In this document: in pieces, positions 1 to 64,000 of the stretch
Layout: each line of letters opens with the position of its first letter
Numbering within the stretch: the first letter of the stretch is position 1
NCBI RefSeq assembly: GCF_035084215.1
Contig: NC_090344.1
Location: forward strand, 52,948,001 to 53,012,000
Source: Heptranchias perlo
Taxonomy: Eukaryota
DNA: 64,000 bases
Direction of reading: 5' to 3'
Notes under the pieces: generated by a model
What the model saw: only the letters and a program-made list of their open reading frames with translations
Database searches by the model: none
Told to the model about the DNA's origin: nothing
Made by a program: the position numbers and the translations under genes

Positions 1-159
1 CTAGAATCCCCAACCAGTGGAAATAGTTTCTCTCTATCCACCCTATCTATTCCCCTTAATATCTTATAAACTTCAATCAGATCACCCCTTAACCTTCGAA
101 ACTTTAGAGAATACAACCCCAATTTGTGTAATCTCTCCTCGTAACTTAACCCTTGAAGT

Positions 160-650
160 AAGGGGAACAGATAGGGTGGATAGAGAGAAACTATTTCCAC
201 TGGTTGAGGATTCTAGGAGCAGGGGGCACAGTCTAAAAATTAGAGCCAGACCTTTCAGGAGTGAGATTAGAAAACATTTCTACACACAAAGGGTGGTAGA
301 AGTTTGGAACTCTCTTCCGCAAACGGCAATTGATGCTAGCTCAATTGCTAAATTTAAATCTGAGATAGATAGCTTTTTGGCAACCAAAGGTATTTTTTTA
401 AAAATTTTTTTTATTCGTTCATGGGATGTGGGCGTTGCTGGCAAGGCCGGCATTTATTGCCCATCCCTAATTGCCCTCGAGAAGGTGGTGGTGAGCCGCC
501 TTCTTGAACCGCTGCAGTCCGTGTGGTGACGGTTAAGGAATATGGGCCACAGGCAGGTATATGGAGTTAGATCACAGATCAGCCATGATCTTATCAAATG
601 GCAGAGCAGGCACGAGGGGCTGAATGGCCTACTCCTGTCCCTATGTTCCT
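160..650 (+). mobile_element. 5'-truncated CR1 3' end inserted antisense into the same family
   Basis: DRVDREKLFPL..RGHSLKI..FYTQRVV C-terminal motif, 3' cctatgttcct tail, aagt at both junctions. Confidence 0.85.
393..533 (-). mobile_element. 3' fragment of the tRNA-headed LINE family
   Basis: Reverse complement matches 11270-11400 (cggactgcagcggttcaagaagg...gcccacatcc...gaacgaat + A-rich tail). Confidence 0.9.
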
Positions 651-3648
651 AAGTCCGGGTATCACTCTAGTAAACCTACACTGCACTCCCTCCAAGGCCA
701 ATATGTCCTTCCGAAGGTGCGGTGCCCAGAACTGCTCACAGTACTCCAGGTGCGGTCTAACCAGGGTTTTGTATAGCTGCAGCATAACTTCTGCCCCCTT
801 GTACTCCAGTCCTCTGGATATAAAGGCCAGCATTCCATTAGCCTTATTGATTATTTTCTGCACCTGTTCATGACACTTCAATGATCTATGTACCTGAACC
901 CCTAAGTCCCTTTGGATATCGACTATTTTTAACTTTTTACCATTTAGAAAGTACCCTGTTCTCTCCTTTTTTGATCCAAAGTGGATGACCTCACATTTGT
1001 CTACATTGAATTCCATTTGCCACAGTTTTGCCCATTCACCTAATCTATCAATATCGCTTTGTAATTTCATGTTTTCATCTACACTGCCTACAATGCCACC
1101 AATCTTTGTGTCATCGGCAAACTTAGATATGAGACTTTCTATGCCTTCATCTAAGTTGTTAATAAATATTGTGAATAATTGAGGCCCCAAGACAGATCCC
1201 TGCGGGACTCCACTAGTCACATCCTGCCAATGTGAGTACCTACCCATTATCCCTGCTCTCTGTCGCCTTTCGCTCAGCCAACTTCCCAACCAAGTCCGTA
1301 CTTTTCCCTCGATTCCATGGGCTTCTATCTTAGCTAACAGTCTCTTATGTGGAACTTTATCAATTGCCTTCTGGAAGTCCATATAAATAACATCCATTGA
1401 CATTCCCCTGTCCACTACTTTCGTCACCTCTTCAAAAAATTCAATCAGGTTTGTCAGGCACGACCTACCTTTCACAAATCCATGCTGGCTCTCTCTGATT
1501 AACTGAAAATTCTCGAGGTGTTCAGTCACCCTATCCTTAATTATAGACTCCAGCATTTTCCCCACAACAGATGTTAGGCTAACTGGTCTATAATTCCCTG
1601 GTTTCCCTCTCCTTTCTTAAAAAGCAGAGTGACATGTGCAATTTTCCAATCCAGAGGGACGGTTCCTGAATCTAGAGAACTTTGAAAGATTATAGTTAGG
1701 GCCTCTGCAATGTGCTCACCTACTTCCTTTAAAACCCTGGGATGGAAACCATCTGGTCCTGGGGATTTGTCACTCTTTAGTGCTATTATTTTCTTTGTTA
1801 CTGTTGCTTTACTTATGTTAATTTTATTGAGTCCCTGTCCCCGATTCAATATTAGTTTTCTTGGGATTTCCGGCACGCTATCCTCTTTTTCGACTGTAAA
1901 TACTGACGCAAAGTAATTGTTCAACATGTCCGCCATTTCCCCATTGTCAATGACAATATCCCCACTTTCAGTTTTTAAGGGGCCAACACTGCTCCTGATA
2001 AACCAGTCACTATAGCATAACACGTCTGGTGCCTAAGACAAAGTGCTGGTCTGGAGTCCTTCATCATGCACAAGGAACCAGCCACATCCCAGCTCTGTTC
2101 AGTAGCACCGAGCAACGAATAAAACCACCCAGGGGGTTGCAGCACCAGCCTGACTGGCCAATCAACACCAGTCTGACTGGATAACTGTTTGGGAATAAGG
2201 GCCAAGAAACCTCGTCAAGCCAGATATTGGAATGTTAGCCCGGGAGAACCAGGCGAGATGGCAGCCAGTACCATGTAAATAATGATTGGAGACACAGGGA
2301 AATAAACATTGCGCTGCCTTTATTGTGTTTCGATAAATGCGTGGCCGATGTGACCAATTTACACATCTGACCCCTTCATACAGGTTAGGGCTCAGATTAC
2401 AGGCTGCATCTTTTCATGATTTAAGGCCCATAGAGTATTTGTATTTTGTTAGTCCATTTATTTGACGTTTGTTAAATTCTAATTCACCTGGCTCCACTCT
2501 ATCAGTTACAACGTGGCTAAAATGCAGGTGGTTAGAAATTATATTTATGGGCGATGTTGAATGTGAAATTGGATTCCGTCTGTACACTGGGTGTTGAGAT
2601 ACTGAGTCATGGACTCATTGGGACACTCTCTTGGACTGTCTTGTCCATCAGGAGCTGCATCTTTTATAATAACAGGTTGACTTCATCTGTGTCCAGGGTG
2701 TCCAAACTCTGGTGCGTGGAATTGAATGCAGTTATAACCCCTGTGGGGCCCCCAGTTCTATTTGCATTCCCTCACTGGTTTGTCCTGTTTGAATTTTGTG
2801 GGCCCAGAGGTTTGGGAAGGGCTGTTCTTGGCACTATCTCATCGATGGATAAATCCTAAATCCAAACACCAAGATCTCCCCTGAATGCCTTCCAATTGTT
2901 CATCCTAAGGTTCTAACAGGACACCCTGTATACTCTTCCTCATCTCAATCTCCACTGCCTTGAAATCATGCATCCTTACAACTACCCAACTCTTATTTTC
3001 CCATGACATTAGAAATGTGGAACTCCTCACCTCCCTCAATCTTCCCTCCAATCTACAGGATTTGAAAACCTAATCACCACTCCCTGATTAACATCAGCTT
3101 CTCCCCTACGCGCTTTAAAATTGGTGATGAGCTTTGGCCCTTCACCTTGATTTCTCATTAAAAAAGTTGTTGGGCCAAAGCAGAAGGACTATCTTACCCT
3201 ACACCCTGCTCCAAGGGGTGATTATCGCTGTAATGCTCTTTCCAGTTTCCATGGAACAATGTTTACAGGACTATGAATGAATGGGGTTCTTTGCACAATC
3301 CGATCATATGGGGTTTCACTGGCATAAAGATTTCTGTACAGTGTAAGATGGGTACGTGAAATGTTCACATGTCCACTTGAACCGTCAAAAGCACCCAGCA
3401 GAACAATTCTGGACTGTGTCCTTCCAAACTTGGGCTGTGAGCGTTCTAAGGCTGGGGTGAAGTACTGAAGTAATCTGAGGGGTTGAATTAAGAGCATCAC
3501 ACAAGAGTATATTCACTCAGCTTTAAAGTGTATTGGCGTTAGTGTGAATCTCCTTTTGCACGCTGGTCTGGTCAATAAGAGAAAATGACTGAACAGACTG
3601 TTACCATGACAACACACATGGCGGTGCATTTTGCCAATATGAAGAGTG

Positions 3649-4578
3649 CTAAGATTTCTCTTTGTTATGCATGCGCTGATGGACCGCGAGGGCTGACGAC
3701 TGGGTGAAGGACTTTGCGCACCGAGAACACCTGTACGGCTTGTCCCTCGTGTGAACACGCTGATGTTTAAAGGAATCTGACGAGGTGTTAAAGGTCTTTT
3801 CGCAGTGAGGACACTTATAAGGCTTCTCCCCTGTGTGAATCCGCTGGTGAACAGTCAGATATTGAGAATAAGTGAATGTCTTGTCACAATAGCAACACTT
3901 AAAAGGCCTTGCGCCTGTATGAATGCGCTCATGGGCTGTAAGAGAGGATAAAACAGTAAAAGTATTCTTACAATAGGAACACTTGAAGGGTTTGTCTCCC
4001 GTGTGGATGCGTTGGTGAAGGGTGAGGCATCGTGATTGTTTAAAGGTCTTTTCACAATATGAGCATTTAAAGGGACTCTCCTCCGTGTGACTACGTTGGT
4101 GTTTCAAGCAGTCTGAGGAGGTGGAAAAGGTCTTCTGACAGTCGGAGCACTTATAAGGCTTCTCCCCCGTGTGAATTCGCTGGTGGACTGTGAGATGCCA
4201 GGAATGAGTGAACGTCTTCTGACAGTGCGAGCATCTGAACGGCTTCTCGCCTGTGTGGATCCGCTGATGTTTCAGTAAGTAGGAAGATGTGGAAAAAGCC
4301 TTGCCGCAATCCAGGCACTTGTAAGGTTTCTCTCCTGTGTGGATTCGCTGATGGACTGTGAGCGAGGAGGACTGGGTGAAGCTTTTTCCACAATCAACGC
4401 ACTTGTACGGCCTCTCCCCAGTGTGATTGCGCTCATGTACTGTCAGAGACGAGGCCTGGGTGAATATCTTTTCGCAGTATGAGCATCGGTACAATTTCTT
4501 CCTGATGCAAATTTGGGGCTTTGGCAAGATGTGGCAGATGGAGGAGTTTGAATTCTGCTCTGTGCGCGGTTTCTCCAT
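3649..4578 (-). CDS. C2H2 zinc-finger protein, 10 tandem fingers, ~309 aa, single coding exon
   Basis: Ten CxxC-x12-HxxxH units with TGEKP-type linkers; minus-strand acceptor ttatttcacAG|ATTGAAGAGATG places the exon start at 4587 and ATG at 4578; intact frame. Confidence 0.9.
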   Translation of the reverse strand: MEKPRTEQNSNSSICHILPKPQICIRKKLYRCSYCEKIFTQASSLTVHERNHTGERPYKCVDCGKSFTQSSSLTVHQRIHTGEKPYKCLDCGKAFSTSSYLLKHQRIHTGEKPFRCSHCQKTFTHSWHLTVHQRIHTGEKPYKCSDCQKTFSTSSDCLKHQRSHTEESPFKCSYCEKTFKQSRCLTLHQRIHTGDKPFKCSYCKNTFTVLSSLTAHERIHTGARPFKCCYCDKTFTYSQYLTVHQRIHTGEKPYKCPHCEKTFNTSSDSFKHQRVHTRDKPYRCSRCAKSFTQSSALAVHQRMHNKEKS

Positions 4579-4704
4579 CTCTTCAATCTGTGAAATAATA
4601 ATTCGAATAATGAATATCCCAGTCAGTCCTTTGTTCATCAGTTAGCCTCTCTGCAATCAAGCCCATCTCTTCGTAAATCCATCATTGGACAGAGACTACT
4701 TTTG

Positions 4705-5342
4705 TACATTTACTAGAATGATTCCAGGGATGCGGGACTTTAGTTACATGGATAGACTGGAGAAGCTGGGGTTGTTCTCCTTGGAACAGTAAAGGTTGCG
4801 AGGAGATTTGATAGAGGTGTTCAAAATCATGAAGGGTCTTAGGGAATTAGGGGTTACGGGGAGTGGGCAGGAAATTGGACATGAATTTAGATTTGAGGTT
4901 AGGATCAGATCAGCCATGATCTTATTGAATGGTGGAGCAGGCTCGAAGGGCCGATTGGCCGACTCCTGCTCCTATTTCTTATGTTCTTATGTTCTAGACA
5001 GAGTAGATAGAGAGAAACTGTTCCCATTGGTGGAAGGGTCAGGAACCAGAGGACATAGATTTAAGGTGATTGGCAAAAGAACCAAAGGCGACATGAGGAA
5101 ATACTTTTTTACTCAGCAAGTAGTTATGATCTGGAATGCACTGCCCGAGGGGGTGGTGGAGGCAGATTCAATCATGGCCTTCAAAAGGGAATCGGATAAA
5201 TATTTAAAGGGAAAAAAATTGCAGGGCTACGGGGATAGGGTGGGGGAGTGGGACAAGCTGGATTGCTCTTGCATAGAGCCGGCATGGACTTAATGGGCCA
5301 AATGGCCTCCTTCCGTGCTGTAACCTTTCTATGATTCTATGA
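4705..5342 (+). mobile_element. CR1 3' fragment with a nested CR1-type 3' tail (~4840-4995)
   Basis: RGDLIEVFKIMKG / TRGHRFKV / FFTQ motifs; (ttctatga)n tail; inner piece ends ttcttatgttct. Confidence 0.85.
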
Positions 5343-5472
5343 GAGGTGAGTTTTGGTGTTTAATCTCAGAATGAGGTCTGGCTACAAACCCAATAGGTGA
5401 AATCTGGAGCTCAGTCCTTGAAATTAAAGGTAATTTGAAAGGCAACTCCCTCCAGTCCTGTTGCTAACTCAC

Positions 5473-5945
5473 CAGGAGGTGACGCTGTTCTGCTGTTACC
5501 CACTCCCCCAACTGAGCAGCTGGCCGCACGGTGCTGCAGTACCCTCACTCACCGAGGGGAGGCGCTGGCGGGCGCGGTGCTGCAGTACCCTCTCTAACCG
5601 AGGGGAGGCGCTGGCGGGCGCGGTGCTGCAGTACCCTCACTCACCGCGGGTGGCGGTGGCGCGGGAGGCCGGTTCGGGTCCTGCACTGGGCGGTGCTCGG
5701 GTCTGGCAGCAGCCGCTCTCTGAGGGTGGCGGTACGGGGCCGAGTGTTGAAATGTAGTTCCCGGCTTGATGTGTCGATCGTGCGTCCGGTCTCCGGTCTC
5801 CGGTCTCCGTCTCGCTCAATCCTGCCCCGCCACACTTTGTTTTAATCTCCCACAATACAACGGCCCTTCGGTGTGCACATGCGCAGCTGATAGCTGACGG
5901 AATTGGTGATGTGCGCATGCGTGACTGGCGACAACCCCTGCGTGT
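5473..5945 (-). promoter_or_regulatory. CpG-rich promoter / 5' noncoding exon(s) of the minus-strand ZNF gene
   Basis: High CpG density; NRF1-type gtgcgcatgcg at 5911-5921; GGGAACTACA (ZNF143/THAP11-like) on - at ~5753-5762; minus-strand GTGAGT donor at 5467-5472. Confidence 0.65.
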
Positions 5946-5974
5946 GATGAAGGAGCTGGAACCCCAGTGAGAAA

Positions 5975-6475
5975 GACTTGCGTTTATATAGCGCCTTTCA
6001 CGACCCAAAGCGCTTTACAGCCAATGAAGGCCAAGTGCAGGCAATTGGGACCAGCTTAGTGGTATAAACTGGGCGACATGGACATGTTGGGCCGAAGGGC
6101 CTGTTTCAATGTTGTGAACTTCTATGATTCTATGATTCTATGAAGTACTTTTTGAAGTGTAGTCACTGTTGTCATGTCGAAGACGTAGCAGTGAATTTGC
6201 GCACAGTAAGATCCCACAAACAGCAATGTGGCAATGGCCAGATAATCTGTTTAGTGATGTTGGTTGAGGGATAAATATTGGCCAGGACACCGGGGAGAGC
6301 TCCCCTGCTCTTCTTTGAACTAATGCCATGGGTATTTTCCGTCCAACTGAGAGGACAATCGGACCCTCTGTTTAACGTTGCATCCGAAATATGGCACCTC
6401 CGACAGTGCAGCACTCCCTCAGAACTGCACTGGAGTGTCAGCCTGGATATTTGTGGTCAAGCCTCCAGAGTGGGA
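5975..6475 (-). mobile_element. DeuSINE (SacSINE1-like), interrupted by a CR1 3' tail (~6030-6143)
   Basis: Reverse-complement similarity to the SINE at 15865-17120; atgaag duplicated around the inner insertion. Confidence 0.8.
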
Positions 6476-6489
6476 TAATAACAATTGGC

Positions 6490-6690
6490 ACAACAACTTG
6501 CATTGATACAGCGCCTTTAACATACACCAAGCCAAAGAAGGAGACATTAGGGCAGGTGAATAACAGCTTGGTTTAATAGATAAGTTTTAAGCAGCATCTT
6601 AAAGGAGGAGAAAGAGGTGGAGAGGTTTAGGGAGGGAATTCCAGAGCTTTGGGCCTAGACAGTTGAAGGCACAACCACCAGCAGCAAAGC
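6490..6690 (-). mobile_element. L2-like LINE 3' remnant
   Basis: Reverse-complement similarity to 11790-11970 (ggaattccctccctaaac..tccac) and to the SINE 3' tail. Confidence 0.5.
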
Positions 6691-7559
6691 AATCAGAAGC
6701 CAGCCTGCCTCACGGGAAATGGCGCTGCCCGCCTACCAAACTAAACATGAACATTTTGACGCTCCGCAACCGAACTGTTCTCCCCACCGATGCTGCCTGG
6801 CCTGTTTGTGTGTTGCCACCATTTTTTGTTTTTGTTTCAGATTTTCAGCATTGTTAATTTTTGCTTGTTGTTTGTGGAAATCTATCAGCTCATTACACAA
6901 TAATTGTGAAATCAGAGTTGATGAAGCATTCGATATCCTGCAATGCCCACCAGTCACGGAGAGTTTCTAGTGAACCAGTTGTCACTATGTGCTCAGTATT
7001 GCATAAATATCTAAAATAGTGTAGTGACTTTAGTTCTGTATTTAAAACCTAAATAAACATGCTGTGACGAATATAATAGAATCCTATTTGAGATTAAAAG
7101 ATCTGTGCACAGTGGAATTTTTCTGAAATAAAAACTGGAAATGCACAGCAGATGATCACATCGAAAAGAAGCAAAATGGTTACAGCTCTGGATAATTTTG
7201 ACCAAGGATCAGTTTGAAATGTTAACTTTTTAGTCGCTGTGTTGGAGGCAAAAAGAAAAGCTGAGAACGTTGGAAATAAAACAGAAAATGCTTGATATGG
7301 AGCATCTGAAACAGAAACATTGATTAATATTTTGGGTGGACCAAACGTTTTGACGAAGATTAAACTACCTTGCCTTTCAAAATGATTGTGAACCAGTTTC
7401 TGTTTTTATTTGCGTTATGATTTTCCGGAGTTTCTTACATAAACTGATGGGGTTAGATGAAGAAAGGTGGGGGGAGGCTCGTGTGGAGCGTAACCCCCGG
7501 CACAGCCCAGTCGGGCCGAATGGCCTGTTTCTGTGCTGGACTTTCTGCGCAATTCTCAG

Positions 7560-7770
7560 CACTTCCGCATGGCCGCTCCCAGCCCCACAATTCATAGCGG
7601 CGAAGAAAGCGCCCTGGCGGCGAGACCGGCGGGCACGCGCATGCGCGGCCCGTTGCGAGGCGACGCCATGAGCCGGTGAGGAGGCCGCTGCTCGTTAACT
7701 GGTGAGAGCGGAGTGATCGGATCGACCTTCAGCCGGTCGGCACCTCACAGACCTCGGGCTCCCGGTGAGT
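7560..7770 (+). promoter_or_regulatory. CpG-rich promoter / first exon of the plus-strand ZNF gene
   Basis: CpG cluster, perfect NRF1 palindrome gcgcatgcgc at 7637-7646, candidate donors ctg|gtgaga (~7702) and ccg|gtgagt (7765). Confidence 0.65.
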
Positions 7771-8061
7771 GGGGTCAGGGAGCTGGAGTTTAGGGGCCGC
7801 CCTGCCCATGAAGCCGGCTCAGGGGTCAGCTCCAGGCCTGTACCTGGGGTCACTCACTCTGGGAGCTCCCTCACCAGGGCGCCTTGGCCCAGGAGCAGCC
7901 CTTGGCCCAGGAGCAGCCCTTGGCCCAGGAGCAGCACTCTCCCCTCAGGGTCTTCATCCCTCAACCAACATCACCCACACACATTATCTGGTCATTTATC
8001 TCATTGCTGTTTGTGGGATCTTGCTGTGCGCGATTTGGCTGCTGTGTTTCCTACATTTAAT

Positions 8062-8150
8062 GGGTACGGTAGCATAGTGGTTATGTTACTGGACTAGTAA
8101 TCCAGAGACCTGGACTAAAATCCAGAATCATGAGTTCAAATCCCGCCACG
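8062..8150 (+). promoter_or_regulatory. tRNA-Thr(AGU)-like internal Pol III promoter at the LINE 5' end
   Basis: A box tagcatagtgg 8070-8080; anticodon-like arm ctgga-ctAGTaa-tccag 8089-8105; second similar arm 8110-8125; B box gagttcaaatc 8132-8142. Confidence 0.8.
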
Positions 8151-11100
8151 GCAGCTGGCGAATTTAAATTCAAATAATTAATTAAATTCAATTAATTAAA
8201 TATAAATCTGGAATTAAAATACTAGTATCAGTAATGATGGCCATGAAACTGCCGGATTGTCGTAAAAACCCATCTGGTTCACTAATGTCCTTTAGGGAAG
8301 GAAGCCTGCCGCCCTTACCCGGTCTGGCCTATATGTGACTCCAGACCCACAGCAATGTGGTTGATTCTTAATTGCCCTCTGAAATGGCCTAGCAAGCCAC
8401 TCAGTTGTAAAATCTCGCTACGAAAAGTCATAATAAGAATAAAACCGGACGGACCACCCGGCATCGGACCACTAGGCACCGGACACGACAACGGCAAAAC
8501 ACCAAGCCCAGTCGACCCTGCAAGGTCCTCCTTACTAACATCTGGGGACTTGTGCCAAAATTGGGAGAGCTGTCCCACAGACTAGTCAAGCAACAGCCTG
8601 ACATAGCCATACTCACAGAATCATACCTTTCAGCCAACGTCCCAGACTCTTCCATCACCATCCCTGGGTATGTCCTGTCCCACCGGCAGGACAGACCCAC
8701 CAGAGGTGGTGGTACAGTGATATACAGTCAGGAGGGAGTGGCCCTGGGAGTCCTCAGCATTGACTCTGGACCCCATGAAATCTCATGGCATCAGGTCAAA
8801 CATGGGCAAGGCAACCTCCTGCTGATTACCACCTACCGTCCTCCCTCAGCTGATGAATCAGTCCTCCTCCACGTTGAGCACCACTTGGAGGAAGCACTGA
8901 GGGTAGCAAGGGCACAAAATGTACTCTGGGTGGGGGACTTCAATGTCCATCACCAAGAGTGGCTCGGTAGCACCACTACTGACCGAGCTGGCCGAGTCCT
9001 GAAGGACATAGCTGCTAGACTGGGCCTGCGGCAGGTGGTGAGCGAACCAACACGAGGGAAAAACTTACTTGACCTCGTCCTCACCAATCTACCTGTCGCA
9101 AATGCATCTGTCCATGACAGTATTGGTAGGAGTGACCACCGCACAGTCCTCGTGGAGATGAAGTCCCGTCTTCGCACTGAGGACACCATCCAACGTGTTG
9201 TGTGGCACGACCACCGTGCTAAATGGGATAGATTCAGAACAGATCTAGCAGCTCAAAACTGGGCATCCATGAGGCGCTGTGGGCCATCAGCAGCAGCAGA
9301 ATTGTATTCCAGCACAATCTGTAACCTCATGGCCCGGCATATTCCTCACTCTACCATTACCAACAAGCCAGGGGATCAACCCTGGTTCAATGAGGAGTGT
9401 AGAAGAGCATGCCAGGAGCAGCACCAGGCGTACCGAAAAATGAGGTGCCAACCTGGTGAAGCTACAACTCAGGACGACATGCATGCTAAACAGTGGAAGC
9501 AACATGCTATAGACAGAGCTAAGCGATTCCACAACCAACGGATCAGATCAAAGCTCTGCAGTCCTGCCACATCCAGTCGTGAATGGTGGTGGACAATTAA
9601 ACAACTAACGGGAGGAGGAGGCTCTGCAAACATCCCCATCCTCAATGATGGCGGAGTCCAGCATGTGAGTGCAAAAGACAAGGCTGAAGCATTTGCAACC
9701 ATCTTCAGCCAGAAGTGCCGAGTGGATGATCCATCTCGGCCTCCTCCCGATATCCCCACCATCACGGAAGCCAGTCTTCGGCCAATTCGATTCACTCCAC
9801 GTGATATCAAGAAACGGCTGAGTGCACTGGATACAGCAAAGGCTATGGGCCCCGACAACATCCCAGCTGTAGTGCTGAAGTCTTGTGCTCCAGAACTAGC
9901 TGCGCCTCTCGCCAAGCTGTTCCAGTACAGCTACAACACTGGCATCTACCCGACAATGTGGAAAATTGCCCAGGTATGTCCTGTCCACAAAAAGCAGGAC
10001 AAATCCAATCCGGCCAATTACCGCCCCATCAGTCTACTCTCAATCATCAGCAAAGTGATGGAAGGTGTCGTCGACAGTGCTATCAAGCGGCACTTACTCA
10101 CCAATAACCTGCTCACCGATGCTCAGTTTGGGTTCCGCCAGGACCACTCGGCTCCAGACCTCATTACAGCCCTGGTCCAAACATTGACAAAAGAGCTGAA
10201 TTCCAGAAGTGAGGTGAGAGTGACTGCCCTTGACATCAAGGCAGCATTTGACCGAGTGTGGCACCAAGGAGCCCTAGTAAAATTGAAGTCAATGTAAATC
10301 AGGGGGAAAACTCTCCAGTGGCTGGAGTCATACCTAGCACAAAGGAAGATGGTAGTGGTTGTTGGAGGCCAATCATCTCAGCCCCAGGACATTGCTGCAG
10401 GAGTTCCTCAGGGCAGTGTCCGAGGCCCAACCATCTTCAGCTGCTTCATCAATTACCTTCCCTCCATCATAAGGTCAGAAATGGGGATGTTCGCTGATGA
10501 CTGCACAGTGTTCAGTTCCATTCGCAACCCCTCAAATAATGAAGCAGTCTGAGCCCACATGCAGCAAGACCTGGACAACATCCAGGCTTGGGCTCATAAG
10601 TGGCAAGTAACATTCGCGCCAGACAAGTGCCAGGCAATGACCATCTCCAACAAGAGAGAGTCTAACCACCTCCCCTTGACATTCAACGGCATTACCATCG
10701 CCGAATCCCCCACCATCAACATCCTGGGGGTCACCATTGACCAGAAACTTAACTGGACCAGCCATATAAATACTGTGGCTACGAGAGCAGGTCAGAGGCT
10801 GGGTATTCTGCGGCGAGTGACTCACCTCCTGACTCCCCAAAGCCTTTCCACCATCTACAAGGCACAAGTCAGGAGTGTGATGGAATACTCTCCACTTGCC
10901 TGGATGAGTGCAGCTCCAACAACACTCAAGAAGCTCGACACCATCCAAGATAAAGCAGCCCGCTTGATTGGCACCCCATCCACCACCCTAAACATTCACT
11001 CCCTTCACCACCGGCGCACTGTGGCTGCAGTGTGCACCATCCACAGAATGCACTGCAGCAACTCGCCAAGGCTTCTTCGACAGCACCTCCCAAACCCGCG

Positions 11101-11400
11101 ACCTCTACCACCTAGAAGGACAAGAGCAGCAGGTACATGGGAACAACACCACCTGCACGTTCCCCTCCAAGTCACACACCATCCCGACTTGGAAATATAT
11201 CGCCGCTCCTTCATCGTCGCCGGGTCAAAATCCTGGAACTCCCTTCCTAACAGCACTGTGGGAGAACCGTCATCACACGGACTGCAGCGGTTCAAGAAGG
11301 CGGCTCACCACCACCTTCTCAAGGGCAATTAGGGATGGGCAATAAATGCCGGCCTCGCCAGCGACGCCCACATCCCGTGAACGAATAATTTAAAAAAAAT
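8062..11400 (+). mobile_element. Full-length tRNA-headed single-ORF LINE (APE endonuclease + RT, CR1/L2-group-like), copy 1; two in-frame stops
   Basis: tRNA-like head; ORFs 8552..10297, 10349..10552 and 10559..11332 in one frame with NIWGL, LTES, YRPP, GDFN, LDL, SDH (APE) and GPDNI, YRPISL, QFGFR, AFDRV, PQGS, FADD (RT); A-rich tail; inserted in a DeuSINE. Confidence 0.95.
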
Positions 11401-12249
11401 TATAACAGTAACTGCACTTTTGGCTCCGTTCTTTCTAGTGCTTTTTCTATGTGTCACTAGTGATTTCCCAGGCCACCTGCCAGTAATCTTTTAGTTTAAC
11501 CATGCTGTTTTATGTGCTGGTGTATTCACAAGCTGCTCGAAGGTTAAATACACTGCGAGTATAGATCTGTTAATGAGCAGGTTGCTTCACAGTAAACTGG
11601 TTTATGTACAAACTGATTTACTTGAGTTATTTTGGTAAGCTCGTTATACTACAGTTTGTGTTGTGAAGTGGCTTTGCACCGTTGTAGATTTATAACTTGT
11701 GACTGAAGTCAACAAGGTTGCATTCTGACAAACAGTGTGTTTAACCCCGTGGAGGTCGTCTTGTTCTCTTTCCTACTCTCCACCTGGGTCCTGCAGTCTG
11801 AAATTCCCTCCCTAAACTCTTCCATCTCTCTCTCTCCTTTATAGTCCCCTCAAAACCCATCTTGTTACCCAAACTTTTGGTCGCCCTTCCTAATTTCTCC
11901 TTTTCTGGCACAGTGTTTATTTTCATGTGTCTGTAGGAAGCACTTTGATACATTTTTAATGTTAAAGACATTTTAGTGCGTGGCACCAATGGAGTTGAAC
12001 ACTTTTTTCAATCATGAGCTACAGGCTACTATAGTACAATAATGACAGATTTCCCTTGCTGTCATACAGCTGCTCATTTCCAGGCTGTTTTACTCCAGCT
12101 CATGGGAAACACACTGGCGTCTCAGAGTGGGAAGCCTGTGAGTGCAGTGGCAAATTTCAGTTAAAACAGCTTCTGAGTGTCCAGCATATTAAGGTGAATT
12201 ACACTGAAAATACACGTGCAATTTGCTGTGCAGCTGCTAGCGAATACAA

Positions 12250-12405
12250 TGGGGAGGCCGATATCTGTAGCACCTGGGGTACGGGGGAGGCTGATATCTG
12301 TAGCACCTGGGGTACGGGGGAGGCTGATATCTGTAGCACCTGGGGTATGGGGGAGGCCAATATCTGTAGCACCTGGGGTATGGGGGAGGTCGATATCTGT
12401 AGCAC
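12250..12405. repeat. 33-bp minisatellite, ~4.7 copies
   Basis: Unit ggggaggctgatatctgtagcacctggggtacg. Confidence 0.95.
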
Positions 12406-12503
12406 TAGGAGTACGAAGTCTGAAAAATCTTTTGTCTAAATGAATCGTCTCATGAATGCTTTGTCTATTGTGATTGCTTCACAGAAGGAAGGGTGAGAGA
12501 GTC

Positions 12504-13310
12504 ATGGATGAAGACTGTGTAACTGAAGATTACCGAGGACAAACTCCACAGACATCAAATTTCAGCAAGTCCCCCAGCATTTTACATCACTACAGAATTC
12601 AGGTCAGGGAGAGACCGTATAAGTGTACCCTTTGTGGGAAGAGCTTCACTCAGTCCTGGTCCCTGACAGTTCATCAGCGAATCCACACCGGAGAGAAACC
12701 GTTCAAATGCTGCAAGTGTGCAAAGACCTTTATTGACTCGTGGTCTCTCACACTTCACCAGCGTGTTCACACCGGAGAGAAACCATTCAAATGTTCCGAA
12801 TGTGCAAAAGCTTTCAGCAACTCTTCACACCTTTCAGTTCACCAGCGCATCCACACAGGAGTGAGACCGTATAAGTGTTTGGATTGTGGGAAAGCCTTTG
12901 TTCAATCTTCACAACTTTCATGCCACCAGCGGCTTCATACAGGGGAGAAGCCTTATAAGTGCCCTGAATGCGGACAAACCTTCACCCAGTCCTCATCCCT
13001 CACAGTTCACCAGCGCATTCACACCGGAGAGAAGCCTTTCAAGTGTTCTGAGTGTGAAAAGGCCTTTATCGAGTCATCACACCTGCTGCGTCACCAGCGG
13101 GTTCATACAGGGGAGAAGCCTTACAAGTGCAGCGATTGTGAGAAAGCTTTCATTAATTCATCATCTCTCACGGTACATCAGCGCATTCATACAGGGCAGA
13201 AACTCTTCAGATGTCCTGACTGTGAAAAGACCTTTATTAAATCGTGGCATCTTTTGCGCCATCTGACCATCCATACACGGACACTTTCCCCCCAAGTGAC
13301 TGGGGTCTGA
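12504..13310 (+). CDS. C2H2 zinc-finger protein, 8 tandem fingers, ~268 aa, single coding exon
   Basis: Eight C2H2 units with TGEKP linkers; acceptor ttcacAG at 12483-12484, ATG at 12504 (gtcATGg); intact frame. Confidence 0.9.
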
Positions 13311-14586
13311 AAATATCTTTTATTTTTCTCCCCAGCTCTGTCTTAAGGCAGATGGTTCCACAGGTCATCAGTCACACTCCTCTATCTCATCCAAGTGACC
13401 ATTCTTGCTGAGTGAAGATGCAGTCTATTCAATAATGGAGCTGATCGTTACCCAGCCTCTCACCATGTCCTCAAACGATGTATTCAGGTAGTGAGTAACA
13501 GCAGAAAACCAAGGCTGGTTTTGTCCTTGATCCACAGGTACTAGGCACTGTGATGTCTGTGCTGATATGATCTAACTCACCACTTACTGGCTCTGCTTTT
13601 TAGGCTGATCTACAGTTGGTTGTTATGCTCAGAAAGAATCTGCTAACTTATCAATCATTGAATTTTGTCAGCGTGTTGAAGCAAGACTACGCCGTTTGAA
13701 CTACCCTTACTGTGAAGAAACTGCCTCTTGGTTATCATTTAATTAATGCTGAGTGACCTGGAATTGGAGAAAACTTTGCTTGTCTTCTGATGATGAAAAG
13801 AAATGAACACTTGTAGCAGTTGGTGCTCAGATGCGAGATTCTTACAGAGCCGCCCAAATGACTGAGCTGGTTAGGTGAGTAGCTGAATCATTAGACCAAG
13901 AAACTCCTTGGTTGACAATCCACTTTGGGGGTGGCAACGAAACAGGGTCCCTTGACTACAGGAGGACCCGTCTGCAGTAGGGACAAGTAAACCCTCTGTG
14001 GCAGACACAGTAATCCCAGTTAGTGAGCCAAGCAGGTCGGCGTGGTCCCAGGGAGCTGTTGATGATTTGAGTCACCACCTGCCCCTGTCCCCATTGCACC
14101 CCGTCCCTGACCCCGCCAACGCCCTTAGCCTTGAACCCATGACCTTCTGACTCAGAGGCGAGAGTGCTGCCATGGCTGACACCTTTACATCAACCATGTT
14201 GTATCTGACCCAGGAGTGCTTCATGCTGATAGTGGATACCTGAAACCAGAAACTGTTTCACTCCCCAGTGGTAACATCCCTCACACCAAGCACAAAAAAA
14301 CTCACCTAAAAATACCTGTTCCACAATGCATAGATGGCTATTCAATAAAGGGTCCTCACTCAAAATGCTAACCGGCTCTTCTCTTTACAGCTGCTGATAT
14401 TCCTGGTGTAATGCGGTTGCTACGTTTGTCCACCGGGTAACATGGACCAAACTCAACTATTCAGACACCTTGGGAGCCAGACTGGGATTTCCTGGGCTAT
14501 TTCAGGTAAATCCTCTTACGGAAAGTAATATGGGGTTGCCAATCCTCCAGGATTGTCCTGGAGTCTCCAGGAATTAAAGATTAATC

Positions 14587-15443
14587 TCTTGCTGGAATAA
14601 TAACGACATGTTAATGATGCACACTGTTATGAATTCGCAAATCGGCCAGCAAGTTCAAGCGATGAGGAGAAACGCCATCTATTGCCAAGCTCCAGAACTT
14701 GCTGGTTGCTTTACGCTGCTCTGCTGGTTGCTTTACGCTGCTCTGCTGGTTGCTTTACGCTGCTCTGCTGGTTGCTTTACGCTGCTCTGCTGGTTGCTTT
14801 ACGCTGCTCTGCTGGTTGCTTTACGCTGCTCTGCTGGTTGCTTTGTCTAAATGGCATCTCGCCCTTAGCCTCCCCATTATTTTGAAGAACTTGCAGGATT
14901 TGCACATTAATTGCTCATTAAACTCACGGCAAAAAGTTAGGGCTGGAACTGAACAGTGTATATACCTTTTCAATGACGTGATAATCATTATGGCAATGCC
15001 AATCAACCTCCCTGGCCCAGAAAGGGACCAATGTGAACTGTTCAATCTCATTCCTGTAAAGTAGTAAATTCTTAGAGATTTTCAAAATGACAATTTAAAA
15101 AAAAATTCTTATCTTTCCTTTCTGATCTTTTTTCTCTCTCTTAATCCAATTTTTCTTTCTCGTTATTTTTCTTTCTGTACCTGATTTGACTCTAATTCAC
15201 CCGATTTCCTTCTCTGTCGTTCCTCTGTTTCTTTCTCTGTCCTTAAATCTGATTGTTTAAGGAGGTAGACTGTTGGTCCCGTCGTTCATAAGGTCCCAGA
15301 TGTCTCATTGCCCTCGCCGTGCCGTTAGCAGCTCGCACTTCCAGTAAGATAAAGAGCAAAAAAGTTTCAACCTGGATCATGCAGGAAAATGTCTAACTGA
15401 CAGCATATGCCGCGAGACGGCCCACTCCAGCAAGATTTGGCCC
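14587..15443. mobile_element. Possible non-autonomous DNA transposon (MITE-like)
   Basis: Inverted 10-mer tcttgctgga (14587-14596) / tccagcaaga (15426-15435), right end ..tttggccc; no coding capacity. Confidence 0.35.
14701..14845. repeat. 22-bp perfect minisatellite, ~6.5 copies
   Basis: Unit gctggttgctttacgctgctct. Confidence 0.97.
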
Positions 15444-15479
15444 AGTTACTGTATAAATGTGACCATTGCACTATGCAGT

Positions 15480-15610
15480 ATTGTTAGGTAAGGGTATCAA
15501 GGGGATATGGAGCAAATGCAGGTAAATGGAGTTGAGGTACAGATCAGCCATGATCTAATTGAATGGGGGAACAGGCTCGAGGAGCTGAATGACCTACTCC
15601 TGTTCTGAGT
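15480..15610 (+). mobile_element. CR1 3' tail
   Basis: cagatcagccatgatctaattgaatgg..ctactcctgttc, shared with other CR1 3' UTRs in the window. Confidence 0.75.
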
Positions 15611-16225
15611 TCAAACATTTCTCACTCTTTGAGTAAAGATGTCCATCCCAAAATCTGTTTTAAGTTGCCTTTCACTCAATTCTAACCACATCCAATTGTG
15701 ATCTTTGTAAACCCTTCACATCATTCTAAATGGACGTGTACATCAACAAAGATACACTCTCATGGATCCAGAATGCAATGGATGGTAATCCCTGGGTACA
15801 CATTGTTCTGTCTCATTCCAGAGAGAGAATTCAAGCACTGTACAGAAATGGGGTAGATGCAGGGTGCCATGGTTCAGTGGTAGCACTCTCTCCTCTGAGT
15901 CAGAAGGTTGTGGGTTCAAGTCCTGCTCCTGAAACTTGAGCACATAATCCAGGCTGACACTCCCAGTGCAGTACTGAGGGAGTGCTGCACTGTCGGAGAT
16001 GCCGTCTTTCAGATGATACGTGAAACCGAGGCCCTGCTTGCACCTCTCAGGTAGCACTTTTTGAAGAAGAGCGGGAGAGTTCGCCCTGTGTCCAGGCCAA
16101 TATTTATCCCTCAATCAACACCACGAGAAACAGATTATCTGGTCATTCTTACATTGCTATTTGTGGGACCTTGCTGTGCGCAAATTGACTGTCTCGTTAC
16201 GTACATTACAACAGTGACTACACTT

Positions 16226-17036
16226 ACTTCGCAGCAAGTTACCCAGTTTTCAGGAGAACAGCGTCCACGACACCACACAACTCTGCTACGGCAACCTCTG
16301 CAAGACATGCCAGATCATCGACACGGATACCACCATCACACGAGAGGACACCACCCACCAGGTACATGGTTCATACTCCTGTGACTCGGCCAATGTTGTC
16401 TACCTCATACGTTGCAGGAAAGGATGCCCCGGAGCATGGTACATTGGCGAGACCATGCAGACTGCGACAACGGATGAACGGACACCGCGCAACAATCGCC
16501 AGACAGGAGGGTTCCCTCCCAGTCGGGGAACACTTTAGCAGTCAAGGACATTCAGCCACCGATCTTCGGGTAAGCGTTCTCCAAGGCGGCCTTCGAGACA
16601 CACGACAACGCAAAATCGTCGAGCAGAAGTTGATAGCCAAGTTCCGCACCCATGAGGACGGCCTCAACCGGGATCTTGGGTTCATGTCACGCTACACGTA
16701 ACCCCACCAGCAAAAAGGGGGAGAAAAATTATGTTTTTTAATATTCTCTCTCTCTCTCTCTCTCTCTCTGCCATTTTGGGTTTCTTTCTGCCTGTCTGTG
16801 TAATTGACACAATGTATATCCAGTGTACTGGGACGTGCTGTTCTCCGTGACTGGCCTGTTTGAATAACAACGACACCTTTTGATTGGTGTGATGCTGTCC
16901 CAGCCTAGTATAAGATATGCGATTTGAGAACCTTTTCACTCATTCATCTGACGAAGGGGATAATCTCCGAAAGCTTGTGATTTTAAAATAAATTTGTTGG
17001 ACTATAACCTGGTGTTGTAAGATTCCTTACATTTTT
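16226..17036 (+). mobile_element. Penelope-like element 3' part: GIY-YIG endonuclease remnant + pseudo-LTR
   Basis: Frameshifted CKTC..CDSANVVYLIRC..WYIGET..RMNGHR..VGEHF..EQKLI..GLN; stop at 16701; downstream pLTR shared with five other insertions. Confidence 0.9.
16944..16980 (+). ncRNA. Minimal type-I hammerhead ribozyme motif in the Penelope pLTR
   Basis: UCAU-CUGACGA-A-GGGGA-UAA-UCUCC-GAAA-GC-UU-GUGA: core boxes, stem II, stem I closure, palindromic AAGCUU at stem III. Confidence 0.75.
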
Positions 17037-17114
17037 GCACTTCAAAAATTCTTAATTGGTTGTAAAACGCATTGGGAGGTCCTGAGGTCGTGAAAGGTGC
17101 TATATAAATGCAAG

Positions 17115-20100
17115 TCTTTCTTGCTTTCTCTCTTTCTTGCTTTCTCTCTTTCTTGCTNNNNNNNNNNNNNNNNNNNNNNNNNNNNNNNNNNNNNNNNNNN
17201 NNNNNNNNNNNNNNNNNNNNNNNNNNNNNNNNNNNNNNNNNNNNNNNNNNNNNNNNNNNNNNNNNNNNNNNNNNNNNNNNNNNNNNNNNNNNNNNNNNNN
17301 NNNNNTGCTTCCTTGCTTGCTTCCTTCCTTGCTTCCTTGCTTCCTTTCTTGCTTCCTTTCTTGCTTCCTTTCTTGCTTTCTTTCTTGCTTCCTCTCTTGC
17401 TTTCTTTCTTGCTTTCTCACTTCCTTTCTTGCTTTCTCTCTTTCTTGCTTTCTTGCTTTCTCTCGCTTTCCTGCTTTCTGTCTTTCTTGCTTTCTTTCCT
17501 TTTTGCTTTCTTTCTTTCTTTCTTCCTTGCTTTCTTTCTTGATCTCTTTCTTTCTTGATCGCTTTCTTTCTTGATCGCTTTCTTTCTTGATCGCTTTCTT
17601 TCTTGATCGCTTTCTTTCTTGCTGTCTTGCTTGCTTTCTTTCTTGCTTCCTTTCTTTCTTTCTATTTTGCTTTCTCTTTTTCTTTCTTTCTTGCTATCTC
17701 TTGCTTTCTTCCTTGCTTCCTTTCTTGCTTCCTTTCTTGCTTCCTTTCTTGCTTCCTCTCTTGCTTTCTTTCTTGCTTTCTCGCTTCCTTTCTTGCTTTC
17801 TCTCTTTCTTGCTTTCTTGCTTTCTCTCGCTTTCCTGCTTTCTGTCTTTCTTGCTTTCTTTCCTTTTTGCTTTCTTTCTTTCTTTCTTCCTTGCTTTCTT
17901 TCTTGATCTCTTTCTTTCTTGATCGCTTTCTTTCTTGATCGCTTTCTTTCTTGATCGCTTTCTTTCTTGCTGTCTTGCTTGCTTTCTTTCTTGCTTCCTT
18001 TCTTTCTTTCTATTTTGCTTTCTCTTTTTCTTTCTTTCTTGCTATCTCTTGCTTTCTTCCTTGCTTCCTTTCTTGATCTCTTGCTTTCGTTCTTGCTTTC
18101 GTTCTTTCTTGCTCTCTCTTTGTTGCTTTCTTACTTCCTTGCTTCCTGCTTTCGTTCTTGCTTTCGTTCTTTCTTTCTTGCTCTCTCTTTGTTGCTTTCT
18201 TACTTCCTTGCTTCCTTTCTTGATCTCTTGCTTTCTCTCTTGCTACCTTGCTTTCGTTCTTGCTTTCGTTCTTGCTTTCTTGCTTTCGTTCTTTCTTGCT
18301 CTCTTTCTCTCTCTTTGTTGCTTCTTTTCTTGATCTCTTGCTTTCTCTCTTTCTTGCTTTCTCTCTTTCTTGCTTTCTCTCTTCCTTGCTTTCTCTCTCT
18401 CTTCCCTGCTTTCTCTCTCTCTTCCCAGCTTTCTCTATCTCTTCCCTGCTTTCTCTATCTCTTCCCTGCTTTCTCTCTCTCTTCCCTGCTTTCTCTCTCT
18501 CTTCCCTGCTTTCTCTCTCTCTTCCCTGCTTTCTCTCTCTCTTCCCTGCTTTCTCTCTCTCTCATCCTTGCTTTCTCTCTCTCATCCTTGCTTTCTCTCT
18601 CTCTTCCTTGCGTTCTCTCTCTCTTCCTTGCGTTCTCTCTCTCTTCCTTGCGTTCTCTCTCTCTTCCTTGCGTTCTCTCTCTCCCTTGCGTTCTCTCTCT
18701 CTCTTCCTTGCGTTCTCTCTCTCTTCCTTGCGTTCTCTCTCTCTTCCTTGCATTCTCTCTCTCTTCCTTGCGTTCTCCCTCTCTTCCTTGCGTTCTCCCT
18801 CTCTTCCTTGCGTTCTGGCATGCTTTCTTGCTGTCTCTTCCTTTCTTGCTTGCTTCCTTTCTTGCTTTCTTGCTTTCTCTGTCTTTCTTTCTTGCTTTCT
18901 GTCTTTCTTTCTTGCTTTCTGTCTTTCTTTCTTGCTTTCTGTCTTTCTTTCTTGCTTTCTTGCTGTCTCTTGCTCCCTTTCTTTCTTGCTCTCTCTTTGT
19001 TGCTTTCTTACNNNNNNNNNNNNNNNNNNNNNNNNNNNNNNNNNNNNNNNNNNNNNNNNNNNNNNNNNNNNNNNNNNNNNNNNNNNNNNNNNNNNNNNNN
19101 NNNNNNNNNNNNNNNNNNNNNNNNNNNNNNNNNNNNNNNNNNNNNNNNNNNNNNNNNNNNNNNNNNNNNNNNNNNTTGCCTTCTCTCGCTTTCTTTCTTG
19201 CCTTCTCTCGCTTTCTTTCTTGCCTTCTCTCGCTTTCTTTCTTGCCTTCTCTCGCTTTCTTTCTTGCCTTCTGTCTTTCTTGCTTTCTTGCTTTCTGGCA
19301 TGCTTTCTTGCTTTCTTGCTTCCTTTCTTGCTTCCTTCCTTTCTTGCTTTCTTGCTTTCTCTCTTGCTTTCTTTCTTTCTTCCTTTCTTGCTTTCTCTCG
19401 CTTCCTTTCTTGCTTTCTCTCGCTTCCTTTCTTGCTTTCTCTCGCTTCCTTTCTTGCTTTCTCTCGCTTTCTTGCTTTCTGTCTTTTTTGCTTTCTTGCT
19501 TTCTTGCTGTCTCATTCTTGCTTCCTTTCTTTCTCGATCTCTTTCTCGATCTCTTTCTTTCCTCCTTGCTTCCTTTCTTGATCTCTTGCTTCCTTTCTTG
19601 ATCTCTTGCTTCCTTTCTTGATCTCTTGCTTCCTTTCTTGATCTCTTGCTTCCTTTCGTTGTCGCTCTCTTTCGTTGTCGCTCTCTTTCGTTGTCGCTCT
19701 CTTTCGTTGTCGCTCTCTTTCGTTGTCGCTCTCTTTCGTTGACGCGCTCTCTCTCTGGCGCGCTCTCTCTCTGGCGCGCTCTCTCTCTGGCGCGCTCTCT
19801 CTCTTTCGTCCTTGCTTGCTTTCTTGATTTCTTTCTTTCCTTGATGCTTTCTTGATCTCTTGCTTTCTTTCGTTCTTGATCTCTTGCTTTCTTGCTTTCT
19901 TTCTTGCTCTCTTGCTTTCTTCTTTCTTTCTTGCTCTCTTGCTTTCTTCTTTCTTTCTTGCTCTCTTGCTTTCTTCTTTCTTTCTTGCTTTCGTGCTTTC
20001 TTGATCTCTTGCTTTCTTCTTTCTTTCTTGCTTTCGTGCTTTCTTGATCTCTTGCTTTCTTCTTTCTTTCTTGCTTTCGTGCTTTCTTTCTTTCTTTCCT

Positions 20101-21627
20101 CCTTACTTCCTTTCTTGCTCTCTTACTTACTTCCTTGCTATCTTTCTTGATCTCTTACTTCCTTGCTTTCTTTCTTGATCTCTTGCTTTCTTTCTTGATC
20201 TCTTGCTTTCTTTCTTGATCTCTTGCTTTCTTTCTTGCTTTCTCGCTTGCTTGCTTTCTTGCTTGCTTTTTTGCTTACTTTCTTGTTTGCTTGCTTTCTT
20301 TCTTGCTTTTTTGCTTACTTTCTTGTTTGCTTGCTTTCTTTCTTGCTTTCTTTCTTTCTTGCATTGCTGCAGGAGTTCCTCAGGGCAGTGTCCTAGGCCC
20401 AACCATCTTCAGCTGCTTCATCAATGACCTTCCCTCCATCATAAGGTCAGAAATGGGGATGTTCGCTGATGGTTGCACAGTATTCAGTTCCATTCGCAAC
20501 CCCTCAAATAATGAAGCAGTCCGAGCCCGCATGCAGCAAGACCTGGACAACATCCAGGCTTGGGCTGATAAGTGGCAAGTAACATTCACACCAGACAAGT
20601 GCCAGGCAATGACCATCTCCAAGAGTCTAACCACCTCCCCATGATATTCAACGGCATTACCATCGCCGAATCCCCCACCATCAACATCCTGGGGGTCACT
20701 ATTGACCAGAAACTTAACTGGACCAGCCATATAAATACTGTGGCTACAAGAGCAGGTCAGAGGCTGGGTATTCTGCAACGAGTGACTCACCTCCTGACTC
20801 CCCAAAGCCTTTCCACTATCTACAAGGCACAAGTCAGGAGTGAGATGGAATACTCTCCACTTGTATGGATGAGTGCAGCTCCAACAACACTCAAGAAGCT
20901 CGACACCATCCAGGACAAAGCAGCCCGCTTGATTGGCACCCCATCCACCACCCTAAACATTCACTCCCTTCACTACCGGCGCACTGTGGCTGCAGTGTAT
21001 ACCATCCACAGGCTTCTTCGACAGCAGCTCCCAAACCCGCGACCTCTACCATCTAGAAGGACAAGAGCAGCAGGCACATGGGAACAGCACCACCTGCACG
21101 TTCCCCTCCAAGTCACACACCACCCCGACTTGGAAATATATCGCCGTTCCTTCATCGTCGCTGGGTCAAAATCCTGGAACTCCCTTCCTAACAGCACTGT
21201 GGGAGAACCTTCAGTACACGGACTGCAGCGGTTCAAGAAGGCGACTCACCACCACCTTCTCAAGGGCAATTAGGGATGGGCAATAAATGCCGGCCTCGCC
21301 AGCGACGCCCACATCCCATGAACGAATTTTTAAAAATGCTTTCTTTCTTCCTTCCTTTCTTTCTTGCTTGCTTTCTTGCTTGCTTTCTTTGTCACTTGCT
21401 TGCTTTCTTTGTAGCTTGCTTTCTTTGTAGCTTGCTTTCTTTGTTGCTTGCTTCCTTGCTTGCTTGCTTCCTTTCTTGCTTGCTTCCTTTCTTTCTTGCT
21501 TGCTTCCTTTCTTTCTTGCTTGCTTCCTTTCTTGCTTGCTTGCTTTCTTCCTTTCTTGCTTGCCTGCTTCCTTTCTTGCCTGCTTCCTTTCTTGTTTTTT
21601 TGCTTGCTTTCTTGCTTGCTTTCTTCT
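17115..21627. repeat. Polypyrimidine compound microsatellite (tttc/ttgc/ctct variants) with N gaps 17158-17305 and 19012-19175
   Basis: Directly visible; all F/L/S/C-rich and K/R/E-rich ORFs here are artefacts. Confidence 0.97.
20361..21336 (+). mobile_element. 5'-truncated copy of the tRNA-headed LINE inside the microsatellite
   Basis: [14 protein letters not shown] through the 3' UTR, near-identical to 10390-11395. Confidence 0.93.
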
Positions 21628-21939
21628 GGGACTCCAAAACCCAGACCAAGGTTAACATCAACCTTTGGGAATATTTCCAGTGTAGAATGCTGCATAAAAA
21701 CTATAACTATCGCTGTGAATAACACCATTCAGCTGCATGCTACTGTTTTCTGGATCAAAATATTCTATTTCTAAGACTTGTAGAAGGTTTTCAGTCTTTA
21801 CTAAGAAACGCAGGTGAAGAGAGCAGGGCACCCCATGGTGGAAAAAGGTGAGGTAAATCAGAAAGTCGTGAAGCTTGTAGACGGTAGGAGTAAGAGAAGA
21901 CTGAGCGAGGGGAGGGCTTCTTGATGTGGAGGTTGTGAC

Positions 21940-23122
21940 AGAGGATTGCAAATGTTACACCCTTGTTCAAAAAAGATGTTAAGGATAAACCCTGCAACCA
22001 CAGGCCAGTCAGTTTAACCTCGGTGGTGGGGAAGCTTTTAGAAACGATAGTCCGGGTTAAAATTAATTGTCACTTGGACAAGTGTGGATTAATAAAGGAA
22101 CGCCAGCACGGATTTGTTAAAAGCATATCGTGTTTGCCCTCAAAAAACTCAATCAAGTTAGTCAATGTGTTTGATGTTGTGTATATGGACTTTCAAAAGG
22201 GGTTTAATAAAGTGCCACATAATAGGCTTGTCAGCAAAATTGAAGCCCGTGAAATAAAAGGGGCAGTGACAACATGGATATGAAATTGGCTAAATGACAG
22301 GAAGCAGAGAGTAGTGGTGAACGGTTGTTTTTCGGACTGGAGGGAGGTGTACAGTGGTGTTCCCCAGGGCTCGGTTCTAGGACCACTGCTTTTCTTGTTA
22401 TATGTTAATGACTTGGACTTGGGTGTGCAGGCACAATTTCAAAATTTGCAGTCGTCATAAAACTTGGAAGTGTAGTAAACAGTGAGGCGAAAAGTGATAG
22501 ACTTCAAGAGGATATAGACAGGCTGGTGGCATGGGCGAACACGTGGCAGATGAAATTTTATGCAGAGATGTGCAAAGTGATACATTTTGGCAGGAAGAAC
22601 AAGGAGAGGCAATATAAACTAAAAGGTATAACTCCAAAGGGGATGCGGGAACAGTGAGACCTGGGGGTTTATGGGCACAAATCTTAGAAGGTGGCAGGAC
22701 AGGTTGAGAAAAGGGTTAAAAAAGCATATGGCATCCTGGGCTTTATAAATAGAGCCATAGAGTATAAAAGCAAGGAAGTTATGTTGAATCTTTATAAAAC
22801 ACTGGTTCGGCTACAGCTGGAGTACTGTGTCCAATTCTGGGCACCGCACTTTTGGAAGGATGTGAAGGCCTTAGAGAGGGTGCAGAAGAGATTTAGTAGA
22901 ATGGTTCTAGGGATGAGGGACTTTAGTTATGTGCAGAGACTGAAGAAGCTGGGATTGTTCACCTTAGAGCAGAGAAGGTTGAAAGGAGATTTGATAGAAG
23001 TGTTCAAAATCATGAAAGGTTTAGATAAAGTAAATAAAGAGAAACTGTTCCCATTAGAGCCGGCACGGGCTCAAGGGCCGAATGGCCTCCTTCTGTGCTG
23101 TAACCATTTTATGATTCTATGA
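21940..23122 (+). mobile_element. Degenerate CR1 ORF2 3' portion
   Basis: RPVSLTSVVGK, QHGF, LEYCVQFWAP motifs; atgattctatga tail. Confidence 0.9.
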
Positions 23123-23814
23123 TCCTACAATGTTCCAGCCTTGGTGAAAATGAATTAGTATGGGAATGGTGCAATGAGTCTGGATTTGAACACTGAAATA
23201 GGGGGAGGAGGAAGAACCTGTAGGACAGCATATTTGGAATTTAGGAGGAACAGGAGAGGAAATTGGCTGAAAATTTTCGCCATCTTTGCAACTTTCACTG
23301 CCAAGAAAAATATCAAAAGTGACATTGTGATGTGAGAATGTCATTTTAGAACAATCTCAAGTTTTCATCCCAATTACAGTGAGCCATTATTTATTTTGTT
23401 TCTACTACATACAGAAAGGATGATTTCAAGTGTTTAGTTTATTGCCTCTTAAGAATAATCTGCCTCATTCAGTGAGCCCAGCTGTGGGAGAAATTGGGTC
23501 GTGTGTTGAAGGCACTTGCTGAATAAGGTTGCTATTGTAAGGAGCTGTGCCACGCTGCGCCTGGGTTGGTATCAGGACTCTGGGCTCATGGACACTTTGT
23601 AATTAGATTCAAAGGCCTGTGATAGAATGTACGCACAACGTGTCATATGCAGCATCACAGATCAGATTACCTTTCTACCTTTTATAAACAGTATCTAGAA
23701 CTACTGAGACCTCTTTACGTACAACAGAAAACAAAATATATATCTTTATATCAAAATCTTGCCAGTACCAAATGTTTTGTCCATTGCACTTCAGGCATCA
23801 AACTTCAGCTGTCA

Positions 23815-24060
23815 CGCTCTCCCCCTCTCTCCCCTCTTCCCCTCCCCGTCTCTCCCATCCCCCCTTTCCCCCACTCGCCCCTATTCTCCCCTCTCTCCCT
23901 TCTTCCCCTCTCCCTTCTTCCCCTCTCCCCGCTTCCCCTCTCCCCGCCTCCACCCCCCCCCCGAACCTCCCCCTCCCCCCCACGCCTCCCCCTCCCCCCC
24001 ACGCCTCCCCCCTCTCCCCCTCCCCCCCTCTCCCCTGTACCCCCCTCCACCTCTTCCCCA
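23815..24060. repeat. C-rich low-complexity tract upstream of LGI3
   Basis: Runs of cccc separated by t/ct; G-runs on the - strand. Confidence 0.9.
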
Positions 24061-24700
24061 CTTAGTATCAGACGAGAGCGAATCGCGGTGTCACATGGGA
24101 ATGAATCACAGTATCACCCGCGAGTCAGCGGTTCCCTTCGAGTTGCTCTTTAATCAGTACAGATTCTGTACCAGACTCTTCTAGTATAACAGTTCCAAGG
24201 GTAAGGTTGTTCCATCAGAAAGGAGTTTGTTTTTGAAGCAGGTGCGTGATTGGTAACGTCTGCCTGTGTTGTCAGAGCTGCGATTTGTGAGCTGTTATTT
24301 TGCAGATGACCCCAGTCTGTGTAACAGAGGTTCTGTACTGTCCAGCACCAGACACATGACTTTACTTACTTAACAATTTATCCTATTGAGTGGCTGACAT
24401 CAACAAAAAGCCTCCATCATTTCATTTTCCTTTCTCTTTTGGCCAACAGTGTCAGATATGTGAGCCATTCTCAGAAGGGAGAGATGTAGTGTTAAAATCT
24501 CCGGACACAGCTTGTAAGGAAGGCATTGTTATTCAGGAGGATTTGACAACTGAAATCACGGTGGCCACGTCTGAATGTTAAGTGAATCATCGCCATTGAT
24601 GCAGTGCCTGCCTCAAAGCCTGCCCTGCCAGTCAGGAACCTCAAATAATCTGTATTAAAGGATTAGACAGCTTTCTTTAGTGAGACAGCAGCTTCCCAGG

Positions 24701-24909
24701 ATGAAGGAGCCTGAGAGCAGCATCTCCAAGCAATCGGCTCCGACAGCCATGTCTCTGCTTTGGATCCTCTGCCTGTGTCTCTTGGTGGAATCAAAGAAGT
24801 GGCCCAAAGACTCCAAATGTCCAGCCTCGTGCTCCTGCACCAAAGACAGTGCATTCTGCGTGGCCTCCAAATCCATCCCGCAAACTTTGGCCGAGGACAT
24901 GATCTCCTT
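24701..24909 (+). CDS. LGI3: LGI3 exon 1 (signal peptide + LRRNT); alternative start ATG at 24749
   Basis: MSLLWILCLCLLVES..CPASCSCTKDSAFCVASKSIP..ISL, phase-2 donor TT|gtaagt at 24910. Confidence 0.88.
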
Positions 24910-25756
24910 GTAAGTAGAGCGGAAGTTGATGGTGAGATAGGTTGGGGCTAATGAAACAGAGGGACACTGGCATAATTTCACCACAATCTACTTCATCATT
25001 CAAATTTAAATCTCTTATTCATAATGTTAAACAATATTCCTTTTATTCAGGACTTTTTCTCCCCAAGTTCATTTCCTCCTGTCCTGGAGGCGCTGACTCT
25101 CACTGGGCAGGGCCAATGCTCATCTCTCACGTGTCAGCTTGGACAGTGAGTGATGGCAGCTGGTTGACTGTGGGAAGCATCACAGCTAAGCTCAATTCTG
25201 CCCTCACCTGATCTACACTCACAGGATAGGGACCGAGAACAGGAAGCCTGGCTGAATGTTCCAGGGGCTTGGAGTGAAATCAGAAACATTAACAAATTGC
25301 ATAACAATTACTGCAGAAAATTGAATCAAAAATTGAAAAAGAATCTCTTTTTTGTTTGTTTTTTGATTAAGGAATGTTCTCACAACACTCAAGATTAATA
25401 TTAACTCTTTTACTGTTCGTTCAGAAATCTGTATCCGTATTTTATAAAATAGTATTTTCTGTTGTAATCAAACATTTCTTGCTTGTTCACATAAATAAAA
25501 CTGGGAGTTTTATTTTCATTATTGAGAAGCCTAGGTGAAGGGCCAAGGACCACGGTGCAAGTTGGAGAAGGGTGAGGAGAGAAGGTAAATCAAGCAATCC
25601 TGCTTGGGGGATAGCAAGGTTGGGTTTTATTAGTGTGAGATGGCAGCCTTCAAGACACTGTTTATCAGAATGTGGTGTTATAGTTGAGAAGAAAGCCCAT
25701 CGTAATGGCTACTAGAGAATATAGATTGAATCATTTAATGATACTCTTTTTTTTGC

Positions 25757-26470
25757 AGGACTGGGTACAACACTCCTGTATATAAATTATATAATAACAC
25801 AACATGTGTTACCAGTTTTTAACACTCCTGTATATATTATATGGTAACACACTATGTGTTACTGGGTATAACACTCCTGTATATATTATATAATAACACA
25901 GCATGGATTACTGGATATAACACTCCTGTATATATTATAATAATACACCATGTATTACTGGGTATAACACTCCTGTATATATTATATAATAACACACCGT
26001 GTGTTACTGGGTATAACACTCCTGCATATGTTATATAATAACACACATGTATTACTGGGTATAACACTCCTGTATATATTATATAATAACACACCGTGTG
26101 TTACTGGGTATAACACTCCTGCATATGTTATATAATAACACACATGTATTACTGGGTATAACACTCCTGTATATATTATATAATAACATACCGTGTGTTA
26201 CCTGGTATAACACTCCTGTGTATATTATATAATAATACACCGTGTGTTAGGGGGTATAACACTCCTATATATTTATGTATATTATATAACACACCGTGTG
26301 TTACAGCATATATTATATAATAATACACCATGTGTTACGGAGTATCACACTCGTGTATATTACATAATAATATACTGTGTGTTACAGGTTTAACACTCTT
26401 GTGTATTTATGTATATTATATAATACACCGTGTGTTACCGGGTATGACACTCCTGTGTGTATATATATTA
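25757..26470. repeat. AT-rich ~47-52 bp minisatellite, ~14 copies
   Basis: Unit ~actgggtataacactcctgtatatattatataataacacaccgtgtgtt. Confidence 0.92.
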
Positions 26471-27350
26471 TCATAGAATGGTTACAGCACGGGAGGAGGC
26501 CATTCGGCCCGTCGAGTCCGTGAACCAGCCTGTCTATGTCCTCTTGAAGTCTATCACTATCCTCCTCACTGTTAGCTACACTTCCAAGTTCTATGTCATC
26601 TCCAAGTTTTGAAATTGTACACCCAAGTCTAAGTCGTTAATTTATATCAAGAAAAAAGGTGGTCCCAGCACTGACCCCTGGGGAACACCACTGTACACCT
26701 CCCTCCAGTCCGAAAAACAACCGTTCACCACTACTCTCTGTTTCTTGTCACTGAGCCAATTTCGTATCCATGCTGCCACTGTCCCTTTTATTCCATGGGC
26801 TTCAACTTTGATGACAAGCCTATTATGCGGCACTTTATCAAACACCTTTTGGAAGTCCGCATACACCACATCAACCGCATTGCCCTCATCGACCCTCTCT
26901 GTTACCTCATCAAAAAACTCAATCAAATTAGTTAAACACTCTTTGCCTTTAACAAATCTGTGCTGGCTTTCCTTTATTAATCCACACCTGTCCAAGTGAC
27001 TATTAATTTTGTCCTGGATTATCGTTTCTAAAAGTTTCCCCACCACCGAGGTTAAACTGACTGGCCTGTAATTGCTGGGTTTATCCTTACGCCCTTTTTT
27101 GAACAAGGGTGTAACATTTGCAATTCTCCAGTCCTCTGGCAACACCCCAATATCTAAGGATGATTGGAAGATAATGGCCAGCACCTCTGCAATTTCCACC
27201 GTTCCCTCAGCAACCTAGGATGCATCCCATCCAGACAGATGCAAAGTACTCATTTAGTACTACAGCCATGCCCTCTGCCTCAATGCTTAGGTCTCCTTTT
27301 TGGTCCCTAATTGGTCCCACCCCTCATCTTACTACCCGTTTACTGTTTAT
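26471..27350 (-). mobile_element. CR1 ORF2 fragments with internal deletions
   Basis: ORF 26642..27199: [35 protein letters not shown]. Confidence 0.9.
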
Positions 27351-27899
27351 ATACAAACTAAAATAATAGTCCCATTGTTGCTAATCTACAGGTGTCACAG
27401 ACACAGAGCCACTGTGAGAGCCCTGAAATCCAGATAATAAACATACAGTATATCCCAGCCTTACACCATTCGCTGGGACAGTGCCAGGCCTGTGGATGGG
27501 TATTCAGTAATCCATGGACTGGATTCTACCAGAAGAGACTCGAACATGAAGATAATGATCTCATCCCAGAAACCTTACCTTTAACACCCAATCATTTAAT
27601 GACAAAACGACAAAAGTTCATCCAGCCCTACAGTTCAGCCAATCGTTCACTGACAAATTTAAATGCACCAAGTGATCTTTCTCATTGTCATTTCTCAATC
27701 CGACAACAGCATTCCAGAGTTTGAGCCAAATTTTTGTGTATATGGCTCATTCTGTTCTGTATTCATGTCAAGCAGCTCCATTGCCCTCACAAATTGTCTG
27801 ATGAGATTCTTCACCGTTTTTTTACGCAAGCAAGCCTGCAGTGATGAGAGAAGCAAATCGCATTGCATGCTTTAAAAAATCTGGAATTTGTATCTGTAT

Positions 27900-28365
27900 C
27901 TGATACAGGGGCTAATAGGGTTAAATTAAGAGGGCAGGTTGATTAGACTAGGCTTGTATCCCTTTGAATATAGGAGATTAAGGGGTGATCAAATTGAGGT
28001 GTTTAAGATGATTAAAGGAGTTGATAGGGTAGATCGAGAGAAACTATTTCTTCTGGTGGGGGATTCCAGAACAAGGGGGGATAACCTTAAAATTAGAGCT
28101 AGGCCGTTCAGGGGTGATGTCAGGAAGCACTTCTTCACACAAAGGGGAGTGGAAATCTGGAACACTTTCCCCCAAAAAGCTGTTGGGGCTGGGGGACAAT
28201 TGAAAATTTCAAAATTGAGATTGATAGATTTTTGTTAGGCAATGGTATTTAGGGTAACGGAACCAAGGTGGATAGATGGAGTTAAGATACAGATCAGCCA
28301 TGATCTAATTGATTGGTGGAACAGGCTCAGGGGCTGAATGGCGTCCTCCTGTTCCTATGTTCTCC
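27900..28365 (+). mobile_element. CR1 3' fragment
   Basis: RRLRGDQIEVFK..FFTQR; ctcctgttcctatgttc tail. Confidence 0.85.
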
Positions 28366-28496
28366 TGGTATCTCATATATGAATGAAAGCTTAGCACAGT
28401 GAAAAAACAACCTGCTCAAGAAATGATTCCACAGGACATGGGTGGAGGACGAGGCTAGACGTTGCCATTCACCTCAGGTTCAAACCAGCCCCGGCT

Positions 28497-28897
28497 GTCC
28501 GGGGAGTGTTTGATGGGACAGTGTAGAGGGAGCTTTACTCTGTTTCTAACCCGTGCTGTACCTGCCCTGGGAGTGTTTGATGGGACAGTGTGGAGGGAGC
28601 TTTACTCTGTATCTAACCCGTGCTGTACCTGCCCTGGGAGTGTTTGATGGGACAGTGTAGAAGAAGCTTTATTCTGTATCTAACCTGTGCTGTACCTGCC
28701 CTGGGAATGTTTGATGGAACAGCGTAAAAGAGGCTTTACTCTGTATCTAATCCTTGCTGTACCTGTCCTGGGAGTGTTTGATGGGACAGTATGGAGGGAG
28801 CTTTACTCTGTATCTAACCTGTGCTGTACTTTCCCTGGGAGTGTTTGATGGGACAGTGTAGAAGAAGCTTTACTCGATATCTAACCCATGCTGTATC
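28497..28897. repeat. Six-unit array of the 67-bp satellite in LGI3 intron 1
   Basis: Same unit and orientation as 55465-64000. Confidence 0.95.
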
Positions 28898-28904
28898 AGA
28901 GGAC

Positions 28905-29110
28905 CAGATAATCTGTATTAGTGATGTTGGTTGAGGGATCAATATTGGCCAAGTCACCTTATACAAAAGATGGCACCTCTGGCAGCATATCAGTCCCTCA
29001 GTATTGCATTGAAGTATTAGCCTAGATTATGTGCTCATGTACCTGGAATTGGGCTTGAACCTACGACCTTAAGACTGCGAGAGTGCTACCACTAAGCCAA
29101 GACTGAGACC
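28905..29110 (-). mobile_element. Degenerate DeuSINE
   Basis: Similar to 6240-6475, with the reverse tRNA head (gggcttgaacc..gagagtgctaccactaagcc). Confidence 0.65.
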
Positions 29111-29245
29111 TTTAAAATTCATGCCTCTTTCTTTTGCAGATGGTTCTACAAGTAAAATTATATTATGTGTCGAAAAAATAGTTTTCATTATTAAGTTATA
29201 TTAGGATATTAATTATTCAACGATTTTGTCTTTTTATTCTTCCAG

Positions 29246-29317
29246 GACATTTGTAAATGCGAAATTCAGACAAATTCCTGAACGTGCCTTTTCCCACCTT
29301 CCAACTCTACAATTCCT
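29246..29317 (+). CDS. LGI3: LGI3 exon 2 (72-bp LRR exon)
   Basis: ttccAG|..|GTaagt; reads (L)TFVNAKFRQIPERAFSHLPTLQF(L), resembling LGI3 [25 protein letters not shown]. Confidence 0.93.
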
Positions 29318-29851
29318 GTAAGTACATATGACAGAATGGGGAAATCTTTGTTTTTTACTTCACGCACACCCGAATTTTGCCTTTCTGGATCACATACAAA
29401 ATATTAAATGTCCCCATTTATCTGTACATACCACAAGCTGGGAATACTAACTGTTCTTGGTGTTCTGAATTGGGATTTGTCACATCAATGAAGCAACAAT
29501 TCTAAGAACAGCCCTTTCCAAATCTCCAGTCCTCAAAATCCAAACCGTGAAAAGCAGCAAGTAAATCGGATTGATTTGCCTGGGCCAGATTGGCAGGGCT
29601 CTGGACTGTGCGTAGCCCTAAACCACACGTTGGACACCCTTGGTGTAAGGGATCTGGAAATTACTCAGGATCTGGGGCTTTGGTCGAGCTGGACAAACAA
29701 TAAACCAGACAATGTGTGAGTACCTGCCCGTCAGCATTCTACTCCATAGTTCAGAACATTGTGCATTTATGACCTTGGATGATTAACAATTGAAAAACAG
29801 GAGGGAATTTCTGAATCAATGAACTTGTAAATACATGTAGTGACTTGTCTC

Positions 29852-30086
29852 CAGGAACACAAAGGATGGTAGAAGTTTGGAACTCTCTTCCGCAAACAGC
29901 AATTGATACTAGCTCAATTGCTAATTTTAAATCTGAGATAAATAGCTTTTTGCCAACCAAAGGCATTAGGGGAAATGGGCCAAAGGCAGGTATATGGAGT
30001 TAGATCACAGATCAGCCATGATCTTATCAAATGGCGGAGTGGGCTCGAGGGGCTGAATGGCCTATTCCTGTTCCTATGTTCCTATG
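29852..30086 (+). mobile_element. CR1 3' fragment
   Basis: Near-identical to 42065-42298; ttcctatgttcctatg tail. Confidence 0.88.
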
Positions 30087-32194
30087 AACCCTGCTGGCCT
30101 AGATAGTACCCATCAACACCTAGATATGTTGTGACGTGTTTTTCCCACAAAGACAGAGGAACTCGTCTCTTTAGCTACCTGGAGTCACCTTTTCAATTTC
30201 ACAAAGTTTTGGTCAATCTAAAGATTCTTATGGAAAAGCTGTAATATTTTGATGGTTTAAACGTCATGGTTTGAGCAAGAAGAGCTTTGTTTCTATCTCA
30301 GAAGGCTGGTGTGTTTGAAGCTTAGGAGGAAAAAGAGGAAAGTTTAGAGATGAATTGACTATAGTACTATTGCTAAAACATTCCTCGACATCAACCATAG
30401 AAAATCAGCTCAAATTCCACCAATCCCTTCCTCACATCAACCATCTGTGTGTCCTCTCTTCAGACAGTGAATCTTGTGCCAATTTGTGTGAGCAGGTTTT
30501 TTCTGTGGGTTCATGCTCACAAGGAACTATACTGAGACTGTCCAAACTCATTTTACAGCCAGCAGACAGAAGATTTGTGAATTGAATTCTGCCCAAAGTC
30601 AAAATGACACTCTATAGGCGCCTCAGTGTCTACATTATGGATAGGGCAAGTGTTTGCCACAGCTAGATTTGTCAGTAATTGCAAGGCACTTGCAGGGGAA
30701 ATGGCTGAAACTGGAAGTTGTAGGGTATCTTCTTAGAGTCCCCATCAGTTTTTCCCCTCACCAGCAATGGTGTGAAAAGTGAAGGAAGGTTCCAGTTAGT
30801 CATTGTACAGACAGCAGTGCTGTTTAAAATTGAAGGTTCAATGAAAATGCTGGGAAGTGGAGATCTTGCCAACTGTATGAGCAGCTGTTCTCGTAATCAA
30901 CCTCCTTCACTCTTCAACGGGACGAGGGAGGCAGAATGCTGGCCAGTAAAATCATATCTATCTCTGCTAATTACAATGAAAGTGGCAGTGAGTAGAGAAA
31001 CTGACGAGGAAAGTTGCACGATATGGTGAAAACCAGAAGACCTTGCACAGAAGGTTGTTTCACAACAAATCTCTTAACTTCCCAGTCATTCAATATAATT
31101 AAGGTAAGGCTATGGAATTCAACATTAGATTTTTGCTGATGGTCATAAATTGCTGTTATAGTAGATGACGTTATCAGAAGTACTCAGCTGGTTACTTCAG
31201 TAGATCAATGCCAGATATCTATTATCTTACATTTGCTTTTTCTTGAATCTTTAGTGAAAATGGAGCTCCCCGGGTTGGTAAAGTGCAATGGTGGGAGTCA
31301 CAACCTGCCATGTAAAATACTTACTTGTTTCCCTTTTTACTTTCTCTCTCCTCTCTCATTTTTCTAGCTTGTTTTTGTTACCTTATTTGTCTCTCTCCCA
31401 TTATCTCTGCAGATTGCAAAAGAGTCACTATCATTGCTTACCCATACTGCTCATCAAGAGTGAGGCTACTCCATCACCTAGAATGATTAGGGAGCAATTT
31501 GACTATCATGAAGGAACTTAAGTAAATGCCCAGTTTCATGGAGGCACAGTTCACCCCTTTGCGGGAGTGAAACTCCTGTAATAACAATGGTAATAGAGCC
31601 TTTTCACTCTCACTGAGCGACGTGGATAAGCTGTGCCTCCATTCATATGCAATTGATTCCTTCTCAACCTTACAGTAGCATACTGCACCGGTCTTAGATA
31701 TCCGGCCACATTAAAATATGACTACACTTAATGAACTGCTAATAGTTATGGCTGAATAAAGGTATAATAGGATCCTGCTCAAAATGAACAGTCTCTCTCT
31801 CACTATCGATAACCTTAAAAAAAACTTTATTCTATTTAATTTTAACATCTCTTTGGCTGGGACCATTTTTTACAGAAAGAGAAACTTGGATTTATGCAGC
31901 AGCTTATTACATCTCTGGGAAACGTCTGAAAGTGATTCACATACCCTGAATTACAATGAGCGCAATGACTGCTGTTATGTAGGGAAAGACAGCCTGCATT
32001 TTGTTCACAGTAAGAATCTTAGAGCCGAAGTTCAGAGTGCCTGCCACAGTCGGTTTGGGGTCCTGGCAAAGAATGAGTTAGAGTAAGAGATGGTGTGATC
32101 AATCCTGATTTCAACACAGTAAGGATGCAGGAAGGAGGAAGAAAGTGTGTAATTAGAGCTTAGGAGGAAGAAGAGTGTAAACTAGGCAGCACTG

Positions 32195-35100
32195 ATCACA
32201 GTAATGTCAATCAGTACCAACGACATAGGTAGAAAGAGGAATGAGGTCCTGCAGGAAGATTTTAAGGAGTTAGGAAAGAGAATAAGAAGCAGGACCTCAA
32301 AGGTAGTAATCTCCGGATTACTCCCAGTGCCACGCGATAGTGAGTATAGAAATAAGAGTAAACAATTTTACAACACCAAGTTATAGTCCAGCAATTTTAT
32401 TTTAAATTCACAAGCTTTCGGAGGCTTCCTCCTTCCTCAGGTGAACGATGTGAAAATGAAAACCTCAAAATAAGAGGATAGAGCAGATGAATGCGTGGCT
32501 GGAGAGATGGTGCAGGAGGGAGGGCTTTAGATTCGTGGGGCACTGGGAATGGTTCTGGGGGAGGTGTACAAGCCAGATGGGTTGTACCTCAACAGGGCCG
32601 GGACCAATATCCTTGTGGGGAGGTTTGCTAGTGCTGTTGGGGAGGGTTTAAACTAGCTTGGGGGATGGGAACCTGAGTGTAGATTCAGATGGGACAGAAT
32701 CAGAACTGGAGAAAGAAGGCAGAAAATTAGTAAGTGTCTTAGGAAGACAGAGGAAACAAAGGTTAGAAAATAAACAGCAAGGGGGTTTGGCAGTGCTTAA
32801 TGGTATTTACCTCAATGCAAGGAGTATAGTGAATAAGGCAGATGAGCTGAGGGCACAGATAGACACGTGGCAGTACGATATCTTAGCTATTACAGAAACA
32901 ATGCTTAAAGAGGGGCAGGAATGACAGCTCAACGTTCCTGGTTACAGGGTTTTCAGATGAGATAGAGAAGGGGATAAAAAAGAAAGGGGGGTGGCAATTT
33001 TGGTTAAAGAAACAATTGCAGCTGTGAGGAGGATGATATGTTAGAAGGGTCATCAAATGAGGCCATATGGGTTGAACTAAGGAACAAAAAAGGGGCAGTC
33101 ACATTACAGGGAGTGTACTATAGACCCCCAAACAGCCAGAGGGAGATAGAAGAGCAAATATGTAGGCAAATTTCTGAGAAGTGCAAAAACAGTAGGGCAG
33201 TAATAGTAGGGGATTTCAACTACCCTAATATTAACTGGGACACAAACAGTGTGAATGATATAGAGGGCGCAGAAATCTTCAATTGCATTCAGGTGAACTT
33301 TTTTAGCCAGTACGTAGCAAGCCCAACAAGAGAGGGGGCAGTTCTGGATTTAGTTTTAGGAAATGAGGCTGGGCAGGTGGAAGGAGTGTCAGTGGGAGAG
33401 CATTTTGGTGGTAGCGATCATAATTCAGTTAGTTTTAGCATAGATATGGAAAAGGACAAAGATAGAACAGGAGTTAAAGTTCTCAATTGAGGAAAGGCCA
33501 ATTTTACTAAGCTAAAAAGTGGACTAGAAACAGCGACTTGAAGGTAAATCGGTGTCAGAGCAGTGGGAGGCATTCAAAGGGGGAGATTCAAGGCGTGCAG
33601 AGTAAACATGTTCCCACAAAGAAAAAGGGTGGGGCTGCCAAATCTGGAGCCCCCCGGATGACAAGGAGCATTCAGGGTAAGATAAGGCGATAAAGGAAAG
33701 CTGATGTTAGACACCGAGAACTCAATACTACAGAAAGCCTAGAGGAGTATAGAAAGTGCAGGGGTGAAATTAAAAAGGAAAATAGGAAAGCAAAGAGAAG
33801 GCATGAAAAGATATTGGCAAGTAAAATTAAGGAACTCCCAAAGATGTTTTATAAATACATTAAGAGCAAGGGGATAACTAAGGGAAGAGTAGGGCCTATT
33901 AGAGACCAAAAAGGTAACCTGTGTGTGGAGGCGGAAGATGTAGGTATGGGTCTTAATGAATACTTTGCGTCTGTCTTCACAAAAGAGAGGGACGATGCAG
34001 ACATTGTAGTTAAGGAGGAGGAGTGTGAAATATTGGATGGGATAAACATAGTGAGAGAGGAAGTATTAAGGAGATTAGCATCTTTGAAAGTAGATAAATC
34101 ACCAGGCCCAGATGAAATGTATCCCAGGCTGTTAAAAGAAGCAAGGGAGGAAATAGCAGAGGCTCTGACCATCATTTTCCAATCCTCACTGGATACAGGC
34201 GTGGTTCCAGAGGATTGGAGGACTGCTAACATTGTACCATTGTTTAAAAAGGGAGGGAAGGATAGACCGAGTAATTACAGGCCAGTCAGTCTAACCTCGG
34301 TGGTGGGCAAATTATTGGAATCAATTCTGAGGGACAGGATAAACCGTCACTTAGAAAGGCACGGAGTAATCAAGGATAGTCAGCTTGGATTTGTTAAGGG
34401 GAGGTCGTGTCTGACAAACTTGAATTTTTTGAGAAGGTAACAAGGAGGGTCGATGAGGGTAGTGCATTTGATGTAGTTTAAATGGATTTTAGCAAGGCTT
34501 TTAACAAGGTCCCACATGGCAGACTGGGAAAAAAAATGTACAAGCCTGTGGGATCCAAGGGAGAGTGGCAAGTTGGATCCAAAATTGGCTCAGTGGCAGG
34601 AAGCAAAGGGTAATGATCAATGGTGTTTTTGTGACTGAAAGGCTGTTTCCAGTGGGGTTCCACAGGACTCAGTACTAGGTCCCTTGCTTTTTGTGATATA
34701 TATTAATGATTTCGGCTTAAATGTAGGGGGCATGATTAAGAAGTTTGCAGATGATACTAAAAATTGGCCATGTGGTTGATAGTGAGAAGCAAAACTGTAG
34801 ACTGCAGGAAGATATCAATGGACTGGTCAGGTGGGCAGAAAAGTGGCAAATGGAATTCAATCTGGAGAAGTGTGAGATAATGCATTTGGGGAGGGCAAAC
34901 AAGGCACGGGAATACACAATAAATGGGAGGATACTGAGAGGTGTAGAGGAAGTGAGGGACCTTGGAGTGCATGACCACAGATCCCTGAAGGTAGCAGATC
35001 AGGTAGATAAGGTGTTTCAGAAGGCATATGGAATGCTTTCCTTTATTAGCCGAGGCACAGGATATAAGAGCAGGGATGTTATGCTGGAACTGTATAAAAC

Positions 35101-35665
35101 ACTGGTTAGGCCACAACTTGAGTACTGCGTCCAGTTCTGGTCACCACATTACAGGAAGGATGTGATTGCACTAGAGAGGGTGCAGAGGAGATTTACAAGG
35201 ATGTTGCCAGGACTGGAGAATTTTAGCTATGATGACATTGGATAGGCTGGGGTTATTCTCTTTGGAACAGAGGAGGCTGAGGGGTGATTTAATTGAGATG
35301 TACAAAATTATGAGGGGCCGAGATAGAGCGGATAGGAAGGACCTATTTCCCTTAGCAGAGAGGTCAATAACCAGGGGGATTAGATTTAAAGTGATTGGTA
35401 GAAGGATTAGAGGGGAGTTGAGGAGAAATTTTTTCACCCAGAGGGTGGTGGGGGTCTGGAACTCACTGCCTGAAAGGGTGGGAGAGGCAGAAACCCTCAA
35501 CTCATTTAAAAAATACCTGGCTGTGCACCTGAAGTGCCGTAACCTACAGGGCTACAGACCAAGTGCTGGAAAGTGGGATTAGGCTGGGGGGCTCATTTTC
35601 AGCCGACGTGGACACGATGGGCCGAATGGCTGCCTTCTGTGCAGTAAATTTTCTATGATTCTATG
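32195..35665 (+). mobile_element. Long degenerate CR1 (end of ORF1 esterase + complete ORF2 span)
   Basis: TNDIG..VVISGLLPVP (ORF1); YLNARS, AITET, YYRPP, GDFNYP, SDH (APE); RT motifs; ttctatgattctatga tail; many stops and frameshifts. Confidence 0.93.
32360..32468 (-). mobile_element. Penelope pLTR fragment with hammerhead motif (32407-32445)
   Basis: Minus strand UUCAC-CUGAGGA-A-GGAGG-AAG-CCUCC-GAAA-GC-UU-GUGAA; aaataagag duplicated on both sides. Confidence 0.85.
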
Positions 35666-35844
35666 ACAACAGAGAAACAAGTAGGGTTGTGATAGAGAAA
35701 GGAAAAAACTGCATTTAGAGGTGAGAGAAGGTATTGATCAGATCACATGTTATCAGGCCCAGCAGTTTGAAGCAGACAAATTAACGTGGAGAAATTACCA
35801 CAAGACTCTGGATTGAAGATTTTTTTCTAATTTCTCTCCCACAG

Positions 35845-35916
35845 CTTGCTGAACTCAAACACCTTCACCCTGATTGGAAATGATGCATTCAATGGTTTAT
35901 CTCACCTCCAGTACCT
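35845..35916 (+). CDS. LGI3: LGI3 exon 3 (72-bp LRR exon)
   Basis: cacAG|..|GTaagt; LLNSNTFTLIGNDAFNGLSHLQY(L). Confidence 0.95.
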
Positions 35917-36007
35917 GTAAGTATGTGCTGTATTTCTCAGTGACTTTTCTCGCCTTTAATGATAAATGTGTTTGTGCTGAATTCTTGCTTTCTTTTTGTG
36001 TTCACAG

Positions 36008-36079
36008 TTTCATAGAGAATAACGACATCCAGTCACTCTCCAAATACACCTTCCGAGGGCTCAAGTCTCTGAACCATCT
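36008..36079 (+). CDS. LGI3: LGI3 exon 4 (72-bp LRR exon)
   Basis: cacAG|..|GTaagt; FIENNDIQSLSKYTFRGLKSLNH(L); 91-bp intron 3. Confidence 0.95.
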
Positions 36080-36903
36080 GTAAGTCTTTCCAAAATCAAT
36101 GATGAGCTTACCCAAGGCTTAGAAAATAAAGAAGGGTCAATAATGAAGAAGGGTTGTGTTATTATAGCTGCACCTCACTTGGGACCATTAGTTACTGCTT
36201 GTCTCCCTCCTGTGCGGAATGGACTAACTACCTATCGGGTACAATCTCACAGGTCCTGCTAGCCCTCCTGTTGCTCACACAAATGGCCTTTCCTTATGTG
36301 TCAACCTAGACAGTTAGTGGCGGCACGCAATTCGACGAAGCCTGATCACAGCCAAGTCTGATCCCACCCTCACCCAATGTCCACAATGCATTTTCCAGCA
36401 GGGATCAGTGCTGAAAGTTGGGAAACCCCTTCCCTGACCTAGGGTTGCTGAGACTGATTGTTGTACGTTAACTGCTCCCCTGACCCCAGGTGGAATCAGT
36501 TAACAGAGCACAACGTTTTCTGGAAGTACGCAAAGCAACATGTGTGTCATCGATTGCACTGTGAACCTTGGGGAAGCTGGTAATCCTGTGAAAGTGGATG
36601 ACCCCTGAGGGGCAAGAACTCCACTTGCCAAAAGAAACAGCCATGGACAACGAAAGAGGTAAGGGACAGTATAAGACATAAGGAAAGGGCATACAAAAAG
36701 GCAAAAAATGGCACAGATCCTGGCGAATGGGAAAGATACAAAGATCAACAAAGGGTCACAAAACAGATAGTAAGAGCTACAAAAAGAGAGTATGAAAAGA
36801 AACTCGCAAGGGATATCAAAACCAATACGAAGAACTTTTATCGTTATATTAGGAAAAAGAGGGTGGTCAGGAGCAGTGTTGGCCCCTTAAAAACTGAAAG
36901 TGG

Positions 36904-39900
36904 GGGTACAGTAGCATAGTGGTTATGTTACTGGATGAGTAATCCAGAGGCCCGGATTAATAATCCGGAGTCATGAGTTCAAATCCTGCCACGGCAGCTG
37001 GGGAATTTAAATTCAATTAATTAAATTCAATTAATTAAAAATAAAAATCTGGAATTAAAATACCAGGATCAGTAATGGTGACCATGAAACTACTGGATTG
37101 TCGTAAAAACCCATCTGGTTCACTAATGTCCTTTAGGGAAGGAAACCTGCTGTCTTTACCCGGTCTGGCCTATATGTGACTCCAGACCCACAGCAATGTG
37201 GTTGATTCTTAATTGCCCTCTGAAATGGCCTAACAAGCCACTGAGTTGTAAAATCTTGCTAAAAAAAAGTCATAATAAGAATAAAACCGGACGGACCACC
37301 CGGCATCAGAGACGACAAAGGCAAACCAAACCCAGTCGACCCTGCAAAGTCCTTCTCACTAACATCTGGGGACTTGTGCCAAAATTGGGAGAGCTGTCCC
37401 ACAGACTAGTCAAGCAACAGCCTGACATAGCCATTCTCACAGAATCATACCTTTCAGCCAACGTCCCAGACTCTTCTATCACCATCCCTGGGTATGTCCT
37501 GTCCCAACAGCAGGACAGACCCACCAGAGGTGGCCGTACAGTGATATACAGTCAGGAGGGAGTGGCCCTGGGAGTCCTCAACATTGACTCTGAACCCCAT
37601 GAAATCTCATGGCATCAGGTCAAACATGGGCAAGGAAACCTCCTGCTGATTACCACCTACCGTCCTCCCTCAGCTGATGAATCAGTCCTCTTCCATGTTC
37701 AACAGCACTTGGAGGAAGCACTGAGGGTAGCAAGGGCACAGAATGTACTCTGGGTGGGGGACTTCAATGTCCATCACCAAGAGTGGCTCGGTAGCACCAC
37801 TACTGACCGACCTAGCCGAGTCCTGAAGGACATAGCTGCCAGACTGGGCCTGCAGCAGGTGGTGAGCGAACCAACACGAGGGAAAAACTTACTTGACCTC
37901 GTCCTCACCAATCCACCTGTCGCAAATGCATCTGTCCATGACAGTATCGGTAGGAGTGACCACCGCACAGTCCTCATGGAGACGAAGTCCCGTCTTCGCA
38001 CTGAGGACACCATCCAACATGTTGCGTGGCACTACCACCGTGCTAAATGGGATAGATTCAGAACAGATCCAGCAGCTCAAAACTGGGCATCCAAGAGGCG
38101 CTGTGGGCCATCAGCAGCAGCAGAATTGCATTCCAGCACAATCTGTAACCTCATGGCCCGGCATATTCCTCACTCTACCATTACCAACAAACCGTGGGAT
38201 CAACCCTGGTTCAATGAGGAGTATAGAAGAGCATGCCAGGAGCAGCACCAGGCGTACCTAAAAGTGAGGTCCCAACCTGGTGAAGCTACAACTCAGGACT
38301 ACATGCATGTTAAACAGTGGAAGCAACATGCTATAGACAGAGCGAAGCGATTCCACAACCAACGGATCAAATCAAAGCTCTGCAGTCCTGCCACATCCAG
38401 TCGTGAATTAAACAACCAACGGGAGGAGGAGGCTCTGCAAACATCCCCATCCTCAATGATGGCGGTGTCCAGCATGTGAGTGCAAAAGACAAGGCTGAAG
38501 TGTTTGCAACCATCTTCAGCCAGAAGTGCCGAGTGGATGATCCATCTCAGCCTCCTCCCGATATCCCCACCATCACAGATGCCAGTATTCAGCCAATTCG
38601 ATTCACTCCACGTGATATCAAGAAACGGCTGAGTGCACTGGATACAGCAAAGGCTTTGGGCCCCGACAACATCCCGGCTGTTGTGCTGAAGACTTGTGTT
38701 CCAGAACTAGCTGCGCCTCTAGCCAAACTGTTCCAGTACAGCTACAGCACTGGCATCTACCCAACAATGTGGAAAATTGCCCAGGAATGTCCTGTCCACA
38801 AAAAGCAGGACAAATCCAATCCGGCCAATTACCACCCCATCAGTCCACTTTCAATCATCAGCAAAGTGATGGAAGGTGTCGTCGACAGTGCAATCAAGCG
38901 GCACTTACTCACTAATAACCTGCTCACCGATGCTCAGTTTGGGTTCCGCCAGGACCACTCGGCTCCAGACCTCATTACAGCCTTGGTCCAAACATGAACA
39001 AAAGAGCTGAATTCCAGAGGTGAGGTGAGAGTGACTGCCCTTGACATCAAGGCAGCATTTGACTGAGTGTGGCACCAAGGAGCCCAAGTAAAATTGAAGT
39101 CAATGTAAATCAGGGGGAAAACTCTCCAGTGACTGGAGTCATACCTGGCACAAAGGAAGATGGTAGTGGTTGTTGGAGGCCAATCTTCTCAGCCCCAGGA
39201 CATTGCTGCAGGAGTTCCTCAGGGCAGTGTCCGAGGCCCAACCATCTTCAGCTGCTTCATCAATGACCTTCCCTCCATCATAAGATCAGAAATGGGCATG
39301 CTCGCTGATGATTGCACAGTGTTCAGTTCCATTCGCAACCCCTCAAATAATGAAGCAGTCCGAGCCCGCATGCAGCAAGACCTGGACAACATCCAGGCTT
39401 GGGCTGATAAGTGGCAAGTAACATTCACACCAGACAAGTGCCAGGCAATGACCATCTCCAACAAGAGAGTGTCTAACCACCTCCCCTTGACATTCAATGG
39501 CATTACCATCGCCGAATCCCCCACCATCAACATCGTAGGTGTCACCATTAACCAGAAACTTCACAGTACTTATATGGCTGGTCCAGTTGCTACAAGAGCA
39601 GGTCAGAGGCCGGGTATTCTGCGGCGACTGACTCACCTCCTGACTCGCCAAAGCCTTTCCACCATCTCCAAGGCACAAGTCAGGAGTGTGATGGAATACT
39701 CTCCACTTGCCTGGTTGAGTGCAGCTCCAACAACACTCAAGAAGCTCGACACTATCCAGGACAAAGCAGCCCGCTTGATTGGCACCCCATCTACCACCCT
39801 AAACATTCACTCCCTTCACCCCCGGTGCACAGTGGCTGCAGTGCGTACCATCCACAGGATGCACTGCAGCAACTCGCCAAGGCTTCTTCGACAGCACCTC

Positions 39901-40204
39901 CCAAACACGTGACCTCTACCACCTAGAAGGACCAGAGCAGCAGGTACATGGGAACAACACCACCTGCACGTTCCCCTCCAAGTCACACACCATCCTGACT
40001 TGGAAATATATCACCCTTCCTTCATCGTTGCTGGGTCAAAATCCTGGAACTCCCTTCCTAACAGCACTGTGGGAGAACCATCACCACACGGACTGTCGCG
40101 GTTCAAGAAGGCAGCTCACCACCACCTTCTCAAGGGCAATTAGGGATGGGCAATAAATGCCGGCCTCGCCAGCAATGCCCACCTCCCATCAACAAAAATA
40201 AAAT
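36904..40204 (+). mobile_element. Full-length tRNA-headed single-ORF LINE, copy 2 (disabled)
   Basis: Same head, APE and RT as copy 1; several stops and a deletion near 38405. Confidence 0.95.
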
Positions 40205-40814
40205 AATTGTCATTGACAATGGGGAAATGGCAGACATGTTGAATAATTACTTTGCGTCAGTATTTACAGTGCAAAAGGAGGATAGCATGCCGGAAATCCC
40301 AAGAAAACTAATATTGAATTGGGGACAGGGACTCAATAAAATTAACATAATTAAAACAACAGTAATGAAGAAAATAATAGCACGAAAGAGTGACAAATCC
40401 CCAGGACCAGATGGTTTCCATCCCAGGGTTTTAAAGGAAGTAGGTGAGCACATTGCAGAGGCCCTAACTATAATCTTTCAAAGTTCTCTAGATTCAAGAA
40501 CTGTCCCTCTGGATTGGAAAATTGCACATGTCACTCTGCTTTTTAAGAAAGGAGAGAGAGGGAAACCAGGGAATTATAGACCAGTTAGCCTAACATCTGT
40601 TGTGGGGAAAATGCTGGAGTCTATAATTAAGGACAGGGTGACTGAACACCTCGAGAATTTTCAGTTAATCAGAGAGAGCCAGCATGGATTTGTGAAAGGT
40701 AGGTCGTGCCTGACAAACCTGATTGAATTTTTTGAAGAGGTGACGAAGGTAGTGGACAGGGGAATGTCAATGGATGTTATTTATATGGATTTCCAGAAGG
40801 CATTTGATAAAGTC

Positions 40815-40942
40815 CCACCACACGGACTGCAGCGGTTCAAGAAGGCGGCTCACCACCACCTTCTCGAGGGCAATTAGGGATGGGCAATAAATGCTGGCCT
40901 CGCCAGCGACGCCCACATCCCGTGAACGAATAAAAAAAAAAG
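40815..40942 (+). mobile_element. 3' fragment of the tRNA-headed LINE
   Basis: cacacggactgcagcgg..gaacgaat + A run, inside CR1 RT. Confidence 0.9.
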
Positions 40943-41169
40943 AAGCCCATGGAATTGAGGGAAAAGTACGGACTTGGTTAGGAAGTTGGCTGAGCGAAAG
41001 GCGACAGAGAGTAGGGATAATGGGTAAGTATTCACATTGGCAGGATGTGATTAGTGGAGTCCTGCAGGGATCTGTCTTGGGGCCTCAATTATTCACAATA
41101 TTTCTTAACGACTTAGATGAAGGCATAGAAAGTTTCATATCTAAGTTTGCCGATGACACAAAGATTGGT

Positions 41170-41390
41170 CATGATGTGGAGATGCCGGTGATGGACTGGG
41201 GTGGACAAATGTAAGGAATCTTCCAACACCGGGTTATAGTCCAACAAATTTATTTTAAAATCACAAGCTTTCGGAGATTATCCCCTGATTATCTCCTGTC
41301 ATTCACCTGACGAAGGGGATAATCTCCGAAAGCTTGTGATTTTAAAATAAATTTGTTGGACTATAACCTGGTGTTGTAAGATTCCTTACA
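41170..41390. mobile_element. Hairpin Penelope pLTR insertion with hammerhead motif (41303-41339, +)
   Basis: 77-bp inverted arms 41210-41286 / 41314-41390; aagattggt duplicated at the flanks. Confidence 0.9.
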
Positions 41391-42354
41391 AAGATTGGTG
41401 GCATTGTAAGCAGTGTAGATGAAAACATAAAATTACAAAGGGATATTGATAGATTAGATGAATGGGCAAAACTGTGGCAAATGGAATTCAATGCAGACAA
41501 ATGTGAGGTCATCCACTTTGGATCAAAAAAGGATAGAACAGGGTACTTTCTAAAAGATAAAAAGTTAAAAACAGTGGATGTCCAAAGGGACTTAGGGGTT
41601 CAGGTCCATAGATCATTGAAGTGTCATGAACAGGTACAGAAAATAATCAATAAGGCTAATGGAATGCTGGCCTTTATATCTAGAGGACTGGAGTACAAGG
41701 GGGCAGAAGTTATGCTGCAGCTATACAAAACCCTGGTTAGACCGCACCCGGAGTACTGTGAGCAGTTCTGGGCACTGCACCTTCGGAAGGACATATTGGC
41801 CTTGGAGGGAGTGCAGCATAGGTTTACTAGAATGTTAACCGGACTTCAAGGGTTAAGTTACGAGGAGAGATTATACAAATTGGGGTTGTATTCTCTGGAG
41901 TTTAGAAGGTTAAGGGGTGATCTGATCGAAGCTTATAAGATATTAAGGGGAACGGATAGGGTGGATAGAGAGAAACTATTTCCGCTGGTTGGGGATTCTA
42001 GGAGTAGGGGGCACAGTCTAAAAATTAGAGCCAGACCTTTCAGGAGTGAGATTAGAAAACATTTCTACACACAAAGGGTGGTAGAAGTTTGGAACTCTCT
42101 TCCGCAAACGGCAATTGATACTAGCTCAATTGCTAAATTTAAATCTGATATAGATAGCTTTTTGGCAACCAATGGTATTCAGGGACATGGGCCAAAGGCA
42201 GGTATATGGAGTTCGATCACAGATCAGCCATGACCTTATCAAATGGCGGAGCAGGCACGAGGGGCTGAATGGCCTACTCCTGTTCCTATGTTCCTATGAC
42301 TCTGTCTCACTGCTGCATGACTATGATGTCGAAGGTGATTAACTCATCTGCTCT

Positions 42355-45300
42355 CCTGCAGGAGGAGACCATTCAGCCACTCGAGCCTGTTCAGCCATTC
42401 AGTTTGATCGTGGCTGATCTGTACCTCAACTCCATTTACCCGCCTTTGCTCCATATCCCTTGATTTTTTAAAATTCGTTCATGGGATGTGGGCGTCGCTG
42501 GCGAGGCCGGCATTTATTGCCCATCCCTAATTGCCCTTGAGAAGGTGGTGGTGAGCCGCCTTCTTGAACCGCTGTAGTCCGTGTGGTGAAGGTTCTCCCA
42601 CAGTGCTGTTAGGAAGGGAGTTCTAGGATTTTGACCCAGCGACGATGAAGGAACGGCGATATATTTCCAAGTCGGGATGGTGTGTGACTTGGAGGGGAAC
42701 GTGCAGGTGGTGTTGTTCCCATGTGCCTCCTGTTATTATCCTTCTAGGTGGTAGAGGTCGTTGGTTTGGGAGGTGCTGTCGAAGAAGCCTTGGCGAGTTG
42801 CTGCAGTGCATCCTGTGGATGGTACACACTGCAGCCACTGTGCGACGATGGTGAAGGGAGTGAATGTTTCGGGTGGTGGATGGGGTGCCAATCAAGCGGG
42901 CTGCTTTATCCTGGATGTTGTCGAGCTTCTTGAGTGTTGTTGGAGCTGCACTCATCCAGGCAAGTGGAGAGTATTCCATCACACTCCTGACTTGTGCCTT
43001 GTAGATGGTAGGAAGGCTTTGGGGAGTCAGGAGGTGAGTCACTCGCCGCAAAATACCCAGCCTCTGACCTACTCTTGTAGCCACAGTATTTATATGGCTG
43101 GTCCAGTTAGGTTTCTGGTCAATGGTGACCCCCAGGATGTTGATGGTGGGGGATTCGGCGTTGGTAATGCCATTGAATGTCAAGGGGAGGTGGTTAGACT
43201 CTCTCTTGTTGGAGATGGTCATTGCCGGCACTTGTCTGGTGCGAATGTTACTTGCCACTTATCAGCCCAAGCCTGGATGCTGTCCAGGTCTTGCTGCATG
43301 CGGGCTCGGACTGCTTCATTATTTGAGGGGTTGCAAATGGAACTGAACACTGCAATCATCAGCAAACATCCCCATTTCTGACCTTACGATGGAGGGAAGG
43401 TCATTGATGAAGCAGCTGAAGATGGTTGGGCCTGGGACACTGCCTTGAGGAACTCCTGCAGCAACGTCCGGGGGCTGAGATGATTGGCCTCCAACAACCA
43501 CTACCATCTTCCTTTGCGCTGGGTATGACTCCGGCCACTGGAGAGTTTTCCCCCTGATTCCCATTGACTTTAATTTTACTGGGGCTCCTTCGTGCCAAAC
43601 TCGGTCAAATGCTGCCTTGATATCAAGGGCAGTCTCTCTCATCTCTGGAATTCAGCTCTTTTGTCCATGTTTGGAACCAAGGCTGTAATGAGGACTGGAG
43701 CCTGGTGGTCCTGGCGGAACCCAAACTGAGCATTGGTGAGCAGGTTATTGGTGAGTAAGTGCCGCTTGATAGCACTGTCGACGACACCTTCCATCACTTT
43801 GAGAGTAGACTGATGGGGCAGTAAATGGCCGGATTGGATTTGTCCTGCTTTTTGTGGACAGGACATACCTGGGCAATTTTCCACATTGTCTGGTAGATGC
43901 CAGTGTTGTAGCTGTACTGGAACAGCTTGGCTAGAGGCGCAGCTAGCTCTGGAGCACAAGTCTTCAACACTACAGCCGGGATGCTATCGGGGCCCCTGGC
44001 CTTTGCTGTATCCAGTGCACTCAGTCGTTTCTTGATATCACGTGGAGTGAATCAAATTGGCTGAATACTGGCTTCTGTGATGGTGGGGATATCGGGAGGA
44101 GGCTGAGATGGATCATCCACTCGGCACTTCTGGTTGAAGATGGTTGCAAACGCTTCAGCCTTGTCTTTTGCACTCATGTGCTGGACTCCGCCATCATTGA
44201 GGATGGGGATGTTTGCAGAGCCTCCTCCTCCCGTTAGTTGTTTAATTGTCCACCACCATTCACGACTGGATGTGGCAACTGCAGAGCTTTCATCTGATCC
44301 GTTGGTTGTGGAATCGCTTCGCTCTGTCTGTAGCATGTTGCTTCCAATGTTTAGCATGCAGTCCTGAGTTGTAGCTTCACCAGGTTGGCACCTCATTTTT
44401 AGGTGCGCCTTGTGCTGCTCCTGGCATGCTCTTCTACACTCCTCATTGAACCAGGGTTGATCCCCTGGCTTGTTGGTAATGGTAGAGTGAGGAATATGCC
44501 GGGCCATGAGGTTACAGATTGTGCTGGAATGCAATTCTGCTGCTGCTGATGGCCCACAGCGTCTCATGGATGCCCAGTTTTGAGCTGCTGGATCTGATCT
44601 GAATCTATCCCATTTAGCACGGTGGTAGTGCCACACAACATGTTGGATGGTGTCCTCAGTGCGAAGACGGGACTTCATCTCCACGAGGACTGTGCGGTGG
44701 TCATTCCTACCAATACTGTCGTGGACAGATGCATTTGCGACAGGTAGATTGGTGAGGACGAGGTCAAGTAAGTTTTTCCCTCGTGTTGGTTCGCTCACCA
44801 CCTGCCGCAGGCCCAATCTGGCAGCTATGTCCTTCAGGACTCGGCCAGCTCGGTCAGTAGTGGTGCTACCGAGCCACTCTTGGTGATGGACATTGAAGTC
44901 CCCCACCCAGAGTACATTCTGTGCCCTTGCTACCCTCAGTGCTTCCTCCAAGTGGTGTTCAACATGGAGGAGGACTGATTCATCAGCAGGAGGTTTTCTT
45001 GCCCATGTTTGACCTGATGCCATGAGATTTCAAGGGGTCCAGAGTCAATGTTGAGGACTCCCAGGGCCACTGTATATCACTCCACCGCTGGTGGGTCTGT
45101 CCTGGCCGGTGGGACAGGACATCCCCAGGGATGGTGATGGAAGAGTCTGGGACATTGGCTGAAAGGTATGATTCTGTGAGTATGGCTGTGTCAGGCTGTT
45201 GCTTGACTCGTCTATGGGACAGCTCTCCCAATTTTGGCATAAGTCCCCAGATGTTAGTGAGGAGGACTTTGCAGGGTCAACTGGGCTTGGTTTGCCTTTG

Positions 45301-46900
45301 TCGTGTCCGATGCCAGCTGGTCCGTCCGGTTTTATTCTCATTTTGACTTTTTTTAAGCGAGAATTTTACAACTCAGTGGCTTGCTCGGCCATTTCAGAGG
45401 GCAGTTAAGAATCAACCACATTACAGTTGGTCTGGAGTCACATATCGGCCAGAATAGATAAGGACGGCAGGTTTCCTTCCCTCAAGGACATTCGTGAATC
45501 AGATGGGTTTTTTTGACAATCCAGTCGTTTCATGGCCACCGTTATTGATACTAGTATTTTAATTCTAGATTTTATTTAATTAATTGAATTTAAATTCCCC
45601 AGCTGCCGTGGCGGGATTTGAACTCATAACTCGCAGATTGTTAGTCTCGGCCTCTGGATTACTGGTCCAGTAACATAACCACTATGCTACCGTACCCTTG
45701 ATACCCTGATCTAACAAAAATCTTAACTATCTCAGTCTTCAAAGCTCCAACTGACCCCCAGTCTCAGCTTTTTGGGGGAGAGAGTTCCAGATTTGCACTA
45801 CCCTTTGTGTGAAGAAGTGCTTCCTGACATCACACCTGAACGGCCTAGCTCTAATTTTAAGGTTGTGCCCCCTTTTTCTGAACTCCCCCCACCAGAGGAA
45901 ATAGTTTCTCTCTTTCTACCCTATCAAATCCTTTAATCATTATTGAATCATAGAAAGGTTACAGCACGGATGGAGGCCATTCGGCCCGTCGAGTCACTCC
46001 CCCCGCCCTTTCCCTGTAGCCCTGCAATTTTTTTCCCTTCAAGTACTTATCCAGTTCCCTCTTGAAAGCCATGATTGAATCTGCCTCCACCACCCCCTCG
46101 GGCAGTGCATTCCAGATCCTAACCACTCACTGCGTAAAAAAGTTTTGCCTCATGTCACCTTTGGTTCTTTTGCCAATCACCTTAAATCTATGTCCTCTGG
46201 TTCTTGACCCTTCCACCAATTTGAACAGTTTCTCTCTATCTACTCTGTCTGGACCCTTCATGATTTTGAATACCTCTATCAAATCTCCTCTCAACCTTCT
46301 CTGCTCTAAGGAGAACAACCCCAGCTTCTCCAGTCTATCCATGTAACTAAAGTCCTTCCTCCCTGGAATCATTCTAGTAAATCTCTTTTGCACTCTCTCT
46401 AAGGCCTTCACATCCTTCTGAAAATTATTTTAAACACCTCAATTAAATCACCCCTTAATTTTCTGTACTCAAGGGAATCCAAACCAAGTTTATGTAACCT
46501 GTCCTCGTAATTTAACCTTCAGCCCTGGTATCATTCTAGTGAATCTGCGCTGCACCCCCTCCAAGGCCAATATATCCTTCCTGAGGTGCGGTACCCAGAA
46601 ATGAACGCAGTATCTCCAGATGGGGTCTAACCAGAGCTCAGTACAGCTATACCTTCCACCCCTTTGCATTTCAGCCCCCTTGAGATAAAGGCCAACATTC
46701 CATTCGCCTTTTAAATTACTTGTGTCCCTGTTCCTCAGTGATCTGTGTACATGGACCCCAAAATCCATTTGCTCCTTCACGGCTCCTATCTCACCATTCA
46801 GAATATATTCCAATTTGACCTTCTTGGATACAAAGTGGATGACCTTTGACTTCCCCACATTGAACTCCATCTGCCACAGTTTTGCCCACTCACTTAATCT
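42355..46900 (-). mobile_element. Minus-strand CR1 3' fragments (42355-42463, 45698-46900) hosting LINE copy 3 and another CR1 tail
   Basis: ORFs 46127..46411 and 46490..46870 with CR1 C-terminal motifs; cccttgat flanks copy 3. Confidence 0.8.
42464..45697 (-). mobile_element. Full-length tRNA-headed single-ORF LINE, copy 3 (degenerate)
   Basis: Reverse complement begins gggtacggtagcatagtgg at 45697; APE/RT ORF pieces; cccttgat at 42457-42464 and 45695-45702. Confidence 0.95.
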
Positions 46901-47339
46901 GGCAGTGGTTTGATCCTGTCACAAGCAGTAGGAAGCATGTATGGGTGTCTGTAAGCAAAAGTCACCAAAAAAATAATTTCCTGGCCGCAGAAATTACTCT
47001 TCAAACTGTGCAGACCCCTGAGGGTGAGGAAATCCTATCCTCTTCTGCCTCGGCAGCTCCTCATAAACATCAGTCTAAAACCAGGGCCCTCCCAGCTGCT
47101 GTATCACTGGCCCTATTTACACTTACACAAAGGAGGTGATTCAGGACTCAACCAGCAGATCACAGCAAGGGGCAGACACTCAAAGGAATTCTGGACAAGT
47201 GTTCTAGTCTGCAGGAAACTGCTTCTGCCCAATTTCCGAGCCTGAAAACATTTCCTGCACCATTTCTGCACGAATAATGCACTGAAGCCAGCGAGGAAAT
47301 TCACTCTGTCTGTTTCTCTCCATCTATCCCAAAAGAAAA

Positions 47340-50020
47340 GTCTGCTTTTGTGGTGTTGGATCAGGATAAGTGTTGCCCAGGACACCAAGAGAACTCCCTG
47401 CCCTTGTTCGAATAGTGCCTTGGGACCTTTTAAATCCATCTGAACAGATGGCAGGGTCTCCGTTTAACATCTCATTCAAAATACAGCACCACCGACCATA
47501 CAACACTCCCTCAGTACTGTACCTCTGACCAAACAACACTCCCTCAGTACTGTACCTCTGACCAAACAACACTCCCTCAGTACAGCACCTCTGACCAAAC
47601 AACACTCCCTCAGTACTGTACCTCTGACCAAACAACACTCCCTCAGTACTGTACCTCTGACCAAACAACACTCCCTCAGTACTGTACCTCTGACCAAACA
47701 ACACTCCCTCAGTACTGTACCTCTGACCAAACAACACTCCCTCAGTACTGTACCTCTGACCAAACAACACTCCCTCAGTACTGTACCTCTGACCAAACAA
47801 CACTCCCTCAGTACTGTACCTCTGACCAAACAACACTCCCTCAGTACTGTACCTCTGACCAAACAACACTCCCTCAGTACTGTACCTCTGACCAAACAAC
47901 ACTCCCTCAGTACTGTACCTCTGACCAAACAACACTCCCTCAGTACTGTACCTCTGACCAAACAACACTCCCTCAGTACTGTACCTCTGACCAAACAACA
48001 CTCCCTCAGTACTGTACCTCTGACCAAACAACACTCCCTCAGTACTGTACCTCTGACCAAACAACACTCCCTCAGTACTGTACCTCTGACCAAACAACAC
48101 TCCCTCAGTACTGTACCTCTGACCAAACAACACTCCCTCAGTACTGTACCTCTGACCAAACAACACTCCCTCAGTACTGTACCTCTGACCAAACAACACT
48201 CCCTCAGTACTGTACCTCTGACCAAACAACACTCCCTCAGTACTGTACCTCTGACCAAACAACACTCCCTCAGTACAGCACCTCTGACCAAACAACACTC
48301 CCTCAGTACTGTACCTCTGACCAAACAACACTCCCTCAGTACTGTACCTCTGACCAAACAACACATCCTCAGTACTGTACCTCTGACCAAACAACACTCC
48401 CTCAGTACAGCACCTCTGACCAAACAACACTCCCTCAGTACTGTACCTCTGACCAAACAACACTCCCTCAGTACAGCACCTCTGACCAAACAACACTCCC
48501 TCAGTACAGCACCTCTGACCAAACAACACTCCCTCAGTACTGTACCTCTGACCAAACAACACTCCCTCAGTACTGTACCTCTGACCAAACAACACTCCCT
48601 CAGTACTGTACCTCTGACCAAACAACACTCCCTCAGTACTGTACCTCTGACCAAACAACACTCCCTCAGTACAGCACCTCTGACCAAACAACACTCCCTC
48701 AGTACAGCACCACCGACCATACAACACTCCCTCAGTACTGTACCTCTGACCAAACAACACTCCCTCAGTACAGCACCACCGACCATACAACACTCCCTCA
48801 GTACTGTACCTCTGACCAAACAACACTCCCTCAGTACAGCACCTCTGACCAAACAACACTCCCTCAGTACAGCACCACCGACCATACAACACTCCCTCAG
48901 TACTGTACCTCTGACCAAACAACACTCCCTCAGTACAGCACCACCGACCATACAACACTCCCTCAGTACTGTACCTCTGACCAAACAACACTCCCTCAGT
49001 ACTGTACCTCTGACCAAACAACACTCCCTCAGTACAGCACCTCTGACCAAACAACACTCCCTCAGTACTGTACCTCTGACCAAACAACACTCCCTCAGTA
49101 CTGTACCTCTGACCAAACAACACATCCTCAGTACTGTACCTCTGACCAAACAACACTCCCTCAGTACAGCACCTCTGACCAAACAACACTCCCTCAGTAC
49201 TGTACCTCTGACCAAACAACACTCCCTCAGTACTGTACCTCTGACCAAACAACACTCCCTCAGTACAGCACCTCTGACCAAACAACACTCCCTCAGTACA
49301 GCACCTCTGACCAAACAACACTCCCTCAGTACTGTACCTCTGACCAAACAACACTCCCTCAGTACTGTACCTCTGACCAAACAACACTCCCTCAGTACTG
49401 TACCTCTGACCATACAAGACTCAGTACTGTACCTCTGACCAAACAACACTCCCTCAGTACTGTACCTCTGACCATACAAGACTCAGTACTGTACTCCCAA
49501 CAGTACAAGACTCCCTTAGTATAGCACCTCTGACCAAACAACACTCCCTCAGTACTGTACCTCTGACCAAACAACACTCCCTCAGTACTGTACCTCTGAC
49601 CAAACAACACTCCCTCAGTACTGTACCCCTGACCAAACAACACTCCCTCAGTACTGTACCTCTGACCAAACAACACTCCCTCTACTGTACCTCTGACCAA
49701 ACAATACTCCCTCAGTACAGCACCTCTGACCAAACAACACTCCCTCAGTACTGTACCTCTGACCAAACAACACTCCCTCTACTGTACCTCTGACCAAACA
49801 ACACTCCCTCAGTACTGTACCTCTGACCAAACAACACTCCCTCTACTGTACCTCTGATCATGCAACGCTCCCTCAGTACGTCATGTCCAACAGTGCAGTG
49901 CTTCCTCAATAGTGCACTGGAGTGTCAGTCTCCATTATGTGCTTCAGTCCTGGAGTGGGGCTCAACACCAAACCTGACTCAAGACGTAAGAGTGGTACCT
50001 ACTGAGCCAAACTGACAGGA
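47340..50020 (-). mobile_element. DeuSINE copy whose interior expanded into a minisatellite
   Basis: 47340-47490 and 49870-50020 match consecutive parts of the SINE at 6250-6475 plus the tRNA head. Confidence 0.75.
47483..49880. repeat. 33-bp minisatellite, ~72 copies
   Basis: Unit caacactccctcagtactgtacctctgaccaaa; 11-aa periodicity in the ORF track. Confidence 0.98.
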
Positions 50021-50164
50021 ACATTGATGCATGCAGAGTGTTTACATGAATAGCAGCAAACACCTTTTCCATGTCTGATTTAGTAAAGGTAGAAGTCGGG
50101 CTTGAACCAACAGAATCACCGTTCACTCTCGTGTTTCCTTCTTCGCCTGTTTGGCTGTCCCTTT

Positions 50165-50655
50165 GTCCCTCTCTGTCTCCCTCCCTCTCTGTCTCCCTCC
50201 CTCTCTGTCTCCCTCCCTCTCTGTCTCCCTCCCTCTCTGTCTCCCTCCCTCTCTGTCTCCCCTGCTCTCTTTCTCCCCTGCTCTCTGTCTCACCCCCCCA
50301 TGTCGCCTCCCCCCAACACCCAGGCCACCTCCCTCCCTCCCCCCCCCGTGNNNNNNNNNNNNNNNNNNNNNNNNNNNNNNNNNNNNNNNNNNNNNNNNNN
50401 NNNNNNNNNNNNNNNNNNNNNNNNNNNNNNNNNNNNNNNNNNNNNNNNNNNNNNNNNNNNNNNNNNNNNNNNNNNNNNNNNNNNNNNNNNNNNNNNNNNN
50501 NNNNNNNNNNNNNNNNNNNNNNNNNNNNNNNNNNNNNNNNNNNNNNNNNNNNNNNNNNNNNNNNNNNNNNNNNNNNNNNNNNNNNNNNNNNNNNNNNNNN
50601 NNNNNNNNNNNNNNNNNNNNNNNNNNNNNNNNNNNNNNNCCTCCCTCTGTCTGTG
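50165..50655. repeat. (ctccctccctctctgt)n tract and N gap 50351-50639
   Basis: Directly visible. Confidence 0.9.
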
Positions 50656-50877
50656 TCACCATTCACATTTTCGCTTTCTCTTTCTTTGACGGTCTGTGTC
50701 TCTCACTTCACTCTCTACCTTTCTGAGATAAAAACAATGCAGTTTCTGTATTACATCTTAGTTTTAATACCCAAGCTTATTAAATATGCCACTGTACCTA
50801 TCTGGTATACAAACAGTGTATCAGTTCTTGCTTTTAACAGTGCAACATTTAATCATTTGATATTTTTTCTCTTTCAG

Positions 50878-50949
50878 ATCATTGGAAAACAACAATCTTC
50901 TGGCACTTCCCAGAGACATCTTCATGAACCTTAATGTTTTGACACATTT
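50878..50949 (+). CDS. LGI3: LGI3 exon 5 (72-bp LRR exon)
   Basis: tttcAG|..|GTgagc; SLENNNLLALPRDIFMNLNVLTH(L). Confidence 0.94.
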
Positions 50950-51602
50950 GTGAGCGATTTGTTTATTCATCCTTTGAAGATTGCAGTGGTATTCCATAAA
51001 GAACAGAATCCAACAGTGATATGGAGTGAAATTGCGCGATGCAATATTACCATGTTCAGATGCTAATATTGCTGAGCACGATTTCACCTCAACAGAGAAT
51101 TTTGGAAGATACAGAATTAGCAATAATCCTGTAATGTAAAGGAAATGTTTAAATTATATTGTTATAGTATGTAGCAAAATGGTAGCTTAGAATCATTTTA
51201 CTGTGACTTTGGCAGCCTCTTCTTTCTTGGTAAAGACAGATGCAAAATACTCATTTAGTACCTCAGCCATGCCCTCTGCCTCCATGAGTAGATCTTCTTT
51301 TTGGTCCCTAATCAACCCCATCCCTCCCCTTACTACCCGTTTACTATTTATATGCCTATAGAAGACTTTTGGATTCCCTCTTATGTTGGCCGCCAGTCTA
51401 TTTTCATACTCTCTCTTTGCCCCTTTTATTTCCTTTTTCACTTCCCCTCTGTACTTTCTATATTCAGCCTGGTTCTCACTTGTATTATCAACCTGACATC
51501 TGTCATACACCCCTTTTTCTGCTTCACCTTACTCTCTCTATCTCTTTCATCATCCAGAGAGCTCTGGCTTTAGTTGCCCTACCTTTCCCCCTCATAGGAA
51601 TG

Positions 51603-51804
51603 ATGTGGAGATGCCGGTGATGGACTGGGGTGGACAAATGTAAGGAATCTTACAACACCAGGTTATAGTCCAACAGTTTTATTTGAAAATCACAAGCTTT
51701 CGGAGGCTTTCTCCTTCGTCAGGTGACGAAGGAGAAAGCCTCCGAAAGCTTGTGATTTTCAAATAAAACTGTTGGACTATAACCTGGTGTTGTAAGATTC
51801 CTTA
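51603..51804. mobile_element. Perfect palindromic Penelope pLTR insertion with hammerhead motif (51690-51726, -)
   Basis: 81-bp arms 51641-51721 / 51724-51804, 2-nt spacer; TSD ataggaatg (51594-51602, 51804-51812). Confidence 0.92.
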
Positions 51805-52371
51805 TAGGAATGTACCTAGACTGTACCCAAACCATCTCCTCTTTAAAGGCCGCCCATTGTTCAAAACAGTTTTGCCTGCCAATCTTCGATTCCAATTTAC
51901 CCGGGCCAGATCCGTTCTCAACCCACTGAAATTGGCCCTCCTCCAATTAAGTATTTATACTCTAGATTGCTCCTTGTCCTTTTCCATAGCTAATCCAAAC
52001 CTTATGATACTATGATCACTGGTCCCTAAATGTTTCCCCACTGGTACTTGCTCCACTTGACCCACCTCATTCCCTAGAACCAAATCTAGCAATGCCTCCT
52101 TCCTCATTGGGCCAGAAACATACTGGTCAAGAAAGTTCTCCTGAACGCACTTCAGAAATTCTTCTCCCTCTCAGCCCTTTACACTATTACTATCCCTATC
52201 TATATTAGGATAATTGAAGCCCCCCATTATCACAATCTATGGTTCTTGCACCTTTCTGTAATTCATTGCAAATTTGCTCCTCTATCCTTCCCACTAGTTG
52301 GTGGCCAATAGAATACACCCAGTAGTGTAATGGCACCTCTATTGTTTCTTAACTCTAACCAAATAGATTCT

Positions 52372-52773
52372 AATAATTTTATTTTAAAATCACTAGCTTT
52401 CGGAGATTACCCCCTTCGTCAGGTGAGTGAGTGTCCCCGCGAGGACATTGGTCCCAGCTCTGTTGATGTGTAACCCATCCGGCCTGTCCAGGTCCCACCT
52501 CCCCCAGAACTTGTCCCAGTGCCCCAGTAATCTAAAGCCCTCCCTCCTGCACCATCTCTGCAGCCATGCACTCACCTGCTCTATCCTCCTATTACTATAC
52601 TCACTAGCGCGTGGCACCGGGAGTAATGCGGAGATTACTACTCACTCACTCACCTGACGAAGGGGATAATCTCTGAAAGCTTGTGATTTTAAAATAAAAT
52701 TGTTGGACTATAACCTGGTGTTGTAAGATTCCTTACATTTGTCCACCCCAGTCCATCACCGGCATCTCCACAT
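52372..52773. mobile_element. Composite insertion: inverted Penelope pLTR pieces flanking ~210 bp of CR1 ORF1; hammerhead motifs at 52390-52426 (-) and 52650-52686 (+)
   Basis: TSD caaatagattct (52360-52371, 52774-52785); inner 52434-52642 matches ~53231-53439. Confidence 0.88.
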
Positions 52774-55015
52774 CAAATAGATTCTGTCCTTGACCCCTCC
52801 AGGACATCCTCTCTCTCCAGCACTGCAATATTCTTCTTAATCAATGCTGCCTCCTTTCTTTCCTTCCCTATCTTTCCTGAACACCTTGGATCCAGGAATA
52901 TTCAGTTATCAATCCTGCCCTTTTTTGAGCAAGGTCTCCGTTATTGTCACAACATCGTATTCCCATGTAGCTAATTGCGCCTGCAACTCACCAACCTTAT
53001 TTACCATGCTTCATGCGTTTACACACATGCACTGTAAACCAGTCTTAGATCTTCTTGTACTCTCTCTTAGTCTGATCCCACCTAATACTGTACTATTTCT
53101 TATTCTAGTGCTATCTTTCTCCCCCAATCCTTTGTGCACCTTGTTTCTCCTTTCCAATGCTACATCCTGGTGTCCATCCCCCTGCCAAACTAGTTTAAAC
53201 CCTCCCCCCACCACACAGCACCAGCGAACCTCCCCACGAGGACATTGGTCCCAGCTCTGTTGAGGTGTAACCCGTCCGGCCTGTCCAGGTCCCACCTCCC
53301 CCAGAACTTGTCCCAATGCCCCAGTAATCTAAAGCCCTCCTTCCTGCACCATCTCTGCAGCCACGCACTCATCTGCTCTATCCTCCTATTTCTATACTCA
53401 CTAGCACGTGGCACCGGGAGTAATCCGGAGATTACTACTTTTGAGGTCCTGCTTATTAATCTCTTTCCTAGCTCCCTAAAATCTGCCTGCAGGACCTCAT
53501 CCCTCTTTCTACCTATGTCGTTGATACTGATATGGACCACGACCTCTGGCTGTTCACCCTCCCCTTCCAGAATGTTCTGCAGCCACTCAGTGATATCCTT
53601 GACCCTGGCACCAGGGAGGCAACATACCATCCTGGAATCGTGTCTGCGACCGCAGAAACGCCTGTCTTCTTCCCTAACGATAGAATCCCCTATCACTATT
53701 GCTCTCCTGACCTTCCTCCTCTGCCCGCCCACCACCTCGTACAGCTGAGCCACCCATGGTGCTGTGGACTTGGCTCTGACTGCACTCCCCAGAGGAACCC
53801 TCTCCCTCACCAGTATTCAGAACCGGTTAGAGAGTTGAGGCTATCGTCTGAGCTCTGGGTACTGCCCCGATTGTTAATTGGTAAATCAGTGTTCACCCCA
53901 GTCACTAGACAATGCAACCTTGTGCACCAGCCTCTGCACACAGCAAAATAAAACAGCGACCGATTTCATGAGAAACTTTGGCAGATTCTCCCAGTTTCCA
54001 TAAGGCAATCAAGCTACATGACCATGAATGTCCATAACACACCACTGAGTGACTCACAGTCTTCCTTCAAAAGCTCCAAAATGCCTGGGCTGAGCCTTCA
54101 ACACACTAGGTCCAGTGGTGTGAATATGTATCCATAACCAGTAAGTCAAAAGCAAAATACTGCAGATGCTGGAAATCTGAAATAAAAATGTTTTTATTTG
54201 TATCCATAAGCAGGTTTGGCAACATACGAAGAATGAAATTATCTCTTGGGCGACATATTTGTGGTCAAACTGCCTATTTCCTGCAGTTTGTCCCGGATTC
54301 ATCCACAGCTGTGGGATGAAACACTTATTGGGGTAGATTTTTGACTTCACGCCCTGGGTGCTAATCTGTTGGAGCACATCATCCGCCCTTCATAGAACCA
54401 ATGGGATGAAAATCAGGCAGGTTCTTTTCGGAGCAGACGAAGCTCCAACAGGTTACCACCCAGGGAGTGACAATGAAAATCTACCCCAATATTTTCAATT
54501 AAATGGAAGGATTTTTTCCCTCTCCACCCCTCATCTCTGAAGACATTGATTCACTAGATTGCAGTTCCATGTGAAGTAGTTACACTCTTGTGTCTCACTC
54601 AAGTGCCACCCATGCATGTATGAGCTTTAACGGCGAGTCCCAATGAGTTTCCTGACTGGCAGATAATCACATCTTCATTCTGTGTCCACACACTCGGGAT
54701 TCTTGTTAGGGTCACTACATAGCATCCAGGAGTGGGAACCCTGGACAAGATTCCCTTCCGAACACATGGGCACGGCGATCAACTGTACTGCCCCAACTCA
54801 GAGCAGGATTCAAACTTCAAACTTTCCAGCTCTGTCGGACTAAGACATGGAGAACTTGCCTCTGAGCCATTGGGACACTTCAACACTTGACATTTCAATA
54901 GCACACACTATTTACAAAGTGCTTTCATTGTACTGAAAATATAAACATGTCAAGTGCTTGAACGAAATCGAATTTTTTTTGCACAACTCAACTTGAACTT
55001 CTTGATCCTTTGCAG

Positions 55016-55185
55016 AGATCTCCGAGGTAATACTTTCCATTGTGACTGTAAAGTGAAATGGCTGATAGAATGGCTACAGATGACTAACACGACAGTACCT
55101 CCTGTGTACTGTGCCAGCCCAGCCAGATATCAGGGTCACAAGATACCCAACCTGGCAATCAAGGACTTTGACTGCATCACCACAG
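55016..55185 (+). CDS. LGI3: LGI3 exon 6 (170 bp, LRRCT); EPTP exons lie beyond the window
   Basis: tgcAG|..|GTctgc; [56 protein letters not shown]; CDCKVKWL and TNTTV..YCASP match LGI3 better than LGI1/2/4 as recalled. Confidence 0.93.
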
Positions 55186-55462
55186 GTCTGCATGTAATTC
55201 GACAAGTGTGAAACTCTCCAGAAATGTTGACAGTTTCGATGTTGATTGGCTTTGTGCATTCCTCTGCATCAGTCTGCCATTTCAGGGAATCAATGCCAAA
55301 ATGTGAGACAGGCTTTTTGAGTTCTCTCTCTTCTAAACATTAATCCCTTCAGGACTGCAGTGCTATTTTACTGAATTCAGCATGAGAATATACAGTGAGG
55401 CAGAATGATTAATGGAAGATCAGGAGTCAGCATCAAGCTGCAACTTAATTTAAAAGTCAATA

Positions 55463-58400
55463 GGAATGTTTGATGGGACAGTGCATACGGAGCTTTACAC
55501 TGTATCGAACCCGTGCTGCACCTGCCCTGGGACTGTTTGATGGACAGTGCAGAGGGAGCTTTATTCTGTATCTAACCTGTGTTGCACCTGCCCTGGGAGT
55601 TTTTGATGGGACAGTGTAGAGGGAGCTTTACTCTGAATCTAACCTGTGCTGTACCTGCCCTGGGAGTGTTTGGGACAGTGTAGATGGAGCTTTACATTGT
55701 ATCTAACCCGTGCTGTACCTGCCCTGGGAATGTTTGATGGGACAGTGCAGAGGGAGCTTTACTCTGTTTCGAACCCGTGCTGTACCTGCCCTGGGAGTGT
55801 TTGATGGGACTGTGCAGAGGGAGCTTTACTCTGTATCTAACCTGTGCTGTAGCTAACCTGGGAGTGTTTGGGACAGTGCAGAGGGAGCTTTACTCTGTAT
55901 CTAACCTGTGCTGTACCTACCCTGGGAGCGTTTGATGGGGCAGTGTAGAAGGAGCTTTACTCTGTATCTAACCCATACTGTACCAGCACTGGGAGTGTTT
56001 GATGGGACAGTGCAGAGGGAGCTTTACTCTGTATCCATGCCGTGCTGTTCCTGCCCTGGGAGTGTTTGATGGTACAGTGTAGAGGGAGCTTTATTCTGTA
56101 TCCAACCTGTGCTGTTCCTGCCCTGGGAGTGTTTGGGACAATGTAGAGGGAGCTTTACACTGTATCTGAGCTGTGCTGTACCTGCCCTGGGAGTGTTTGA
56201 CGGGACAGTGTAGAGGGAGCTTTACTCTGTATCTAACCCGTGCTGTACCTGCCCTGGGAGTGTTTGATGGGACAGTGTAGAGGGAGCTTTACTCCATATC
56301 TAACCCTGTACCTGTCCTGGGAGTGTTTGATGGGACAGTGGAGAGGGAGCTTTACTCTGTATCTAACCTGTGCTGTACTGACCCTGGGAGTGTTTGGGAC
56401 AGTGCAGACGGAGCTTTACTCTGCATCTAACCCGTACTGTACCAGCTCTGGGAGTGTTTGATGGGACAGTTAAGAGGGAGCTGTGCTCTGCATCCAATCC
56501 GTGCTGCACCTGCCCTGGGAGTGTTTGATGGGACAGTGTAGAGGGAGCTTTACTCTGCATCGAACCCGTGCTGTACCTGTCCTGGGAGTGTTTGATGGGA
56601 CAATATAAAGGGAGCTTTACTCTGCATCTAACCTGTGCTGTATCTGCCCTGGGAGTGTTTGACGGGACAGTGTAGAGGGAGCTTTACTCTTTATCTAACC
56701 CGTGCTGTTATTGCCCCTGGGAGTATTTGATGGGACAGTGCAGAGGGAGCTTTACTCTGTATCTAACCCGTGCTGTACCTGCCATGGGAGTGTTTGATCG
56801 GAGGGTGAAGAGGGAGCTTTACTCTGTATCTAACCTGTGCTGCACCTGCCCAGGGAGTGTTTGATGGGACAGTGTGGAGGGAGCTTTACTCTATCTAACC
56901 CGTGCTGTTCCTGCCCTGGGAGTGTTTGATGGAACAGTGTTGAGGGAGCTTTACTCTGTATCTAACCTGTGCTGTATCTGCCCTGGGAGTGTTTGATGGG
57001 ACAGTGTAGAGGGAGCTTTATTCTGTATCCAACCTGTGCTGTTCCTGCCCTGGGAGTGTTTGGGACAATGTAGAGGGAGCTTTACTCTGCATTTAACCCG
57101 TGCTGTTCCTGCCCTGGGAGTGTTTGGGACAGTGTAGAGGGAGCTTTACTCTGTATCCAACCCGTGCTGTATCTGCCCTGGGAGTGTTTGATGGGACAGT
57201 GTAGAGGGAGCTTTACTCTGCATTTAACCCGTGCTGTTCCTGCCCTGGGAGTGTTTGATGGGACAGTGTAGAGGGAGCTTTACTCTGTATCTAACCCGTG
57301 CTGTACCTGCCCTGGGAGTGTTTGATGGGACAGTGTAGAGGGAGCTTTACTCCATATCTAACCCTGTACCTGTCCTGGGAGTGTTTGATGGGACAGTGGA
57401 GAGGGAGCTTTACTCTGTATCTAACCTGTGCTGTACTGACCCTGGGAGTGTTTGGGACAGTGCAGACGGAGCTTTACTCTGCATCTAACCCGTACTGTAC
57501 CAGCCCTGGGAGTGTTTGATGGGACAGTTAAGAGGGAGCTGTGCTCTGCATCCAATCCGTGCTGCACCTGCCCTGGGAGTGTTTGATGGGACAGTGTAGA
57601 GGGAGCTTTACTCTGCATCGAACCCGTGCTGTACCTGTCCTGGGAGTGTTTGATGGGACAATATAAAGGGAGCTTTACTCTGCATCTAACCTGTGCTGTA
57701 TCTGCCCTGGGAGTGTTTGACGGGACAGTGTAGAGGGAGCTTTACTCTGTATCTAACCCGTGCTGTTCCTGCTCCGGGAGTGTTTGATGGGACAGTGTAG
57801 AGGGAGCTTTACTCTGTATCTAACCTGTGCTGCACCTGCCCAATGAGTGTTTGATGGGACAGTGTGGAGGGAGCTTTACTCGATCTAACCCGTGCTGTTC
57901 CTGCCCTGGGAGTGTTTGATGGGACAGTGTTGAGGGAGCTTTACTCTGTATCTAACCTGTGCTGCACCTGCCCAATGAGTGTTTGATGGGACAGTGTGGA
58001 GGGAGCTTTACTCGATCTAACCCGTGCTGTTCCTGCCCTGGGAGTGTTTGATGGGACAGTGTTGAGGGAGCTTTACTCTGTATCTAACCTGTGCTGTATC
58101 TGCCCTGGGAGTGTTTGATGGGACAGTGTAGAGGGAGCTTTACTCTGCATTTAACCCGTGCTGTTCCTGCCCTGGGAGTGTTTGATGGGACAGTGCAGAG
58201 GGAGCTTTACTCTGCATCTAACCCCTGCTGCACCTGCCCTTGGAATTTTTGTTGGGACAGTGTAAAGGGAGCTTTACTCTGTATCCAACCCGTGCTGTTC
58301 CTGCCCTGGGAGTGTTTGATGGGACAGTGTAGAGGGAGCTTCACTCTGCATCTAACCCGTGCTATACCTGCCCTTGGAATTTTTGTTGGGACAGTGTAAA

Positions 58401-61400
58401 GGGAGCTTTACTCTGTATCTAACCCGTGCTGTTCCTGCCCTGGGAGTGTTTGATGGGACAGTGTGGACAGAGCTTTACTCTGTATCTAACCCGTACTGCA
58501 CCTGCCCTGGGAGTGTTTGATGGGACAGTGTTGAGGGAGCTTTACTCTGTATCTAACCTGTGCTGTACTGACCCTGGGAGTGTTTGGGACAGTGCAGACG
58601 GAGCTTTACTCTGCATCTAACCCGTACTGTACCAGCACTGGGAGTGTTTAATGGGACAGTGAAAAGGGAGCTTTACTCTGTATCTAACCCGTGCTGTTCC
58701 TGCCCTGGGAGTGTTTGATGGGACAGTGCAGAGGGAGCTTTACTCTGCATCTAACCCGTGCTATACCTGCCCTTGGAATTTTTGTTGGGACAGTGTAAAG
58801 GGAGCTTGACTCTGTATCTAACCCTGCTGTTCCTGCCCTGGGAGTGTTTGATGGGACAGTGTGGACAGAGCTTTACTCTGTATCTAACCCGTGCTGCACC
58901 TGCCCTGGGAGTGTTTGATGGGACAGTGTTGAGGGAGCTTTACTCTGTATCTAACCTGTGCTGTACTGACCCTGGGAGTGTTTGGGACAGTGCAGACGGA
59001 GCTTTACTCTGCATCTAACCCGTACTGTACCAGCACTGGGAGTGTTTGATGGGACAGTGAAAAGGGAGCTTTACTCTGTATCTAACCCGTGCTGTTCCTG
59101 CCCTGGGAGTGTTTGATGGGACAGTGCAGAGGGAGCTTTACTCTGCATCTAACCCGTGCTATACCTGCCCTTGGAATTTTTGTTGGGACAGTGTAAAGGG
59201 AGCTTTACTCTGTATCTAACCCGTGCTGTTCCTGCCCTGGGAGTGTTTGATGGGACAGTGTGGACAGAGCTTTACTCTGTATCTAACCCGTGCTGCACCT
59301 GCCCTGGGAGTGTTTGATGGGACAGTGTTGAGGGAGCTTTACTCTGTATCTAACCTCTGCTGTACTGACCCTGGGAGTGTTTGGGACAGTGCAGACGGAG
59401 CTTTACTCTGCATCTAACCCGTACTGTACCAGCACTGGGAGTGTTTGATGGGACAATGTCGAGGGAGCTTTACTCTGTATCTGATCTGTGCTGTATCTGC
59501 CCTGGGAGTGTTTGACGGGACAGTGCAGAGGGAGCTTTACTCTGTATCTAACCCATGCTGTACCTGCCCTGGGAATGTTTGATGGGACTGTGTCGAGGGA
59601 GCTTTACTCTGTATCTAACCCATACTGTACCAGCACTGGGAGTGTTTGATGGGACAGTGAAAAGGGAGCTTTACTCTGCATCCAACCCGTGCTGTTCCTG
59701 CCCCTGGGAGTGTTTGATGGGACAGTGTAGAGGGAGCTTTGCTCTGTATCTAAGCCGTGCTGTACCTGCCCTGGGAATTTTTGTTGGGACAGTGTGGAGG
59801 GAGCTTTACTCTGTATCTAACCTGTGCTGTACCTACCCTGGGAGAGTTTGGGACAGTGCAGAGGGAGCTTTACTCTGCGTCTAACCTGTTCTGTACCAGC
59901 ACTGGGAGTGTTTGATGGGACAGTGAAAAGGGAGCTTTACTCTGTGTCTAACCCGTGCTGTACCTGCCCTGGGAGTGTTTGATGGGACAGTGTAGAGGGA
60001 GCTTTATTCTGTATCTAACCCGTGCTGCACCTGCCCTGGGAGTGTTTGATGGGACAGTGTCGAAGGAACTTTACTCTGCATTTATCCCGTGCCGTTCTTG
60101 CCCTGGAAGTGTTTGATGGGACAGTGTAGAGGGAGCTTTACTTTGTATCTAACGCATGCTGTACCTGCCCTGGGAGTGTTTGATGGGGCAGTGTAGAGGG
60201 AGCTTTACTTCGTATCTAACGCATGCTGTACCTGCCCTGGGAGTGTTTGATGGGGCAGTGTAGAGGGAGCTTTGCTTTGTATCTAACGCATGCTGTACCT
60301 GCCCTGGGAGTGTTTGATGGGACAGTGTAGAGGGAGCTTTACTCTGGATCTAACCTGTGCTGTACCTGCCCTGGGAATGTTTGATGGGAGGGTGTAGAGG
60401 GAGCTTTACTCTGCATCTAACCCATGCTGTTCCTGCCCTGGGAGTGTTTGATGGGACAGTGTGGACAGAGCTTTACTCTGTATCGAACCCGTGCTGCACC
60501 TGCCCTGGGAGTGTTTGATGGGACAGTGTTGAGGGAGCTTTACTCTGTATCTAACCCGTGCTGCACTGACCCTGGGAGTGTTTGATGGGACAGTGTCGAG
60601 GGAGCTTTACTCTGCATCTAACCCGTACTGTACCAGCACTGGGAGTGTTTGATGGGACAGTGAAAAGGGAGCTTTACTCTGTATCTAACCCGTGCTGTTG
60701 CTGCCCTGGGAGTGTTTGATGGGACAGTGTAGAGGGAGCTTTACTCTGTATCTAACCCATACTGTACCAGCACTGGGAGTGTTTGATGGGACAATGTCGA
60801 GGGAGCTTTACTCTGTATCTGATCTGTGCTGTATCTGCCCTGGGAGTGTTTGACGGGACAGTGTAGAGGGAGCTTTACTCTGCATCTAACCTGTACTGTA
60901 CCAGCACTGGGAGTGTTTGATGGGACAGTGTCGAGGGAGCTTTACTCTGTATCTAACCCGTGCTGTACCTGCCCTGGGAATGTTTGATGGGACTGTGTAG
61001 AGGGAGCTTTACTCTGTATCTAACCCGTGCTGTACCTGCCCTGGGAGTGTTTGATGGGACAGTGTGGAGGGAGCTTTACTCTGTATCTAACCCGTGCTGT
61101 ACCCGCCCTGGGAATTTTTGTTGGGACAGTGTGGAGGGAGCTTTACTCTGTATCTAACCTGTGCTGTTCCTGCCCTGGTAGTGTTTGATGGGACAGTGTA
61201 GAGGGAGCTTTACTCTGTATCTAACCCGTGCTGTACCTGCCCTGGGAGCGTTTGATGGGACAGTGCAGAGGAAGCTTTGCACTGTATCTAACCCGTGCTG
61301 CACCTGCCCTGGGAGCGTTTGATGGGGCAGTGTAGAGGGAGCTTTACTGTGTATCCAACCCGTGCTGTTCCTGCCCCTGGGAGTGTTTGATGGGACAGTG

Positions 61401-64000
61401 TAGAGGGAGCTTTGCTCGGTATCTAAACCGTGCTGTCACTGCCCCGGGAGTGTTTGATGGGAGGGTGTAGAGGGAGTTTTCCCCTGTATCTAACCCGTGC
61501 TGCACCTGCCCTGGGAGTGTTTGATGGGACAATGTCGAGGGAGCTTTACTCTGTATCTGATCTGTGCTGTATCTGCCCTGGGAGTGTTTGACGTGACAGT
61601 GTAGAGGGAGCTTTACTCTGCATCTAACCTGTACTGTACCAGCACTGGGAGTGTTTGATGGGACAGTGTCGAGGGAGCTTTACTCTGTCTCTAACCCGTG
61701 CTGTACCTGCCCTGGGAATGTTTGATGGGACTGTGCAGAGGGAGCTTTACTCTGTATCTAACCCGTGCTGTACCTGCCCTGGGAGTGTTTGATGGGACAG
61801 TGTGGAGGGAGCTTTACTCTGTATCTAACCCGTGCTGTACCTGCCCTGGGAATTTTTGTTGGGACAGTGTGGAGGGAGCTTTACTCTGTATCTAACCTGT
61901 GCTGTTCCTGCCCTGGTAGTGTTTGATGGGACAGTGTAGAGGGAGCTTTACTCTGTATCTAACGCATGCTGTACCTGCCCTGGGATTGTTTGATGGTTGT
62001 AAACAATTTTACAACACCAAGTTATAGTCCAGCAATTTTATTTTAAATTCACAAGCTTTCGGAGACAGTGGAGAGGGAGCTTTACTCTGTATCTAACCTG
62101 TGCTGTACCTACCCTGGGAGTGTTTGGGACAGTGCAGAGGGAGCTTTACTCTGCATCTAACCTGTACTGTACCAGCACTGGGAGTGTTTGATGGGACAGT
62201 GAAAAGGGAGCTTTACTCTGCATCCAACCCGTGCTGTTCCTGCCCCTGGGAGTGTTTGATGGGACAGTGTAGAGGGAGCTTTGCTCTGTATCTAAGCCGT
62301 GCTGTACCTGCCCCGGGAGTGTTTGATGGGAGGGTGTAGAGGGAGTCTTCCCCTGTATCTAACACGTGCTGCACCTGCCCTGGGAATGTTTGATGGGACA
62401 GTGCAGAGGAAGCTTTATTCTGTATCTAACCCGTGCTGTCCCTGCCCTGCGAGCGTTTGATGGGGCAGTGTAGAAGGAGCTTTACTGTGCATCTAACCCG
62501 TGCTGCACCTGCCCTGGGAGTGTTTGATGGGACAGTGCAGAGGGACCTTTACTCTGCATCTAACCCGTGGTGTACCTGCCCTGGGAATTATTGTTGGGAC
62601 AGTGCAGAGGGAGCTTTACTCTGTATCTAACCCGTGCTGTTGCTGCCCTGGGAGTGTTTGATGGGGCTGTGCAGAGGGAGCTTTACTCTGTATCTAACCT
62701 GTGCTGTAGCTAACCTGCAAGTGTTTGGGACAGTGCAGAGGGAGCTTTACTCTGTATCTAACCTGTGCTGTAGCTAACCTGGGAGTGTTTGAAACAGTGT
62801 AGAGGGAGCTTTACTCTGTATCTAACCCGTGCTGTACCTGCCCTGGGAGTGTTTGATGGGACAGTGTAGAGGAAGCTTTATTCTGTATCTAACCCGTGCT
62901 GCACCTGCCCTGGGAGTGTTTGATGGGACAGTGTCGAAGGAGCTTTACTCTGCATTTATCCCGTGCCGTTCTTGCCCTGGGAGCGTTTGATGGGGCAGTG
63001 TAGAGGGAGCTTTACTCTGTATCTAACCCGTGCTGTACCTGCCCTGGGAGCGTTTGATGGGACAGTGCAGAGGAAGCTTTGCACTGTATCTAACCCGTGC
63101 TGCACCTGCCCTGGGAGCGTTTGATGGGGCAGTGTAGAGGGAGCTTTACTGTGTATCCAACCCGTGCTGTTCCTGCCCCTGGGAGTGTTTGATGGGACAG
63201 TGTAGAGGGAGCTTTGCTCGGTATCTAAACCGTGCTGTCACTGCCCCGGGAGTGTTTGATGGGAGGGTGTAGAGGGAGTTTTCCCCTGTATCTAACCCGT
63301 GCTGCACCTGCCCTGGGAATGTTTGATGGGACTGTGTAGAGGGAGCTTTACTCTGTATCTAACCCATACTGTACCAGCACTGGGAGTGTTTGATGGGAGG
63401 GTGCAGAGGGAGTTTTCCCCTGTATCTAACCCGTGCTGCACCTGCCCTGGGAGTGTTTGATGGGACAATGTAGAGGGAGCTTGACTCTGTATCTAACCTA
63501 TGCTGTCCCTACCCTGGGAGTGTTTGATGGGACAGTGTCGAGGGAGCTTTACTCTGCATTTATCCCGTACCGTTCTTGCCCTGGGAGTGTTTGATGGGAC
63601 AGTGTAGAGGGAGCTTTACTCTGCATCTAACCCGTGCTGCACCTGCCCTGGGAGTGTTTCATGGGAGGGTGTAGAGGGAGTTTTCCCCTGTATGTAACCC
63701 GTGCTGCACCTGCCCTGGGAATGTTTGATGGGGCAGTGTAGAAGGAGCTTTCCTGTGTATCCAACCCGTGCTGCACCTGCCCTGGGAGTGTTTGATGGAA
63801 CAGTGTAGAGGGAGCTTTACTCTGTATCGAACCCGTGCTGTACCTGCCCTGGGAATTTTTGTTGGGACAGTGTGGAGGGAGCTTTACTCTGTATCTAACC
63901 TGTGCTGTTCCTGCCCTGGGAGTGTTTGATTGGACAATGTAGAGGGAGCTTCACTCTGTATCTAACCCATGCTGTACCTGCCCTGGGAGTGTTTGATGGG
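55463..64000. repeat. 67-bp satellite array, >120 units, runs off the window (LGI3 intron 6)
   Basis: Unit gggagtgtttgatgggacagtgtagagggagctttactctgtatctaacccgtgctgtacctgccct. Confidence 0.98.
61997..62063 (-). mobile_element. Short Penelope pLTR fragment within the satellite, truncated in hammerhead stem II
   Basis: Matches ~32358-32422 (gtaaacaattttacaacacc..cacaagctttcgga). Confidence 0.88.

Follow-up and report, generated by a model that had tools for sequence, protein, structure and literature searches.

The analysed stretch of Heptranchias perlo DNA (64,000 nucleotides, called the window in the following) contains three full-length copies of a retrotransposon that combines a tRNA-derived head with a deficit of T-runs on the sense strand and the loss of the start AUG. 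We assigned the copies to an elasmobranch Zenon family, i.e. a LINE of the CR1 group with a single APE+RT frame and an A-tail. Head, T-run deficit and lost AUG coincide on one lineage; since all copies belong to it, the comparison with other LINEs rests on one evolutionary event. Judged from the sequences, we lean towards a reading in which the head would recruit Pol III, the T-poor strand would permit read-through and the uncapped RNA would be translated without an AUG.

In the corresponding replication cycle TFIIIC would bind the internal boxes, such that every full-length insertion would bring its own promoter. With the sense strand purged of T-runs, Pol III could read through the 3.3-kb element and stop at a T-run in the flanking DNA. 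Translation of this uncapped RNA would begin at a non-AUG codon where the leader ends, and the element protein would bind the 3' tail and produce a new copy by target-primed reverse transcription. Internally deleted forms that keep head, leader and tail would be carried along as SINE-like passengers. In human cells Pol III transcripts retrotranspose without ORF1p, according to the accessible text of PMC2666806. Such ORF1-free retrotransposition is compatible with the proposed cycle but is not evidence for it, because all Zenon elements lack ORF1. The missing ORF1, being a trait of all Zenon elements in the accessible part of PMC13343379, was thus dropped as support for Pol III.

The three copies are 90–94% identical to each other from end to end and their flanks bear no likeness to each other, which confirms the initial annotation in that they are independent full-length insertions into different targets (Table 1). 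The annotation had further described one APE+RT frame without ORF1. Pfam indeed found APE followed by RT and nothing more, while the frames of all window copies turned out to be broken. Intact frames elsewhere in the genome comprise about 970 aa with APE and RT (973 aa from stop to stop).

Table 1. Positions of the Zenon copies in the window and of the parts of copy 1.
Feature	Position	Strand	Remarks
Copy 1, tRNA-headed Zenon LINE, full-length	8062..11400	+	frame broken by two stops
Copy 2, full-length	36904..40204	+	93.6% identical to copy 1; broken frame; no T4
Copy 3, full-length	42464..45697	-	91.8% identical to copy 1; broken frame; one private T4 at 43050-43053
5'-truncated copy (final 1 kb)	20362..21336	+	
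3'-end fragment, same Zenon family	40816..40941	+	
Second 3'-end fragment, same Zenon family	405-534	-	
tRNA-derived head, copy 1	8062..8150	+	A box 8070-8080, B box 8132-8143
Head arms, copy 1	8089-8105; 8110-8125	+	anticodon-like arm; duplicated arm
Leader, copy 1	8151..8410	+	common to SINE-like deletion derivatives; conserved in sharks and a ray
Predicted hairpin, 7-nt loop with central AGC	8379..8404	+	AGC complementary to in-frame GCT 8417-8419; candidate translation-start element
Single APE+RT frame, copy 1	8411..11332	+	basic N-terminal extension; 973 aa stop to stop when intact
Domains in the frame, copy 1	about 8537-9148; about 9992-10738	+	APE; RT
3' UTR, copy 1	11333..11400	+	AATAAA within 11338-11348; short A tail; common to SINE-like derivatives

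The window holds other repeats as well. A CR1-like insertion lies in pieces beside Zenon tails (40206-42300 and 405-1957); these pieces are 94–97% alike, indicating nested or rearranged insertions. An extended array of tandem repeats (period about 67 nt) occupies 55460-64000, with a detached 400-nt piece at 28494-28899. GC-rich tandem repeats (33/66-nt period), in which several frames are open, are found at 47466-49879, and two related repeat arrays lie in opposite orientation at 3650-4470 and 12600-13280.

Zenon elements of sharks and rays, without ORF1, with a poly-A tail and more than 84% alike in five species, were described in 2026 (PMC13343379, accessible part). The window family gave exact motif matches in the published Zenon rows of that source and matched them by eye over the first 400 nt. 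That the family might be undescribed, which the initial annotation could not confirm, does not hold for the family itself; its head architecture is not remarked on in the main text of PMC13343379, which gave no match for tRNA, promoter or polymerase III. The family is thus already catalogued, and the head, the T-run deficit and the missing AUG are unremarked in the literature searchable here.

The exact 29 nt across the junction of leader and frame occurred 3,324 times in the source genome, compared to 0 occurrences of the reversed control. In 20 arbitrarily placed genome stretches the family accounted for 4,637 of 200,000 bases, and its share of the genome is about 2%. When loci were picked by their head, 36/39 ran on into the frame and 3/39 were internally deleted; an open frame of at least 938 aa was present in 8/38 of the head-picked loci reaching the tail. 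Searching the genome with the protein of an invertebrate relative gave 49 matches, and no inner stop interrupted 40 of them. Target-site duplications were mostly absent (candidates of at least 6 nt in 5/46 copies). The poly-A tail had a median length of about 9 A (95 tails).

The closest proteins are 35–42% identical to that of the element, mostly about 930 aa long and in many cases encoded on contigs of 3.2–3.9 kb. In a midpoint-rooted RT tree, which held no named Zenon reference and comprised 131 of 168 sequences (the 37 with an RT match of less than 300 aa were omitted), the element protein was placed among compact entries of mostly 930–990 aa, including sponge, crab and moth. The two further LINE families sampled from this genome were placed apart. 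A second CR1-like family of the genome (L240-L259, seed L083:7038-8201), which served as control, is very young, with copies about 99% alike, intact frames and normal T-runs. Relatives from metagenomes came from an alignment-based scan, a single-protein scan having given nothing. Searches aimed at separate old subfamilies yielded young copies for the most part, and no complete old-subfamily frame was present among the older loci recovered. A shark protein entry named aldo-keto reductase (P0046) contains a piece that is 80% identical to the element protein, over 28% of it; this entry is probably a gene model that swallowed an element copy.

Pol III type 2 units carry an A box/B box consensus. 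A head with both boxes is present on all three window copies, as had been noticed initially, and the gap of 51 nt between the boxes in copy 1 is a workable spacing for a type 2 unit. Against the Rfam tRNA model the head reached 22.2 bits (E 0.042), which is under the gathering score of 29 bits. ARAGORN called no tRNA anywhere in the window. The head is tRNA-derived and not a tRNA. Older short elements, in which the duplicated arm is absent, scored 25–27.5 bits on the same model. For relatives ARAGORN gave 0/49 tRNA calls but is insensitive, since it misses the present head, too; a box-pair pattern was found as 1 pair in 72 loci, located inside a coding match, with many contigs stopping short of the element 5' end.

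How regularly the element begins with the head was evaluated on 49 copies selected independently of it, 29 via endonuclease DNA and 20 taken from the 49 invertebrate-protein matches. Of these, 31 start at nt 1–15 and the remaining 18 are cut within the leader or at the frame start; no alternative 5' end occurred among the 49. Their upstream flanks contained one pair with a short match only. Contigs from three other organisms end loosely at base 8062 (1,059 and 745 in two public DNA runs), and the public-run contigs also carry joints from the leader end to the tail. In older copies that are 71–81% alike to copy 1 (L314, L351, L352), head or leader is joined to the frame start. The supplement of PMC13343379 gives 7 elasmobranch Zenon rows (consensus sequences of 5 species); compared by eye over the first 400 nt, all 7 begin with head and leader. 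The A box is kept in 7/7 of these rows and the B box has its canonical form in six, the imperfect B box of the stingray row counting against the Pol III reading; the spacer between the boxes varies and T4 is absent from the first 400 nt. Two hagfish rows and the coelacanth row of the same source, with orientation and completeness taken as published, show no such head at their start and contain T4+. The view that the head is an integral part of the element was therefore borne out by the common start, the truncation of all other copies and the lack of a rival 5' end; the comparison with other species supports it as a long-conserved 5' end.

A head of this kind could also belong to an ordinary Pol II LINE that captured a tRNA-derived 5' end, an explanation we consider rather doubtful. 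Head or leader would then act as Pol II promoter, or TFIIIC binding would only keep the chromatin open. The accessible text of PMC5786205 is in line with this explanation, as LINEs are generally taken there as Pol II units. Sharks and a ray have, however, kept both boxes despite a variable spacer, and the element 5' end lies 8 nt ahead of the A box, as where a tRNA or SINE begins, which argues against a Pol II unit.

Among 39 older loci picked by the hairpin followed by GCTA, most join leader nt 359–365 to the tail at varied points (about 3186–3247), and a handful run on into the frame. In a short type of even greater age, nt 318 is joined to 3261. Derivatives that keep the first codons must come from the headed LINE by deletion. 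The joints indicate that internal deletions repeatedly yield SINE-like derivatives of the headed LINE; none of the copies examined shows capture of a SINE by the LINE. The head may have come first from a tRNA or from a SINE, both origins being possible. An old and abundant tRNA-headed SINE-like family of about 300–350 nt (L092, L183, L290-L309) shares head, leader and tail and matched no named SINE.

Runs of T were also seen in the tails: T4+ was present in 14/74 tails versus a background of 7.5% (P 0.001), and 8/95 tails open with T4 or longer. While T grows, the total of T and A stays near 10. A role of the tail T-runs as built-in terminator was set aside, since a constant T + A total looks like A-to-T conversion. 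Such a change of A-runs into T(n)A(m) of constant total length is found in tails (e.g. window 11385-11400) as well as in the old leaders of L314, L315, L324 and L351.

Within the element bodies, runs of T4 or longer on the sense strand had been counted by eye as 0, 0 and 1 in the three copies. The recount gave the same numbers, and the run in copy 3 is indeed a private C>T, copy 1 having C at this position. A4+ runs are common on the sense strand as claimed (20 per copy), and the neighbouring CR1s are rich in sense TTTT: the CR1-like control family of the window, for which 'HER1-like' was a first label only, contains 1.6–3.7 T4/kb in 11 scored frames. Of 46 young full-length copies, 39 are free of T4 and in this respect conform to a type 2 Pol III unit without internal T4+; each of the other 7 carries a single T4, and no two of these coincide in position. 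Four older headed copies with a common T5 do not conform. The 8 intact copies contain no T4 in 7 cases and 1 in one case.

Shuffling of the base composition gave 4.2–4.6 expected T4, compared to which zero T4 is significant (P 0.006–0.017). Codon-preserving shuffles expect only 1.8–2.1 for the 7 T4-free intact copies (P 0.07–0.12) and 1.8–2.5 for all 8 intact copies (P 0.07–0.23), so that T4 alone is weak. The T4 depletion that was to exceed codon-preserving shuffles was thus not confirmed, as the absence of T4 alone is not significant (P about 0.1). For T3 a pronounced deficit was obtained, with 4–7 per intact copy (n=8) versus 11–14 expected (P 0.0005–0.008); TTT was counted 5 times versus 17.5 expected, i.e. 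0.29 observed/expected. Among 67 controls (65 relatives plus two further LINE families from this genome) the lowest ratio was 0.65 and the median 1.00, and by z-score one control equals the element. At synonymous sites the use of T drops with the length of the run that it creates (148/470, 47/223, 5/56 and 0/6, i.e. 31%, 21%, 9% and 0). No comparable fall was seen for runs of C, A or G or in the two other LINE families of the genome. Isolated T3 is almost inactive as terminator of human Pol III, while T4 and T5 are efficient and context matters (PMC3141230, accessible text). The strongest statistic is hence indirect.

The metagenome relatives numbered 80, of which 8 were too short and were dropped; the closest invertebrate relatives (P0002-P0009) were not among them. 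All 72 that could be scored contain at least 2 T4 (2–57 per frame). Their T content is 0.22–0.36 versus 0.19–0.20 for the element, and 7/22 metagenome relatives in the tree fall within the compact group. In agreement with the initial annotation, the T-run deficit is specific to the headed lineage among the LINEs tested. Stretches of 5 nt with 4 T occur 3 times in the element frame versus 18–56 times in 11 controls, and a second measure of degenerate T clusters gave 2 versus 11–45 in 11 controls; compared to codon shuffles the degenerate clusters are not significant (P 0.07–0.26).

Older material provided a mixed picture. In 15 old decayed segments 8 T4 were found versus 22.9 expected from composition, and no T4 column is common to the old fragments. 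The T5 of the four older headed copies lies between A residues about 25–35 nt 3' of the B box; L314 and L351 are of the LINE type, L315 and L324 are deleted, and other copies of the same age lack the T5. The old headed copy L314/L330 has 3 further T4 in 946 nt, none of them common to other copies. The leader T5 indicates either that the lineage moved with a canonical terminator or that T5 originated recurrently from an A-run as in the tails.

The protein contains less Leu than all 73 homologues and less Phe than 72, with Tyr at the low end. Low usage of T-rich codons across the protein fits a general avoidance of U. For the Pol II LINE introduced above, T-poverty would be due either to such avoidance, driven by RNA surveillance or by splicing or polyadenylation signals, or to the composition of the lineage. 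The joint depression of T, Leu, Phe and Tyr, the lack of significance for T4 alone and the T5 common to older headed copies all favour this explanation; it is weakened by the T3 deficit, whose size is not reached in the two same-genome LINE families or in the 65 relatives.

The third trait of the lineage concerns the start of translation. An ATG first appears in the frame near aa 250, where the endonuclease domain ends. Ahead of the first endonuclease motif, an in-frame Met was found in 1/43 copies versus 31/33 relatives whose frame starts inside the contig, including all four compact-group relatives among the 33. Where copies share indels in the basic N-terminal extension, the lengths are multiples of three in 7/7 cases as aligned (about 3–4 events, with repeats favouring such lengths), compared to 1/10 in the leader. 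The lost AUG fits an uncapped RNA, as the head and the T-poor strand would, and is left unexplained by a Pol II LINE.

A candidate for a non-AUG start is the GCT triplet after the leader, which by eye shares the reading frame of the downstream sequence in four published species, though not in the dogfish row. It comes after the predicted hairpin with the complementary loop AGC, an arrangement that was noticed post hoc. Shuffled sequences fold just as stably (z -0.2), older copies have one extra paired stem position and the visible pairing between loop and codon amounts to 3–4 bp only. Rfam IRES models gave no match to 8000-8600 at E up to 10. A competing start would be the in-frame ATG at element nt 323, which is followed by one or two stops and would require re-initiation or read-through. 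A hypervariable T in the hairpin loop was considered as mark of RNA modification and rejected, T in CTA/TAG being hypermutable in all three LINE families. In these families (L011-L079, L200-L289) the mutation rate of T in TpA, chiefly in CTA/TAG, is several times that of other T, and many of the changes are transversions; this is a mutational hot spot of the host.

A far-reaching version of the Pol III reading, in which an uncapped 3.3-kb mRNA made by Pol III only would start at GCU via a pseudoknot mimicking a tRNA anticodon and new SINEs would arise by internal deletion, appears quite unlikely to us. Labour could alternatively be split: Pol III would make the RNA that is copied, of full-length and deleted elements alike, and the protein would be supplied in trans from capped Pol II transcripts of lower abundance that begin in flanking DNA. 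Such a division would explain the fixed 5' end and the T-run deficit without cap-independent translation and agrees with the abundance of deleted derivatives mobilised in trans. We nevertheless regard it as very unlikely, given that many headed copies have kept the frame intact, a state that cis preference would sustain more readily, and that capped transcripts would still meet upstream AUGs without an in-frame start.

According to the standard rule LINEs are Pol II units and SINEs are Pol III units, and we know of no established natural protein-coding Pol III transcripts of such length in vertebrates. A search of the literature outside subscription journals, Repbase and Dfam found no paper on an autonomous LINE driven by Pol III. 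If the preferred Pol III reading is true, a family making up the above share of the genome breaks this rule, a cap-independent non-AUG start is required, and the element offers a short, naturally occurring system for studying Pol III read-through and the translation of Pol III RNA. AUG-independent initiation is known from L1 ORF2. The intergenic IRES of dicistroviruses likewise functions without an in-frame AUG, with a loop pairing to a codon-like triplet beside the start; it forms a three-pseudoknot fold, whereas here only the triplet pairing is seen.

Among known elements, elasmobranch Zenon (CarCar, HypSab, RhiTyp and ScyCan Zenon-1, SquAca Zenon-1/2/3; PMC13343379, accessible part) likewise comprises about 3.3 kb with APE+RT, no ORF1 and an A tail, and no difference in kind from the present element was seen there. 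Lepidopteran Zenon and its derivative Persaeus (accessible text of PMC6740152) resemble it as a single-ORF CR1-group element with poly-A and internally deleted offspring. Persaeus differs in that, according to this text, it carries the Zenon 5' UTR without tRNA homology and without a Pol III promoter. RTE-1_DAn and relatives are LINEs that were also noted to have tRNA-like sequence; they belong to the RTE clade, and the accessible text of PMC5786205 is silent on where this sequence lies, on a promoter role and on T-runs. The deleted derivatives have exactly the build of tRNA-derived SINEs (SINE2; Bov-tA, MetaSINEs, SacSINE1), i.e. head, body and LINE tail. MetaSINEs have a 66-bp Meta domain immediately behind the tRNA head; string searches and comparison by eye, the latter including bivalve and hagfish Meta sequences, found no likeness of the body to Meta or UCON3. 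SINE2 elements are non-coding and non-autonomous, which applies to the deleted derivatives only, whereas in the full-length element a head of the same type leads a 973-aa APE+RT frame. Internal deletion offers a one-step route from LINE to SINE.
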